A stretch of 64,000 bases of DNA from Myxococcota bacterium (GCA_039028615.1 JBCCHT010000005.1:128001-192000); one strand, 5' to 3'. Shown: positions 1 to 64,000, counted from the stretch's first letter. Notes: generated by a model from the letters alone, not told the origin. Numbers and translations are program-made.

Positions 1-2310
1 GCCTTCGGACAGCTTGATGCGAGCGCCGCCCAGCAAGGTCGCGCCTTGCCGCAGGGTGTCGCGGGCGATCTGGCTCCACAGCTTGGCGAAGCCGCTCCAG
101 GTCAGCCAGCGCGCGGCCCAGCGATTCTTGGCATCGCTGGCGAACGCGGCAGTGCGACCCAGGCCCCGACGACCGCGAACGAGCAAGGGGTCGCCTTCGT
201 GGGTGCGCAGCAGGATCTCGGCCATGCGCTTGGCCTTGAGCGGCACGATGCCCCGCAGCCCAGGCGCGCGACCGAAGTCGAGGCCGCGCAGGGCCTGGAC
301 GTTCTTGGCGACCCGGGGCAGCAACGAGCGCTCGGCCACTGCGTTGCGGGTGACTTCGCGGGTCTCTCGGCTGAAGATCCGCGGGACGTCGGTGCCGTCG
401 TGGCTGTAGTAGAAGCGGCCGCGTCCGCGGGTGGCCACGCGTCGCAGCAGGTCCTTGCCTGCGCCCGCGCCCACGCCCACGCTCGAGACGGTGATGTCCG
501 CATCGCGCATGTCACCGATGAGCGCATTGATGCCGCCCTCGGGCGACTGGCCATCGGAGAGCAGGATGACGTGCTTGACCAGGGCGTTGCTGCCCGCGAG
601 CTGCAGGTAGGCCTCGCGCAGGGCGGGCAGGGCGTTGGTGCCTCCACCCGAGGCGAGGCGGCGGATGTCGCTGGCGATGCGGATCCGGTTGGAGGCGGGC
701 TGCAGTCGCACCAGCACGTGCGGCCGGGAGTCGAAGGCGATGACCCCGATCTCGTCGGTGGGGTCGAGGGTGCGCGCAGTGGCGCGGGCGGCCTCCTTGA
801 CTAGATCGAGCTTGTCCTCGGCGCTCATCGAGCCGCTCTTGTCGATGACGAGCACGAGGGCGAGCTTGGGTTGCTCGCGCTGACGCTCGCCCTCGAAGCG
901 CACGGGCAGCAGGCGCTCGATGGTGGTGCCGGCCCAGCCGCCCACGCCGAACGAGTTCTCGCCGCCGATCATGATGAAGCCGGCGCCGTAGTCCTGGACG
1001 TGGCGCTCGAGCGCCTGCCGGGCCCCGACCGCGACGCGACCGGCGGAGACGTCGTGCATCACCACCAGGTCGTAGGGGCGCAGGGCCTCGGGGGTCTCGG
1101 GCAACGACGACGGGTCGACCGCTTCGACCTCGAGATGATCGGAGCGCAGGGCCCGGGCGAGGGGAGAGCCCGCCGAGTCGCCGGCCAGCAGCACGCGGGG
1201 GCGACCGCGGACCTCGGCTGCGACCGCGGCCGCATCGTTGAGGGCGCTGCGGTTGTCGGCGGCGGACAGGGCCGAGGTGTCGAGGCTGGCCTTGAACACG
1301 ACCGGGCCGGCCTTGGTGACGCGGGCCTGCATGGAGACCTGCTGCTGGCCGCCCCGCAGCTTCACCTCGAGCGTGGGCGTCAGCTCGTTGGGCTCACCGT
1401 TCTGCTCGAGCGACAGCGTGAGGTCGTGAGGGGCGGTGGAGACCAGGTCGATGCGGACGTCGAAGGTCTGGCCGACCCGCAGCTCCTCGGGCAGGTGCAC
1501 GGCGGCGACCAGCACGTCCTCGCGTGCGGCGGGCGGGAAGGTGCGGGTGTGGAGACCGAGGCCGCTGGCTTCGAGCTCGCGCGCCACCACGCCGAGGTCC
1601 TCGCGCTCGGCCAGGCTGCCCGTGGCGTCGGAGACCAGCACGATCCGGCCCTCGGTATCGGGGTCGACGAGCGCGGCGGCCAGGCGGAGGGCGGCCGCGT
1701 GATCGCTGGCCAGGCCCTGCCCTTCGGGGCGCGTCATCGCTGCTTCGAGCTGCGCCTCGTCCTCGATCTCGTGCACGTAGGCCCGCTCGGCGTAGGTGAC
1801 CAGGGCCAGCCGGGTGCGGTCTTCTCGCTCGAGGTCGCGCTCGTCCTCGTCGCGGACTTGCTCGAGGCCCTTGGCGATGAGGGCTCGGGCCTCGGCGAGC
1901 TGGCCATCGTCGACGCTGTCGGAGACATCGACGACGAACACGACCGTCTTGCCGCGGATGGGGCTCTCGAGGCTGGGCAGGGTGAGGGCCAAGGCGACCG
2001 CCAGCAGCACCGCGAGGCGGGCGAGAAGCTGCAGGGCGAGCTGGAAGCGCGGCAGGTCGACCAGGGTCTGCCGCAGCGTGACCACCAGCAGCGGCAGCAC
2101 GGCGACGGGCATGAGCCACAGCGCCTCGGGATGGGCCAAGATGGCGTCGCGTTGCCCGGTATCCGACAGCTGCTCGGCCAGCCACTGCGGCAGGGTCACC
2201 ACCCACGAGCCCGGGCGCGGTCCGGCCACGAGCAGCGCGATGGCGGCACCCAGGCCCAGCGCGAGTGCGAGGGCAGCCTGTACGGCGGGGCGGCGAAACA
2301 CGTTGCTCAT
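1..2310 (-). CDS. Membrane-anchored tandem VWA-domain protein with glutamine-amidotransferase-like domain (3' end runs off the window)
   Basis: Not in ORF track; translated by hand from ATG at 2310 (overlaps upstream TGA): MSNVFRRPAVQAALALALGLG..., two MIDAS motifs (VFVVDVSDS, LVLVIDKSGSM), KHVILLSDG, GAGFIMIGGENSFGVGGW; frame appears open to base 1. Confidence 0.85.
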   Translation of the reverse strand, partial: MSNVFRRPAVQAALALALGLGAAIALLVAGPRPGSWVVTLPQWLAEQLSDTGQRDAILAHPEALWLMPVAVLPLLVVTLRQTLVDLPRFQLALQLLARLAVLLAVALALTLPSLESPIRGKTVVFVVDVSDSVDDGQLAEARALIAKGLEQVRDEDERDLEREDRTRLALVTYAERAYVHEIEDEAQLEAAMTRPEGQGLASDHAAALRLAAALVDPDTEGRIVLVSDATGSLAEREDLGVVARELEASGLGLHTRTFPPAAREDVLVAAVHLPEELRVGQTFDVRIDLVSTAPHDLTLSLEQNGEPNELTPTLEVKLRGGQQQVSMQARVTKAGPVVFKASLDTSALSAADNRSALNDAAAVAAEVRGRPRVLLAGDSAGSPLARALRSDHLEVEAVDPSSLPETPEALRPYDLVVMHDVSAGRVAVGARQALERHVQDYGAGFIMIGGENSFGVGGWAGTTIERLLPVRFEGERQREQPKLALVLVIDKSGSMSAEDKLDLVKEAARATARTLDPTDEIGVIAFDSRPHVLVRLQPASNRIRIASDIRRLASGGGTNALPALREAYLQLAGSNALVKHVILLSDGQSPEGGINALIGDMRDADITVSSVGVGAGAGKDLLRRVATRGRGRFYYSHDGTDVPRIFSRETREVTRNAVAERSLLPRVAKNVQALRGLDFGRAPGLRGIVPLKAKRMAEILLRTHEGDPLLVRGRRGLGRTAAFASDAKNRWAARWLTWSGFAKLWSQIARDTLRQGATLLGGARIKLSEG

Positions 2311-4277
2311 ACCGTGACCCTCCGGTGGTAGCTGGCCCATTCGAAGGCCACGAGCCCGGCGACGACGAGCATGACCAGCGTCCACAGGGGACCTTGGGGC
2401 AGCAGGGGGTCGGGCTCGGGGGCGGCCGGCGGCGGCGTGTCGGCGGCGGTGGGCAGGTCTCGTTCGCCGATCTGATCGTGCAGGTCGGAGGCGTGCAGGC
2501 TCGCCTGGTTCACGGCCAGTTCGACCGAGGCGCCGGCCAGGGGCCCGTCGACGGCCTCGATGGCGTAGAACCCGGGCACGAGGGCGCGCAGGCGGAAGCG
2601 GCCCTTGTCGACCGGAAGGGTGCTGGTGCCCTGCGGCCCGGTGACCTCGACGCGGCGCACCCCTTCGGGGGCGAGGCCGAGGTCGGCCAGGGCGAGCTCA
2701 CGGTGGGCACCCACGGGGACGCTGGCCACGAAACCCGCCTCGCGCTGCTCGAAGTAACGGATGAGGTTGTCGACCAGCATGGGGAAGGCCATGCGCATGG
2801 GCAGGTCGGACTGGCGGGGGTCGAACCCGAAGGCGACGGTGGTGTGTTCGGCCTCGCGGAGCACCCCGATGGGATCGCCGATGCTGCGCACGAGGACTTG
2901 GTCGCCGGGGATGGTCTCGAAGGTGGTGCCGCGGGCGATGTTGACGTCCTTGAACACCACATGGTCGAGCGCGGGATGCTCTTTGCTCTGCTCGGTCAAG
3001 AAGGGGCGAGCGACGTCCGCCTTCTTGGTGATGAGGCTCGGCGAGCTCTCGTGCCGCCAGGGATCGAAGAACACGGTGTGGGCGTCGGGCAGCGTATCGG
3101 GCAGGGTCTCGCCGCCGACGTCGAAGAACACCACGTCGGCCTCGGAAAGCTCGCTTTGGCCCTCGCGAGCGGACTGCGGGTCCATGCCGGTCAGGCGCAC
3201 GTGGTCGTCGAGCACCAGCAGGGCAGCCTCGAGAAACAGGTTGTTGCCATCGGTGACCAGCACGACGTCGAGCGGCGTCAGGGGGGGCACGACCGCGTAG
3301 GCCTCGTCGTCGTGCGGCAGCCCGAAGGCGCGGTCGCTGCCGTCCTCGCGGGTCAGGCGGGCGACGAAGCGGGAGCGGGCGGCATCGAGATCGCTGAGGA
3401 CCTCTCGCTTGCTCTCACCGGGCTCGAGCCGCAGCGTTCGCGGGGCACCCACGGGGGCGTCGTCGGCCTCGACGGTGAGCACGACCTTGGTGGGGGTGTC
3501 GCCCAGGTTGTGGACCTCGGTGAGCACCTCGATCCGGTCGCGGGCGTAGGGATAGCGGCGCGCCGCGAAGGCCGTGATCGCGACGTTGTCGGTGGGCCCG
3601 CTGACCCGCACCATCTCGCAGGGGATGGGCCCGGCGGCGCATTGTTGCAGCGCCTCGATGCCCGCGGGGTCGAGCGCACCGTCGGTGAGCACGAGGATCC
3701 GCGGCCCGGGGCGCTCGCCCACGACGTGGCTGGCCAGCGCCAGCGCCCGGCCGAGGTCCGCTTCGCCGTGATGGGATTTGAGGCGGTGCAGCCCCGGCAC
3801 CAGCCCCGCCGGGTCATTCGACAGCGGGGCGGCCACGGTGACCTCTTCGCTGGCGCCGATGATCACCGCTCGGTCCGCGGGACCCAGCGCCAGGACCTCC
3901 TGCTCGGCTCGACGCCGCGCCAGATCGAGGCGGTCGGTATCCGGCTCGTCGGGGGCGGGGGCGGACATGCTGGCCGAGGTGTCGACCACGATGGCCAGGC
4001 TCACCGGATCGCGCAGCCACACTTCGGGGCGAGGATCGCCGAGCGACACGCAGATGAGCGCGAGCACCAGCAGCTGCAACAGCCACGAAAGCAGGCGCCG
4101 CAGCTTTCGCCACAGGCGTCGGCTCTCGCTCTCGCGGGTGACCCGATCCCACAGCGCGGCGAACGGCACCTCGAGCTGGCGACGCCGCATGCGGAGCAAG
4201 TAGAGCCCCGTGATCGCCACTGCCCCGGCCGCGAACAGCGGCCACATCTGGGCGAGGGTCCACCCCGCGAAGGTCAC
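2307..4277 (-). CDS. BatA-like N-terminal double-TM plus VWA domain protein
   Basis: GTG at 4277 overlapping the DUF58 stop; N-terminal LYLLRMRRR..VPF..LW..LLQLL motif, MIDAS IVVDTSASM and LVLTDG, C-terminal TM ending FEWASYHRR. Confidence 0.85.
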   Translation of the reverse strand: MTFAGWTLAQMWPLFAAGAVAITGLYLLRMRRRQLEVPFAALWDRVTRESESRRLWRKLRRLLSWLLQLLVLALICVSLGDPRPEVWLRDPVSLAIVVDTSASMSAPAPDEPDTDRLDLARRRAEQEVLALGPADRAVIIGASEEVTVAAPLSNDPAGLVPGLHRLKSHHGEADLGRALALASHVVGERPGPRILVLTDGALDPAGIEALQQCAAGPIPCEMVRVSGPTDNVAITAFAARRYPYARDRIEVLTEVHNLGDTPTKVVLTVEADDAPVGAPRTLRLEPGESKREVLSDLDAARSRFVARLTREDGSDRAFGLPHDDEAYAVVPPLTPLDVVLVTDGNNLFLEAALLVLDDHVRLTGMDPQSAREGQSELSEADVVFFDVGGETLPDTLPDAHTVFFDPWRHESSPSLITKKADVARPFLTEQSKEHPALDHVVFKDVNIARGTTFETIPGDQVLVRSIGDPIGVLREAEHTTVAFGFDPRQSDLPMRMAFPMLVDNLIRYFEQREAGFVASVPVGAHRELALADLGLAPEGVRRVEVTGPQGTSTLPVDKGRFRLRALVPGFYAIEAVDGPLAGASVELAVNQASLHASDLHDQIGERDLPTAADTPPPAAPEPDPLLPQGPLWTLVMLVVAGLVAFEWASYHRRVTV

Positions 4278-5215
4278 CGCAGGATTCCTCCCTGCCGGAA
4301 TAGCCGCAGCACCATGTCGTCGAAGGGCACGTCGACCGGGGCCTGTGCCAGGTAGATGCCGCGCGAGCGACAGCTGGCCTCGAGCTGCTCGCAGAAGCGA
4401 CGGTGGGCGTCGGCGTAGGCCCGCAGCGTGCGAGGCGATAGCGTGACGTCGCGGCCGTTGCCGCCCTCGACGTCGACCAAGCGCAGGTCGCCGCGCAGCC
4501 CGGACTCCACGGGGTCGGCCTCGACGGGATCGATGACCTGCACCGCGACCGGCTCGTGCTTGCGGAAGCGGAGCATGTTGAGGCCTTCGAAGGCGCCCTC
4601 GAGGTCGTAGAAGTCGCTGAGCACCACGGTGAGGCCGGGCTGCCGGCTCTCGGCCGCGACCCGCTTGCACATGGCGCGGATGTCGGTGGGGCCGCCGCGC
4701 TCGGAGCTCTTGAGGAACTCGAAGACGCGGAAGATTCGGCCCTTGCCGCGCACGGCGGGCAGCGTGGCGTGGTGCTTGCCCGAGGCGCAGGTGATGCCCA
4801 CGCGGTCGAGGTTGGCCAGGCCCACGTAGGCCAGCGCGGCGCCGACCTGCATCGCGTAGCGCAGCTTGGCGTTTTGGCGGGTCCGCATGGACTCGCTGAC
4901 GTCGATGATGACGCGGATCGGCAGGTCTTCGTCTTCCTCGAACAGCCGGATCAGCGACTGACGCAGCCGCATGTACACCGTCCAGTCGAGGTAGCGGATG
5001 TCGTCGCCCGGCGAGTACTCGCGGTGGTCGGCGAACTCCTGGCCGCTACCGACCTTGCGGGTCTTTCGCTCGGCGCGCTGGCGACCGCGAAAGAGCCGAC
5101 GAGCCACGACCTGTAGAAGCTCGAGGCGCTCGAGGAACGCCTCGTCGAAGAGGTCGTCCTCGTCCTGCACCGCCGCCGCGGGGCGGCGAGACAATAGCCG
5201 GTCGGCCCAACCCAT
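4274..5215 (-). CDS. DUF58 family protein (MoxR partner)
   Basis: GSGQEFADHREYSPGDDIRYLDW signature; IIDVSESM; VVLSDF; ATG at 5215 overlaps the MoxR stop. Confidence 0.9.
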   Translation of the reverse strand: MGWADRLLSRRPAAAVQDEDDLFDEAFLERLELLQVVARRLFRGRQRAERKTRKVGSGQEFADHREYSPGDDIRYLDWTVYMRLRQSLIRLFEEDEDLPIRVIIDVSESMRTRQNAKLRYAMQVGAALAYVGLANLDRVGITCASGKHHATLPAVRGKGRIFRVFEFLKSSERGGPTDIRAMCKRVAAESRQPGLTVVLSDFYDLEGAFEGLNMLRFRKHEPVAVQVIDPVEADPVESGLRGDLRLVDVEGGNGRDVTLSPRTLRAYADAHRRFCEQLEASCRSRGIYLAQAPVDVPFDDMVLRLFRQGGILR

Positions 5216-6228
5216 CAGTCGGTGGGAACGGCGGCGAGGACCTGCTCGAGGCAGTCGTCGATCTTGATGCCCTCGGCCTCGCCCTCGAAGCCCAGGATGA
5301 CGCGATGACGTAGTGCGGAGGGGGCCACCGCGCGGACGTCTTCGATGGAGGGGGACAGGCGGCCCTGCAGGCAGCACCGCACGCGGGCGGCCAGCAGCAT
5401 GGACTGCGCACCACGGGGACTGCCGCCGAAGCGGACGTAGCGCTTGACCAGCTCGGGGGCGTTGGCGTCGTCGGGATGGGTGGCCCGGAGCACGCGCACC
5501 ACGTAGCGGGTGAGGCTGTCGGCGACCGGGATGGCCCGCACCAGCTCACGCATCTCGAGCAGGCGCTCGGCATCCAAGACCGGCTGCACCTTCTGGGTCT
5601 CGGAGCCCGTGGTGCGGTTGAGGATGGCCATGAGGTCCTCCTCGCCGGGGAAGTCGACGTGAATCTTGAACAGGAAGCGGTCGAGCTGCGCCTCGGGCAG
5701 CGGGTAGGTGCCTTCCATCTCCAGCGGGTTTTGGGTGGCCAGCACCAGGAAGGGCACGGGCAGGGGGCGAGTCTGGCCGCCCGCGGTGACCGTGCCTTCG
5801 GCCATGGCCTCGAGCAGCGCGGACTGGGTCTTGGGCGTGGCCCGGTTGACCTCGTCGGCGAGCACGATGTTGGAGAAGATGGGGCCCGGCTGGTACTCGA
5901 GCCGCGACCCCGCGCTCATGCCCTCTTCGCTCTGCACGAGCACCGAGGTGCCCACGATGTCGGCGGGCATGAGGTCGGGGGTGAACTGGATGCGCGCGAA
6001 GTCGAGGTGGACGGCCTCGGCCAGCGTGCGGATGAGCAGGGTCTTGCCCAGCCCGGGGACGCCCTCGAGCAGGCCGTGGCCGCCCGCCAGGAGGCAGGTG
6101 GCGACCCCTTCGATGACGCGGTCCTGGCCCACGATGACGCGTTGGACCTCGGCGACCAGGTTTTGAAGATCGTCCTGCAGGGCCTGCAGAGCGGTTTGAG
6201 TCTCGGCGGTGGTGATCGCGGTAGGCAT
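5215..6228 (-). CDS. moxR: MoxR family AAA+ ATPase
   Basis: Walker A EGVPGLGKT, RIQFTPDLMPADI, Walker B LADEVNRATPKTQSALLEAM, ATQNPLEMEGTYPLPEAQLDRF. Confidence 0.95.
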   Translation of the reverse strand: MPTAITTAETQTALQALQDDLQNLVAEVQRVIVGQDRVIEGVATCLLAGGHGLLEGVPGLGKTLLIRTLAEAVHLDFARIQFTPDLMPADIVGTSVLVQSEEGMSAGSRLEYQPGPIFSNIVLADEVNRATPKTQSALLEAMAEGTVTAGGQTRPLPVPFLVLATQNPLEMEGTYPLPEAQLDRFLFKIHVDFPGEEDLMAILNRTTGSETQKVQPVLDAERLLEMRELVRAIPVADSLTRYVVRVLRATHPDDANAPELVKRYVRFGGSPRGAQSMLLAARVRCCLQGRLSPSIEDVRAVAPSALRHRVILGFEGEAEGIKIDDCLEQVLAAVPTD

Positions 6229-6298
6229 GCGAAAGCGAAGCGGCGGTCGAGATGGGAAGGAGGGGGGGAACCTCGCGAGCGGACGGGGAGGGGACCGG

Positions 6299-8308
6299 TC
6301 AGTCTCGGGGTTGGATGAGCTGGTAGTAGCGCTTGATGCGGCGGCGGGCGGCCGCAGGCAGGGACTCGTTGTCGATCGCGCTCTGGGCGAAGCCTCGGTA
6401 GTCCTTGAAGACCTCGCGGTAGGGCTCGGTGGCGAAGCCCTTTTGGCTGGCATCGCGGATGATCTCGGCTCGGCTGACGCCGCGGCCCTGCTTGGCTTTG
6501 ACCCGCAGATTCCGCTTGTTGGTTCGCATGGTCGAATCTTCGCCCAGCGGGTCGAAGGAGCCTTCGCCCGCGCCGTCGGTGGCGCTCTCGCCCATGCCCA
6601 TGCCTTGGGCCTGACCTTGCCCTTGGCCTTGTCCGTCGCCTTGACCCTGGCCGTCGCCCTGGCCCTGTCCGTCGCCCTGGCCTTGGCCCTGGCCTTCGCC
6701 CTCACCCTGGCCCTGGCCTTCGCCGGGCTGGATCATCTGGTTTTGGCCCTGGCCTTGGCCTTCTCCGGGCATCTCCACCATGCCTTGGGCCTGGCCTTCG
6801 CCGACCTTGCCCTCGACCAGGAGCGTGGACTTGCCTTTGCCCTTGCCCTTGCCGTCTTGGCCCTTGCCGTCTTTGCCTCGCTGACCCTTGGCGGCCTTGG
6901 AGAACCGCTTCATCTGCTGGCGACGACGCTGCTGGCCCTCGCCCTGCTGACCGGCGCGACGAACGACGCTCTTGGCCTCGTCGAGGTTGTCGCGGGCCTG
7001 CCCCATGCGCTGCTGTCGCTGGGCGGTGCGGCTGGCGTTTTTCATGCCGCGACCGAGCTTCTCGAGCGAGCGCTTGCGCTTTTGCGGCGAGCTGCCCTGG
7101 CGGGCGGCATCTTTGGCCTGGCGGCGGAGCTTCTCGAGCTGGTCGCGGGCCTTTTGCTCGCGCTTTTGCTGACGGCGAAGCTTCTCGACCTCGTCCTTCA
7201 TGCGCTTGAGCCGACGCTCCTTTTCCTGCTGCTCCTCGGGAGTCTTGGCCTCTTTTTTCTGCTCGCGACGGAGCCGACGCTCGGCCTCGTCGAGCTTCTT
7301 GTCGGTCTCGCTCTTCTTCTTGGCCGCCTTGGACAGCCGACGCTCGGCTTCTTGCAGGGCCTTGTCGAGCTCTTCTTTGGCCTTGGCTTCGTTCTCGGCC
7401 TGCTCGGCTGCGTCGGCGAGCGCCTTTTCGGCTTCTTCGCCGTCCCCGCGGTCGAGCGCGGCGGCGGTCTCTTCGGTGACCTCTTGTTGCTCGAGCGCCC
7501 CAGCCAGCTCGCGCATGGCCTCGGCCAGCATGGCGGGGTCTTCCTCGAGCTCGGCGTTCCAGCGCTCTTCGGCGTCGGCGAGGAGCTGCTCGAGCTCTTC
7601 GAGCCGCTCGAGCGCGGTGGCGCGGTCGATCTCGCCGTCCTCGAGCGCCTCGAGCACGTCGAGAATGGCCTCGGCCAGCTCGGCCGGGGTGTCTTGATTC
7701 GCCGCCGCCAGGTCCCGCAGGTTCTCGCGCAGGGGCTCGGCCAGCGACAGGTCGTGCCGGGGATGCCGAACCTCGCGATCGATCTCGATGACGATGGGCT
7801 CGGGGTCTTCGAAGGGGACGGGCGGATCGGGCGGAGGCACGAACATCGCCCCCACCGCGGCGGCTACGGCCAGCCCATCGCTCCAGCGCGGCGGCGGGAC
7901 CCGCAGCGGGACCACGGGGCGCGGGTCGAGGTCGGCGGCGAGGGTCTGAGCTCGCTGTTGCAGCAGGGCGACGATGCCCGCGGTGCGAGCGTCCTGCTCA
8001 CGGGGCGGCGTGCGCTGCAGCTCGACCGCATTGCCCAGCTGGTCGTCGAGACCGTAGTGCGTGTCGACGCGGCGGGCCGTCTCTCGCCAGGCGTGGCGCC
8101 GCAGGCCGGCCCACAGCAGCACGGCGGGTACGGGCAGGGCGGTCAGCCATAGAAGCTCGGAGGGCGCCTCGAAGCGCCGCACGGCGACGAGGCCCACGGC
8201 CGCGATCCACAGCCCTGCAGGCAGGGCGATCCTGGCCAGCGCCCACGCGGCATCCGCCACCCGACGGCGGCGCTCGACCGAGGCCAATAGCCGCTGCACT
8301 GCGCTCAA
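6299..8308 (-). CDS. Membrane-anchored long coiled-coil protein with Gly/Gln-rich tail (MoxR-operon accessory)
   Basis: TTG at 8308 overlapping upstream stop; 3 predicted TMs, E/K/Q/R heptads, GQGQG repeats, C-terminal LPAAARRRIKRYYQLI. Confidence 0.75.
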   Translation of the reverse strand: MSAVQRLLASVERRRRVADAAWALARIALPAGLWIAAVGLVAVRRFEAPSELLWLTALPVPAVLLWAGLRRHAWRETARRVDTHYGLDDQLGNAVELQRTPPREQDARTAGIVALLQQRAQTLAADLDPRPVVPLRVPPPRWSDGLAVAAAVGAMFVPPPDPPVPFEDPEPIVIEIDREVRHPRHDLSLAEPLRENLRDLAAANQDTPAELAEAILDVLEALEDGEIDRATALERLEELEQLLADAEERWNAELEEDPAMLAEAMRELAGALEQQEVTEETAAALDRGDGEEAEKALADAAEQAENEAKAKEELDKALQEAERRLSKAAKKKSETDKKLDEAERRLRREQKKEAKTPEEQQEKERRLKRMKDEVEKLRRQQKREQKARDQLEKLRRQAKDAARQGSSPQKRKRSLEKLGRGMKNASRTAQRQQRMGQARDNLDEAKSVVRRAGQQGEGQQRRRQQMKRFSKAAKGQRGKDGKGQDGKGKGKGKSTLLVEGKVGEGQAQGMVEMPGEGQGQGQNQMIQPGEGQGQGEGEGQGQGQGDGQGQGDGQGQGDGQGQGQGQAQGMGMGESATDGAGEGSFDPLGEDSTMRTNKRNLRVKAKQGRGVSRAEIIRDASQKGFATEPYREVFKDYRGFAQSAIDNESLPAAARRRIKRYYQLIQPRD
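6607..6725 (-). repeat. Coding tandem repeat (GQGQG[DE])n
   Basis: Imperfect 6/18-bp repeats encoding GEGQGQGEGEGQGQGQGDGQGQGDGQGQGDGQGQGQGQAQG. Confidence 0.8.
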
Positions 8309-9798
8309 TTGCGACCCCTTCGTCGGCGACGGCGGTTTTGCGTGTGCACGCCCTTCCACGCGGTGGACACGAGCGTGGACGCGTCGAGCTCGGGCGGGAT
8401 TCCCGTGGCGAACAAAACTTCATCGCCCCGCCGGTCGATGGCGTGGTCGGGGACCTCTTCTTCCAGGTACGCGCGGAAGACCTCCTCGAACTCCTGCGCG
8501 TCACGGTCGCTGTCCCACACGATGACGCCCACGACCAGAGGAACGTCCCAGGCCTCGTCCCCCTGACGGTTGACGGCCACATAATGATCGCCGCCCCATC
8601 CCGCGGCCGCTCGCCGGGCGACGGTGGAGGGCTCGGCCTGGGCCAGCATGCTCAGCAGCTCGGCCTCGCCGAGGTTGTCGTGCCACAGCAGCTTGGCGCC
8701 GGGGACGATGCGCTCGAGCACACCTACATCCATCTTGGTGGCGATGGGCGCCTCGCGGGCCAGCAGCTTGTCGATGTGCAACATCTGTTCGGTGGACTCG
8801 GGCAAGCGCTCGTATAGGGCATCGACCGCGCTCCAGCCCTTGTCGCGCACCAGCCGGGCCACGGTGGCGGTGCCGTCGGCGTAGGGAAGCTGGAGTGAAC
8901 GGACCAGCACCGGGTAGGGAGAGACCATGTCGGCCATGTCGAGGACCTGGTTGCCCATGGCGTCGAGCACCGCGTCGTCGATGGCCTCCAGCCCCATGGT
9001 GCCGCTGACCCACGCCAAATACGTGGCCTGCGCCCCGCCCTCGATGAGGAAGCGGCGGGCGCTCTCCTCGTCGTTGCGGTGCAACAACGGCTCTTGGTGC
9101 TTGTTGAGGTCGAAATGCATGTCTTGGAGCCCATGGGCGATCTCGTGGCCCACGACCATGCTGAGGGTGACCTTGTCAACGAAGTCACCGATGAAGAGGG
9201 TCTTTTCCTTCGGGTCGTAAAACCCGGCGACCCCATCTTCGAGCATGTCCAAGATGATCTGTTCGGGGTCGGCGTCGCGGGGAATCACGCCCATGCTGGC
9301 TTGGACCCGCCCCAGCATCTGAAGGTGTTCGGGCGTGGTGTGGTCGTACATCGAGTCCTTCGCGAACTCGCGAATGCCCTGCTTGCTGACCACATCCACA
9401 TTCACGGATCCGGTGACCGCCAGGTTCCGGGCCTGCGCCACCTCGTCGAGGATGCGCTTGGCTTCGGCCTGGGCCGTCTCGGAGTCGAGCCAGCTCTCCT
9501 CTTCGTCGCCGGTCTCCGTCGACGGGGGCTCGGACGGGGTTTTGGCGACAGGCCCCGGAGATGTCGGCTCCGCGGGCGTTGCGCTGGTCGGAGGCGTGGT
9601 GGCCGGCGGTGGCGTGGCCGCGGGACAGCCCGCGAGCATGCCCGCCGTGCACAGACCGATCAGGCCGCGACCGAGGATCGGGCGATGGACGGTCTCCCTC
9701 GGTGCGCCGAGCGGGGTGGCTGCACGGGAAGCGAGGGCGGACTCGGGACGGTGGGCGGGGTCGATCACGGGCGAGAGGTGTCGTGGAGGGTCGACCAC
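8305..9798 (-). CDS. Lipoprotein, zincin-like metallopeptidase (HEXXH); start uncertain
   Basis: Lipobox MLAGC, Pro/Thr linker, VVGHEIAHGLQD with downstream LIEGGA as candidate third ligand. Confidence 0.7.
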   Translation of the reverse strand: MVDPPRHLSPVIDPAHRPESALASRAATPLGAPRETVHRPILGRGLIGLCTAGMLAGCPAATPPPATTPPTSATPAEPTSPGPVAKTPSEPPSTETGDEEESWLDSETAQAEAKRILDEVAQARNLAVTGSVNVDVVSKQGIREFAKDSMYDHTTPEHLQMLGRVQASMGVIPRDADPEQIILDMLEDGVAGFYDPKEKTLFIGDFVDKVTLSMVVGHEIAHGLQDMHFDLNKHQEPLLHRNDEESARRFLIEGGAQATYLAWVSGTMGLEAIDDAVLDAMGNQVLDMADMVSPYPVLVRSLQLPYADGTATVARLVRDKGWSAVDALYERLPESTEQMLHIDKLLAREAPIATKMDVGVLERIVPGAKLLWHDNLGEAELLSMLAQAEPSTVARRAAAGWGGDHYVAVNRQGDEAWDVPLVVGVIVWDSDRDAQEFEEVFRAYLEEEVPDHAIDRRGDEVLFATGIPPELDASTLVSTAWKGVHTQNRRRRRRGRN

Positions 9799-9955
9799 GC
9801 ATGGCTAGCGTAGCTGCGCGTTGGTGACGCGGCTACACGGGCGCAGACCCCTGGCTTCAAGTCCCAGACATCATGTCGCTTTTGCCCAATTGAAGAACGC
9901 GGCGACCCCCGTGCTGAGGGCCGCCGCGCCGCGACTCGTTGCCGTCCTGGCTCTA

Positions 9956-10705
9956 CTAGTGCGGATCTGCGAAGTACGGAAAGTTCTTCGAGAAGGCGAG
10001 GTCGTTCGCCGGGGGGTTGAGCGGCAGGTTCGCCAGTGTGAACCCGTCCTGACCCGGGGTCGCCAGGTCGAGGAGGATGACGGCCAGCGTCACGTCCATG
10101 ACCGGGTCGGCGGGGAGGCGCCCATTGGGGAAGCCCGGATCGCCGGCCAGGTTGATCTTGAGCGTATCCGGGATGACCAGCGGCCCGGCTTGAGCGACGC
10201 ACTCCATGACCCCGCAGGGGACCAGCGGCACCATGCCCAGGTCGTCATCCAGCGCCCCGTGCAGGAACTCGAGGCTGGCCACGATCTCCGGGACGAAGGT
10301 GCCCGCGACATCGTCGGCAGGCGAGGACTGGTTGTACATGTCCTTCGAGGAGATGACCGCGCTGTTGATGGCAGGCATGCCCACGCGGTCGACCTGCGTG
10401 AAGTCCTCGGGGGGCGCCGGGTTGAAGGCGTACTCGTCTTCGCCCTCGGTGTCGCCTTCGGTCTCACCGTCCGTCTCGCCCTCGGTGTCACCCGGGCCTT
10501 CGGTGGTGCCGCCCGAGGAGTCGGCCGAGGTCGTCGGATCCTCGCCGGTCTCGGTGGCGGGGGTCGGCGTGTCGGTGGTGCCGTCGGTGGTACCGGACTC
10601 GTCGTTGCCCGTGTCGTCCACGGCCGAGTCGTCGCCGGGGCAGCCGGCCATGGTGAGGCCGAGGCCCACGAGGATGAGCGAGAGGGTCTTGGGGGCGAGT
10701 TTCAT
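9956..10705 (-). CDS. DUF4331-like lipoprotein (C-terminal-type half)
   Basis: Lipobox MAGC, acidic Thr/Gly linker, TQVDRVGMPAIN, PDTLKI, GFPNGRLPADPVMD, FPYFADPH. Confidence 0.75.
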   Translation of the reverse strand: MKLAPKTLSLILVGLGLTMAGCPGDDSAVDDTGNDESGTTDGTTDTPTPATETGEDPTTSADSSGGTTEGPGDTEGETDGETEGDTEGEDEYAFNPAPPEDFTQVDRVGMPAINSAVISSKDMYNQSSPADDVAGTFVPEIVASLEFLHGALDDDLGMVPLVPCGVMECVAQAGPLVIPDTLKINLAGDPGFPNGRLPADPVMDVTLAVILLDLATPGQDGFTLANLPLNPPANDLAFSKNFPYFADPH

Positions 10706-11340
10706 CGCTCTTCCTCCAGTCGGGCGCTGGTGGCCCAGATCTGAATGTCCTCGGCACCGCCGGCCGCCGCGTCGAGGTCCATCTCGACGATGAGCATGGT
10801 GACGTTGGTGCCCGCGAACGAGTCGTTGGTGCTGTCGAAGGAGAGGTCGCCGGTGGCGAGCGTGGCCTGGAAGCCGTCGAAGTCGAAGAAGAACGGGTCG
10901 TCGCGGACCCCGGCGAACGCCTGCAGGTCGCCGCCCGCGTCGAGCACGGTGTTCACCGGTCCGATGACCTCATCGTCGGCGCCGGGCAGACCCTCGATGA
11001 GCACGCCCCACGACTCGTCCGGGGCCTGGCCGAAGCGGGCCCAGATCGTCTGGTCGGCGACGTTGTCGAGGTCGGTGTCGATGTGGATGCCGTAGAGGGC
11101 GGCGCGGTCGTAGATGCCCTCGCCGCCCGGCATGTCGAGGCCGGCGAAGCCGACGGCGGCCACGATGCGGTCGTCGCCCTGCCGCCACGCGTAGAAGTCG
11201 GTGATGTCGGCGGCGTTGTCAGCCATCGCCAACGGGGCGTCGATGTGGTCGGCTGCCTGAGCGTCCGGCCCCGACATCGACGCCATCACACCCAGGGCCA
11301 GCACGGCCACTGCAGTCTTGATGTGCACGTTCATGGTCAT
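10702..11340 (-). CDS. DUF4331-like secreted protein (N-terminal-type half)
   Basis: Signal peptide then AADHIDAP...ADITDFYAW, FAGVRDDPFFFD, DSFAGTNV; stop overlaps the next ATG. Confidence 0.8.
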   Translation of the reverse strand: MTMNVHIKTAVAVLALGVMASMSGPDAQAADHIDAPLAMADNAADITDFYAWRQGDDRIVAAVGFAGLDMPGGEGIYDRAALYGIHIDTDLDNVADQTIWARFGQAPDESWGVLIEGLPGADDEVIGPVNTVLDAGGDLQAFAGVRDDPFFFDFDGFQATLATGDLSFDSTNDSFAGTNVTMLIVEMDLDAAAGGAEDIQIWATSARLEEER

Positions 11341-11395
11341 CTCCTGATTCGCCGGCGGCCCTTTGGAAGGGGGAATGCCGTCCGGTCGGCGTGCA

Positions 11396-11421
11396 TACGG
11401 AGCGCAGGTCGGTCTGGATCG
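11396..11421 (-). promoter_or_regulatory. Putative SigK-type ECF promoter for the DUF4331 pair
   Basis: Minus strand CGATCC-N15-CCGTA about 55 nt upstream of the start; resembles mycobacterial SigK consensus CCATCC-N15-CCGAA. Confidence 0.5.
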
Positions 11422-11570
11422 GCCTGAGTTTGCGCTTTTCGATGGAGGGCCGCGTCGTGCGCGCTACCGAACCTCAGTCTTGATATAGTGGCCCGTGCGG
11501 GGCCGGGTTTCGGGCGGGGTGGCTTCGCGGGTTGTCTGCGCTCGCCCGAAATCGACGACACACCCTGCCC

Positions 11571-13856
11571 ATGACGAAGCTCGCGGAGCGCCTCGCCACT
11601 TTTGACTCGCCCGCCGATGAGACCTCCGCCTGGAGGCCCCGGCTGTTCCGTCTCTCCGACCCGCAGGATGCGGCTCAGCTCGAGGCGCTCGTCGACAGCG
11701 GTCGCGTTCGCTCCGTGCACGACACCATCGTCGCGCAGCTGGAGGACCTCGCCCGCATCCGCAACCCGTGGCTGAAGAAGGGCCCGCGCATCGTCGAGCT
11801 GGGTCGCGAGCTATTGGGTGGGGTCCCCGCGGCCGAGTACGGCAATTGGGTCTACTACGCGTGGAGCGGCTGCCTCGTACACGTCATGCCCGCGGACGAG
11901 TTCCGCGAGCTCCGGGCCGACCGCAACCGCAACAAGATCACGCGCACGGAGCAGGACCGGCTTGAGTCGCTGCATGTGGGCGTGGTGGGCCTTTCGGTGG
12001 GGCAGGCGACCGCGCTGACGTTGGCCATGGAAGGGGTCGGCGGGACCTTCCGCATCGCCGACTTCGATCACCTCGATCTGTCGAACCTCAACCGGCTTCG
12101 CGCGGGCGTGCACGAGATCGGCGTGCCCAAGGTCTACATCACGGCGCGGGAAATCTTCGAGATCAACCCCTACGCCAAGGTCGAGATCTATCCCGAGGGC
12201 ATCAACGGGGACAACGTCGACGCGTTCCTCACCCAGCCCGTGCCCTTGGACTTCGTGGCCGAGGAGTGTGACGACCTGCTGGTCAAGCTGCTGCTGCGCG
12301 AGCGTGCTCGGGCGCACCGCGTGCCCGTGATCATGGAGACCAGCGACCGGGGCATGGTGGACATCGAGCGCTTCGACCTCGAGCCGGATCGACCGCTGCT
12401 CCACGGCCTGGTGGGCGACGTCAAAGCGGAGGACCTACGGGGGCTGAGCACCTTCGACAAGGTCCCCATTGTGCTGCGGCTCATCGGCGCGCAGACCATC
12501 TCCAAGCGCCTGGCCGCGTCCATGCTCGACGTGGAATCCAGCCTCGCCTCGTGGCCGCAGCTCGCCTCGTCGGTGGCGTTGGGCGGAGCGGCGGTCACCG
12601 ACGTCGCGCGCCGCATGTGCCTGGGGCAGCTGCAGACCTCCGGGCGCTACTACGTGGACCTCGACGAGATCATCCACGACGGCGCCCAGAGCCGGGAGCA
12701 GGCGGGACTCTCGTACGACATCGAGCAGACGGAGGTCCTGCCCGAGGTCGCCCCCGCGCTGGCTCCCGCCGAGGGAGCCCAGCTCGACGACGCCCAGGTC
12801 CGGGCCCTGGTCGCGCACGGCCTGCTCGCGCCGTCGGGCGGCAACTGCCAGCCGTGGCGCTTCGTGTACTCCGAGGGCACGCTGCGCTGCATCCACGATG
12901 TCGAGCGCTCGCGCTCGTTGCTCGACTATGCCCACACCGCCTCGTACCTGTCGTTTGGCGCGGTCGTGGAGAACATCGAGCTGGCCGCGGCGGGCATGGG
13001 CCTCGAGGTGAGCCTCGAGCTGTTCCCGCGGCCGGAAGACCCCACCGAGGTCTGCTGGCTTCGCTTTGCACCCGCCAAGGGACTCGAGGTCTCCGACCTC
13101 GCCGCGCTGGTCGACAAGCGCACGACCAACCGCCGACGCGACGGACGTCGACCGCTTCCCGACGGGGCGGCCAAGGCCTTGATGCAATCGGCGGCCGATG
13201 TGGGCGGGCGATTGCAGCTGCGTACCGAGGACGCAGACCTCGATGCGCTCGGGATCATCCTCGGTCGCGGCGAGAAGGTCCGGCTGCTGTCCGCGACCAT
13301 GCATCGCGAGATGATGGACGAGATTCGGTGGTCGGCGCGGGAGACCGAGCAGACCCGCGACGGGGTGGATGTCGCCACGCTCGAGATGAACCGGGCGGAC
13401 TTCGCCGGCTTGCGCCTCATCTCCAACTGGCCGCTGATGGAAGTGGTCGAGAAGCTCGAGGGAGGCACGGGCCTTTTGCGGCCGTCGATCAAGGCGGTCG
13501 AGGCCGCCTCCGCGGTGGGCTTGGTGACCGTGCCCGGCACGACCCCCGCCGACTACTTCGCGGCCGGTCGCGCCATGCAGCGGGTGTGGCTCACCGCGAC
13601 CAAGCTCGGCATCGCATTCCAGCCCATGAGCGCGCTGGCGTACCTGTTTGCGCGGGTGCTCCGCGGGGGAGGAGAGGGCCTGCGGCCGTCCGAGGTGGAG
13701 GAGCTGCAGCGTCTGCACCAGGACTTCGGCGAGGTCTTCGAGTGCGTCGATGGCCACGCCTACGGCATGATCTTCCGCCTCGCGGTGGTCGATGCCCCGC
13801 CCACCGTGCGCTCGCTTCGGCGCGAGCTGGACGATGTCCTCACCATCACCCGCTGA
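11571..13856 (+). CDS. Rv1355c-family ThiF-like adenylyltransferase / nitroreductase-like fusion
   Basis: RNRNKIT, VGVVGLSVG, ADFDHLDLSNLNR, AEECD (ThiF); APSGGNCQPWRF, RTTNRR, AGRAMQRVWLTA (nitroreductase fold). Confidence 0.85.
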   Translation: MTKLAERLATFDSPADETSAWRPRLFRLSDPQDAAQLEALVDSGRVRSVHDTIVAQLEDLARIRNPWLKKGPRIVELGRELLGGVPAAEYGNWVYYAWSGCLVHVMPADEFRELRADRNRNKITRTEQDRLESLHVGVVGLSVGQATALTLAMEGVGGTFRIADFDHLDLSNLNRLRAGVHEIGVPKVYITAREIFEINPYAKVEIYPEGINGDNVDAFLTQPVPLDFVAEECDDLLVKLLLRERARAHRVPVIMETSDRGMVDIERFDLEPDRPLLHGLVGDVKAEDLRGLSTFDKVPIVLRLIGAQTISKRLAASMLDVESSLASWPQLASSVALGGAAVTDVARRMCLGQLQTSGRYYVDLDEIIHDGAQSREQAGLSYDIEQTEVLPEVAPALAPAEGAQLDDAQVRALVAHGLLAPSGGNCQPWRFVYSEGTLRCIHDVERSRSLLDYAHTASYLSFGAVVENIELAAAGMGLEVSLELFPRPEDPTEVCWLRFAPAKGLEVSDLAALVDKRTTNRRRDGRRPLPDGAAKALMQSAADVGGRLQLRTEDADLDALGIILGRGEKVRLLSATMHREMMDEIRWSARETEQTRDGVDVATLEMNRADFAGLRLISNWPLMEVVEKLEGGTGLLRPSIKAVEAASAVGLVTVPGTTPADYFAAGRAMQRVWLTATKLGIAFQPMSALAYLFARVLRGGGEGLRPSEVEELQRLHQDFGEVFECVDGHAYGMIFRLAVVDAPPTVRSLRRELDDVLTITR

Positions 13857-13870
13857 GGCACGGGTCACCA

Positions 13871-13915
13871 CGAAAAAACTCGCTCGGCCCGCGATGGGGA
13901 CGGCGAGTTTTTTCG
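13871..13915. terminator. Bidirectional intrinsic terminator
   Basis: cgaaaaaactcgc...gcgagttttttcg inverted repeat with A/T tracts on both sides, between convergent genes. Confidence 0.8.
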
Positions 13916-13934
13916 TTTCGGGCTGCCCGAGCGA

Positions 13935-14921
13935 TCAGCGGAACGGGTAGCCGGGCACGTCCAGCTGCAGGCGGAGCACGCTCGGGTTGCCGTTGCTGGT
14001 GGGATAGATCGGGAACGAAGCGTTGGTCACGTACAGGCTGTGGCGATCCCACCAGCGACCGAAGGCCGCCGACGAGGGCCCGTCGAGATCACCACCCTCG
14101 AGCACGACCTCCGTCTCGCCATCGGGGTACACGGCGAGGATGGAGTTGACCGGGTTGGTCGCGCAGTACAGCGTGCCGTACAGGTCGAACGCGAAGTCGT
14201 CGCAGGGGGTGGCCAGGGTGGCGTGGACTCGGGGCACGCCCGCGGTCTCTCCCACCTCGATCGGGAACGCGACGATCTGCCCGGTGATCGAGTTGGAGAC
14301 GTACATCTCGTTGCCGTAAAACTGCAGCCCGTTGGCCCCGATGGGCGTGAAGGGATTCGGCACCGGGTCGAGCAGGGGGTCCTCGACCCAGATTTCGGCG
14401 TCACCACCAAAGGCCGAGGCCTGCCAGATGCGACCGTTGAACGAGTCGGAGATGTACAGCGTGCCGTAGCGATGGGCGATGCCATTGGCGAAGGTGTCGG
14501 TGGGCAGGCTGGTGACCTTGGCCGAGTTGCCCGACCAGGGGTTGACCCACCAGACGCCGCGGTCGTCTTCGTTGCAGGAGTTGACGTTGACGTACAAACC
14601 CCAGGGCGTGAAGGTCAGCGCTCCGAGGCCGCCGATGAAATCGAAACAGGGGGCCAGGGGCTCGCCGATGGGCAGCCACGCGAGGGTCTCGACGTTGCCG
14701 TGCACGTCGATGCGGCTGATCTCGCCAGTCAATGCCTGGGCAACGTAGAGGTTGCCCCAGTAGTCGGTCGCCACACTCTCGGGCGTATCGAGGACCGTAG
14801 TGTCGAACGAAGCCACGGTCTCGACGGTGAGAGGTCCGTCGCAGGCCTGGGCCGGAGTGGAGTAGTGAGCGGTGCAGATGAGGGCAGTGATGCTGGCGGA
14901 GAGCAGGGTGTTGGGGCGCAT
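13935..14921 (-). CDS. Secreted SMP-30/gluconolactonase-like beta-propeller protein
   Basis: Signal peptide MRPNTLL...AQA; PESVATD, FANGIA, GANGLQF, CDDFAFD, DGPSSAAFG blade motifs. Confidence 0.75.
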   Translation of the reverse strand: MRPNTLLSASITALICTAHYSTPAQACDGPLTVETVASFDTTVLDTPESVATDYWGNLYVAQALTGEISRIDVHGNVETLAWLPIGEPLAPCFDFIGGLGALTFTPWGLYVNVNSCNEDDRGVWWVNPWSGNSAKVTSLPTDTFANGIAHRYGTLYISDSFNGRIWQASAFGGDAEIWVEDPLLDPVPNPFTPIGANGLQFYGNEMYVSNSITGQIVAFPIEVGETAGVPRVHATLATPCDDFAFDLYGTLYCATNPVNSILAVYPDGETEVVLEGGDLDGPSSAAFGRWWDRHSLYVTNASFPIYPTSNGNPSVLRLQLDVPGYPFR

Positions 14922-15678
14922 GCGGGGTGGTCTCTTCCTGAGGGGGAAAAGCCAGACCGAGCGGCTCAATACGACACGACACCCTCCATCGATCGAGGGG
15001 GATCGGGTGGAGTGTTCGGACGGGAAACGAGCATGGTGAGCACACTCGTGACCCGACTCGAACACTCGACGACGGAGAAGGCGGGGGACTCCTCGTCGCC
15101 TGGGCCCCGGATGGAGAAACGGGCCACCGCGACTCTTCCGGGCTAGACGTGTTTTCCGCGGCCTCATTGGCCACGACCAACACTATGTGTCCATCGAATC
15201 CTTCGGTCTGACGCGACGCCATCCGTGGCGTCAAATTGAAGGTAGCGCTTGAACTGCCAGACTCAAGCTGGATTACGGATGAATCACCGGGCAATTAAGG
15301 CCCAATCTCGACCTCTCGAACGGGCCGCTTGCCCGTTTTGACCCGAGGGCCTGCGTCTTCGGCAGTGAATTGGTGCAAGGGCGCCCGACCCGTGACGAAC
15401 GCGACGGTGTTTACTCGGCGCCGTGATCTCGTCGTGATTGGCGATCAAATTGGGGGTGCATGGCGGGGCACGTAGGTCGCCGCCGCACGTTCCCCGCTCT
15501 CGGCACCCGTCGCGCACATCGTCTCCCTCGACGGCAATGCATGACCGGTGCGTGGTCGGATCGAGTTGAGCCGCGAGGCAGCACGAACGCGTGGTGATGC
15601 GTGAGATGTTTCATGTCGAGTCGGGGGTTGTCGGTATCGGTGCGCTGCTAGGGTGCTGCCCCGTTCGCACGCGTTGTC

Positions 15679-18600
15679 ATGGCGCTTCACTCCGCTCGAG
15701 ATGCGGCCACCGAGGTCGCCGCTGCGCTGACCCAGGGTCGAGCGATGCGGGTCCTCGGGGCACAGGGAGCCCTGCGGGGATTGCTGCTCGCCACCGCGGC
15801 ACGCGAGCCCGGATCGCCGGTCGTCTATGTCGCGCCCGATGACGCGACGGCTCGAGCGGTCGCCTCGGATACGGCCTTTTTCCTCGGGCGAGAGACGGAG
15901 GCCGGTGCGGTCACGCCCGATGACCCGATCGTGGTCGTGCCCGAGATCGACGTGTCGCCTTACGCCGACCTGTCACCCGATCCACGGGCCGTCGGCTCGC
16001 GTCTGGCTGCCTTGCGGCGCTTGAGCGCAGACCCCTCGGGTGGCGCCGTCACGGCCCCGCGCGTAGTCATCGTCAGCGTCCGAGCTCTCGTGCGCAAGAC
16101 GATGGCGCCCGCGGTGTTCGAGGGGCTGTGTCGGCGCTTCGAGACCGGTCAGGAGCTGTCGCGCGAGCTCGCGGTGGAAGCCCTGGTGGCGGCCGGCTAC
16201 GTGCACGCGGAGGTGGTCGACGACCCGGGGACCTTCGCCGTGCGCGGTGGGGTGATGGACGTGTTCGTGCCGCTTCTGCGCTTCCCCGTGCGCATGGAGT
16301 GGTTCGGCGACGAGATCGAGCGCATGCGGCTATTCGATCCGGACTCGCAGCGAAGCCTGCGGACGATCGACGCGTGCGAGGTACACCCCGTTCGCGAGAC
16401 GATTCGAACGACCAGCGACTCGCTGCGCACCCGGGTCCTGGCGCTGGCCGACGCGGGCAACGTGCCGACCTCCCGCAGTCGCCAGGTGCTCGACAACCTC
16501 AATCAGGGCCTCGACTTTTTCGGCATCGATGCCCTGGCGCCCATCTTTCACGACCAGATGGTGCCGCTATGGGAGCACCTGCCCGACGACGCGCGGTGGC
16601 TCATCGAAGATCCGGCTCCCTTGGCTCAGCTGGCGGAGCGGCTCGACGAAGAGCTCGTCGAAGAGCACGGACGCGCCGTGGCCTCGCTGCGGTTGGTCGC
16701 CAAGCCCGAGGACTTCTCGGTCGACGGCAGCGTGCTCGCCTCCCGGCTCGATGCGTGCCCGGTGGTGATGTCGCGGCTCTACGATCCGGCCGAGGCCGAT
16801 GATCGACCGGTGGTGCGACTGGAGGTGGATGCCAACCTCGAGCTTCGAGCCGCGCTGCAGACTGCCCGGGCGCGCAAGGGCGGCGAGCTCTTGCGGCCCC
16901 TGGTCGATCACGTGCGCCGCCTGGGTCGGGATGAAGACGGCGAGCTACAGACCCCGTGGTCGGTGGTCGTGGCTGCGCCCAACCTGACGCACGCCGAGCG
17001 CCTCACCAGCTTGCTGCGCGGCTACGGTTTGCGCCTCGACCCACCGCGGCGCGCGGGCGAGGCCCAGCTTCCCGAGCATGGCCCCGACCGCGGGCCGACC
17101 CGAGTCCACGTCGTGGCGGGCGGGCTCTCCGAGGGCTTTTCCTCCCCCAGCGACCGCCTGCTGGTGCTCAGCGAGGCCGACCTGTTCGGCACGATCACCC
17201 GCAAGGCGCGAAAACGACGGCGCAAGGCGGGCGTGGGCAACCTGGCCCAGCTCAGCGAGGGCGACTTCGTCGTGCACGTCTCGCACGGGGTGGGGCGCTA
17301 CGAAGGTCTGGTGAAGCTGTCGCTCGGGGGCGTGCCCGGGGACTTCGTGCTGGTGCACTACGCGGGCACCGACAAGCTGTACCTGCCCGTGTACCGGCTC
17401 GGCGAGATCGAGCGCTACGTCTCGGCCGATGCCAAGCCGCCTCGTCTCGACAAGATGGGCGGCACCACCTTCGAGACGAAGAAGAACAAGGTCAAGGCGG
17501 AGGTCCGCCAGATGGCCGAGGAGCTGCTCCAGATCTACGCTCAGCGCGAGGCCCTGGACGGCCATGCTCACCCCGCGCCCGACGAGACCTTCACCGCCTT
17601 CGAGTCCACCTTTCCCTTCGAGGAGACGGCCGATCAACAAGAGGCCATCGACGCGGTGCAGCAAGACATGGGGCGGCCGCAGCCGATGGATCGCTTGGTG
17701 TGCGGCGACGTGGGCTTCGGGAAGACCGAGGTCGCGCTGCGGGCCGCGTGCCGAGCCGCGCTGGGCGGCAAGCAAGTGGCCGTGCTCGCGCCCACCACCG
17801 TGCTCGTGCAGCAGCACTTCCACACCTTCCGCGGGCGCATGGAGAGCTTCGGCATCGTCGTCGAGCACCTCAACCGCTTCGTCAGCGCGGCCGAGCGCAA
17901 GCGGGTGGTGGCGGGCATCCGCGAGGGCACCGTCGACGTGGTGGTGGGGACCCATCGCTTGTTGTCCCGCGACGTCCGCTTCCGCGACCTCGGCTTGCTC
18001 GTCATCGACGAGGAGCAGCGCTTCGGCGTGGCCCAGAAGGAACGCTTCAAGAAGCTCAAGACCAAGGTCGACGTGCTCGCGCTGTCGGCCACGCCGATCC
18101 CTCGCACCCTGCACATGTCGCTGCTGGGGATCCGCGAGATCAGCCTCATCATGACGCCGCCGGTCGACCGCCTCGCGGTGCGCACCTTCCTGACGCGGCA
18201 GGGCGACGCGGTCATCGAGGAGGGCATCCGCAAGGAACTCGCGCGGGGCGGGCAGGTCTTTTACGTCGTGCCCAAGATCATGGGCATCGAGGAGCACGCG
18301 GTGCGCATTCGGACCTTGGTCCCCGAAGCGCGGGTGCTGGTGGCCCACGGCAAGATCCCGGCCGAGATGCTCGAGAAGACCATGGTGGACTTCGTCGAGC
18401 ACCGCGCCGACGTGCTGGTCTCCACCACCATCATCGAGAGCGGGCTGGACATCCCGCGGGCCAACACCATGTTCATCGCGCGGGCCGACATGTTCGGGCT
18501 CTCGCAGCTGTATCAGCTGCGGGGGCGGATCGGGCGGTCGAAGCTGCGGGCCTACTGCTACCTGATGGTCGGCGCGCTCGAGAAGCTCTCGCCCGACTCG

Positions 18601-19257
18601 AAGCGGCGGCTCGAAGCGATTCAGAAGTACGCCGAGCTGGGCTCGGGCTTCCATGTCGCCAGCCAGGACCTCGAGATTCGCGGCGCGGGCGAGATCCTCG
18701 GGGGGCGCCAGAGCGGGCAGATCCAAGCCATCGGCTTCGATGCCTACTCGCGGATCCTGTCCGAGGCGGTGGCGGAGCTTCGCGGGCAGCCCATCGTGCA
18801 CGAGGCCGACCCGGAGATGGTCTTCGACGTGCCCGCGTTCCTGCCCGACTCGTACGTCGAGGACACCGGGCAGCGACTCGACCTGTACCGGCGACTGTCG
18901 GCCGCGCCCGACATCGACGCCGTGCAGGCGGTGATCGAGGAGATTCGCGATCGCTTCGGCGAGCCGCCCATGGAGGCGGTGCACCTGGGCTTCGTGATGG
19001 CGTGCAAGACCTACGGCCGCACCCTGCGGGCGCAGGCGCTGGAGCTTCGACGCGACCGGTTCACCATCCGCCTCGGTCCAGACACGCCGCTTTCCGCCGA
19101 GGTCGCCGCGGGCCTGCGCTCGTCCACGGGCGGTCGCTTGGCGCTGGTGGGCGCCGATCGCATCGCGGTGCAGGTGCCCGAGGCGACGGGCCGGCGCCGC
19201 GAGCCGCAGCTGCGCGTGTGCCAGAACGCGCTGGCCGAGCTGGCCAGCTTCGTCTGA
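15679..19257 (+). CDS. mfd: Transcription-repair coupling factor
   Basis: UvrB-like FAVRGGVMDVF, RID VVHVSHGVGRY, CGDVGFGKTEVA, IDEEQRFG, SATPIPRTL, QLYQLRGRIGR, DLEIRGAGEILG. Confidence 0.97.
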   Translation: MALHSARDAATEVAAALTQGRAMRVLGAQGALRGLLLATAAREPGSPVVYVAPDDATARAVASDTAFFLGRETEAGAVTPDDPIVVVPEIDVSPYADLSPDPRAVGSRLAALRRLSADPSGGAVTAPRVVIVSVRALVRKTMAPAVFEGLCRRFETGQELSRELAVEALVAAGYVHAEVVDDPGTFAVRGGVMDVFVPLLRFPVRMEWFGDEIERMRLFDPDSQRSLRTIDACEVHPVRETIRTTSDSLRTRVLALADAGNVPTSRSRQVLDNLNQGLDFFGIDALAPIFHDQMVPLWEHLPDDARWLIEDPAPLAQLAERLDEELVEEHGRAVASLRLVAKPEDFSVDGSVLASRLDACPVVMSRLYDPAEADDRPVVRLEVDANLELRAALQTARARKGGELLRPLVDHVRRLGRDEDGELQTPWSVVVAAPNLTHAERLTSLLRGYGLRLDPPRRAGEAQLPEHGPDRGPTRVHVVAGGLSEGFSSPSDRLLVLSEADLFGTITRKARKRRRKAGVGNLAQLSEGDFVVHVSHGVGRYEGLVKLSLGGVPGDFVLVHYAGTDKLYLPVYRLGEIERYVSADAKPPRLDKMGGTTFETKKNKVKAEVRQMAEELLQIYAQREALDGHAHPAPDETFTAFESTFPFEETADQQEAIDAVQQDMGRPQPMDRLVCGDVGFGKTEVALRAACRAALGGKQVAVLAPTTVLVQQHFHTFRGRMESFGIVVEHLNRFVSAAERKRVVAGIREGTVDVVVGTHRLLSRDVRFRDLGLLVIDEEQRFGVAQKERFKKLKTKVDVLALSATPIPRTLHMSLLGIREISLIMTPPVDRLAVRTFLTRQGDAVIEEGIRKELARGGQVFYVVPKIMGIEEHAVRIRTLVPEARVLVAHGKIPAEMLEKTMVDFVEHRADVLVSTTIIESGLDIPRANTMFIARADMFGLSQLYQLRGRIGRSKLRAYCYLMVGALEKLSPDSKRRLEAIQKYAELGSGFHVASQDLEIRGAGEILGGRQSGQIQAIGFDAYSRILSEAVAELRGQPIVHEADPEMVFDVPAFLPDSYVEDTGQRLDLYRRLSAAPDIDAVQAVIEEIRDRFGEPPMEAVHLGFVMACKTYGRTLRAQALELRRDRFTIRLGPDTPLSAEVAAGLRSSTGGRLALVGADRIAVQVPEATGRRREPQLRVCQNALAELASFV

Positions 19258-19266
19258 GCCCGAGAA

Positions 19267-19318
19267 CGACGAAGGCGCCGGGGGAGTGACCCACCGACGC
19301 CTCGTCGCTTTCCGTTTT
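19267..19318 (+). terminator. Probable intrinsic terminator after mfd
   Basis: cgacgaaggcgccgg / ccgacgcctcgtcg imperfect stem followed by ctttccgtttt. Confidence 0.5.
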
Positions 19319-19333
19319 GAGTGAGAGCCGGGC

Positions 19334-20443
19334 TCAGCCTGCGGCCTTCTTGGGAATCTCCACCTGCGACCACAGCAGGTAGTGGTCGCTGACATCACGC
19401 TTGGCGCCGTCGTCGACGGGAATCTCGACCCACGGGGTGGAGTCGGGGTCGGTGTCGCCGCGCTTGATTTGGCCCTGGCCCGCGACCTCGGCGGACTCGA
19501 GCTTCAGGCCGCAGACGATGACGCGATCGAGGGCCTCGCCGCCGCTCACCGTCACGCCACGGGCCGAGCTCTCGCTGGCCGAGTCGGTGCAGCCCTTGCT
19601 GGTGAGGATGCCGGGGGCGCTGTCCTTGTAGTCGTCGGCGTCGGGAGTGATGGGGCTGCCCAAGGTGCCGGCGATGATCACCGGGTTCTTGCGCTGCTCC
19701 TTCTTGACGAAGCGCTTGATCGACTTGGCCTCGCTGCGGCGACGGTCGACCGAGCCCTTGAACTTGCCCTCCTTGAACTGCACGGCGATGACGGTGACCC
19801 ACTGCTCGCCGGGCAGCTCGATGTCGGCCGCCACGTGCTTGGTGACGCTGGTGTCCTCGTAGCGCCGCTCGTTCTCGATGGGGTAGCGGGAGATGATGCC
19901 CACGTCCTGCCCGGTGAACTTGTCGGAGCTTTCGACCCACGCGTAGCTGTAGTCGTAGCCGTCTTTGACCGTGATCTCGGTGACGATGTCACTGAGTTCG
20001 CGCTCGCCACCCAGCTCGGTCAGCACCACGACGTCGAGGCGCTCGGCCACCAACACCTCGACGATGCGGTCGCGCTTCCACTCCCACTCCTCGTCGGTCT
20101 TGGGGACGTTGGGCTGCGCCTTCTTGGGGCGCTTGTCTTCGATGGCATCAAAGGCCCACTCGAGGTTGAACGTGCCGACGGCAAAGGACCCCTCGGGGAC
20201 CTTGGCCGCGGGGGCAGCGGGCTCGGCCGCGGGCTCTTCGGCGGGTGCTTCTTCGGCCTTGGGCTCCTCGGCGGGCGCTTCTTCGGCCTTGGGCTCCTCG
20301 GCCGCGGGCGTAGCCGCGACGGCGGGCTCGGGCGTCTCCGTGGCGGGCTTTTCTTTGGGCCCACAAGCACTCAGCGTGAGCAGGGCTCCGGCGCCGATGA
20401 AGGCCGCGGTCGAACGAACGATGAACTTGTCCTGAACTCGCAT
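19334..20443 (-). CDS. Endonuclease/exonuclease/phosphatase (EEP) family lipoprotein
   Basis: Lipobox LSAC, EEPKAEEAPA repeat linker, GTFNLEW, DVVVLTE, GIISRYP, LDRV, VSDHY. Confidence 0.8.
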   Translation of the reverse strand: MRVQDKFIVRSTAAFIGAGALLTLSACGPKEKPATETPEPAVAATPAAEEPKAEEAPAEEPKAEEAPAEEPAAEPAAPAAKVPEGSFAVGTFNLEWAFDAIEDKRPKKAQPNVPKTDEEWEWKRDRIVEVLVAERLDVVVLTELGGERELSDIVTEITVKDGYDYSYAWVESSDKFTGQDVGIISRYPIENERRYEDTSVTKHVAADIELPGEQWVTVIAVQFKEGKFKGSVDRRRSEAKSIKRFVKKEQRKNPVIIAGTLGSPITPDADDYKDSAPGILTSKGCTDSASESSARGVTVSGGEALDRVIVCGLKLESAEVAGQGQIKRGDTDPDSTPWVEIPVDDGAKRDVSDHYLLWSQVEIPKKAAG

Positions 20444-20618
20444 TGCGAAGCCGGGAGGGTAACACGCGTATTCGGCAATACGTGTCGCGTGGACTCACGA
20501 CTGACTGTGGTCGAATGTGCCCCGAGGGGCGTAGTCGCGCGTCGATCGACGCGGCGCCCTCGAGGCTCGGTGTGGGTCGCAGCGAGTGTTCGTGTGTGCG
20601 TGTCGGATGCCTTCGCGC

Positions 20619-21344
20619 TCAGCCCCCCGTTTTGTAGTTGGGCGGCCGCCGAACCACGATGGTGGGGTCGTCACTGTCCGAGAATCCGATGAACCACTGC
20701 GACTCGTTGGACGACATTTCGATCGGCGTCGTCGCCGTCGTTCCCGGGTCGATCTCGACCGATCCAGTCTGGCCGTTGCGCCACACGTAGGCCGTGTAGC
20801 TGGTGCGATTGGTGAACGTCAGCGGGTAGTTCGGCGGGGTGCTGTTGTCCGGGGCGACCGCGATGGCCACTTCGGACTGAGGGGTGCCCTCGTAGTCCCA
20901 GATGTTGACCGAGTTGGTCTGCACGAGGGGAACCGCCGGGAGCTGCACGCTCACCGTGGCCGTCGGCGTCGATGGCTCGCTTTCGTTGTGCGTGTCCCAG
21001 GCGTAGATGGACACGGTGACGGTCGCGGGCGGGTTCGACACGCCATCCGAGTCCATCACGATGAACGTCCCCGTATTCGACTGGTCGTTGGCATGGTTGC
21101 CGAGCTGCGAGAAGTGGGTGTTGCTATCGACGTCGTACTTCAACGCGATGCTGGTCTTCCCCGAACCGGTCACGGCGTTCGTACAGTTGATGATCCCGTT
21201 GTCGGGAATGTACGCGCCGCCGGACATCGGCAAGTTGGGGTCGGTGTTCCGGGTGAACACGTAGCTGCTGCCGCTCTTGGTGATCGTGCCGATGTTGGTG
21301 CCGAGGGTGCTGGGCGGGGTCACCCAATTGGGGTTGTTGCTCAT
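20619..21344 (-). CDS. Hypothetical Asn/Thr-rich protein, probably all-beta
   Basis: Protein-like ORF from ATG 21344 (MSNNPNWVTPP...); no recognisable family motif. Confidence 0.6.
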   Translation of the reverse strand: MSNNPNWVTPPSTLGTNIGTITKSGSSYVFTRNTDPNLPMSGGAYIPDNGIINCTNAVTGSGKTSIALKYDVDSNTHFSQLGNHANDQSNTGTFIVMDSDGVSNPPATVTVSIYAWDTHNESEPSTPTATVSVQLPAVPLVQTNSVNIWDYEGTPQSEVAIAVAPDNSTPPNYPLTFTNRTSYTAYVWRNGQTGSVEIDPGTTATTPIEMSSNESQWFIGFSDSDDPTIVVRRPPNYKTGG

Positions 21345-21633
21345 GATTCCGATTCCGATGGTTGGGGTGGGCGTCGCGGGGGCCGAGGCTCCGCTGGCCG
21401 GAGCGTTGTCCAGACCGTCGGAGCCCAGGGGAACTCGATCACATTTTGTCACGGCGATGCCGATCAACGCGGCTTTTCGCGCGTGTCGGCCGATGCATCA
21501 CGACGTAAGGGCAACCCTGGAGCCCTTGTTTCGCCCGCACCCGAAGCGCCTCGAAATCGCCAATGATCCCGAGCGCTAGGCCGAATCGCGGCCGGGCGAA
21601 ACGGCAGGTGTTTCACCGACCGCGGTTAATGCC

Positions 21634-22356
21634 ATGGTTCCCGTGCCCATGGACCTCAACGCTGTCGAGGCGATCGTCGCCGAGTACGGAGCCGAGCACG
21701 TCATCGGAGCTTTGGGGTCGTATCTGACCGAGGCTCGACGGGCGCGGATCGAGGCCGTGCTGGATCGCCGTTTTGCGTCGGTGGAGGTCGCGGTGGAAAA
21801 CCCCACCGATCCTCACAACGCGGCCGCGATCGTGCGCACCTGCGAGGCTCTCGGGGCGCTCGGCGTGCACGTGATCTCCGCGGTGGACCGTGCACTGCAC
21901 GCTCCGCGCACCACCACCGGGTCCTACCGATGGGTGCAAACCCACCACCACGACGACCTGGAGGGCTTTTTGGCCCATGTTCGCGGTCGGGGCCTGAAGG
22001 TGGCGGGGGCGGCCATGGATGGATCCATCCCCGTCGAGCGTCTACCGGTCGATGAGCCCCTGTGCATGCTGCTCGGCAACGAACAACGCGGTTTGTCGGC
22101 CGCAGCCCGGCAGGCCTGCGACTTCACCTTCCACGTTCCCATGGTCGGCATGAGCGAGAGCCTCAACCTTTCGGTGACCGCTGCCATCTCGCTTTACGAG
22201 GTGCTCGGGCGCAAGCGCGGACCCGAGGTGACCGGCGACTTGGAAGGCGCGCGACGACTCCACCTCCGCGCCAGCTACTACGCGATGAGCGTCGACCGTC
22301 GCATGCTGAGCGCGATGTTCGGCCTGCCCCTCGAGGAGCCCACGCATGTCCGCTGA
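21634..22356 (+). CDS. trmH: SpoU/TrmH-family RNA 2'-O-methyltransferase
   Basis: ENPTDPHNAAAIVRTCEALG, LLGNEQRGLS, VPMVGMSESLNLSV. Confidence 0.85.
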   Translation: MVPVPMDLNAVEAIVAEYGAEHVIGALGSYLTEARRARIEAVLDRRFASVEVAVENPTDPHNAAAIVRTCEALGALGVHVISAVDRALHAPRTTTGSYRWVQTHHHDDLEGFLAHVRGRGLKVAGAAMDGSIPVERLPVDEPLCMLLGNEQRGLSAAARQACDFTFHVPMVGMSESLNLSVTAAISLYEVLGRKRGPEVTGDLEGARRLHLRASYYAMSVDRRMLSAMFGLPLEEPTHVR

Positions 22357-24958
22357 AGCCACTGCTCGTCGCGGCCCCTCGCGGGCGGTCAAGATCACGC
22401 TGATCTCGCTATCCGTGCTGTTCGTGCTCGGCGTGCTCGGAGCGGTGGGCTCCGTGGTCGGCATCTTCTGGTACTACGGCCGCGACCTCGAGGCGATCGA
22501 CGACGAGGCGCTGCGCAACCATCGACCGCCGCAGATCACCCGCATCGTGTCGCGCGACGGGGAGCTCATCGGCGAGGTCTTCTCCCAGCGCCGTACCTTC
22601 ATCGAGTACGAGGACATTCCCAGCCACGTCGAGAACGCGTTCTTGGCCGCCGAGGATGCCGACTTCTATCGGCACGAGGGCATGGACTACATGGGCATGG
22701 TCCGGGCGCTGGTCGCCAACGTGCGGGCGGGCAAGGTCAAGCAGGGCGCATCGACCATCACCCAGCAGGTGGTGAAGAACTTCCTGCTCAGCTCCGAGCG
22801 CAGCTTCGAGCGCAAGGTCCAGGAACTCATCTTGGCGCGGCGCCTCGAGCAGGCGCTGACCAAGCAGGAAATCCTCCAGCTTTATCTCAACGAGATTTAC
22901 CTCGGGCACGGCCGCTACGGCATCGAGGAGGCCAGCCGCTACTACTACGGCAAGAGCGTGCGCGAGATCGACGTGGGGCAGGCGGCCATGCTCGCCACCT
23001 TGCCCAAGGCGCCCGGTCGCGACTCGCCCTACAAAAACCCCGAGCGAGCCAAGCGTCGCCAGATCTACGTGCTCGAGCAGATGGTCAAGCACGGGTTCTT
23101 GGCCAGCAACGACGCGAAGCGTTTCATCGACATGCCGGTCGAGCAGGTGGTGCTCGCCGAGCCCCGCGAGGCGGCCAAGGTCGAGCGCGGGGCCGAGGAG
23201 TTCGTCGATGTCGTCAAGCGCAAGCTCGTCGAGCACTACGGCAAGGACGAGCTCGACCGCATGGGCGGCACGGTGCGCACCACCGTCGACCTGGCGATGC
23301 AGCGGGAGACGAGGGCCGGGCTGCGCAAGGCACTGGTCGAGCTCGATACCCGGCAGCACCATGGTCGCGACCTGACGGTTGCCTCCGACAAGCGGCGCGC
23401 CAAGGCCAGCAAGCGAAAAGAGCCTCCCAAGGTCGGCGGCCGCTACCCCATGATCATCGGGGAGCGCCCCGCCGACGTCGAGCTCCCCGAGGACGCCATC
23501 GTCGGTCGGGTCGGCAAGACGGACGTGTTCATCCGGGTGTCCGAGACCTCGCGCTTCCGCGAGCCCGACAAGACCCTCGCCGAGCAGTTCCCCGCCGGGG
23601 CCATCGTGCAGGTCTTCATCACCCGCACGAAGGGGGAGGGCATCCCCGAGGGCTTCATGGCGGCCGAGATCCGTGGCCCCGAAGCCGCGGTGGTCGTGGC
23701 CGATGCCGAGTCCGGCGAGGTCCTGGCGATGATCGGGGGCTATGGCGGCGGCCTGTCTCAGCTCAACCGGGCCATGCAGTCCAAGCGGCAGCCGGGCTCC
23801 TCGTTCAAGCCCTTCGTCTACGGGGCCGCGCTGGCCAGCCGCGACCTGACGGCGGCGTCGCTCATCTCGGATTCGCCCGAGATCTACGACAAGTGGAAGC
23901 CGACCAACTACGAGCGTGACGTCTATCGCGGAGACATCCGCATGCGCTTGGCGCTGACCAAGTCGGTCAACACCGTGGCCATCAAGCTGCTCGATCGTAC
24001 CGGCTTCGATGCGGTGCACGCCTTTGCCCATGCGGCGGGCATCGAGTCCGAGCTGCCGCGGCACCTGTCGCTCGCGCTCGGCACCACCGAGGTCGCGCCC
24101 TACGAGCTGATGCGCGCCTACATGACGCTGGCGCGCGGCGGCAGCCGCATCGAGCCCCGGCTCATCATCGAGGTCGAGCTCGACGGGACGATCGACTGGG
24201 CGCCCGTACACGAGGCCGAGCAGACCCTGGAGGAGGACGTCGTCTTCATCCTCAGCAGCATGATGACCAGCGTCGTGCAGGCGGGGACGGGCACGCGCGC
24301 CAAGGCCCTCGGTCGCCCCGTGGCGGGCAAGACGGGGACCTCGGCCAGCGCTCAGGATGCCTGGTTCGCCGGCTTCACCCCGCAGCGCGTCGCGGTGGCG
24401 TGGGTCGGCTTCGATACCCCGCGGCCGCTCGGGCGAGGGGAGACGGGCGCACGCTCGGCCATCCCCGTCTGGCTCGCCGCCATGGAGGCCACCAAGCCCC
24501 AGGGCATGCGCAGCTTCGTCCCGCCGCCCAGCGTCAGCGTGCGCCGGATCGACGCGCAGTCGGGGCTGCTGGCGCCCACGGTGGTGGCGATCGATCCGGA
24601 GACCGGCGACCCGCTGCCCGCGGGGCCCACCCTCGACGAGTATTTCCTGGCCGGCACCGAGCCCGTCGACGAGGCCACCCCGGCTGCGCTTCCGCCCGGC
24701 GATGTCCTGCTCGATCTGTACGGCGAGGAGGAGGCCGACGACACCCCGGTGGCGGACGTCGAGGCCGACGGCGGGACCGAGATTCCCTCGGTGCCCGCGG
24801 GCGAGGTGGACCCGATGGATGCGTTGCTCGACGACGAAGAAGACGAGCCCACGCCCACGCCGTCGTCGGGGAAGCGGGTGCCGTCGGTGCGCACCGACGA
24901 CAACCCGTTCTCGAACCTGCCCTCGCTCGACGAGGACGAAGAGCTACGCGGGCCCTGA
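22346..24958 (+). CDS. mrcA: Class A penicillin-binding protein 1A
   Basis: TM anchor; GT motifs AAEDADFY, GASTITQQVVKN, RKVQE, LYLNEIYLG; TP motifs SSFK, SVN, KTGT; acidic tail. Confidence 0.9.
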   Translation: MSAEATARRGPSRAVKITLISLSVLFVLGVLGAVGSVVGIFWYYGRDLEAIDDEALRNHRPPQITRIVSRDGELIGEVFSQRRTFIEYEDIPSHVENAFLAAEDADFYRHEGMDYMGMVRALVANVRAGKVKQGASTITQQVVKNFLLSSERSFERKVQELILARRLEQALTKQEILQLYLNEIYLGHGRYGIEEASRYYYGKSVREIDVGQAAMLATLPKAPGRDSPYKNPERAKRRQIYVLEQMVKHGFLASNDAKRFIDMPVEQVVLAEPREAAKVERGAEEFVDVVKRKLVEHYGKDELDRMGGTVRTTVDLAMQRETRAGLRKALVELDTRQHHGRDLTVASDKRRAKASKRKEPPKVGGRYPMIIGERPADVELPEDAIVGRVGKTDVFIRVSETSRFREPDKTLAEQFPAGAIVQVFITRTKGEGIPEGFMAAEIRGPEAAVVVADAESGEVLAMIGGYGGGLSQLNRAMQSKRQPGSSFKPFVYGAALASRDLTAASLISDSPEIYDKWKPTNYERDVYRGDIRMRLALTKSVNTVAIKLLDRTGFDAVHAFAHAAGIESELPRHLSLALGTTEVAPYELMRAYMTLARGGSRIEPRLIIEVELDGTIDWAPVHEAEQTLEEDVVFILSSMMTSVVQAGTGTRAKALGRPVAGKTGTSASAQDAWFAGFTPQRVAVAWVGFDTPRPLGRGETGARSAIPVWLAAMEATKPQGMRSFVPPPSVSVRRIDAQSGLLAPTVVAIDPETGDPLPAGPTLDEYFLAGTEPVDEATPAALPPGDVLLDLYGEEEADDTPVADVEADGGTEIPSVPAGEVDPMDALLDDEEDEPTPTPSSGKRVPSVRTDDNPFSNLPSLDEDEELRGP

Positions 24959-24988
24959 ACCCGGGCCCACGGACGCGACCCGAACCGC

Positions 24989-25786
24989 TCAGTCGTCGAT
25001 GGTGACGACGGTGCCCGGCGACACCTTGGTCTGCTCTTCGAGCAGCCCGGGAAGCCGACCTTGCAGGAACGCGGGATCGAAGTTCTCGAAGTCGACCTCG
25101 TCGAAGAACCGGTCGTAGGTCTTCGAGATGGTCAGCTCCTTGGGGAAGTCCTCGCGGTGCGCCACGTTGAGCGGGCGGCCGGGGCCTTCGAGGTCGCTCA
25201 GGTCGAGGTCGACCACCACCGTCGAGGGAGAGGCGACCTCGAAGTTCACCGAGTCGCCGCCGCCCGGCGGCCGAGCGCCGCCCCGCAAGTACACGGTGGT
25301 GCCGTCGACGTTGTCGTTCGCGGGCGTCTCGTGCCGGGTGTCGCTCTCTTCGTCGATGACCGGCGTCTGGTAGGCGGCGTACTCCACCCGGAGCGTGCAG
25401 TAGTTGTCGTCGCCGACGCGGTTGCCCGCGACGGTCAGCGGCGCCAGGTCTTCGTCGCGCAGGTCCTCGGGGCAGGGCCCCCAGAACATGTTCATCGGGT
25501 ACTCGGCTCCGCCACACGAGATCAGCGACACGGAGCTGATGGTGACGTAGGCCTCGAGCAAGGTGACCTGCCAGCCCTCTTCGTTCTCGAAGGTGCGGGG
25601 CATGTCGTCGTCGCCCTTGAACGGAATCACTCCGTCTTCTGGCGTCGCGTGGTGGGTCGCGAAGATGAACACGGTCGCGCCACCGTCCTCGAGCTGCTCC
25701 TCGAGCAAGCCACACCCAGACGCGAACACACCCATGCTCAGTGCGGCGGCCCCCAACCCCCGGATAGTCGAACGTTTAGCTGCCAA
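24989..25786 (-). CDS. Hypothetical acidic lipoprotein
   Basis: Lipobox FASGC; protein-like composition. Confidence 0.65.
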   Translation of the reverse strand: MAAKRSTIRGLGAAALSMGVFASGCGLLEEQLEDGGATVFIFATHHATPEDGVIPFKGDDDMPRTFENEEGWQVTLLEAYVTISSVSLISCGGAEYPMNMFWGPCPEDLRDEDLAPLTVAGNRVGDDNYCTLRVEYAAYQTPVIDEESDTRHETPANDNVDGTTVYLRGGARPPGGGDSVNFEVASPSTVVVDLDLSDLEGPGRPLNVAHREDFPKELTISKTYDRFFDEVDFENFDPAFLQGRLPGLLEEQTKVSPGTVVTIDD

Positions 25787-26188
25787 GACCCGAGGACGTT
25801 ACCAAAAAGCCCCGCACACGCTCAAACCAACTCGACGTCGCGCGAGGTCGCAACGAGTGGGGGTGGAGTCACGCAGGGGATGTCGATAGAGCCCTGCGGC
25901 CGGTGATGGTCGACACGGAGTTTTCCCCGACGCGCTGCTTCGACGTTGCCGTGCGGTGATGCAAAACGACGATCGTCGGAAGGGATGCTGCCGAGCCGAG
26001 GCGTTGATCCCGCTGAGACGAACGAGCCGCGACCCGAGCTGCACCGAGGGAGGCATGTCGCTTCGCACCCGCGAGTGTCGGCGTAGGTCGGACCTCGGGG
26101 CACCGCCAGTGCCCGGAATTCGGCTCCAGCGCACGCTCCGCCAAAGGGGGATTTTCTTGGCGCTGGGCTCGGTTGTCGATGCTAGCTT

Positions 26189-26824
26189 ATGGATATGGCG
26201 CGGATCCCCGTGGCCCAGCTCCAGGTTCAAAGCCAGGGCCCAGGCCTCGTTCGAGCGAATCCCACGGCGGCTGCGCGCAATCAGGCGCAGCCGAGCCAGG
26301 GGGGTGACCTCCGGCAGTGGGTGGGGCGGGCTCCGATCTCTTCCGGCGCATTGATGACCGGTGGCCTCGGGCTCGCCGCCATCGGTGCGGTGGGGGCTCT
26401 GGTCATCACCACCGGCTTCATCGGCACCACGATCCTGGGAGGCATGATGACGCTGGGGGGTGGGCTGGCGTTCCTGGGGGCGCTCAAGCGCAAGGACCGC
26501 AGAGCCGCCGAGCAGGCTCCCAAGGCACTTCCCCCGTCGTCGCCGGCGACGGTCATCGCCGAACGGGCCAGTCGGGTCCGTGCCGTGCTCGACCGCGGGG
26601 GCGACTACACATTCGAACGTCTCGGCGCCGAGCTGCGGTGGACCGAAAATGCGTTGCTAGAGACATTGGTGGCGATGAAAGAGGCCGGTCAGATCGTCGA
26701 AGATCTCAACCTCGACACCGGTGAGTGGGTCTACCGCTCGCAGGTGCACGAGTTCGGGACCCACGGCGCCATGACCTTGGCCGATCGGCAGGCCCGACAG
26801 ATTCGCCCGGAGGCACATTCATGA
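26189..26824 (+). CDS. Hypothetical two-TM protein with winged-helix-like C-terminus
   Basis: Two hydrophobic segments then YTFERLGAELRWTENALLETLVAMKEAGQIVEDLN; stop overlaps the next ATG. Confidence 0.6.
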   Translation: MDMARIPVAQLQVQSQGPGLVRANPTAAARNQAQPSQGGDLRQWVGRAPISSGALMTGGLGLAAIGAVGALVITTGFIGTTILGGMMTLGGGLAFLGALKRKDRRAAEQAPKALPPSSPATVIAERASRVRAVLDRGGDYTFERLGAELRWTENALLETLVAMKEAGQIVEDLNLDTGEWVYRSQVHEFGTHGAMTLADRQARQIRPEAHS

Positions 26825-27300
26825 AGGACAAGAACGTCGCGGCCATCCTCGCCCTGCTCATGGGCTCCATCGGTGTCCACAAGTTCTACTTGGGTCGCAT
26901 CGGGGCGGGTGTTCTCTACCTCGTGTTCTGGTGGACCTTCATCCCGGCCTTGCTGGGCCTGGTCGACTTCTTCGTGCTCGCGCTGATGGACAGCGACGAG
27001 TTCAACCGCCGCTACAACGGCAGCAACATGCTGCAGGCGCCCGTGGTGGTGAACATGCTCCCGCCGCAGCAGCCGGGGTACGGGGCCTATCCGCCTCCGC
27101 AGGCTTACCCGCCGCCGCAGGGCTACGGGGCGCCGCAGCCCATGGTGCCGCCCACGGGCCCCAACGCTGCCGTGCCGCCCGCCGGGCGCAACGTCGATCA
27201 GCTCAAGGCCGAGCTCGAGAAGCTCAACGAGCTGCGCATCTCCGGTCTGCTCACCGAAGAAGAGTTCGCGCAGCAAAAAGCCCGCCTGCTGGGCCAATAG
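26821..27300 (+). CDS. TM2 (NINE) domain protein with Pro-rich linker and SHOCT-like tail
   Basis: ATG 26821: KDKNVAAILALLMGSIGVHKFYLG; C-terminal ELEKLNELRISGLLTEEEFAQQKARLL. Confidence 0.85.
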   Translation: MKDKNVAAILALLMGSIGVHKFYLGRIGAGVLYLVFWWTFIPALLGLVDFFVLALMDSDEFNRRYNGSNMLQAPVVVNMLPPQQPGYGAYPPPQAYPPPQGYGAPQPMVPPTGPNAAVPPAGRNVDQLKAELEKLNELRISGLLTEEEFAQQKARLLGQ

Positions 27301-27309
27301 GCGGAGCGC

Positions 27310-28344
27310 ATGCTCTTCCATCGCCAGGGTCCCGGCCGTGGCTACGAGCGCCTGATCGTCCTCCAGCGCGAGGACCTCGGGCTCCGGGCCATCATCGCGA
27401 TTCACTCCACGCGCCGCGGCCCCGGCTTCGGCGGCATCCGACGGATGCGGTACGACACCGAGGGGGCGGCCCTCGACGATGCGCTCGAGCTGGCCGAGGC
27501 CATGAGCTACAAGTGCGCGCTGGCGGGGCTTTCGGCCGGCGGCGCCAAGACGGTCATGCTGCGGCCGGACGACGCTGCGTCGTTTCGGTCCGAGGCGGCC
27601 TACGAAGCCTTGGGCGAGGCGATTGCGGCGCTGCATGGGGCGTATGTCTGCGGCCCCGATCTCGGCACGGGCGTCGAGCAGCTCGCCGCGGTGCGGCGGC
27701 GCTGCTCCCACGTGAACCCGGAGGGCAACGACGCGGGGATTTCCACCGCTGCCGGAGTGCACGCCGGTTTGCGGGCGGTCTGGGCGGCGCTCGGGTGTTC
27801 GTCGGCCGATCCACGCACGGTCGCAATCCAGGGCCTCGGCTCGGTCGGCCACGCCCTGGCGCGAGCGCTGGTGGCCGAGGGGATCCAGGTGGTGGGGGCC
27901 GACCCCGATGACGCCGCCTGCCGGGAGGCGGCGGCGCTGGGCGTTCGCATCGTCGATCCCGATGCGCTGCTGCAGGAGCCCTGCGACGTGGTGAGCCCTT
28001 GCGCGACCGGGCACGGGCTCACCGAGGCCACCATCGCGGGCCTTCGTTGCCGGGCGGTGTGTGGCTCGGCCAACAATCAACTCGCGACCCCGGCCGATGC
28101 CGATCGCTTGCACGCGCGCGGCATCGTGCACGCCCCCGACATCGTGGTGAGCGCGGGGGCGGTGATCGAGGGCGTGGTGACCGTGCAGGGGGGCACGAGC
28201 GCGGCGGTACGCCAGCAGGTCGACGACGCGATCGCGGGCATCGAGGGCACCGTGGGCGAGGTCTTGCGCGAGGCCGGGCGCCGCGGCGTGCCGCCGATCG
28301 CGGCGGCGCGGGACCTGGCCCGGCAGCGACTCGACGCGAGCTGA
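27310..28344 (+). CDS. Glu/Leu/Phe/Val dehydrogenase family (leucine-dehydrogenase-like)
   Basis: GPGFGGIR, MSYKCALAG, GGAK, GPDLG, IQGLGSVG, GSANNQL. Confidence 0.9.
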   Translation: MLFHRQGPGRGYERLIVLQREDLGLRAIIAIHSTRRGPGFGGIRRMRYDTEGAALDDALELAEAMSYKCALAGLSAGGAKTVMLRPDDAASFRSEAAYEALGEAIAALHGAYVCGPDLGTGVEQLAAVRRRCSHVNPEGNDAGISTAAGVHAGLRAVWAALGCSSADPRTVAIQGLGSVGHALARALVAEGIQVVGADPDDAACREAAALGVRIVDPDALLQEPCDVVSPCATGHGLTEATIAGLRCRAVCGSANNQLATPADADRLHARGIVHAPDIVVSAGAVIEGVVTVQGGTSAAVRQQVDDAIAGIEGTVGEVLREAGRRGVPPIAAARDLARQRLDAS

Positions 28345-28401
28345 TCGGGTGCGTCGCGGCCGTCGCTTGACCGGGGTAGGGCCCTTCGAGACGCTCCCCC
28401 C

Positions 28402-29700
28402 GTGCGACGTCGCGAGCTGCTGTTCGGAGCGGGGACTTGGGCTGCCTGGGGAACGATGGCGGGGTGTCGCCCGCAGCCGACGATGGGGCCGGACGCCGCG
28501 GTGCCTCCGCCGTGTGACGAGCGCCTGCCCGAGGTCGACGCGCGCTGGTCCGCGCTGGCGGGGTTCTGCGATGGCATCGCGGCCCCCGACGACGCGGAGC
28601 GTCGCTCCCATCGCACCCGCATGACCGAGGCGCTCGCCGCCGCGGGTCAGCGCGCGCTGGTGGTCGAGCCGGGCCCCACCATGCAGTTTCTCGCCGGAGT
28701 ACGTTGGGGTCGAAGCGAGCGTCCGTTCTTGCTCGTGCTTCCGCGGGAAGGCGAGGCGTTTTGGGTGGTGCCTGCGTTCGAGGAGCTTCGCGCCCGCGAG
28801 CAGCTCGGAGACGCCGACGTCAGCGCGTGGCAAGAGCACGAGAGCCCGTACGAAATCGTGGCCAAGCGCTTGGGCGGAGCGAGTGACCCGGTCGCGGTCG
28901 AGCCCCAGATGCGAGGCTTCATCGTCGAGGGCCTGCGGCAAGCGATGGGCGCGACCGCGGTCGTCGATGGCGCGGCGGTGGTGCACGGGGTTCGCATGCG
29001 CAAGCAACCGGCCGAGCTCGCACGCCTGCGTCGGGCCAACGAGGCCACCAAGGCCGCGCTGCGCCTGGTGGCGAGCGAAGTGGGCGGAGGCATTCGACAG
29101 TCCGAGCTGGCGGAGCTGATCCGCGCCGCCCAGAACGAGGCCGGTCTCGGCGACGTGTGGGTGCTGGCGCTGATCGGGCCCAATGCGGCCTTCCCCCACG
29201 GCACGGCCGAAGATCGGGCGCTCACCGAAGGCGACGTCGTGCTGGTCGACACGGGTGGCTCGCTGCACGGCTACCGCTCCGACATCACGCGGACCTGGGT
29301 CTACGGTACGCCCTCCGACGAGGTCCGCACCGCATGGGCGACGGTGGCCGAGGCCCAGCGTCGCGCGCTCGAGAAGATCGGGCCCGGGGTGCAGTGCGGT
29401 GAGGTCGACGCTCAGGCGCGTGCGGTCATCGAGGCGGCGGGGTTCGGCACGGGCTACGAGCGCTTCACCCATCGGCTCGGGCACGGCATCGGGCTCGAGG
29501 TTCACGAGCCGCCGTACTTGGTCCAGGCCTCGACCCAAGTGCTGGAGCCGGGCATGACGATGTCGAACGAGCCGGGCATCTACGTACCCGGCCAGTTCGG
29601 CATTCGAATCGAGGACATCGTGGCGGTGACCGAGACCGGAGCCGAGGTGTTCGGCCCCATGGTCGAGAGCATCGACCAGCCCTTTGGCGCGCAGCCCTGA
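28402..29700 (+). CDS. Xaa-Pro aminopeptidase (M24B), Tat lipoprotein
   Basis: MRRRELL Tat motif, MAGC lipobox; LVDTG, YRSDITRT, HRLGHGIGLEVHE, NEPGIY, IRIED. Confidence 0.9.
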   Translation: MRRRELLFGAGTWAAWGTMAGCRPQPTMGPDAAVPPPCDERLPEVDARWSALAGFCDGIAAPDDAERRSHRTRMTEALAAAGQRALVVEPGPTMQFLAGVRWGRSERPFLLVLPREGEAFWVVPAFEELRAREQLGDADVSAWQEHESPYEIVAKRLGGASDPVAVEPQMRGFIVEGLRQAMGATAVVDGAAVVHGVRMRKQPAELARLRRANEATKAALRLVASEVGGGIRQSELAELIRAAQNEAGLGDVWVLALIGPNAAFPHGTAEDRALTEGDVVLVDTGGSLHGYRSDITRTWVYGTPSDEVRTAWATVAEAQRRALEKIGPGVQCGEVDAQARAVIEAAGFGTGYERFTHRLGHGIGLEVHEPPYLVQASTQVLEPGMTMSNEPGIYVPGQFGIRIEDIVAVTETGAEVFGPMVESIDQPFGAQP

Positions 29701-29703
29701 GCT

Positions 29704-30978
29704 CTAGGGCCCCATCGGGCCCATGCAGCCGCCGCACGCGTTGGTGGCCTGGTCCACGCAGGGTCCGTCCCACTCGTTCTCGCAGCAGAACGCGTCCATG
29801 CCGCACACGCAGCTTTGGATCTCGGGCACGTTGCAGCCCACCCCGGGGTGCTCGGAGCAGCAGTCCTCGGTACCCGGGTCGTAGCAGCTGTAGCCGCACT
29901 CGACCTGCGCCGCTTCCACGCAGCCGGGGCCCCAGCCCATGCCGCAGCAGCCCGGGTTGGTCATGCACACGCAGGTCTCGAGCTCTTCGTTGCCGCAGCC
30001 GGGGCCCGGGTTCGGGCTGCAGCAGGGGTCGGGCGGCACCCAGTCCGGGCACTCGGCCCCGCACTCCGCGACGCCGATGCCGATGCAGTCGTCGTCCCAG
30101 GGGAACAGGCAGCAGAAGTTGTTCTCGTCGCAGACGCAGTCGTTGATCTCGGGGATGTCGCAGCCGGGAGCGTCGTGCTCGGCACAGCAGTCTCCGCCTG
30201 GCGGAGGCAGGCCGCAGTCGTTGCCGCACTCGTACTGGGCCTCGGCCGCACAGATGCCGTCCCACTCGTCGGTGCAGCAGTAGGCATCGACGGCGCACAC
30301 GCAGTCCTGCACGGTCATGTCATCGCAGCCGGGCGAGCCGTTGCCCGCACAGCAGTCCCCGCCCGTCGGCGGCGGCGGCCCATCGTCGCCTCCGCCTTCG
30401 CAGGTCAGGCCGCACTCCGCCACCGCCACGCCGATGCACTTTTCGTCCCACGAGGTTTCGCAGCAAAAGTCGTCGGCCTTGCACACGCAGGCCTCGAGCC
30501 GCGGATCGTCGGCGCAGCCCGGGGTCCGCGAGGCCTCGCAGCAGGCGGAGTCCTCACCGCCGGTCGTACCGGGATCGGTGGGATCGTCGGTCGTGGTGGC
30601 GGTACATCCACCGCAGCCTTCCGCGAGGTCGGCACAGGTCTGGTCCCATTCGAAGGCGCAGCAGAACGCCTCTTGATCACAAACACACGACGCGGTGTCC
30701 GGATCGTCGCAGCCGGCCCCGGGATGCGGGCTGCAGCAGTCGGCTCCGCTGCCCGTGTCGCCACCGGTCGCCGAGGTCTCGTCCGCCACGCCCGTGCCGG
30801 GAGCGGAGCTGTTCGATCCGCCGAGCGTGTCCGCTCCGACCCCCGTCGTCGTCGTGCCGGCCCCCGTGGAGCCGGTCTCGGTGACCTGGGTCGGGGTGTC
30901 GGCCGGGCATGCCGCCAGCGCAGGCGGAAGAAGTAGAAGTGTCAGTCGTGAATCGAAACGCCGGCGTGGCCTTGGCAT
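29704..30978 (-). CDS. Lipoprotein with six 10-Cys repeats
   Basis: ALAAC lipobox, Thr/Gly linker, six copies of CC-x6-GC...CVC-x5-CC-x3-W-x3-C...C-x2/3-C. Confidence 0.8.
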   Translation of the reverse strand: MPRPRRRFDSRLTLLLLPPALAACPADTPTQVTETGSTGAGTTTTGVGADTLGGSNSSAPGTGVADETSATGGDTGSGADCCSPHPGAGCDDPDTASCVCDQEAFCCAFEWDQTCADLAEGCGGCTATTTDDPTDPGTTGGEDSACCEASRTPGCADDPRLEACVCKADDFCCETSWDEKCIGVAVAECGLTCEGGGDDGPPPPTGGDCCAGNGSPGCDDMTVQDCVCAVDAYCCTDEWDGICAAEAQYECGNDCGLPPPGGDCCAEHDAPGCDIPEINDCVCDENNFCCLFPWDDDCIGIGVAECGAECPDWVPPDPCCSPNPGPGCGNEELETCVCMTNPGCCGMGWGPGCVEAAQVECGYSCYDPGTEDCCSEHPGVGCNVPEIQSCVCGMDAFCCENEWDGPCVDQATNACGGCMGPMGP

Positions 30979-31312
30979 GGTGGTGCATCCAAACCGCGCC
31001 CGTACGCCACCCACGTTCCCCCGCGCATGGACGGCCGCGTAGGCCAAGAATAAGCCACGCAGCCGGTTTTCGGGGTGGGGGTCTGACCCTTTTGCACTAC
31101 GCGCGGCTCTGGGCGCGGCGTGGCTTGAGAATCATCCACGCGACCAGCCCACAGACGGCGAACAACGCTGTCGCAGCCGCGGCCACCACCGCGAGGGTCA
31201 CGACCCCTCGGGGGAAGACGGCGAGTCGCTGCAGTGCGGCGTTCATCGTCCCCATAGACGAGGCGCCGACGGGTTTGTTGCAGGGGAAGGTCGGGAAAAA
31301 GCGGCCGAAGAC

Positions 31313-32185
31313 CTACAGCCAAACGCGGAGTCCGAAGGTGGGGCCTCCCAGCCCCACTTTGCCGACCTGCATGTGCTCGTAGCCGCCGAAAATCTCGAGG
31401 CGAGACACCATCACCCCCAGCGTGGCGCGGCCGCGACCGACCCATGCCTTGTACAAGCGCCCCGCATCCACGCGACCCGACAACACGATCGGCCAGGCGG
31501 GGAACAGATCGAGGCTGCCGGTCACATTCCAGCCCAAGGCGTACTCGCGGGGGCCTTCCCCCGGGACGCGGCCGTCGATCATCGTGTTCACGCCGCCGCC
31601 CAAGCGGAGGATCGCTCGCTTGGTCTTGACGGGGATGAGGCTCAGGTTGGCGGTGCCGAGGTAGAGCGCATCGTCGGCGGGCAGCTCGACGTAGTACGAG
31701 AGATCTCCATCGAGGCTGATGCGTCGGCCGTCGTAGCGCAGGCCGCCCGCACCTCGCCACAGGTCTTTGCCCTGCACGGCACCCTCGGCCCACACCATGC
31801 CGGACCGGGGCCGGGTGGGCTCTTCGAGCTCGTCGGCCTCGTCTTCGTCGATGGGCTCGCTGAGGTAGGTGCGCGCGCCGTGGGCGTAGGGGTATTGGCG
31901 ATACTCGAGCTCGGCCCAGCCACCTCCGCTGGCGCCGAAGGCCACGCCGCCTCCGCCCCCTCCACCAAAGCTGTAGCCGTCGTCGTCGCTGCTCCAGTCG
32001 CAGCAGCTCGACGAGCTGGAGCTGTCGGAAGAGCCGGAGCTACCCGAGCTGGAGCTGCTCGACGAGCTTCCGCTCACCTCGCTGCGCACGGAGTCGAGCT
32101 TGCCGGCCATGCTCGTATTCGGCCAAGCACCGAGAGCCACCGCGGCCACGGCTCCCATCATCCAGCGTCGACCCCATCCAATCAT
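31313..32185 (-). CDS. Putative outer-membrane beta-barrel protein
   Basis: Signal peptide, Ser-rich linker, alternating amphipathic strands, C-terminal TFGLRVWL. Confidence 0.6.
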   Translation of the reverse strand: MIGWGRRWMMGAVAAVALGAWPNTSMAGKLDSVRSEVSGSSSSSSSSGSSGSSDSSSSSSCCDWSSDDDGYSFGGGGGGGVAFGASGGGWAELEYRQYPYAHGARTYLSEPIDEDEADELEEPTRPRSGMVWAEGAVQGKDLWRGAGGLRYDGRRISLDGDLSYYVELPADDALYLGTANLSLIPVKTKRAILRLGGGVNTMIDGRVPGEGPREYALGWNVTGSLDLFPAWPIVLSGRVDAGRLYKAWVGRGRATLGVMVSRLEIFGGYEHMQVGKVGLGGPTFGLRVWL

Positions 32186-32423
32186 TGCATCATCACCTTG
32201 GCACCACGTCTTGGCTCCGGGTAGCGGGGCCTCCCGAGCAAACGTACGGGGGAACGCCCGGGGTGGTGATGCGCGTCACCGGGGGGAATCCCCCTTGCCG
32301 CTGGTGGGGGGCGAGCGGTCTGTGGGCGTCTGGCGGGGGCTATTCGCGGGCCGAGGCGGGGCGCTTTGACCGGCGAGATTTTCTTTTGACCGCGCTCGGC
32401 CCGGGGCGACATGATTCCGGTCC

Positions 32424-33953
32424 GTGTCCCTTTTCTTGCCTCGTACGTCGCTTGCCCTGCTGTTGCTCGCTCCGGTTGCCTGTGGCGACGACATCCCCAG
32501 TTCCGATGGGGGCAGCACAGGTGATGGAGGCTCGACGACGGGCGCTGACGGCACGAGCACGACCGATCCGGTCGCCGACGAGGGCAGCACCGCGGCCCCG
32601 GCCACGAGCGACTCGGGCGGGCAGGAGAGCACCGACGAAACGGGCTTCGACCCCGCCGACCCGGTGTGCGGCAACGGCTTCGTGGAAGAGGACGAAGAGT
32701 GCGACGACGGGAACGCCGACGATGCCGATGCCTGCTCCAACGCGTGTCAGATCCCCTGCGGTCTCCAGTGGGACCAGCTGGTCCTGGGGCCCACCCTCGA
32801 CTCGGTGATCGAGGGCTTGGGCGTCGCTCGGGACGCGGGCGATCAGGTGATCATCAGCGGCCTGCTCCGCGAGGTGACGGTCGAGATGGACGGCACCACG
32901 ACGGTCGGTGAGGACACGGTGCTGGTGCAGTCGCACATGTCCGAAGGCGCGGGCATGGTGTGGGAGCAGGTCCTGGACGACCCCGAGGGTGACGTGAACT
33001 TCGCCGGGGTGGCCGTGGACGCGGCGGGCGAGATTTACGTGGCCGCGACCGTCGATGCGGCCGACGGTGGCCGGGCGATCCGGGCGTACCGACTCGCGGC
33101 GGCCGATGGCGCAGTCACCTGGGTGCACGATTTCGACGGGGCCTTCGCGGGCGAAGACGAGCTGGCCTTCGGCATCGCGGTGGGCCCCGACGGGCAGCCG
33201 GTCGTGTCCGGGCAGGTCCGCGCGGGCGATGGCGACGACGACGTCTGGGTGCGCAAGCTCGATGCGGCCGACGGCTCCGAGGTCTGGACCGAGACCTATA
33301 GCGGCCTGGGCTCGGGGGGCTTTTCCACCGACGACGGTGGGCCCATCGCGATCGGCGACGACGGCTCGATCTACGTCCTGGCGCGCATCTACGTGGACTT
33401 TCAGACCGCTCCGGGCACGCTGTTGCGCTTTGGCCCCGACGGCGGTGCGCCCACCTGGACCTTCGCCCCGACCCCCGCGGGGGCCGACCAGACCTTCAAC
33501 CCCGAGACGGTCACCGTGGCCAGCGATGGCGGACCGGTGATGGCCGTGTCCCGCGTCGACGGGGCGGACTTCAACTTCTGGGTCTACAAGCTCGACGCCG
33601 CCGGGCAGGAGCAGTGGCTGCTCGAGCGCGAGGACTTCGAGATCGAGGGCCAGGGCAGCGACTGGATCCTCGAGGACATCTCGACCAACGACGAGGAGCT
33701 GATCGTGCTCGGGCGCTATCGCAACGACGACGGCTTCGACGGTCAGTCCTGGTCGGAGCCCTGGATCTCGCGGCTCGATGGCGATGCCAACCTGCGCTGT
33801 CAGGTCCTCCACCAGGGCGACGTCAACGGGTTGCTGCCGCCCTCGCTGTTCGGCTACGGGGTGGCGACCGGTTCGGCCGGCAACGCGCTGGTGGCCGGAG
33901 AGCTCGCGTCCGAAGACGAGTCGGGCCTGTGGTTCGGCAGCTTCCGCAACTGA
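32424..33953 (+). CDS. Lipoprotein with Myxococcus Cys-rich repeat (DUF4215-like) and beta-propeller
   Basis: PVAC lipobox; CGNGFVEEDEECDDGN; repeated GVAVDAAGEIYV / WVRKLDAADG blades. Confidence 0.75.
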   Translation: MSLFLPRTSLALLLLAPVACGDDIPSSDGGSTGDGGSTTGADGTSTTDPVADEGSTAAPATSDSGGQESTDETGFDPADPVCGNGFVEEDEECDDGNADDADACSNACQIPCGLQWDQLVLGPTLDSVIEGLGVARDAGDQVIISGLLREVTVEMDGTTTVGEDTVLVQSHMSEGAGMVWEQVLDDPEGDVNFAGVAVDAAGEIYVAATVDAADGGRAIRAYRLAAADGAVTWVHDFDGAFAGEDELAFGIAVGPDGQPVVSGQVRAGDGDDDVWVRKLDAADGSEVWTETYSGLGSGGFSTDDGGPIAIGDDGSIYVLARIYVDFQTAPGTLLRFGPDGGAPTWTFAPTPAGADQTFNPETVTVASDGGPVMAVSRVDGADFNFWVYKLDAAGQEQWLLEREDFEIEGQGSDWILEDISTNDEELIVLGRYRNDDGFDGQSWSEPWISRLDGDANLRCQVLHQGDVNGLLPPSLFGYGVATGSAGNALVAGELASEDESGLWFGSFRN

Positions 33954-33972
33954 GCCGACCTGGCGCCCAGGT

Positions 33973-34001
33973 TTGACGAGGTCCCGATCGGGTGCTAACC
34001 C
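33973..34001 (+). promoter_or_regulatory. Putative sigma70 promoter of the EF-G paralog leader
   Basis: TTGACG-N17-TAACCC with TGn extended -10. Confidence 0.55.
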
Positions 34002-34039
34002 GAGCGGGTCTCGACGTTCATTCGTCGAAGTGGAACCGC

Positions 34040-34135
34040 ATGGCTCTGCCCACCTTCATGACTGGCCGAATCGGCAAGGACACCGCGACGCGGGAGGTCT
34101 TGCTGTGCTTTCGGCTAGGCGTGCGCGTGCGCTGA
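34040..34135 (+). CDS. Putative leader peptide (31 aa) MALPTFMTGRIGKDTATREVLLCFRLGVRVR
   Basis: Short ORF just after the predicted promoter, preceded by purine-rich gaagtgga and followed by several hairpins before the EF-G start. Confidence 0.4.
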   Translation: MALPTFMTGRIGKDTATREVLLCFRLGVRVR

Positions 34136-34402
34136 GGCCGTCGAGCGTTTCCCTCGCTCTTCAACATCCCCGGCGCGACGACGCACGCTGCGACTGAGCC
34201 TGTTTGTGGCTCGGAACGCCGTTCGTGCATTGGTTTCGTGGCCATGCGGACCCGCGTCCGAGCCCCTCACCACCCGTAGGCCATGCGGGCGGCGACGCCT
34301 CATGGGCGTCGTGTGCCTGGGTGCGTGGCCCACCACCACTGCGGCGTCGCCACGTCGGGGTCTCGGCCCCGCGCGGCCTCGTCACGGAGAGCGATTTTCG
34401 AA

Positions 34403-36472
34403 ATGAACACCATCCACAACCTTCGCAACGTCGGAATCCTGGCTCATGTCGACGCGGGCAAGACCACGCTCGCCGAGCGCTTCTTGTTCTACACGGGGCG
34501 AATCCATCGCATGACCGAGGTCCGCGACAAGGGCGGGGGCGGAGCGACCATGGACTCCCGCGCGGACGAACAGCGGCGCGGGATCACCATCAAGTCGGCG
34601 GCCACCCGCGTGTCGTGGGCGGAGCACGAGATCAACCTCATCGACACTCCGGGGCACATCGACTTCACCATCGAGGTCGAACGCTCGCTGCGAGTGCTCG
34701 ACGGGGCGGTCCTTGTGCTCTGTGCGGTGGCGGGCGTCCAAGCCCAGACCGGATCGGTCGACCGTCAGATGCAGCGTTACGGCGTGCCGTGCATCGCGTT
34801 CATCAACAAGATGGACCTGGCGGGGGCGGATGCCTTCACCGTGCTCGAGCAGCTTCGCGACAAGCTGGGTCACAACGCGGCCCTGCTCAACCTTCCCATC
34901 GGGCGCGAGCGTGCGTTCGAGGGGGTGGTCGACGTCCTCAGCGGCGAAGCCATCTACTTCGAAGGAGAGCAGGGGGAGCAGCTGAGGCGGGCGCCCATGC
35001 CCGAGTCGATGCGGGAGACCGTGGCGGCGCATCGGGGGCGCCTGGTCGAGGCGCTGGCGGAGGTCGACGAGTCGATCCTCGCCCGCTACGTCGAAGGCCT
35101 GCCCATCGACGACGACGAGCTTCGTCGGGCCGCTCGGGCGGCGACCATTGCTCGTCGCTTGACCCCCGTCGTGTGCGGGGCGGCGCGATCCAACCGGGGC
35201 GTGCAGCCCCTGCTGGACGCGGTGGTGGCCTATCTCCCCCACCCGGGGGAGGTCGAAAACCACGCCTTCGACCTCGACACCGGGGCCGAGACTCCGCTGC
35301 ACTGCGACCCCGAGCGTCCCCTGCGGGCGCTGGCCTTCAAGGCGGTCGAAGACGCCTACGGGGGCCTGACCTACCTGCGGATCTACCAGGGTCGCCTGGG
35401 CCGCGGAGACACCGTCCATGTCGAAGGGCGCAAGCTACGAGCCGGTCGCCTGGTGCGTATGCACTCCCACGCCATGACGGAAATCGACCACGCCGAAGCG
35501 GGCGACATCATCGCTCTTTTCGGTTCGGCCGTGAGCACCGGGCAGGTGCTCACCCCCCACGGGTCGCAGCGCGTCTCGATGCGCCCGATCAACGTACCCA
35601 AGCCGGTGGTGTCCTACGCCATCGTTCCCAAGGACAAGTCCATGCTCGACAAATTCTCACGTGTCGTCTCGCGCCTGTGCCGAGAGGACCCCACGCTGTC
35701 CGTGTCGCACGACGCTCAGTCGGGCGAGACGCTCTTGTCGGGCATGGGAGAGCTGCACCTCGAGGTGTATTGCGATCTCATGCTCGAAGAGCACGGCATC
35801 GAGCTTTACCGGAGTGCACCGTTGGTGAACTACCGCGAGACCCTCGCGGAGCCGGTGGGGTTCGACCACCTGCACAAGAAGCAAGACGGCGGCAACGGCC
35901 AGTTCGCCAAGGTCGTGGGTCGTCTCTGTCCCACCGAGCAGGCCTATGTCTTCGACGACCGGGTCAAGGGCGGGGCCATCGCCCGCGAGTACATCTCGGC
36001 CTGTGATCGTGGCTTCCGCGAAGCCATGCAGCAGGGCCCGCTGCTCGATGCCCCGCTCAGCGGGGTGCAGGTGGTGCTCGAGGACGGCAAGACCCACGGC
36101 ACCGATTCCAGCGACCTGGCCTTCCAGATCGCGTCTCGCGATGCGCTGACTCGGGCCCTGGCCCGGTCTCAGGGCAGCGTGGCCGTGTTGGAGCCGATGA
36201 TGACCGTCGAGGTCGATGCGCCCAGCGAGTACGTGGGTGCAGTGCAGTCGGGCTTGGTCCGGCGCCGCGGGCAGATCACCGATACCGAGATCGGTACATC
36301 TTCGGCTCGCATCCAGGCTCGGGTCCCCTTGGCCGAGATGTTCGGCTACGCGGGCGACTTGCGTGGGGTGACCCAAGGCAAGGGCGAGCACAGCATGGAG
36401 CTTGCCGACTACCAGCGGGTCCCCGCATCGGTCCAGCGTGAGCTGGTCGCTCGCCATCGCGGCGAGGCATGA
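34403..36472 (+). CDS. fusA: Elongation factor G paralog (stand-alone)
   Basis: AHVDAGKTT, RGITIKSA, DTPGHIDF, INKMD, LSGMGELHLE, HKKQDGGNGQF, DSSDLAF, PLAEMFGY; no rpsL/rpsG/tuf neighbours. Confidence 0.93.
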   Translation: MNTIHNLRNVGILAHVDAGKTTLAERFLFYTGRIHRMTEVRDKGGGGATMDSRADEQRRGITIKSAATRVSWAEHEINLIDTPGHIDFTIEVERSLRVLDGAVLVLCAVAGVQAQTGSVDRQMQRYGVPCIAFINKMDLAGADAFTVLEQLRDKLGHNAALLNLPIGRERAFEGVVDVLSGEAIYFEGEQGEQLRRAPMPESMRETVAAHRGRLVEALAEVDESILARYVEGLPIDDDELRRAARAATIARRLTPVVCGAARSNRGVQPLLDAVVAYLPHPGEVENHAFDLDTGAETPLHCDPERPLRALAFKAVEDAYGGLTYLRIYQGRLGRGDTVHVEGRKLRAGRLVRMHSHAMTEIDHAEAGDIIALFGSAVSTGQVLTPHGSQRVSMRPINVPKPVVSYAIVPKDKSMLDKFSRVVSRLCREDPTLSVSHDAQSGETLLSGMGELHLEVYCDLMLEEHGIELYRSAPLVNYRETLAEPVGFDHLHKKQDGGNGQFAKVVGRLCPTEQAYVFDDRVKGGAIAREYISACDRGFREAMQQGPLLDAPLSGVQVVLEDGKTHGTDSSDLAFQIASRDALTRALARSQGSVAVLEPMMTVEVDAPSEYVGAVQSGLVRRRGQITDTEIGTSSARIQARVPLAEMFGYAGDLRGVTQGKGEHSMELADYQRVPASVQRELVARHRGEA

Positions 36473-36480
36473 ACAACGAC

Positions 36481-36521
36481 GACGCCGGGGAGGGTCTACG
36501 GGCCCTTCCCGGCGTCTTTTT
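36481..36521 (+). terminator. Intrinsic terminator after fusA paralog
   Basis: gacgccggggaggg / cccttcccggcgtc stem followed by ttttt. Confidence 0.85.
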
Positions 36522-36545
36522 CGTGGCGGCGCGGCCCTCCGAGCG

Positions 36546-38189
36546 CTACCGGACGACGGAGTAGATATCCGCCACGTCGGCGGGCCGCAGCTCGGTCGGC
36601 ACCGCGCGGTCGGGCAGCGCGATGTCGAGGGTCTGCACGTCGGCGAACCCGGCCGGGCGCGGGGCCATGACCTGAATGGTGTCGCTGTCCGGGCGGGTCT
36701 GCACGAAGGCGGGCAGGGTGGTCTCGCCGTCCTCACGGGTCACCACGATGGAAGCGCCCGGGGTGTGCATCGGCTCGGGCAGGCCGCCGGGGGCGGTCCA
36801 CCATTCCTCGGTGCCGTCGGAGTAGATGGCACCCATCAGCAGGCCATCGCCGGGGGTCTCGGTCATGTCGGCGCGGCTCCAGCTGGTGAGGATCTCGATG
36901 ACCCCCATGGTCAGCTCCCACGCGTAGTCGGAGACCCACTCGTTGCTGCAGTAGGTCATGTAGTCGCGGCCACCCGTGGGCGATCGCAGGGCGAAGTCGT
37001 GGATGCCGAAGCCCCACACGCCGATGCGACCGTTGGGGTGCGGGTAGGCGAGGTCGGGCCCGCCTTCGCCTCCGCTGCACAGCACGTGGTAGCGGCCCTG
37101 GGTGTGGCCGACCTCGTGGGTGAAGGTCTCGGCCGCCGCTGCGCCGCTGCCGTTCCAGCGCCCGGTGGAGATCCGCTGCTGGGCCATCTCGGGCGTGGGC
37201 GGAATGGGCGGGATGCCGATGGCCTGGCCGAGCAGGCCGGGCGGGTAGCCATCGCAGGGATCGACCAGCCCGTAGTAGTAGACGTGCGGCGGCGGGTTAT
37301 CCATGGCGCGCCGCTGGGCCAGGGCGGAGAGCACGGGGCTGAAGCTCGTGCCCGAGGTGCCGATGGGATCGGTGTAGGGCATGGGCTCGCCGATGCTCAT
37401 CACCGCTCGCTGCACCGGGTTGTTCTGCTCGAGGTCCTGCCCCATCGCGGTGGCGTCTTCCTCGGTGATGTTGGGCATGCACTCCTCGCCCTCGAACTCG
37501 TGGCGGACGGGGATGAGCACGACCTCGAGCTCCAGGGGCACGTCGTACACGCCCAGGGTGCCGCGGCTGGCCAGCGGCAGGATGGGCGGGGGATCGGAGA
37601 TTTCGCCCGTAGCGAGGGTGGGGTCGGACTCGAGCAGGCGCACGCGATACAGCGCCCCGTCGACGACGTCCTCGGGCTCGAGCAACCACTGGAACGAGGC
37701 GCCGCCGTCGTTGCTGTCGCCATCGACCATCAGCGGGAAGTCCTGCACCAGCTGGTTGCCATCGGGGTAGTCGATGACCAAGCGTCCGATGATCTCGCGC
37801 GGGGTGAAGTCGGCGTGCAGGGTCCAGAACGCGCGCAGCAGCGTGCGGCGACCACTGATGAGCCGGGTGTTGTAGTCGGCGACGTCGACCTCGACACCAT
37901 CGTTGACCAGCTCGACCTGGGTGGCTTGGTTGGCCGTCATCCTCGACAGGCGCATGCCGTGGGCAAAGACCGGGGGCGTGTCGGCGGGGGCGTCGTCCGA
38001 GCCCTCTTGGCCGACCCCCGTGGTGGTGGCCTCTTCCCCCGTCTCGTCGGCGGCGACGGTCGTACCCTCGGCTTCGCCGTCGCTGGTGCTCGCGCCCGTT
38101 CCCGTGCCGTCTCCGGCGGCCGTAGGCTGATCGTCACCGCAACCGGCGACCATGAACAAACACAACCCCCATTGGAGTCCACGACGCAT
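36546..38189 (-). CDS. Metzincin-type (M66-like) zinc metalloprotease lipoprotein
   Basis: VAGC lipobox; HEVGHTQGRYH (HExxHxxGxxH) plus Met-turn DYMTY. Confidence 0.8.
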   Translation of the reverse strand: MRRGLQWGLCLFMVAGCGDDQPTAAGDGTGTGASTSDGEAEGTTVAADETGEEATTTGVGQEGSDDAPADTPPVFAHGMRLSRMTANQATQVELVNDGVEVDVADYNTRLISGRRTLLRAFWTLHADFTPREIIGRLVIDYPDGNQLVQDFPLMVDGDSNDGGASFQWLLEPEDVVDGALYRVRLLESDPTLATGEISDPPPILPLASRGTLGVYDVPLELEVVLIPVRHEFEGEECMPNITEEDATAMGQDLEQNNPVQRAVMSIGEPMPYTDPIGTSGTSFSPVLSALAQRRAMDNPPPHVYYYGLVDPCDGYPPGLLGQAIGIPPIPPTPEMAQQRISTGRWNGSGAAAAETFTHEVGHTQGRYHVLCSGGEGGPDLAYPHPNGRIGVWGFGIHDFALRSPTGGRDYMTYCSNEWVSDYAWELTMGVIEILTSWSRADMTETPGDGLLMGAIYSDGTEEWWTAPGGLPEPMHTPGASIVVTREDGETTLPAFVQTRPDSDTIQVMAPRPAGFADVQTLDIALPDRAVPTELRPADVADIYSVVR

Positions 38190-38272
38190 GGGAGGCACCG
38201 TATCACGGCCGCGGCCCGACCGAGCGGCGGGTGATCACGGCGGCGGCAGCGGCAGCTTCGGTCCGACGAGGC

Positions 38273-38749
38273 TCAGTCGACGAGGGTGGGGGTGCCGCCC
38301 GGATCGACGTCTTCCACCGTCCGCGACCACACCTGGAGTTCGTCGGTGGGGGCGTAGCCCAGGGCCTCGAAGAACGCGTGGGCTTCTTCTCGGTGCTCTT
38401 GGGGGCTGACCTGTACGTGGTCGAGGCCGCGGCTGTCGGCCCACGCCTCGGCGTGACGCATCAGCGCGCGGCCCACCCCCCGACGCCGGGTGCGAGTGCG
38501 AACCACCATGCCCATGATCTGGACGAAGGGATCACCCCAGAGGGTCTTGCGAACCTCGGCGTGCAGCCAGCCCACGATGTCGCCCGACTCGGTCGCGGCC
38601 ACGAACACGCCGTGCTCGGGGTCGTCGCGAAGTCGCACGAGCCGCTGACGCATGAGGAACTCGGTGCAGTCGTAGCCGAGCTCGAGGCACAGCCGCGCGA
38701 GCATGGACGCGTCCGAGGGCAAGGCCCGGCGAGGTTCGAGCGTAGCCAT
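38273..38749 (-). CDS. GNAT family N-acetyltransferase
   Basis: Motif A VRTRTRRRGVGRAL; AHAFFEALGY. Confidence 0.85.
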   Translation of the reverse strand: MATLEPRRALPSDASMLARLCLELGYDCTEFLMRQRLVRLRDDPEHGVFVAATESGDIVGWLHAEVRKTLWGDPFVQIMGMVVRTRTRRRGVGRALMRHAEAWADSRGLDHVQVSPQEHREEAHAFFEALGYAPTDELQVWSRTVEDVDPGGTPTLVD

Positions 38750-38861
38750 GACTCACTGAGGCTACCGGTTCGAGGGGGCCGAGCAAGAGTTTTCGGGGCG
38801 TGGTGGCGTGTGCCGGACCTCGGCCCCCGAACCGCGCGAAGCCGCGCTATGCTGCGGTGGC

Positions 38862-39862
38862 ATGGACCCCCGCATGTGGCTGCGTGCCGTGGCCGTCATC
38901 CCGCGCATCGACAAGCGAGGCTGGGAACGACTCGATCCCGTGGCGCGATGGCTCATTGCGGTGCGGGCCGCGGTGCTGGTGATGACGGTGGTGTCCGCGG
39001 GCCTGGCCGGGCTGCTGGCGCTGCGTGACGGGCACTTCCACGGCCTTCGTTTTGCGCTGGTGCTGGTGGGGTTGGTCTTCGCCCACGCGACCAACAACCT
39101 CGTCAACGACCTGACCGATCACATCAAGGGCATCGATCGCGGCGACTCGTTTCGTGCTCGCTATGGCCCGCAGCCGCTCGAGCACGGCCTGATGACGCCG
39201 CCGCAGATGATGCGGATGATGATGTTCACGGGCGGGGTCGCGCTGGCCTGCGGGGTGGCGCTGGTGGTGCTCACGGGCAGCGCCACGCTGTGGCTGCTGC
39301 TGGCCGGCATCTTCTTCGTGCTCGCCTATACCTGGCCGCTGAAGTACCTCGGCATGGGCGAACCCTCGGTGCTGCTGGTCTGGGGTCCGCTCATGGTCGG
39401 GGGCGGCTACTACGTCATCACCGACACGGTGACCCCCGAGGTGTTGCTCGCCAGCGTGCCCTTTGCCCTGAGCGCGACCGGGGTGCTGTTCGGCAAGCAC
39501 ATCGACAAGCTCGACCAGGACCGCCGCAAGGGCGTGCGCACGCTGCCCGTGTTGCTGGGCGAGGCGAGGGCACGGGCGGTGGCGCGGGCGCTCATCGTCT
39601 CGCCCTACCTGCTCGTCGGGCTCGCGTTCGCCAAGGGGGCGCTGGGGTGGCCCGTGCTGATCGTGCTCGGGGCGGTGCCGGTGGCGATGAAGGTCTTGCC
39701 CGCGTTCCGGTCGCCTCGGCCCACCGCGCCGCCGCCCGAGCTACCGCGCGGCATCTGGCCGCTGTACTTCGTGGCGCTGGCCTTCCACCACATGCGGTGG
39801 TTCGGGGGGCTGTTCGTGCTCGGGGTCGTCATCGACGTCATTCAGCTGCGTTTTTGGGGGGC

Positions 39863-39866
<4 letters not shown>
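38862..39866 (+). CDS. menA: UbiA-superfamily prenyltransferase (MenA-like)
   Basis: NNLVNDLTDHIKGID, YTWPLKYLGMGE, HIDKLDQDRRKGVRTLPV; multi-TM. Confidence 0.75.
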
Positions 39867-42559
<2,693 letters not shown>

Positions 42560-42575
42560 GCGGGCCCGACGAAGG

Positions 42576-45023
42576 TCAGGCCGTCGCTTGCGCGGGCGCG
42601 TCGTCGGCGGGGGCTGGCGTCCAGTCACCCCAGCTCGAGTCACCGCGCAGCATGTGCACCCGACACCGAGCGCCACCGACCACGCGCTGCTCCTCTTCGA
42701 GCAGGCGCCGGAGCACGACGACGTCGCGCTCCTCGATGACGGTGACCACCACGCGCGCGCTCTGCCGGAAGCGGAGCACGCCGCGGAGAGTCGCGAACAT
42801 CTCGCCGTCGTCGTTGGACGCGACGTGAGCCCGACCGAAGGCCTCCTCGATGAGGCGGGCCAGCGGCTCGGTGCGCGCAGCGTCTTCGCTCTCCACCACC
42901 GCCATCAGGCGGTTGTCCAGGCGCAGGCCGGTGTCGGTATCGAAGCCCTCGCCGGCCGCGCGCAGCTTCGCGGCGGCATCTTCGGAGCTCTTCGCGTCGC
43001 GAAGGCCCCGCAACAACACCTCGTCGTGGCAAAGCCGCCCCACGTGGGCGAGGGCCTGCAGGTGCAGCCGCGGATCGTTGGCGGGCGCGAGCAGCACGAA
43101 GAACAAGTCGGCCGTCTCGCCGGCGACCTCGACCGGCTCCTTGGTGGTGACCAAGGCCGCCACGCTGCGCTCCAGCCCGTCGATGGGGGCATGCGGAACG
43201 CTGATGCCGCTGCCGAGCGCCACGTGCCCTTCGATGCGGGTCCGCAGGGCTTCGGCGAGCTCGTCTGCGGGCCGACCCGCGGCCGGTGCCAAGGCCTCGG
43301 CCGCCGCCACGACGACGTCGTCCAGCGACTTGGCATCGACACCGATCCGCGCGCGGGAGGCATCGACGAAGTCCTCCCACGGGGAGTCGGGCGGATCGGC
43401 ATTGATGTCGCGAGGCGCGTAGATGCGCTTCCACTCCTCCCACACCATGCCCATCATCGAGTAGCGGGGCGGGGGCGTGGCCTCGGGACCGCTCGCCTTG
43501 CCCACGAGGGCCTTGCGGTAGCGCTCGGTCAGCTCGTCCCACTCGACGATCATGCCGGGCAGGCCTTCGCTCTCACGGCGTCGGCTCCAGCTGGACAGCA
43601 GCTGCAAGCACGCGTGGTCGATGTGGTCGAGCTGGTCGATGTGCACGTGCAGCTCGCGGTCGGAGGGGACCTCGTCGAGCGCCGCGGCCAGCCGCGGGAG
43701 CTGGAGGAACGTGGCCGAACCGGTCAGGTGCAGGTCTTGGGTCTTGCCCGACTTGCTCGGCTCGCTCCGCACCTGCAGCCGCGCGAAGGTCCAGACGATC
43801 TTGAGGATCGCCGCCGCGAGGCCGGAGATGATGCCGATGAACAGGTCGATGAACACCACGCCGAACAGCGTGATGAGGCAGATCGCCAGCTCGACCTGAC
43901 CCTGCTGGTAAAGCTCCTTGAGCGCCTGGCGGTCGATGAGGCGATAGCCGGTGTAGACCAGGATCGCGCCGAGGCTCGCCTGCGGGATGAGCTCGAGCAG
44001 CTCGGGGGCGGCGGAGACGAACAGCAGCAGCCAGATGCCGTGCATGATCGTGGACTTGCGCGTCATGGCGCCCGCATCCACGTTGACGGAGCTTCGCACG
44101 ATGACGCCGGTCATCGGCAGGCCACCCACCGCGCCCGTGAGGAAGTTGCCCACGCCCTGCGCGAACATCTCGCGGTCGTACTGCGCCTTCGAGCGAGTCT
44201 GCCGCTGGTCGATGGCGTTGGCGGTGAGCAGGGTCGCCGCGCTCGCGATGAACGCGAACATCAGCGACAAGCCGATCATCTCGGCGCTGAGCAGCAGCTC
44301 GTAGTCGGCGAGCTTCGCGGGCTCCAGCCCGTCGAAGAAGTTCGGCGAGATGTCGAGGAACAGCAGGTCCGAGTCGAGGACCGAGGCCGCGATGGTGACC
44401 ACCAGCAACGCGATGAGCTGGCCGGGGACCAGCGCCAGGCGTTTGGGGCGGTACTTCCCCCACAGCACGATCAGCGCGATCGTGACGGTGGAGATGATGA
44501 GCGGGGCCAGGCTCGCCTCGCCGGTCAGCGACGGGGTGAGGCTCTCCGGGAGCGCGACCACGTTGTCGATGAAGCCACCCTTGGGTTCGACATCGACGCA
44601 CACGTGCAGCTCGGCGGTGAGGATCAGGACACCGATCCCGATGAGCATGCCGATGATCACCGCGGGGGCGACCGCCCGGAACCAACGCCCGAGCTTGAAG
44701 ATGCCGGCCAGCGCCTGCCAGACGCCGGCCATGGCGACCACGGGCGCGAGCGCGACCAAGCCGTGGTTCTGGATCAGATCCACGACGGGCACGATGAGGC
44801 TCGCCGCCGGACCGCTGACGAGCAGCGGCGCTCCAGAGAACACGCCGACGATGATGCCGCCGATGATGCCGGTGACCAGGCCTCGCTCGGCCGGAACTCC
44901 ACAGGCGACCGCGATGCCGATGCACAGCGGCAGGGCCACGAGGAACACCACCGTGGACGCCAGGAAGTCGGGCAGCCAGGTGCCCTTTGCTTTCGAGTTG
45001 GAATTGGAGTCTTTTTCGCTCAC
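42576..45023 (-). CDS. SulP/SLC26 anion transporter with STAS-like and PTS EIIA domains
   Basis: VFLVALPLCIGIAVACG, LVSGPAASL, GGLPMTGVIVRSSVN; ATFLQLPRL...HIDHAC; ALGSGISVPHA...DLFFVLL...HLQALAH. Confidence 0.85.
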   Translation of the reverse strand: MSEKDSNSNSKAKGTWLPDFLASTVVFLVALPLCIGIAVACGVPAERGLVTGIIGGIIVGVFSGAPLLVSGPAASLIVPVVDLIQNHGLVALAPVVAMAGVWQALAGIFKLGRWFRAVAPAVIIGMLIGIGVLILTAELHVCVDVEPKGGFIDNVVALPESLTPSLTGEASLAPLIISTVTIALIVLWGKYRPKRLALVPGQLIALLVVTIAASVLDSDLLFLDISPNFFDGLEPAKLADYELLLSAEMIGLSLMFAFIASAATLLTANAIDQRQTRSKAQYDREMFAQGVGNFLTGAVGGLPMTGVIVRSSVNVDAGAMTRKSTIMHGIWLLLFVSAAPELLELIPQASLGAILVYTGYRLIDRQALKELYQQGQVELAICLITLFGVVFIDLFIGIISGLAAAILKIVWTFARLQVRSEPSKSGKTQDLHLTGSATFLQLPRLAAALDEVPSDRELHVHIDQLDHIDHACLQLLSSWSRRRESEGLPGMIVEWDELTERYRKALVGKASGPEATPPPRYSMMGMVWEEWKRIYAPRDINADPPDSPWEDFVDASRARIGVDAKSLDDVVVAAAEALAPAAGRPADELAEALRTRIEGHVALGSGISVPHAPIDGLERSVAALVTTKEPVEVAGETADLFFVLLAPANDPRLHLQALAHVGRLCHDEVLLRGLRDAKSSEDAAAKLRAAGEGFDTDTGLRLDNRLMAVVESEDAARTEPLARLIEEAFGRAHVASNDDGEMFATLRGVLRFRQSARVVVTVIEERDVVVLRRLLEEEQRVVGGARCRVHMLRGDSSWGDWTPAPADDAPAQATA

Positions 45024-45455
45024 CGCCGCCGTCGCTTGCTCTCGGTAGAGGGCCCGATCACTCGGGATTCCTGAACGTGGAGCGGGTCCGATGCGTCGGT
45101 TCGTCGGCCCTCGTGCGAGGCGAGGACGAGCGCACTTCGATCGCCATCACGGCCCGCGGGCGGGGCAGTGAGGGCAACGCGAGCGTACGGGGGGCGTACG
45201 TCGTGCAGCGCGGTCGAGGACGGAGGACGAGGCATCGGGCCGCTGGCCGTCCATGCTACCCGAACTTCCTTCGCGCTGTGAACGAGGCAAAACCCCCGTG
45301 GGACGACTCCGCGGCGGTTTTTCGAACGGCGGGGGGGGTCGTTTACCCGGGCGGGCCCGGGCTGGTTCGGAGCCCGTGTCGCGGCCCTTTTCGGAGGCCT
45401 CGGGCTCACATCTCGATGTGCGAGATCCCACTCGAACGGGGGCCTGGCGGGCTAT

Positions 45456-46466
45456 TCAGCACTGGTCGGCGAAGTCGGAGCAGCAGCTGCCGTCCTCGAC
45501 GCACAGGGCGTCGCATCGGCAGCCGGTTGGGGCTCGCAAGCCGCATCGGGCCGCGCAGGAGTCGGGCGCGGAGGCGGTGTCCTCGTCGAGCACCTCGTGA
45601 ATCCAGCTCACCACGGCGGAGGGCTGGGCGTAGACCCGGGGCGGCCGCGTCTCGCCCGGGAGCCCACAACCCACGTCCATGCTGTCCACGCCCACCAGAC
45701 GCCAGCCATTGGCCGTCTCTACCGCCAGCGAGCCGCCTTCGTGCCCGGTACAGGTGTTCACCTCGTCTCCGCTCGGCCTCGCCCCGAGCTGATCGGGCTT
45801 GAGCGGGATGTCGTACTCGTTGCGAATCTCGAGGCTCGACACGAGCTCGACCCGCGTGCTCAGCAGTGCCGGGCCGTAGATCTCGTCCGGGGGTTCCGCC
45901 TCGCCGCCGGTCGGCGCGGTCGGCTCGGCCGCACTCGGGGTCGGCATCGCCTGCGGCGGCGACCATCCCAGCGCGACGGCGGCGTTCCCCGGCCCCACCG
46001 CGTCGAGATCGACCTTGGTGATCAGCTCGATCGCGGCGGCCCGTGCCTCGGAGAGATCGAGATCCGATTCCAGGTGCAGCAGGGCCACGTCGCCCCCGTT
46101 TCGCGGATTGTCGTAGTTCGGGTAGACGACCACCCGGTCCACCACGCGAGCCTGACCCAGCGTCTCGGTTTGGCCGAGGTTGGTGGTGCCGGCCACGATG
46201 CGCAGGTCCCCGTCGTCGCTGCCGTAGACGCAGTTCGCGGCGGTCACGACCCATGCTTCGCCGATGATGGCGCCGGCGCAGTGGTGGCTAGTCGACTCGG
46301 TGTCTTGCACCGAGACATGCCAAGGAAACTGCTCGACCGTGACCGTGTCGGCCTCGAGACGCTGTTCGTTGAGCTGTTCTCGTTCTACGGGGTCGCAGGC
46401 CATGCCGAGCACGAGGACGAGTGAGCAACACGAAAGGTGGGTCAGTCGATGGTGCATGGTGTTCAT
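45456..46466 (-). CDS. Trypsin-like (S1) pseudo-protease lipoprotein with C-terminal somatomedin-B-like domain
   Basis: GMAC lipobox; FPWHVS, HCAGAII, TAANC, DVALLHL, TCTGHEGGSL; C-terminal SCAARC...CRCDALCVEDGSCCSDFADQC. Confidence 0.8.
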   Translation of the reverse strand: MNTMHHRLTHLSCCSLVLVLGMACDPVEREQLNEQRLEADTVTVEQFPWHVSVQDTESTSHHCAGAIIGEAWVVTAANCVYGSDDGDLRIVAGTTNLGQTETLGQARVVDRVVVYPNYDNPRNGGDVALLHLESDLDLSEARAAAIELITKVDLDAVGPGNAAVALGWSPPQAMPTPSAAEPTAPTGGEAEPPDEIYGPALLSTRVELVSSLEIRNEYDIPLKPDQLGARPSGDEVNTCTGHEGGSLAVETANGWRLVGVDSMDVGCGLPGETRPPRVYAQPSAVVSWIHEVLDEDTASAPDSCAARCGLRAPTGCRCDALCVEDGSCCSDFADQC

Positions 46467-46629
46467 CAGCCGGGGCTCCGTACGGTTCAGTCACCTGCCG
46501 TGGCGTCGCCCATTCACCCTGCGGTCGATGAGCGGCAGGAGGCTACTGGCGGCTTCGGACGGGGTTTGGCGGGGCGGTGAATAGTCGCGGGGGCGCGGGG
46601 TGACCTACGAAGGCCGAGACCAAGCCCCC

Positions 46630-47847
46630 ATGAACTCGACCCTTCATCGGATCTTCAACGCGCTCTCTCCGTCCCTCGCCGCCTCGCTCGGAATCGTGGT
46701 GGTGGCTGGGGGGTGCTCGACCGGAGAGGCGCTCACCGACCAGGTCGACACGCTCGCACCTGGGCTGGCGGATGGAGGCGCGTCGGGAGGCGGCGATGCC
46801 GGTCCGGCCGATCCCGGCGGAGAACCCGACTGCGAGATCGGGACCCTCGGGTGCTGGTGCATGTTGGACGCCGATTGCGACGCCGGCTTGGTCTGCGATC
46901 AAGGCATCTGCCTGCCGGTCGAGGGCATCTGCGGCGACGGGGTCGTCGACGAGGCCGAAGAGTGCGACGCGGGCCCGGACAACGCCGAGGATGGAGCATG
47001 TCGGCCCGACTGCACGGCGCAGCTGTGCGGAGACGGGGTCGTGGGACCGGGCGAGGCCTGCGACGACGGCAACGACGTCGACGACGACGAGTGCAACAAC
47101 CTGTGCGGCGGCAGCAGCTGCGGCAACGGGGTGCTGGACGAGGGCGAGGAGTGCGACGACTCCAACCTCGACGATTCCGACGAGTGCCTCAGCTCGTGCC
47201 TCGCGGCCACGTGCGGCGACGGCTTCGTGCAGGCGGGGGTCGAGGAGTGCGACGACGCCGATGAAGACGAAGCGGACGGGTGCGCCGCAGATTGCGTCTG
47301 CTGGCTCGATTTCGAGGACGACGCCCAGGTGGTCGATTGGCAGCTCGAGGGCGGCTGGGAGCTCCACGACGCGGCCCCGGCCAGCCAGGTGCTCGCGGCC
47401 GTGCCCTTCGAGACGCAGGGCCGGGTCTTCGGCACCGACGGCAACCGCTCGTTGCCGTACCCCGGCGGCGAGAGTGAGAGCTCGAGCGCGACCACCTCGG
47501 ACTTCGTCTTCCCCACGTCGCTGCGCTTTCGCTCGTGGCACGTGGACGAAGGCACGGTGACCGCGGTCGGTGTGGCCGACCACAAGCGCATTCTCGTCTC
47601 GGTCGATGTGGGCGCCACGTGGGAGCCCCTGGTCGACTGCCAGCTCGGTCCCAACGAGCAGCTGCCCTTCTGCCTGGAGTGGCTGGCCTCGCGCGAAGCC
47701 GACGACTGGGACGACGTCGAGATCGATACGTCGGCCTACGCGGGCATGATGGGGCGGCTGCGCTTCGAGTACGACACCGTCGACTCGTGCTGCACGGTCG
47801 AGCAGGGCTGGTTCCTCGACGATTTCGAGGCCTTCGGGTGTTCCTGA
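46630..47847 (+). CDS. Lipoprotein with four Myxococcus Cys-rich repeats and a C-terminal beta-sandwich
   Basis: AGGC lipobox; four CG[DN]G...CD units; LRFRSW, RLRFEY, GWFLDDF. Confidence 0.75.
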   Translation: MNSTLHRIFNALSPSLAASLGIVVVAGGCSTGEALTDQVDTLAPGLADGGASGGGDAGPADPGGEPDCEIGTLGCWCMLDADCDAGLVCDQGICLPVEGICGDGVVDEAEECDAGPDNAEDGACRPDCTAQLCGDGVVGPGEACDDGNDVDDDECNNLCGGSSCGNGVLDEGEECDDSNLDDSDECLSSCLAATCGDGFVQAGVEECDDADEDEADGCAADCVCWLDFEDDAQVVDWQLEGGWELHDAAPASQVLAAVPFETQGRVFGTDGNRSLPYPGGESESSSATTSDFVFPTSLRFRSWHVDEGTVTAVGVADHKRILVSVDVGATWEPLVDCQLGPNEQLPFCLEWLASREADDWDDVEIDTSAYAGMMGRLRFEYDTVDSCCTVEQGWFLDDFEAFGCS

Positions 47848-47905
47848 CCGACGGCGGTCCGGGGCCTCGACGCGGCGTGGCACAAAGCTGGTAGCCTCGT
47901 CTGCG

Positions 47906-49807
47906 GTGAACCAACCCCGCGAGGCCGCGATCCTCCCGGCTGCCCTCGAGGCCACGCTGGCCCCGTTGGCGGCCACCATCGGCCGCGCGCCGGGTTCGAC
48001 GATCCAGCCCCCGCAGCGCGCCCCAGACACGGCGGAGCGCGAGGCCCTGGCGGTCCTGGGCGGGCACGACGAGAACCTCGCGGGGCTGGAGCTCGAGGAC
48101 ACGCTGGGCACGGGCGGCATGGGCATCGTGCAACTGGCGTTGCAGCGTCGGCTCTACCGCAAGGTCGCGGTCAAGACGCTGCGAGAGGATCGCTTCGGCG
48201 AGGCGGCCGTGCTGGCGCTGATGCAGGAGGCGTGGATTACGGGCGCGCTCGAGCACCCGAACGTGATGCCGGTCTACGACATCGAGATCGACGCGCGCGG
48301 CCGGCCGATGGTCGTGCTCAAGCGCATCGAAGGCGAGCCGTGGACCGCGTTCATCGACGACCCCGCCCGTATCGAGCGCGAGCACCAGCAGGCCCCGCTG
48401 GCGTGGCACCTCGAGGTGTTCATGCAGGTCTGCAACGCGCTGCGCCTGGCGCACGAGCGCGGCATCCTGCATCGCGACATCAAGCCCGAGAACGTGATGA
48501 TCGGGGCCTACGGCGAGGTCTACCTGCTCGACTGGGGCATCGCGGTGAGCATGCGACCCGACGAGCACGAGCGGCTGCCGCAGGCCCGAGACGCCGACGC
48601 GGTGGCGGGCACGCCCTCGTATATGGCCCCGGAGATGATGGTCGGTGACGGCTCCCAGCTGGGGACGCATACCGACATCTACTTGCTGGGGGCGACGCTC
48701 TATCACGTGCTGGTGGGGCGGCCACCGCATCACGCGGAGACCCTCGGGGAGCTGGTCGCGAGCGCGACCCAGGTGCCCGAGCTGCCGGAGTCCGCCCCGG
48801 CCGAGCTCGTGGAGCTGTGCCGTCGCGCGATGGATCCCGAGCCTACGCGTCGCCCGGCCGACGTGGACGCGATCCTCGACGCCATCCGCATCTTCCTGCG
48901 GCATCGCAGCTCCACCGACCTGGCCGCCCGCGCCGAAGGGTCTCGGCTGGAGCTGGTGGAGATGCTCGACCACCCCGGCTCCGACCCGGTCGCGCATCGG
49001 CTCGAGGCGTACCAGCTGTTCACCGAGTGTCGCTTCGGTTTTCGCGAGGCGCTCGCCAGCTGGCCCGACAACGAGGCGGCGCGCCGAGGCCATCACGACG
49101 CGGTGCAGGCGATGATCGACTACGAACTCGCCAACGGCGACGCCTCGGCCGCGGCGGCGCTGTTGTCCGAGCTGCCCGACGCCGCCGACGACGTCCGTAC
49201 GCGGGTCCACGAGGCCTTGGCGGCGGCCGAGGCCGAAGCGGCCGAGCTCGAGCGGCTGCGCGCCCAGGCCCGCGACAGCGACCTGCGGGTCGGCGCCCGC
49301 ACCCGCACCTTCATCGTTTCGCTGCTAGGGATCCTGTTCGTGGGCATCCCGCTGTTCGGGCACATGGACGGCAACGAGGAGGACACCCGCCGCGCCCTCA
49401 CCTGGTTCCCGGTGGCGCTCCTGGCAATGCTGGTCGCGCTGCGCTGGTGGGCGCGCGAGTCGCTGGGCAAGACGGCGATCAACCGCCGGGTCATGTCCAC
49501 CGCCATGCTCATGGCCTTCGTGGAGATGGTGTTCGGCTTCGTCTTCGATGCCCTGAATGCGTCCAACGAGATCATCGAGCTCACCCACATGGTGGTGGGC
49601 ATGCTGATCACCGGGGTCTTGGCGATCCACATCGACCGGAGAATCGCGCTCACCCCGGTGGGCTATGCCCTCGCGCTGCTGGCCTGCGTGCCCTGGCTCG
49701 AGCTACGCCACGTGTGGTTCGCCATGGCCAACGCGGTCGTGACGGTGACCCTCATCGTGATCTGGCTGCCGCGCAACGACGAGCAGCGCCGCGCCTCGGC
49801 TTCGTGA
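47906..49807 (+). CDS. Ser/Thr protein kinase with C-terminal multi-TM domain
   Basis: LGTGGMGIV, VAVK, HRDIKPEN, LLDWG, GTPSYMAPE; about 5-6 hydrophobic helices at the C-terminus. Confidence 0.9.
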   Translation: MNQPREAAILPAALEATLAPLAATIGRAPGSTIQPPQRAPDTAEREALAVLGGHDENLAGLELEDTLGTGGMGIVQLALQRRLYRKVAVKTLREDRFGEAAVLALMQEAWITGALEHPNVMPVYDIEIDARGRPMVVLKRIEGEPWTAFIDDPARIEREHQQAPLAWHLEVFMQVCNALRLAHERGILHRDIKPENVMIGAYGEVYLLDWGIAVSMRPDEHERLPQARDADAVAGTPSYMAPEMMVGDGSQLGTHTDIYLLGATLYHVLVGRPPHHAETLGELVASATQVPELPESAPAELVELCRRAMDPEPTRRPADVDAILDAIRIFLRHRSSTDLAARAEGSRLELVEMLDHPGSDPVAHRLEAYQLFTECRFGFREALASWPDNEAARRGHHDAVQAMIDYELANGDASAAAALLSELPDAADDVRTRVHEALAAAEAEAAELERLRAQARDSDLRVGARTRTFIVSLLGILFVGIPLFGHMDGNEEDTRRALTWFPVALLAMLVALRWWARESLGKTAINRRVMSTAMLMAFVEMVFGFVFDALNASNEIIELTHMVVGMLITGVLAIHIDRRIALTPVGYALALLACVPWLELRHVWFAMANAVVTVTLIVIWLPRNDEQRRASAS

Positions 49808-49815
49808 TCGCCCGG

Positions 49816-52197
49816 TCAGGGGTCGATGGTCAGGAGCTGATCGCGCGGCACGTTGTTGAGCACCACCGTGTGATCGGTGGCGGGCCAGTACACCTCGACG
49901 CTGTGCACGGGAGCCAGGCCGTAGCCGAGCCCGAAGTGAGCGATGTTCTCGGCCTGCGCGAGGTAGTGGCTGGCCACCCCGATGTGCCGCATCATGATCG
50001 GCGCGCCGGGCTCGGTCTGTACGCGGACCACTGCGCCCACGCCCTGCGAGTTACCGCCCTGGCCACCCGCCCGGATGCCCAGCCACGATGCCACCTCGGC
50101 GTCGTTGCGATAAAAGCCCTGGATCTCGTGGTGCGAGTGCACCAGCACGTCGAGGTCGCCGTCGCGGTCGTAGTCGAAGGTGACCAGGCCGCGGCCCTCC
50201 CGGGTGAAGTCGATGCCGGCCGCGACCGCCATCTCGGTCCACGGACCCGGGCCGTCGTTGTGCCATAGCCGCAGCGGGTTGTCGGAGAAGCCGAAGCTCG
50301 GGTAGCCAGAGCCCAGGATGAGGTCGAGCGAGCCGTCGAGGTCCGCGTCGAACAGAGAGGTGCCCCAGCCCCAGTCGCCGAAGCGCACGCCGACGTCGTC
50401 GGTCGCGTCGTAGAAGTTCAGCCCGCCCTCGTTGCGATACATGCGGTTGCCGAAGAAGAACTGGCCCGGCCACCAGATCGACGACACGAACCAGTCGAGG
50501 TCGCCGTCGTTGTCGTAGTCGCCGAAGGTCGAGCCCATGCCCGCTTCGTCGGTGCCCACGCCGGCCACGTCGGTCATGTCGACAAAGCCGCCCGCGCCGT
50601 CGTTCCACCACAGGCGGCTGGTGCCGTAGTCCGCGGCGACGGCCAGCTCGGGATATCGATCGCCGTCGAGGTCGACGAACGCGGGCGAGAAGGGCCACGC
50701 GCCCTCCGGGGCCCCGACCGAAGCCGACACCGCCTGCATGTCGAGCCCGACCGCGAGCGTGACGTCTTCGAAGAAGCCGGGGCTGGCCGCGCCGAGGTTG
50801 TGCAGCAGCCGGAAGTGGTCTTCGCCTGGACCCAGCTCGATGTTCGAGTGCCACTCGCCCAGCAGCAGGTCCATGTAGCCGTCGAGGTCGTAGTCTCCGA
50901 CGGCCACGCTCATGCCCACGTGCGGGCGCAGCGTGGTGATGTCGGCCCCGCGAATGAGCGCCTCGTCGGTGAAGTGCCCCGTGCCGTCGTTGACGTAGAG
51001 GTAGTAGCGCATCTCGGCGACGACGGAGACCATGAGGTCGAGGTCGCCATCGCCTTCGATGTCGACCCAGGCCACGCCGCCCGTGGAGTAGGAATCGGTG
51101 AGGCCGGCCGAGGCCGCGACGTCGACGAAGGTCCCGTCGCCCTGGTTGTGGAGCAGCCAGTCGGGCCCGTTCATGCGGGTCATGTAGACGTCGGGCCACC
51201 CGTCGTTGTCGTAGTCGGCCACTGCGACCGCGCCCACGATGTAGTCCGGGGTGCAGTAGTTGCCCATCTCCCACGGCTCGGTGACGTCGTCGAGCGAGCA
51301 GAAGGGGGGCGGCAGCAGGTCACCCGCATCGAGGTCGAGGCCGGCTTCGATGGTCACGTCGGTGAACATCGGCAGCGGGATGTCGGGTGGCGGCGCGCCC
51401 AGGTCGAACAGCGGCGTGCCCACGTCCAACAAGGGATCGCCGCCCGAGCCCACGCCGCTGGTGCCTCCGGGATCCGTCGTTCCGACCCCGTCCGTGTCCG
51501 TGCCGCCCGTACCCCCGGATTCGCTGGTGAAGACGGTGTCGCTGGAGAAGTCGGTGTCGGTGAAGAAGGTATCGCCGCCCGTGGTGCCTCCCGAAAAATC
51601 GGTGGTGCCTCCAGAGAAGTCGGTGGTGCCTCCAGAGAAGTCGGTGGTGCCTCCAGAGAAGTCGGTGGTGCCACCCGAGAAGTCGGTGGTGCCTCCCGAA
51701 AAATCGGTCGTGCCGCCGCCCCCGAAGGTGCTGCCGCCGGAGAAGTCGGTCGTGCCACCGCCGCCGTCGGAACTCCCCCCGGGAAGCGTGGTCGCCGAGA
51801 CGGTGTCGCTGCCCGAGGCATCGGTGGTGCCACCGGGGAGATCGGTGGTGCCGGAGGACTCGGTCTGTGGCCCGCTTTCGCCCGAGTCCTCGGGGGGCGG
51901 CATGCCGTCGCCGCTGGACGAGTCGGTGCCAATCGAGTCGGCGCTGTCGATCCCCGCGGTGGTGTCGGTGGCCGCATCGGCGTTGCCGTGGTCGGTGCTC
52001 CCAGGGGAGCCGGTGGCGTTGCCCGTGGCCTGGCCGCTGGAACCATCGGCGTTCGGAGTCGCGGCCGAGGTGTTCGCGCTGGGGGTCGACGCGTCGTCGC
52101 CACTGGCCGTGGTCATCACCGGGACCGGGTCCGAGTCGACACAACCACCGGCGAGCACGATGGCAACGGAAACATGGAACCGACGAAGACCCAGCAT
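49816..52197 (-). CDS. CRTAC1/ASPIC-UnbV-like FG-GAP repeat lipoprotein
   Basis: LAGGC lipobox; long Ser/Thr/Gly linker; repeated DYDNDGWPD / DYDNDGDLD Ca-binding motifs; GVGAVVRV...AHFGLG...VEVYWP. Confidence 0.85.
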   Translation of the reverse strand: MLGLRRFHVSVAIVLAGGCVDSDPVPVMTTASGDDASTPSANTSAATPNADGSSGQATGNATGSPGSTDHGNADAATDTTAGIDSADSIGTDSSSGDGMPPPEDSGESGPQTESSGTTDLPGGTTDASGSDTVSATTLPGGSSDGGGGTTDFSGGSTFGGGGTTDFSGGTTDFSGGTTDFSGGTTDFSGGTTDFSGGTTDFSGGTTGGDTFFTDTDFSSDTVFTSESGGTGGTDTDGVGTTDPGGTSGVGSGGDPLLDVGTPLFDLGAPPPDIPLPMFTDVTIEAGLDLDAGDLLPPPFCSLDDVTEPWEMGNYCTPDYIVGAVAVADYDNDGWPDVYMTRMNGPDWLLHNQGDGTFVDVAASAGLTDSYSTGGVAWVDIEGDGDLDLMVSVVAEMRYYLYVNDGTGHFTDEALIRGADITTLRPHVGMSVAVGDYDLDGYMDLLLGEWHSNIELGPGEDHFRLLHNLGAASPGFFEDVTLAVGLDMQAVSASVGAPEGAWPFSPAFVDLDGDRYPELAVAADYGTSRLWWNDGAGGFVDMTDVAGVGTDEAGMGSTFGDYDNDGDLDWFVSSIWWPGQFFFGNRMYRNEGGLNFYDATDDVGVRFGDWGWGTSLFDADLDGSLDLILGSGYPSFGFSDNPLRLWHNDGPGPWTEMAVAAGIDFTREGRGLVTFDYDRDGDLDVLVHSHHEIQGFYRNDAEVASWLGIRAGGQGGNSQGVGAVVRVQTEPGAPIMMRHIGVASHYLAQAENIAHFGLGYGLAPVHSVEVYWPATDHTVVLNNVPRDQLLTIDP
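51581..51706 (-). repeat. Six tandem 21-bp coding repeats (GGTTDFS)
   Basis: Plus-strand unit gtggtgcctccagagaagtcg; three adjacent copies are identical. Confidence 0.95.
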
Positions 52198-52303
52198 GAG
52201 CGCGACCCCGATAGTGTAGGGCGACGCCCGCAGGCGATGCGAGAACGAAACTTCTCGGATTCGTGTCGAGGCGAAATGCCCCTTCGGAATCGCGCCCGGC
52301 CGG

Positions 52304-54376
52304 CTAAAACCGCAGCCCCATGACGAAGCCGGGCCAGACCCGCACCCGCACTTCATCGACGGTGCTGCGGTAGACCTGCGGACCCCATTGGTAGAAGCCC
52401 GGCCGGGAGAGCAGCTCGGTCGTGCCGCGGTCGACCAAGACGTTCACCGTCGGGCCACCGAACACCGTTAGTCGCGAGTACGGACTCCAGCCGACCATGA
52501 AGCGCAGCTTGCCCAGCGGATCGGGCGTGGTGGGCGTGGAGAGGCCGCGGAACACCGCATGCCACCCCAGATCGATGTCGACGAACATCTTGTGCTGCAG
52601 CGGCACGTGCCCGCCGAAGCCGGCGCCGACGCGCCAGCTCTGTCCCGTTCCCGCGGGATGGATGGCCCCTTCGATGAACGAGTAGGTGTAGGTCGCAGGG
52701 AGTCGTAGTGCGACCCCGATGGCCGCGTCGTCGCTCAGCGTGATCTCGGGATGGACATTGCCCTCTCGGGTCACCGAGACGAGGCCGACGCCGGCATCGG
52801 TGCGACCGGCGAAGTTGAGCAGACCGACCTGGGCGCCTTTGACGTCCTTGCCCACGTTGACCAGGCCGAGCTGGAGGCCACGCATGGTGCCCACGATGTC
52901 GACCAGGCCCATCTGCACGCCGGGCTCTACGGTCTCGGCGTAGTTGACCATCGAGCTTTGGAATCCGGCGACGGAGCTGGCGTGGTTGAAGAACATCGAC
53001 AGCTGGGCCCCGTCGACTTGCCCCGCGAGGTTGCCCACCGTCGACAGCTGGGCTCCGTTCATGGCGCCTCGCACCACGCTCGCGCCTCCGGCCAGGGCGG
53101 CGCCGTCGAGCTGATCGACGCGGCTCCACCCGAGGGCGAAGCTGACTTTGTTGCGCAGCTTCTTGCCCGACTGGTCTTGGCCGTTGAGGCTGAGCGGCGG
53201 GAACACCCCCACGTTGACGGGAATGGTGGTGAACTCCGCTTCGGGGTCGGTCGGCGGGGCCGTGTCCCCGCGCTGCACGGTGGACTCGCGATCGACCTTG
53301 GTCAGGGCGTCGGGTTCGAGCGCCGCCACGCCGTCGGGACGCAGGGTGAGCTCGCCTCGCCACAGGTCTTGGCCATCGTCGACCCGCACCTGGTAGTGCC
53401 CGGGCTCGAGCGCCAGCGCGACCGTGCCGGAGCCCGGAGGCTTGTACAGCTCGGCGGCCAGCTTGCCCGCATCGTTGCGCACCGAGATGCGCCCACCGAT
53501 CGCCGACGAAAGCTCGATGCGCGCGGTGGTCTCGCGCAGGTCGGTCATGACCAGGTCGCCGGAGCCCGCCAGCTGGATGTCGTACGCGGCATGCTGAGCG
53601 CCGCCGCGGGTGGTCTCGGTGCGCGCGAGGGTCTCGTCGAACGCGAACTGGTAGGCCTCCGAAAGCGTGATGAGACGGTCGCCGTCGACATCCGCCGCCC
53701 CGCGCAGTCCGGTGGTGAAGTAGTGGGTGAAGAACGAGCCGCCGATGCGATCGGATTCCTGTGCCGCCTCGTCGATGGAGCTGCTGGTGAGGAACGCGTG
53801 GCCTTTGACGTCGGTGGTGTTGCTGACCAAAAAGGGCGCCCGCTTCTTGCCGCCCTTGGCTCGGGTGAAGGCCCCCGAGGCGCACGAGTCGAGCACCGCG
53901 ATGCGAACGTCGGCCGGGACCTTCTGCACGCGCTGGCGGAGCTGCTTGTACGAGACCCGGTCGCCGCCGAGCAAAAGGCCCTGCTCGTCGGAGTGCCCCG
54001 AGTAGTAGAAGATGAACTGGACGTGCTGGCCGTCGGCGCGAGCGGCCTCGATGCGCTCGCTGAGGGTGGCGAAGGCCTCCTCGAGGGCGGCGGGATCGGG
54101 GTCGGTGAGGGTGGTGCGGTCGTGGCCCGAGACGCCGCCGAAGCGCTCGAGCACGGCCCCCAGCGCCGCCGCATCGCTGCCCGCGTAGCGCAGCACCACC
54201 CGGTCGTGCCCGCCGTCGTTGGCGCCCACGACCAGGGCGAAGCGGCGCAGCGCCGGGGTGGGCACGGTGGTCTCGGCCGTGGCGTCGGTGGGCTGAGCCT
54301 CGGCGATCGTCACCGCGCCCAGGGCCACGAAGGCCCCGGCGAGCAGCGAGGGAAGGGCGGACCACAGGCGAGTCAT
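52304..54376 (-). CDS. Exported caspase-family (C14-like) protease with beta-helix repeats and probable outer-membrane beta-barrel
   Basis: Signal peptide; RRFALVVGAN, LRYAGSDA, catalytic FYYSGH and VLDSCASG, SFFTH, ADVDGDRLITLSE; GxQxGxxN repeats; C-terminal GFVMGLRF. Confidence 0.88.
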   Translation of the reverse strand: MTRLWSALPSLLAGAFVALGAVTIAEAQPTDATAETTVPTPALRRFALVVGANDGGHDRVVLRYAGSDAAALGAVLERFGGVSGHDRTTLTDPDPAALEEAFATLSERIEAARADGQHVQFIFYYSGHSDEQGLLLGGDRVSYKQLRQRVQKVPADVRIAVLDSCASGAFTRAKGGKKRAPFLVSNTTDVKGHAFLTSSSIDEAAQESDRIGGSFFTHYFTTGLRGAADVDGDRLITLSEAYQFAFDETLARTETTRGGAQHAAYDIQLAGSGDLVMTDLRETTARIELSSAIGGRISVRNDAGKLAAELYKPPGSGTVALALEPGHYQVRVDDGQDLWRGELTLRPDGVAALEPDALTKVDRESTVQRGDTAPPTDPEAEFTTIPVNVGVFPPLSLNGQDQSGKKLRNKVSFALGWSRVDQLDGAALAGGASVVRGAMNGAQLSTVGNLAGQVDGAQLSMFFNHASSVAGFQSSMVNYAETVEPGVQMGLVDIVGTMRGLQLGLVNVGKDVKGAQVGLLNFAGRTDAGVGLVSVTREGNVHPEITLSDDAAIGVALRLPATYTYSFIEGAIHPAGTGQSWRVGAGFGGHVPLQHKMFVDIDLGWHAVFRGLSTPTTPDPLGKLRFMVGWSPYSRLTVFGGPTVNVLVDRGTTELLSRPGFYQWGPQVYRSTVDEVRVRVWPGFVMGLRF

Positions 54377-54936
54377 GGGCGCTTTTCGAGCGTGACGGAG
54401 CGTTGTTGCCAGCGACGGGGCAAGGGCAGGGGAGAGTGTCGCGCGTCGGGGCCTCGGGTCGTCACCCGCTGCGCGGCATCGAGGGCCGCGGGCACGTCGA
54501 TGGGATCGTGACCCGAAGTGATGAAGACGAACCGTTCATAGGATTGTGCATCGTCGAGCTCGTAGGCGTGATCCAGCGCATGGAGGCCGGTGCGAACGAG
54601 GCGAGTCGATGCCTGGGGACCCGAAGGATGGTGCAAGGTCACTTCTCCTCGACCATCGATCGACAGCACGACCCCGTGTTGGTTGCCTGCCGCCACATAG
54701 CTTATCTGCACCAGATCTCCGGCATGCGCCACGGCACCCTCGGACAGCTCTTCGATAGTCCCGTCACGCTGCCGATGGATCACCAGATGTGGCGCCAAAC
54801 CTTTGATTCGGACCGGATCCGTCCGGTCCTCGTCGCGCGGGTCCGCAGGCGCCGGGCGCTCGCGGTCGGGCTCGATGGGGGTGCAGGCGACCGCGAGCGC
54901 AAGCACCGCAAACCACATGGGGATGAGCTTCGGCAT
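54373..54936 (-). CDS. Lipoprotein consisting of a DUF4384/ActD-like domain
   Basis: LAVAC lipobox; RIKG...GDLVQISY...VVLSIDGRGEVTLHHP...AYELDDAQSYERFVF; stop overlaps the caspase ATG. Confidence 0.75.
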   Translation of the reverse strand: MPKLIPMWFAVLALAVACTPIEPDRERPAPADPRDEDRTDPVRIKGLAPHLVIHRQRDGTIEELSEGAVAHAGDLVQISYVAAGNQHGVVLSIDGRGEVTLHHPSGPQASTRLVRTGLHALDHAYELDDAQSYERFVFITSGHDPIDVPAALDAAQRVTTRGPDARHSPLPLPRRWQQRSVTLEKRP

Positions 54937-54952
54937 CCTCGTCGCCCCCTTC

Positions 54953-54979
54953 AACACCGACGCGGCCCGTCCCTGTCCC
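54953..54979 (-). promoter_or_regulatory. Putative ECF promoter, copy 1 (lipoprotein-caspase operon)
   Basis: Minus strand GGGACAG-N12-TCGGTGTT, 16 nt upstream of ATG 54936. Confidence 0.65.
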
Positions 54980-55004
54980 CGGGTTGAGATTTTTGAGGGC
55001 AAGT

Positions 55005-55031
55005 GTGACGCTTCGGCCCGCCTTCGGTGTT
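55005..55031 (+). promoter_or_regulatory. Putative ECF promoter, copy 2 (sigma/anti-sigma, autoregulatory)
   Basis: GTGACGC-N12-TCGGTGTT, 26 nt upstream of the sigma start. Confidence 0.75.
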
Positions 55032-55057
55032 GCACGGACCGGACGCGGGGCACCCCT

Positions 55058-55555
55058 TTGGCCGTCGACGTCGATTTGATGTACCGCCGCTACGGACCGA
55101 TGGTCCTACGGCGCTGTCGGCAGATCCTCGGGGATCCGCAGCAGGCTCATGACGCCATGCAGGATGTCTTCGTACAGCTCGTGCGCAGCCAGGAGCGCCT
55201 CGACGATCGGGGCAGCTCCAGCCTGCTTTACCGCATGGCCACCAACCATTGTCTCAACCGACTGCGCTCGGCCCGGCGCAAGCCCTCCGATCCCGATACC
55301 GACGCCATCGCCCGCCTGGCCGCGGCGGGGGCCGAGGTCGATCGCGGCGAGGCCCGGGCGGTGCTCCGTCGGCTCTTCGGGGGCGAGCCCGAGTCGACCG
55401 CCACCATCGCGATGCTGCACCTGCACGACGGCCTGACCCTCGAGCAGACGGCGGAGCAGGTGGGCATGTCCGTCTCCGGGGTGCGCAAGCGCCTCCGCAA
55501 GCTCCGGGCCGCGCTCACCGATCTGTCGGCCGACGCCGCCGAGGTACGACCATGA
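55058..55555 (+). CDS. ECF RNA polymerase sigma factor
   Basis: TTG start (MAVDVDLMYRRYGPMVLRRC); region 2 AHDAMQDVFV...LLYRMATNHCLN; region 4 DGLTLEQTAEQVGMSVSGVRKRL. Confidence 0.9.
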   Translation: MAVDVDLMYRRYGPMVLRRCRQILGDPQQAHDAMQDVFVQLVRSQERLDDRGSSSLLYRMATNHCLNRLRSARRKPSDPDTDAIARLAAAGAEVDRGEARAVLRRLFGGEPESTATIAMLHLHDGLTLEQTAEQVGMSVSGVRKRLRKLRAALTDLSADAAEVRP

Positions 55556-56412
55556 ACGAACCGTCGCCCAAGCCCGTGCCCGATCTATGGGTAGAGAAGC
55601 TCGCGCTCGGTGAGCTTCCCGAGGCGGAGGCCGAGGCCCTGCGCGCGCGGCTCGAGGCCGATGGAGACGAGCGACTCGTGGCGATCGAGCACTCGAACGA
55701 GGCCATCTTGCGCGAGCATCCACCGGCCGAGGTCGCCGCCGAGATCGAGCGACGCCTGCGAAGGCTGGAGACCGAGGCCGAAGCGCCGAGACGCCCGATG
55801 TTCTGGGTCTGGGCGCCCGTGGCCGCCGTCGCCTGTGTCGGCGTGATCTGGTTGGTGAGAGGGGCCGGCTCGTCCGACGAGGGCCTCGCTTCGAAGCCGG
55901 ATTCCGAGCTCATCGCCCGCGGCGATCCGAGACCGACGGTGGACTCCGCGGGGGCAGCCGCCGATGCTGGTCCGGAGACCATCTATCTCAAGGGCGACCC
56001 CCAGCTCATCGTCGATCGCATCGAGGCGGGACGTCTCGTTCGCATGGATGCCGAGCACGCGGTGGCCTCGGGGGACCGGCTCCAGCTGGCGTACTTGGCC
56101 AACGGTGCGGCGACGGGGGTCATCGTCTCCATCGACGGGGCCGGGGTGGCCACGCTTCATTTCCCCGAGACGGAAACCGCGGCTGCGACGCTTCGCCACG
56201 GAGGGTCGATACCTCTGCGCACGAGCTACGAGCTCGACGACGCCCCCGACTACGAGCGCTTCTTCTTCGTGACGGCCGACGAGTCCGCGAAGCTGAGCGC
56301 GGCGCGGGTCATGGACGCCGCACGGGCGCTGGCCGGGAGCCCCACGGCGCAGCAGGGCTCGCTCGAGCTGCCCGCGGCGTGGCGTCAGCAATCGTTGACG
56401 CTGCGCAAGTAG
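55552..56412 (+). CDS. Putative anti-sigma factor: N-terminal helical domain, one TM, periplasmic DUF4384-like domain
   Basis: ATGA overlap with the sigma stop; PDLWVEKLALGELP; TM WVWAPVAAVACVGVIWLV; YLKG...GDRLQLAY...IVSIDGAGVATLHFP...SYELDDAPDYERFFF. Confidence 0.8.
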   Translation: MNEPSPKPVPDLWVEKLALGELPEAEAEALRARLEADGDERLVAIEHSNEAILREHPPAEVAAEIERRLRRLETEAEAPRRPMFWVWAPVAAVACVGVIWLVRGAGSSDEGLASKPDSELIARGDPRPTVDSAGAAADAGPETIYLKGDPQLIVDRIEAGRLVRMDAEHAVASGDRLQLAYLANGAATGVIVSIDGAGVATLHFPETETAAATLRHGGSIPLRTSYELDDAPDYERFFFVTADESAKLSAARVMDAARALAGSPTAQQGSLELPAAWRQQSLTLRK

Positions 56413-56454
56413 CCGCCGCGAGTGTGACCTCGATCGCACCTGGGTCGGATCGAG

Positions 56455-56481
56455 GTGACGCGAACTCGGAGCGTCGGTGTT
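56455..56481 (+). promoter_or_regulatory. Putative ECF promoter, copy 3 (Cys-rich lipoprotein)
   Basis: GTGACGC-N12-TCGGTGTT, both boxes and spacing identical to copy 2; 10 nt upstream of ATG 56492. Confidence 0.75.
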
Positions 56482-56491
56482 CGAGGGAGTG

Positions 56492-57346
56492 ATGACAAAC
56501 CCGCTCTTGAACCTACGCTTGGACTTCATCCGCCGTCGCTGGGCCCTGGGAGGCCTGTTGGGTCTGGGACTCGGACTCGGCTGCACCTATACCGAGATCG
56601 GCGACTACCACGGCGTCGAGGCGTGCCACGACGAGTTCTTCGACTGTCTGGACGACGCCGACGACGAAAAGGACATCGAGGCCTGCGAGGTCGCCAAAGA
56701 CTCCTGTCTCGAGGCGTGCGTCGATGATGACGATTGGCGCGGCGACGAGGACGACGACGACAATGTCGACGATGCAGGCGACGACGCGGGGGCGGGCGAT
56801 GACGGAGACGAGCCCCCGGGAGACGACGGGCGGGTGCCGGATGATGACGGCGGAGCCGATGACGGCGGGGCCGATGACGGCGGGGCCGATGACGGCGGGG
56901 CCGATGATGGCGGAGCCGACGACGGGGGAGCCGACGGCGGTGGCGAGCCGCATCCCGCCTGCTTCGAGCTGCACGCGACCTGCGTGAGCCAGGCGACCAC
57001 CATCGCCGAGGTCGAGGCCTGCGAGGCGCTCTTCGACCAGTGCCTGGAAGCCGAGGAATGCGACGACACCTGCAAGGATCCGGCGTGCCCCGATCCCGAG
57101 GTCAGCGCGTGCCTCGAGATCCACGCCGCCTGCTCGGCGTCGGCGAGCTCGCCCGATGTGGTCGCGGCCTGCGGGGCGGCCTTCGATGCCTGCGTGCAGG
57201 GCATCGACGACTCGGCCTGTGTGCCGCACGACCCGTCCATCGTCGACGCGTGTCTCGAGCAGCATGAGCTGTGCACGACGTGCATCGAGGGCCCCGAAGA
57301 CCTCTGGGTTTGCCAGGACGTCTTCGATGCATGCCTGGCGGGGTAG
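56492..57346 (+). CDS. Acidic lipoprotein with four twin-CX6C helical-hairpin repeats
   Basis: GLGC lipobox; CHDEFFDC/CEVAKDSC, CFELHATC/CEALFDQC, CLEIHAAC/CGAAFDAC, CLEQHELC/CQDVFDAC. Confidence 0.75.
   Translation: MTNPLLNLRLDFIRRRWALGGLLGLGLGLGCTYTEIGDYHGVEACHDEFFDCLDDADDEKDIEACEVAKDSCLEACVDDDDWRGDEDDDDNVDDAGDDAGAGDDGDEPPGDDGRVPDDDGGADDGGADDGGADDGGADDGGADDGGADGGGEPHPACFELHATCVSQATTIAEVEACEALFDQCLEAEECDDTCKDPACPDPEVSACLEIHAACSASASSPDVVAACGAAFDACVQGIDDSACVPHDPSIVDACLEQHELCTTCIEGPEDLWVCQDVFDACLAG
56843..56932 (+). repeat. Six tandem 15-bp coding repeats (DDGGA)
   Basis: gatgacggcggggcc unit and variants. Confidence 0.9.
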
Positions 57347-57351
57347 GCCCG

Positions 57352-57389
57352 GGCCGGCCCGTAGCGTCGCTGCGGGCCGGCCACTTTTT
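57352..57389 (+). terminator. Intrinsic terminator closing the ECF module
   Basis: ggccggcccg / cgggccggcc stem followed by acttttt. Confidence 0.8.
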
Positions 57390-57400
57390 GAGCGGCCGCC

Positions 57401-58603
57401 TCAGCGCACGAACAGGTTGAGCGCGTAGTTGGGGTTGAGCGCGGTGTTCTCGGTGTTCTCGGCGAAGTCGCGCTCTTCGAGAAAGGTGGAGCCGGAGTCG
57501 AACGAAGCTTGGTTGACCGCGGTGGTGCCGATGCCATGGTCGGCTCGGGAGCACAGTTCGCCTCCTCCCCCGATCATGATCACCGCCCCGTCGCCGGACC
57601 CCCACGCCGCCCAGAACGAGACCGAGTAGGGCCCGCCGATGTCGGCCAGATCGCAGGTAGCTTGGCCGAAGCCTTCCGTCGCGGCGTAGTTGTTGCCGAG
57701 GTCGACGTCGCAGCTTCCGGCCACGGAGTTCTGGCCCCAGACCGCGCCGTTTTGGAAGTCGCCGAAGCTGGTGATGTGCTCGCGGAAGGTCCCCCCGCCG
57801 AGGCAGTCGTCGGTGGTCTGGAGCAGGAAGCCGTCGTCGGGGTTGTCGGTGCGCGAGAGCTTGAACTCGTCGGCGGGCACGGACCAGAACGCGGCCGAGA
57901 GCAGGTCCTCGTTGGCGTCGCGCGAGGTCGGCTGCCCCGATTCGACGGTGGTGACGTACCACCACTCGCCGCTGTCGAGCATCCAGCTCTCGGCGTCGGC
58001 GTTCGAGAAACGAGCGGCGAGGGTCCAGCCGCCGTCGTCGGTCTCCATGTCGCAGTACACGCTGAAGGGTGCTTCGCCGCCCGTCCCGTCGGGATCGATG
58101 ACATAGGCTCCGCTGCCGACGCTGGGCTCGACTTCGATGATGTGCTGGCAGGTCAGGGCGACGGTGCAGTCGGGCAGGCAGCCGTCGTCGAACTCGAGGT
58201 TACCGTCGTCGCACTGCTCGAGCGGCTCGAGCCGCCCGTTGCCGCAGGCCGGCTGCTGCTCGCCGGAGTCGGTGGATTCGTCTTCCTCTCCGCCCTCCGA
58301 GCCTTCCGAGGAGCCCACCGAGGCCCCGGGCAACAGGCCGCTCGTCGTGGAGTCGGCGACATCGGTGGTCGACGCATTCGAAGGCGAGTCGCCCGTGCTC
58401 GAGCCGAGCGACGGTCGTTCCGTGTCCATGGCACCTGCCGTCGTGCTGCCTCCTGAGAGAGGGTCGTTGCCGAACGCCGGGTTCGGCCTCGTGCACGAGG
58501 TCGCCGCGAGCACCATGGTGAGTGCAATGAGTCGATTCAATGGGCTGACGTCCTTCCGCGATTCAGAGCCGGGCCAACCCCCTTTGTAGTCGGGTCCCTT
58601 CAT
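57401..58603 (-). CDS. Lipoprotein with Cys-rich repeat and fibrinogen-C/intelectin-like domain (start possibly TTG 58540)
   Basis: ATSC lipobox; CGNGRLEPLEQCDDGN; SGAYVIDP...VYCDMETDDGGWTL. Confidence 0.8.
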   Translation of the reverse strand: MKGPDYKGGWPGSESRKDVSPLNRLIALTMVLAATSCTRPNPAFGNDPLSGGSTTAGAMDTERPSLGSSTGDSPSNASTTDVADSTTSGLLPGASVGSSEGSEGGEEDESTDSGEQQPACGNGRLEPLEQCDDGNLEFDDGCLPDCTVALTCQHIIEVEPSVGSGAYVIDPDGTGGEAPFSVYCDMETDDGGWTLAARFSNADAESWMLDSGEWWYVTTVESGQPTSRDANEDLLSAAFWSVPADEFKLSRTDNPDDGFLLQTTDDCLGGGTFREHITSFGDFQNGAVWGQNSVAGSCDVDLGNNYAATEGFGQATCDLADIGGPYSVSFWAAWGSGDGAVIMIGGGGELCSRADHGIGTTAVNQASFDSGSTFLEERDFAENTENTALNPNYALNLFVR

Positions 58604-58796
58604 CTGGTTACGACCGAAACTCGATGAGTTTGGCCGAAGTCTCAGGTCGCCATGATGGGGCTGAATCCCTGCTTCAGCGGTCGATTACGGGGTTCAGCTC
58701 GAAAGTCGCCGTCCACTCGGACCACCGCATCATCTACGGTTCGTCCCATCGTCCAGACCTACGCCGACTGGCAGAGTCGGCCAAGTGTGACATCGA

Positions 58797-60350
58797 TCAG
58801 TCGACCCATCCTTGCAGGAACCAACTTCGTCGGACTCGGTCGTAGAACACCCACAAGATTTCACCGGATTGGGTCTCGACGAAGTAGTAGTCCCGCTCGA
58901 CCGTGCGCACCCACCATCCTCCGCTGATGCGATAGGGCCCCTGGATCGAGCGGACCGGGCCGCGATGACCGAGCCAGGCCTCGGGTTCATGACGAGGGGG
59001 GCTGGGCAATCGCTGGGGCCGAGGCAGCAGGCGGCGGACCAGCGGTGTCGGCTCGGGAGCGGGGGGCTGGGTGCCCGGCTCGATCGGAGTGCCCACGACC
59101 TCGGGACGCGCGAAGCCGATCTCGCCGATGGGCTCCCACGCAAAGCGAGCCTCGGGCAGGTGGGCTTCGCGGAGCTGAGCGCGGGTGACCGCCTCGGGCC
59201 CCAGCCAGGCACGGAGCCGTGCGAGGGCTCGGGCGGCGGCATCGAGATCGCGGCGGGCCTGGGTTCGGAACAACGCCAGCTGCCCCGGTGCGGCCTCGAC
59301 CCCGGCCAGCTCCAGCACGATTTCCTCCACGGGGGCGTCCAGGGTCGCGGCATCGAGGCGCAGGCGAACCAGATCGATCACCATTGGCTCGTCCAGGGTC
59401 GGGCGCGCGGGCTCGATGCGTTCTTCGTGCGGCTCGGCGTGGTCGAGGTGCAGGCGCAGGTGCAGCGCGGTCATGGCCTGGTGGCGCCCCGCGAGCTCGA
59501 CCATCAGGTCGTGCAGCATGCTCTTGATGAGGAAGAGCAGCCGCGAACGGTCGTCGTCGGGCGGCTCGATCTGCTTGGTGGTGCGAACCGGATCGACGAT
59601 GGCGCGGGGCTGAAGCGGAGCCCAGCCATCGCTGGCGCAGGCGTGCAGCTGGGCCGCCGCCTCTCCGAAGCGCGCCCGCAGGTCGGGAGCGGGGAGGGCG
59701 AGCAGCTGCCCCAAGGTCCGAACCTCGAGTCGCCGGAGCCCCTCGCGAGCCTTGGCCGGCATCGATAGCTCGACCAGCGGCACCTGGTCGGCGGCCTTCC
59801 GCTCCGCGCCCGGATCGTCGAGTACCCACACGCCCCGCCGAACCCGAGCCAGCGCGTGACATCGAAATCGGTGGTAGCCCACGACCACCGTCGAGCGCAG
59901 CGACAGCTCGGCCATCGCGCTGACGACCGCGTGACCCCAGTGCTCGAAGCTGGTGAACAAGGGCACCATGCCCGAGGGGTCGAGCCAGAAGGTCCCGGGT
60001 GCGCCCTCGACCTGTCGCTGCGGGGTGGCGGTGCGTTGGGCGGCCTCGATGCGCGGCGAAAAATCCTGCAGGCGTCGGACCACCTGCTCGATCGTCTCGT
60101 CGATCTGCTCGGGTCCCACCACACCCGCCCGGACCCCCGCGTCCAGGCTCTGCGCGGCGGCGTAGCTCATGCCGGGACGAATGCGGGATCGTTGCGCGTG
60201 CTCGTTGACCCACTGCACCTCGGCTTGCGGGCGGTCGTCGGCGACCACCACCACCGCGCTGTTGGCCCACGTCGGCTCGCGGCGCAGCAGCAGCTGGAGA
60301 GGTAACGCCGGCACTTCGAGGCATGCGGCACGGTCGTGAAGGGCGGACAT
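58797..60350 (-). CDS. imuB: ImuB, catalytically inactive Y-family polymerase
   Basis: ACLEVPALPLQ, VNEHAQRSRIRPGM, FSPRIE, LRRLEVRTLGQLLALP...RFG, GPYRISGGWW, ERDYY, WFLQGWVD. Confidence 0.9.
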   Translation of the reverse strand: MSALHDRAACLEVPALPLQLLLRREPTWANSAVVVVADDRPQAEVQWVNEHAQRSRIRPGMSYAAAQSLDAGVRAGVVGPEQIDETIEQVVRRLQDFSPRIEAAQRTATPQRQVEGAPGTFWLDPSGMVPLFTSFEHWGHAVVSAMAELSLRSTVVVGYHRFRCHALARVRRGVWVLDDPGAERKAADQVPLVELSMPAKAREGLRRLEVRTLGQLLALPAPDLRARFGEAAAQLHACASDGWAPLQPRAIVDPVRTTKQIEPPDDDRSRLLFLIKSMLHDLMVELAGRHQAMTALHLRLHLDHAEPHEERIEPARPTLDEPMVIDLVRLRLDAATLDAPVEEIVLELAGVEAAPGQLALFRTQARRDLDAAARALARLRAWLGPEAVTRAQLREAHLPEARFAWEPIGEIGFARPEVVGTPIEPGTQPPAPEPTPLVRRLLPRPQRLPSPPRHEPEAWLGHRGPVRSIQGPYRISGGWWVRTVERDYYFVETQSGEILWVFYDRVRRSWFLQGWVD

Positions 60351-60355
60351 AGTGA

Positions 60356-60376
60356 GCTGAACGCTTGCGCAGTGTA
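60356..60376 (-). promoter_or_regulatory. Myxococcus-type LexA box overlapping the -10 element of imuB
   Basis: Minus strand CTGCGCAAGCGTTCAGC (60372-60356) matches 15/17 of CTRHAMRYBYGTTCAGS; overlaps TACACT (60376-60371). Confidence 0.75.
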
Positions 60377-60508
60377 GCCTCGGAGCGAGGGATCTGAGAA
60401 CTGCGCACTAGACGCAATGGGCCGCTCAGAGTGCGCTGAGAAGGGCTTTGAACTGTGTTCGGAAAAAAGTCCGCGCATCGGTTTCGATCGCATCACACTT
60501 GGTCCCAA

Positions 60509-61969
60509 GTGACGTCGCCGTCTCCCGACGCTCCGCCACCTTCGGACGCGCCTACCGGGCGTCGTCGCCGGGTCCCCAAACCTCTATGGCTCGTGGCGGT
60601 CGAGGAGCGACTGGCGGAGCGGCTCGCTCGTCGGCCCCATCTCGCCCCCGCCATCAAGCTCGGCGTCGTGGTGCCGCTGTTGTTCTTGGCGATGCGCCAG
60701 ATCGACGTGCTGACCGGCAACCCGGCCTTCGTCGGCGTGCTGCTCGCGGCCTTCTTCGTGCTCGACTACCTGCACGGCCTGGTCGCCCGGCCGCGCTCGG
60801 GGGAGACCGGTTGGCTGCGAGTGCTCGATGGCCTGACCGATCTTCCGCTGCTGCTGGTGGTCGCCGTGTTCGTGCACCCGCTGCTGCCCGTGCCCTTGCT
60901 CGCGGCCAAGATCGCCATCGAGGTGTTGCTGCTCGCGCTCTATGTCGCGGGTCGGGACTCCGCCGGAAGTCGGCTCGGGGGCGCGGTGAGCTACGCGGCC
61001 GTGGTCGCGATGTTCCTGCTGACCCAGGGCTGGGCGCCGCGGGTGGTCAACCCTCGCACGGCCGAGGCGGCGCTATGGGCCAGCACCGCGCTGTCGGGCA
61101 TCGTCGCCCTGTACAGCCTGCGGGTGCTGCAAAAGCGCTTCATCGCCGATGCGCTCTCGGCTGCGAACCTGCTGTGTGGCGCCTTCGCGATCTTCTTTTC
61201 CACCAAGCAGCGCTTCGAGCTCAGCCTGCTGTTCGTGATCATCGGCGCCGCCTTCGATGGCTTCGACGGGGCCGCGGCGCGGCGCTGGGGGGGCACCAGC
61301 ATCGGCGTGTACTCCGACGACGTCGCCGATGGGGTCAACTACGGCATCGCGCCCGCGGTGGCGCTGTACTACCTGCTCGGGGGCATCTCGGGGGCGCTGC
61401 TGGGCACCTTCTACGGCGTATTCGTCGTCAGTCGCCTGGTGTTCTTCACCCTGATGAAGTCGGCCAGCGACCCCAACTTCTTCCGCGGGGTGCCCAGTCC
61501 GGTCGGTGGCCTGACCACCATGTCCTCGATCGTCGTGTTCCAGAACGAGCCCGCGATCGTGGGCTTGATGGTCGGCATCGCGTGCGCCCAGATGGTCGCG
61601 TTCTCCACCGACTACCGCCACCTCGGGCGGGCCCTCGGGGGTTGGGTGTCGCGGCGTCGTCGTCGACGGGGCGGCCGGGCGCGGCGACGGGCGCTGTTCG
61701 GCGCGACCGCCTATATCGTGATCCTCCTGCTCGGCATCCGCCTGTTCGAGCTCAAGGCGGCCGTCGGCATCATCCTGGTGATCAACCTGGTGTACGGCTT
61801 CTTCCCCAGCGTGCTCGCGTTTCAGCGGGCGCTGGAGCTGCGGCGCGAGGTGGCGCGCAGCCGCGGGGCCAAGGGCGTGCTGGACGAGCCCCTGACCCCC
61901 GTGCCCAGCGACGCGCTCTCGGCCGAGAGCAGCGCGGAACTCGAGAGCGAAACCGCGGACCGCGAGTAG
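60509..61969 (+). CDS. CDP-alcohol phosphatidyltransferase (PssA-like) with a duplicated degenerate N-terminal domain
   Basis: ADALSAANLLCG, FDGFDGAAARRWGGTSIGVYSDDVAD, FFRGVPSP; N-terminal LDYLHGLVAR...GWLRVLDGLTD. Confidence 0.8.
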   Translation: MTSPSPDAPPPSDAPTGRRRRVPKPLWLVAVEERLAERLARRPHLAPAIKLGVVVPLLFLAMRQIDVLTGNPAFVGVLLAAFFVLDYLHGLVARPRSGETGWLRVLDGLTDLPLLLVVAVFVHPLLPVPLLAAKIAIEVLLLALYVAGRDSAGSRLGGAVSYAAVVAMFLLTQGWAPRVVNPRTAEAALWASTALSGIVALYSLRVLQKRFIADALSAANLLCGAFAIFFSTKQRFELSLLFVIIGAAFDGFDGAAARRWGGTSIGVYSDDVADGVNYGIAPAVALYYLLGGISGALLGTFYGVFVVSRLVFFTLMKSASDPNFFRGVPSPVGGLTTMSSIVVFQNEPAIVGLMVGIACAQMVAFSTDYRHLGRALGGWVSRRRRRRGGRARRRALFGATAYIVILLLGIRLFELKAAVGIILVINLVYGFFPSVLAFQRALELRREVARSRGAKGVLDEPLTPVPSDALSAESSAELESETADRE

Positions 61970-61990
61970 AAGGGGTCCGTCGCGCGTCCT

Positions 61991-62902
61991 CTATCCGTTC
62001 GGGAACAGCTTGTCCTCGATCGCAGCAAGTACCACTAACTCGTCCTCCTTCACCCCGGCACTTGCCTGAGCGATGGTGACCGCCCCCGTCGTGGTCGCGA
62101 GTCTGACCTCCTCGGTCGCATGGCTCAGTGTGTCGAGCGCATTGCCGAAGTCGGCCAGGCTGACGTGGACGCGGCTCAGGTCCACTAGCGCGGATGGGAC
62201 TCCTCCGAGGCCTGCGGACCATGCTGAAAGGAGTGGCAAGACTGCGGCTTTCTCCTTCGCAACGAATCGCCCATCCGCACGTGCGACGTAGACGAGTACG
62301 AAAACCATTGCGGTGAGTTGGTCGAGGTCGGTGGCTTCGACATCTACGGACCCAACGGACACCTCAATAGTGCTCTTGGCACCAGCGGATACGTTCGCAG
62401 GCCTACGAACAAATGACGGTGAACGGTGGCAGAGATGTTCCGCGAAACCGCGTGCATCGAGGGGGTGGCTCATTCCGTCGATGCTGGCTCCTACTACGCG
62501 ATCTGCCCGGAATGTTCGCCAGCCTGCCCGGAGTCTGCACCATCCTCGGAAATAGACGAACCCGTTCTTCTCCCAAACTGATCTGACTTCCACGATCCGC
62601 CGCGTCTCGTTGCCCATGTAGTCGCGGTAGGCGAGGTCGACCGCGAGAACCTGATCCGCGGGCAGCGAGCGGTTCGATGGCTGAGCGACAAGGGAGCGAG
62701 TGGGTCCTGGTGTGCTTGGCGTCGCCTCGGTGGGGCTCGGTTGTTCGTTCTCTCGTGCGCGTCCAAGACTCAGAGACTCCCACGGATCCGGCCGTTCCGG
62801 CTCGTCAGACCAGGGAGAGCGTCGAAACGTCACCCAACCGAGTAACCCCACGACGGCGGCCACTCCCAGGCACACCAACAGAACGATGAGGTTGTGATCC
62901 AT
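61991..62902 (-). CDS. TM-anchored WYL-domain / TerB-like fusion protein
   Basis: N-terminal TM; YRDYMGNETRRIVEV...YFRGWCRLRAGWRTFRADRV (WYL); LVYVARADGRFVAKE and IAQASAGVKEDE (TerB-like). Confidence 0.7.
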   Translation of the reverse strand: MDHNLIVLLVCLGVAAVVGLLGWVTFRRSPWSDEPERPDPWESLSLGRARENEQPSPTEATPSTPGPTRSLVAQPSNRSLPADQVLAVDLAYRDYMGNETRRIVEVRSVWEKNGFVYFRGWCRLRAGWRTFRADRVVGASIDGMSHPLDARGFAEHLCHRSPSFVRRPANVSAGAKSTIEVSVGSVDVEATDLDQLTAMVFVLVYVARADGRFVAKEKAAVLPLLSAWSAGLGGVPSALVDLSRVHVSLADFGNALDTLSHATEEVRLATTTGAVTIAQASAGVKEDELVVLAAIEDKLFPNG

Positions 62903-62983
62903 GGGCCGGGCACCCGACTGTCCCGTGGTTTTTCTCCACGGTGCAAACTGCCCGTTCGGGACGGCGCGATTATCTGGGCTGCG

Positions 62984-64000
62984 CTAGCGCAGTCGCCCTT
63001 TGTGGCCTTCGCTGCGCAGCTGCTCGTCGATGTCTCGTCGAACCTCTCGCCCTTGCTTCTTCAGGGCTCGCATCCGTCGACGCTGTCGCGATGCGTTCGG
63101 AATGGCACCGTCCAGGCACGCCCGAATCTGCTTGCGCATGTTGTGGAAGTCGCGGCTCATGTTGCGCGCGGGGGCGGTCACGCCGAAGTCGAACGCGCTG
63201 ACGATCTTCCCTCGTGCGTACTCCAGCATGTACGTGTTCGGCTCGGCCGTATAGATCTTGGTGTCGCCGGCCATCAGCTTGGCCCAGCTGCCCGGGGCCA
63301 TGACCCGGGGCTCCAGGTCGCCCACGTGGTGGGTTCGCATCTCGCCGATCATGGTCCAGTCGTGGACGTCGACGGTGTAGCGACCGGAGTAGCCGTTGAC
63401 CCCCATGGGGGTGCCAAAGATGATCAGGTACTCGCGGCGCGAGCAGTAGAGCATGCGGTAGTGCCCCAGGGCTCCGCCCGCGAAGTTCCACACCATGCTC
63501 TGCTCGGTGGGCTCGAGCTGCACGGTGGGGAAGGATTCGGTGACGCCCCGGCGGGTGCGATCGAACAGCGCCTGCATCTGCACTTGGTTGTGCAGGTGCA
63601 CGCGGTCGCGCGCGGCGTCGAGGTCGGGGTCGGGGACCGGCGTCTTCTGAGGCGGGTAGGGGATGGGCTCCAGGCTCGGCGGGTGCAGGGCGGAGTCGAT
63701 GGCGATCTGGTGGAGCATCTCCAGGTCGAACACGTGGTCCCGCGCCTTGCGGAGGCACCGGAGCTCGGCACCGGTTCGCTTCTTGGTGCGGCACTCCTGG
63801 ATCTGTGCGGTCGACAGCCGCCGGTCGGCCATGACCTCGAGGCAGTCGATGCGGTCGGAGCCTTCGTAGCCGCGGCAGGTCTCGAGCGAGCGCGGGGTGT
63901 AGCTCCGCTCGGCGATCATTCGGGCGCACTGCAGAGCCTGCGGCGGCGCGTCGGGGGCCGACTCGGCACACAGCGCGAGGGCTTGGGCGTCGAAGTGCCG
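62984..64000 (-). CDS. ERG2 / sigma-1 receptor family protein with Cys-paired N-terminal repeats (5' end probably beyond the window)
   Basis: WNFAGGALG, YCSRREYLIIFGT, GYSGRY, DVHD, YMLEYARG; frame stays open from 63919 to 64000. Confidence 0.85.
   Translation of the reverse strand, partial: RHFDAQALALCAESAPDAPPQALQCARMIAERSYTPRSLETCRGYEGSDRIDCLEVMADRRLSTAQIQECRTKKRTGAELRCLRKARDHVFDLEMLHQIAIDSALHPPSLEPIPYPPQKTPVPDPDLDAARDRVHLHNQVQMQALFDRTRRGVTESFPTVQLEPTEQSMVWNFAGGALGHYRMLYCSRREYLIIFGTPMGVNGYSGRYTVDVHDWTMIGEMRTHHVGDLEPRVMAPGSWAKLMAGDTKIYTAEPNTYMLEYARGKIVSAFDFGVTAPARNMSRDFHNMRKQIRACLDGAIPNASRQRRRMRALKKQGREVRRDIDEQLRSEGHKGRLR

Follow-up and report, generated by a model that had tools for sequence, protein, structure and literature searches.

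How might a sigma factor be controlled by a caspase that is exported to the cell envelope? This question is raised by five genes (52304..57389) in a 64,000-nucleotide stretch of Myxococcota DNA, referred to here as the window, which encode an ECF sigma factor, a predicted anti-sigma factor, an exported caspase-family protease and two lipoproteins. For most bacterial caspases, we know of no substrate.

Gene organisation and recurrence of the cassette

The sequence-only reading had described these genes as a five-part, trans-envelope signalling system. Its anatomy was confirmed, including all genes and coordinates, the ATGA overlaps of both the sigma/anti-sigma and the lipoprotein/caspase gene pairs, the SGH/DSC dyad and the C-terminal Phe of the caspase; the codon bias of the five genes is gene-like (GC3 0.72-0.90). 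Signal peptides and lipoboxes were assigned by eye and hydropathy. The features are as follows:

52304..54376, minus strand: exported caspase-family (C14) protease, 690 aa (Pfam, model)
52307..52762, minus strand: 8-stranded beta-barrel, residues 539-690 (strand and loop pattern)
52769..53233, minus strand: beta-helix stalk, residues 382-536, GxQ repeats, LA_2272-type
53267..53272, minus strand: R369-G370, candidate release site at the junction of protease part and membrane anchor
53294..53521, minus strand: Ig-like beta-sandwich, residues 286-361, following the caspase domain (strands in model)
53531..54250, minus strand: caspase domain, residues 43-282, with H128/C165 dyad (SGH, DSC), D68 and D163
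53852..53863, minus strand: R-x-K174-G, candidate activation (self-processing) site in the loop after the catalytic Cys
54373..54936, minus strand: lipoprotein, ectodomain paralogue (sequence comparison)
54953..54979, minus strand: promoter-like GGGAC-N15-CGGTGTT of the lipoprotein-caspase operon
55005..55031, plus strand: promoter-like GTGAC-N15-CGGTGTT of the sigma/anti-sigma operon (putative autoregulation)
55058..55555, plus strand: ECF sigma factor, 165 aa (Sigma70_r2, TIGR02937; probable TTG start)
55552..56412, plus strand: predicted single-pass anti-sigma factor, ActD-like, 286 aa
55990..55995, plus strand: K147-G148, candidate site-1 cleavage site of the anti-sigma factor
56455..56481, plus strand: promoter-like GTGAC-N15-CGGTGTT of the Cys-rich lipoprotein gene
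56492..57346, plus strand: acidic Cys-rich predicted lipoprotein
57352..57382, plus strand: terminator-like hairpin 3' of the Cys-rich gene

The location of the hairpin fits a terminator, and its occurrence (1 found, shuffle mean 2.0) is no higher than chance. The neighbours scanned from 45456 to 60350 carry domains other than Cas7-11/Csx29/Csx30 or SAVED-CHAT.

Co-occurrence was surveyed in 120 anti-sigma loci, 80 close and 40 distant, the latter chosen by their anti-sigma match only; homologues were collected through their sequence similarity, and the counts include kin, which are not independent. The fetched DNA contained a caspase gene in 63 of the 80 close loci (53 on the same strand, 10 divergent as in the window) and in 39 of the 40 distant ones, bearing out the association of sigma factor, anti-sigma factor and caspase. 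No caspase was found in the fetched DNA of 17/80 close loci and one distant locus (L118). All five genomes with a caspase-less locus that were followed up encode a 58-63% identical caspase elsewhere, and the promoter pattern described below lies in the fetched DNA of 3/7 loci holding these close caspases. Of the 201 genomes of the phylum that were sampled, 83 contain matches. The conserved core comprises three genes, encoding the ECF sigma factor, the anti-sigma factor with a DUF4384-related ectodomain and the exported caspase. A five-part system was overdrawn: a paralogous exported protein carrying an ectodomain copy is present in 7/120 loci, and a homologue of the Cys-rich lipoprotein (23 Cys, 28% Asp+Glu; E 4e-35) adjoins the cassette only in L063. 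The latter protein does follow the cassette and carry the shared promoter, but this proposed effector recurs in only 1/120 loci; its likely place is among several variable lipoproteins of the regulon, accessory rather than core.

The sigma factor matches Sigma70_r2 above the cut-off (E 2.6e-16), Sigma70_r4_2 under it (E 1.4e-4) and TIGR02937 with 69 bits (cut-off 42.9), and its small size (165 aa) with regions 2 and 4 only places it among ECF sigma factors. The promoter motif said to be common to the three transcription units was found at 55005(+), 56455(+) and 54979(-), and it is spacer-specific: G[TG]GAC-N15-CGGTGTT has 16 matches in the genome at spacer 15, versus 1-8 at spacers 12-14 and 16-19, and 71 across 845,668 bases from related loci, versus 1-4 at other spacers. 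Furthermore, the sigma operon's own upstream promoter is conserved in orthologues. The sigma factor in all likelihood uses GTGAC-N15-CGGTGTT promoters. Its predicted regulon consists of exported lipoproteins, including two beta-lactamase-family hydrolases, and barrel-only paralogues under predicted sigma control occur in 16/80 loci.

Caspase and anti-sigma domains and a shared Lys/Arg-Gly motif

The caspase matches Pfam Peptidase_C14 (E 2.3e-10), and its AlphaFold2 model (mean pLDDT 85) shows, after the signal peptide, a caspase domain, an Ig-like domain, a beta-helix and an 8-stranded barrel ending in Phe, confirming the C-terminal barrel expected from sequence. The caspase domain aligns with metacaspase 4 (Z 18.1, rmsd 3.1, 208 residues), and the caspase fold with its His-Cys dyad places the protein in Peptidase C14, meta/orthocaspase type. 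H128, C165, D68 and D163 are invariant in 102/102 caspases. D68 aligns with the Asp of the metacaspase GCxND motif, and D68 and D163 presumably correspond to the residues that form the acidic pocket in metacaspases cutting after Arg/Lys. Metacaspase-type homologues are described as cleaving after Arg/Lys (PMC8283722). The protein is likely to be an active Lys/Arg-specific protease. The top structural matches in Foldseek, obtained with a query larger than the Ig-like domain, were MALT1 caspase-Ig3 and gingipain; this Ig-like domain had gone unmentioned in the earlier reading.

The stalk matches NF047436 (E 2.4e-8) and the HxuA secretion domain (Z 12.3); the close-family HMM found no such stalk in the 40 distant loci. 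The barrel resembles those of NspA (Z 14.2, rmsd 2.3, 132 aligned) and OprF (Z 14.1). The last residue is Phe in 82/102 caspases and Ile, Leu or Tyr in the others, and the N-terminus is hydrophobic in 86/102. Eight antiparallel strands, a C-terminal aromatic or hydrophobic residue and a signal peptide characterise an OmpA/NspA-type barrel, which in the model would anchor the caspase in the outer membrane with its protease part in the periplasm.

The anti-sigma factor consists of a zinc-less relative of the ZAS domain, a TM helix (~84-105), a disordered stem with K147-G148 and an Ig-like ectodomain. The zinc motif HxxxCxxC is absent from this protein (P0004) and present in 114/149 distant anti-sigma representatives, whose profile aligns with it end to end (probability 99.96). 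The N-terminal helical domain, the single TM helix (70/84 relatives pass hydropathy 1.6) and the sigma-coupled gene are class I/ZAS traits, and the ActD-like protein is most probably an anti-sigma factor. Its ectodomain is paralogous to the lipoprotein, as proposed (35% over 173 aa, E 6e-27). The DUF4384 likeness attributed to both proteins stood only at family level: neither the lipoprotein (P0002) nor P0004 matches PF14326 at E<=0.05, a threshold passed by 16/84 close relatives (best 3.4e-5) and 24/41 distant ones (best 1.5e-9). [quoted passage not shown]

Three flexible sites, namely the anti-sigma stem, the caspase loop after the catalytic Cys and the caspase/barrel junction, carry a near-invariant Lys/Arg-Gly motif, which recurs in the window lipoprotein. 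Position 147 of the anti-sigma factor is Lys in 84/84 close relatives and Lys or Arg in 149/149 cluster representatives; [KR][GSAT] stands at the expected place in 84/87 close and 37/38 distant ectodomains, against 7-33/87 and 4-12/38 in seven shifted control windows. In the caspase, whose fold is a different one, the motif is fixed twice: K174/G175 is kept in 102/102 sequences and in 62/62 and 38/38 scored loci, with a disordered loop at 176-187 (pLDDT <50), and R369-G370 is kept in 102/102, with K/R-G in 38/39 distant caspases and pLDDT <50 at residues 367-372. The lipoprotein combines Cys18, an R-I-K45-G stem motif and a copy of the anti-sigma ectodomain; among 61 lipoprotein-type relatives without the anti-sigma domain, 52 carry RxKG and 45 a lipobox by pattern. 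A third, divergent cassette in the same genome, read by eye, has Arg-Gly at all three sites; the motif is common to the three cassettes of this genome and therefore cannot alone confer specificity.

Exceptions to the motif are L124, L108 (R-W-M-G), P0363 and four of the 61 lipoprotein-type relatives. Among the distant loci, a single family accounts for the five R/R cases.

Complex prediction for caspase residues 40-372 with ectodomain residues 132-286 gave a score of 0.38, compared with 0.01 for the best of three controls; runs agreed in at least 76% of contacts, and the partners had pLDDT of at least 83. The mark applied was reached by 116/157 solved and 2/215 mismatched pairs, with 18 solved pairs and both mismatches at scores of 0.60 or below. 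The pairing stood out from its controls, but a score of 0.38 falls in a range that without a prior is more often wrong than right, and no interface was obtained.

Proposed mechanism and competing explanations

Taken as a whole, the cassette may be a self-regulated envelope module working by regulated proteolysis, to which we assign a probability of about 0.58. At rest, the inner-membrane anti-sigma factor would hold the ECF sigma factor, while the exported caspase would be held at the outer membrane through its barrel, the protease part lying in the periplasm. On a cue, the caspase would process itself after K174 and cleave the anti-sigma factor after K147, so that the Ig-like cap is lost; both cuts are suggested by the acidic pocket and the shared Lys/Arg-Gly motif, and it is on balance probable that the caspase cuts the anti-sigma factor, with self-processing and a site-1 role rated about the same. 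On the same grounds, the caspase would also be released from its anchor after R369, a step rated at somewhat less than even odds. An RseP-type protease would complete the proteolysis, by analogy with DdvA; the genome has five M50 protease matches. The sigma factor would then transcribe its GTGAC-N15-CGGTGTT promoters, which serve the sigma operon itself, the caspase, a barrel paralogue without protease part and several exported lipoproteins. The lipoprotein with motif and ectodomain would most likely damp the loop as a decoy substrate, although this assignment is tentative.

The earlier reading is supported in part, by conserved co-occurrence, envelope topology, a shared sigma-type promoter and a plausible cut site in the anti-sigma stem. 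Its tethered receptor-protease fared less well, since an enzyme held at the outer membrane may miss a site ~18-25 residues from the inner membrane, making release from the barrel likelier. That the barrel binds an outside ligand is doubtful. The fuller version, in which the barrel is a receptor for an outside cue and clustering switches the caspase on, as happens with initiator caspases or MALT1, so that it frees itself, traverses the periplasm and cuts the anti-sigma factor at Lys-Gly, is unlikely; there, the sigma-induced barrel-only paralogues would be decoy receptors and motif-bearing lipoproteins decoy substrates.

The logic could also run in reverse, with the Lys-Gly stem and Ig-like domain acting as a docking site or pseudo-substrate inhibitor of a caspase that is itself a sigma-induced output on other envelope proteins, the sigma factor being freed by another route. 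Securin inhibits separase in a parallel manner, and PCi inhibits PCaspase (10.1101/2023.06.23.546230). A free ectodomain copy is co-transcribed with the caspase, four of 61 lipoprotein copies lack the Lys yet are kept, binding without cutting would agree with the weak complex score, and Ig-like domains, macroglobulin domains among them, are structural matches of the ectodomain at only middling Z (7-9). K147 lies only four residues before the first ectodomain strand and structural matches begin at 145-149; it may therefore serve in folding or docking, which counts against the proposed cut. Against the reversed logic, the motif also occurs in the caspase post-Cys loop and at the anchor junction, where it is most naturally read as a cleavage site, and Lys and Arg swap freely while the basic residue is never lost in 149/149 anti-sigma factors; inhibition is rather improbable.

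It is distinctly improbable that the caspase is an amplifier and the barrel only an anchor, the first Lys/Arg-Gly cut being made by an outside or periplasmic trypsin-like protease (the cell's own, or one from prey, a competitor or phage) or the trigger being failed barrel assembly. PCaspase is indeed activated in trans by another protease (10.1101/2023.06.23.546230), barrels are divergent enough that the close-family HMM finds none in 40 distant loci, the predicted regulon fits envelope upkeep, and the window encodes a trypsin-family protein; yet no conserved partner protease appears among the loci read, and the barrel-only paralogues suggest a role of the barrel's own. Display or secretion of the protease part at the surface, where it would never meet the anti-sigma factor and the genes would simply form one regulon, is very improbable. 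The order of passenger, beta-helix and barrel is reminiscent of type V secretion, two-partner-secretion domains are among the matches of the beta-helix (Z 11-12), and R369 could be a shedding site. Classical autotransporter barrels, however, have 12 strands, whereas this one is an 8-stranded NspA/OmpA-like barrel whose turns are short on the side where both termini lie, and the shared motif and tight gene coupling in 39/40 distant loci would be left unexplained.

Relation to known systems

Operons of sigma-70 and metacaspase genes were reported in 2012 by Asplund-Samuelsson et al. (PMC3501461) in Myxococcus xanthus DK1622, Anaeromyxobacter, Haliangium, Sorangium, Ralstonia and Fibrobacter. Matched by description, those conserved in myxobacteria very probably belong to the same cassette family; the available text describes them without anti-sigma factor, barrel, promoter, motif or mechanism, and discusses a possible role in cell death.

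By analogy, DdvA/DdvS of M. xanthus is a conceptual precedent for this cassette, with an ECF sigma factor, a single-pass ZAS-type anti-sigma factor, a periplasmic caspase-fold protease proposed for site 1 and RseP shown to be the site-2 protease (PMC11506125). The periplasmic TPR-CHAT of DdvA, proposed to be its own site-1 protease (PMC11506125), was missed by the earlier statement, which placed known caspase-like control of a sigma inhibitor only in the cytoplasm. Unlike the 991-aa DdvA, which contains its TPR-CHAT, the 286-aa window anti-sigma factor has a small Ig-like cap without fused TPR-CHAT, and its protease is a separate C14 barrel enzyme; DdvS drives CBASS/CRISPR genes, whereas the predicted targets here are exported lipoproteins.

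In type III-E systems (10.1101/2022.08.17.504292), Csx29 likewise cuts the RpoE-binding protein Csx30 ahead of its C-terminal domain, which is DUF4384 in one group, but this TPR-CHAT enzyme is cytoplasmic, RNA-triggered and mounted on Cas7-11, and is described without export, barrel or a transmembrane anti-sigma factor of the window family. The SAVED-CHAT/PCaspase/PCi/PCc-sigma system of Haliangium ochraceum (10.1101/2023.06.23.546230) shares a myxobacterial C14 caspase activated by cleavage and encoded together with a sigma factor and with an inhibitor that doubles as a substrate; PCaspase, however, is described as cytoplasmic, cA3-triggered, broad in specificity and lethal and cuts the sigma factor itself, and the CI-2-like PCi had no homologues. 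The textbook FecA/FecR/FecI and RseA/DegS/RseP systems similarly combine an outer-membrane component, an inner-membrane anti-sigma factor, an ECF sigma factor and two-step proteolysis. The cassette differs in lacking a TonB-dependent 22-stranded receptor, a FecR domain and a PDZ serine protease, and in that the predicted protease and the outer-membrane protein are one and the same.

The M. xanthus act operon comprises five co-transcribed genes with positive feedback on C-signal (PMC3824092). In two Myxococcus loci (L019, L040), genes for a GGDEF response regulator, a sigma-54-type activator and an epimerase/GNAT precede the anti-sigma homologue, itself directly preceded by the same promoter motif, and the caspase-barrel gene; the anti-sigma homologue of L019 shares 88% identity with a protein named ActD. 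Judged by sequence similarity, Myxococcus actD and the next gene are homologues of the window anti-sigma and caspase genes. Unlike the window, act loci have their sigma gene elsewhere (sigma, anti-sigma and a small barrel lie by dnaN in L029 and L046), and the window cassette lacks actA-C. Deletion of actD reportedly delays the C-signal rise.

The homologous actD region has long-standing links to C-signalling, with a mechanism absent from the literature covered. Were the barrel a receptor, the cassette would represent a bacterial receptor-caspase pathway with transcription, not death, as its output, found across thousands of sequence clusters; ActD and its neighbour would then acquire a molecular function in the timing of development in Myxococcus. 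Anti-sigma K147, enzyme C165 and a promoter reporter make the caspase-to-sigma pathway directly testable in the genetic model M. xanthus. If the proposed mechanism is true, an outer-membrane-anchored caspase would constitute a new class of site-1 protease, in a family of 4,075 clusters at E<=1e-30.

Genes and predicted architecture of the locus

The locus belongs to a genome of 12.3 Mb, and the nearest named relatives of its proteins are found in Nannocystaceae-type myxobacteria, e.g. Paraliomyxa miuraensis (55–62% identity). The gene layout agrees with the two divergent operons plus a third gene described in the sequence-only reading:

52304-54376, minus strand: caspase, 690 aa, with an ATGA overlap with the lipoprotein gene
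54373-54936, minus strand: lipoprotein, 187 aa
55058-55555, plus strand: ECF sigma factor, with an ATGA overlap with the anti-sigma gene
55552-56412, plus strand: single-pass membrane protein (putative anti-sigma), 286 aa
56492-57346, plus strand: acidic Cys-rich predicted lipoprotein, next after the anti-sigma gene

An exported FG-GAP/ASPIC-UnbV protein with GGTTDFS repeats is encoded on the strand of the caspase gene, ~100 bases downstream of it (49816-52203, minus strand); it is not conserved beside the cassette, homologues being present near one of the loci compared (L094). A gene at 58797-60350 (minus strand), with a weak IMS-family match (E 0.037), resembles an ImuB-type mutagenesis gene.

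The caspase model, built on a 102-sequence alignment (mean pLDDT 85, pTM 0.53), comprises four parts: a caspase domain (residues 43-282), an Ig-like domain (286-361), a beta-helix (382-536) and an 8-stranded barrel (539-690). The C-terminal barrel anticipated from the sequence was thus recovered, and structure comparison of the model revealed its resemblance to NspA (Z 14.2, rmsd 2.3, 132 aligned). Its short turns share a side with the two termini, and its longer loops lie opposite. The periplasmic and outer sides of a barrel can be assigned from turn and loop lengths, and this topology would leave the protease part hanging in the periplasm. The caspase domain was closest to metacaspase 4 (Z 18.1, rmsd 3.1, 208 aligned), and MALT1 was ranked first by Foldseek. 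Residues H128, C165, D68 and D163 were invariant in 102/102 caspase sequences, with D68 aligned with the GCxND Asp of metacaspases, enzymes described in the available portion of PMC8283722 as cutting after Arg/Lys. In L050/L137 (Archangium violaceum) and L105, the caspase gene appears truncated or spread over two frames, through a frameshift or an assembly error.

In the putative anti-sigma, the N-terminal domain is helical and is followed by a hydrophobic stretch (residues ~84-105) and then a disordered stem; the Ig-like domain starts near residue 148. The lipoprotein carries the same stem motif and ectodomain on its own, as a free copy. The ectodomain had been considered DUF4384-like. Neither protein matches the Pfam model, and the direct assignment was dropped; among relatives, 16/84 close and 24/41 distant ones match it (E<=0.05). 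No Foldseek match to the anti-sigma was obtained at E<=0.001, and its best structural comparison (Z 9.0) fell among many Ig-like folds; the Csx30 chain was absent among the 50 matches listed, which is uninformative either way. A true DUF4384 protein (40.9 bits), with KRG/HRG words near its C-terminus, is encoded on contig C23 of the same genome (L007:571-1986, plus strand), directly preceded by a gene whose product, judged by a motif, appears CHAT-like.

Conservation of the sigma/anti-sigma/caspase cassette

The gene neighbourhood was surveyed at 80 close loci, i.e., the best 80 of 406 confirmed anti-sigma matches in GTDB genomes, and at 40 distant loci, i.e., weak anti-sigma matches picked by eye from ~145 rows (E ~1e-26 to 1e-9, long matches favoured) and meant as a less biased test of co-occurrence. 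Within these best 80 of 406, the fetched DNA contained the caspase at 63 loci (53 on the same strand, 10 divergent as in the window) and the sigma gene just upstream of the anti-sigma gene at 66, and a barrel-only paralogue, related to the caspase and lacking its protease part, was present at 16. All five genomes searched from the 17 caspase-less close loci carry the caspase elsewhere (58-63% identical). At the distant loci, an adjacent caspase and a sigma gene were each found in 39/40 cases, and the co-occurrence expected by the sequence-only reading is supported in both sets.

The proposal of a five-gene system was rejected, since its other two members are patchy across the 120 loci: an exported ectodomain-only paralogue occurs at 7/80 close loci (best 80 of 406; L073, with a truncated anti-sigma, excluded) and was not seen at the 40 distant ones, and the Cys-rich protein occurs at 1/120, a count to be read with several close loci ending at contig ends. 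Structural queries with the Cys-rich protein gave no match over TM 0.5 (normalised by query), and its atlas hits (0.76) were under the lead threshold.

The distant loci represent a second subfamily without the beta-helix, whose predicted C-terminal barrels were recognised by the way the sequences end. The family profile of the window anti-sigma aligned end to end with this subfamily (probability 99.96); the ZAS zinc motif, absent from the window anti-sigma, is kept by 114/149 of its members. In Myxococcaceae the cassette is split, with sigma, anti-sigma and a small barrel by dnaN (L029, L046) and, at a separate place (L019, L040), promoter, anti-sigma and caspase; judging by the dnaN locus tag, the dnaN-linked pair is presumably MXAN_0233/MXAN_0234. 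Anti-sigma family matches were present in 83/201 sampled genomes of the phylum, and the family comprises 4,075 clusters at E<=1e-30. Record titles among the matches include spirochaetes, Fermentibacteria and Aminicenantaceae, with some MAG labels appearing mis-binned. Loci L054, L070, L077 and L082, labelled Eubacteriales, Enterobacterales or Clostridia, carry versions that resemble those from other phyla, in some cases almost to identity (L054 with L087; L077 with L032 and L035), and, as mis-binning may explain their labels, were not counted as evidence of range. Two further cassettes are encoded in the same genome:

L001:4747-7548 (contig C24), minus strand: sigma/anti-sigma/exported caspase; ZAS zinc motif and Lys-Gly sites kept
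L003:3275-7065 (contig C29), minus strand: sigma/anti-sigma/exported caspase; Arg-Gly at all three sites (by eye)

A shared Lys/Arg-Gly motif and the proposed proteolytic switch

The anti-sigma stem ends in K147-G148 (K in 84/84), and K or R occupies this site, with G, A, S or T next to it, in 149/149 representatives of <50% mutual identity. This set leaves out P0363, an anti-sigma-like protein of 758 aa in which the N-terminal domain is doubled, the ectodomain forms four tandem repeats and the Lys-Gly motif is lacking. The stem motif was at its expected place in 84/87 close and 37/38 distant ectodomains; the corresponding counts for shifted windows were 7-33 and 4-12. Offsets in the alignment account for the three close misses, L124 is a truly doubtful case, and L108, outside the 38, has R-W-M-G. 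Its usual form is R-x-K-G, with Tyr at the R position in the window copy, and RxKG is found in 52/61 of the lipoprotein family. In the caspase, the motif recurs nine residues after the catalytic Cys (K174) in 102/102 sequences and in 62/62 and 38/38 of the loci scored (L008 and L105 are incomplete), and R369-G370 precedes the anchor in 102/102 caspases (K/R-G in 38/39 distant ones). Covariation of K/R between the anti-sigma and the caspase junction was discarded as a weak signal, because the five R/R cases seen by eye all come from one family. Fixed in flexible segments of two unrelated folds, beside a protease with a predicted basic-residue pocket, the motif is best read as a putative cleavage code.

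On this basis, we propose, with a probability of roughly 0.58, a regulated proteolysis in which the caspase would process itself at K174, and probably be processed at R369, and would cut the anti-sigma at K147 as the site-1 protease; an RseP-type protease would make the second cut (M50 genes are present in the genome), the sigma factor would autoregulate its own system, and decoys would provide feedback. The motif lies a median of 25 (close) and 18 (distant) residues from the membrane helix, and ~45 in the window; given this short distance and a distant subfamily devoid of the stalk, release of the caspase from the barrel appears likelier than a tethered enzyme spanning the periplasm.

For caspase 40-372 modelled together with ectodomain 132-286, the complex prediction gave a score of 0.38, against 0.01 for the best of three controls, with runs sharing at least 76% of contacts and partner pLDDT of at least 83. 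The complex mark was reached by 116/157 solved and 2/215 mismatched pairs, and at <=0.60 by 18 solved pairs and both mismatches only. The score clears the controls, and the tool rates it as weak support; the two proteins may form a complex, in which the ectodomain would fit as substrate or inhibitor alike. An ectodomain that acts as an inhibitor of the caspase instead of being the switch agrees equally with this score; we regard this alternative as unlikely. That the first cut comes from a different protease or from failed assembly of the barrel, which would then be just an anchor, is improbable. A surface-exposed protease appears highly improbable, as the short turns on the side of the termini point to the periplasm. 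Caspase-driven regulated proteolysis is the preferred reading.

Promoter, predicted output and relation to known systems

Across the 80 close loci, the motif G[TG]GAC-N15-CGGTGT occurred 71 times at spacer 15, versus 1-4 times at the seven alternative spacers, mostly just before sigma, anti-sigma, caspase or barrel genes. A promoter matrix derived from 69 sites of other genomes, partly circular because its core columns were fixed by the search pattern, gave 17 matches of at least 15 bits in the genome. The top eight comprised the three window sites, which upholds the suggestion of a common promoter for the three units, four predicted lipoproteins (two beta-lactamase-family, one YHS-like below the cut-off, one without family) and, with the highest score, the following gene:

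L002:4276-5553 (contig C3), minus strand: protease-less beta-helix/barrel paralogue, 42% identical to caspase residues 373-690

Most of the other nine matches had no convincing gene behind them. With a barrel paralogue and lipoproteins as top targets, the sigma output looks like exported proteins, the Cys-rich gene being one such candidate target. A scan for sigma-70 consensus promoters found none. Predicted target start codons lie ~8-16 bases after the second promoter element (L128-L131; window 54936, 56492), implying very short or no leaders. Elsewhere, the same promoter precedes copper monooxygenase-like lipoproteins (L020, L031, L058) and, in other loci, a TonB-dependent receptor, ExbB-like, CotH or DUF4097 gene.

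ActD is a homologue of the anti-sigma, and the gene that follows actD in the five-gene act operon encodes a homologue of the caspase. In the portions of the sources available to us, conserved sigma-70/metacaspase operons are reported without mechanism in M. xanthus and other genera (Asplund-Samuelsson et al. 2012, PMC3501461), ECF25 anti-sigmas may carry DUF4384 (PMC7826278, supplement), MXAN_0233 is a sigma factor (PMC6617876), and development is accompanied by a depletion of insertions in MXAN_0234, a putative anti-sigma (2026 preprint). The Csx29/Csx30/RpoE (10.1101/2022.08.17.504292) and PCaspase/PCi/PCc-sigma (10.1101/2023.06.23.546230) systems are described there as cytoplasmic. The available parts of PMC11980068, PMC12288465 and 10.1101/2025.11.14.688446 hold nothing on the cassette, and no paper describing its mechanism was found in the literature searched, most subscription journals being outside its coverage. 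DdvA, according to the accessible text of PMC11506125, is a single-pass anti-sigma whose periplasmic caspase-like domain is proposed to serve as the site-1 protease for DdvA itself, and the action of RseP has been demonstrated. The cassette falls outside the DdvA system, although its proposed anti-sigma proteolysis would be alike.

In summary, the cassette is real and conserved, and its mechanism, as far as seen, is uncharacterised in the literature searched. By analogy, it would work like anti-sigma proteolysis, and what sets it apart from the DdvA system is a separate, barrel-anchored caspase with a common Lys/Arg-Gly code.
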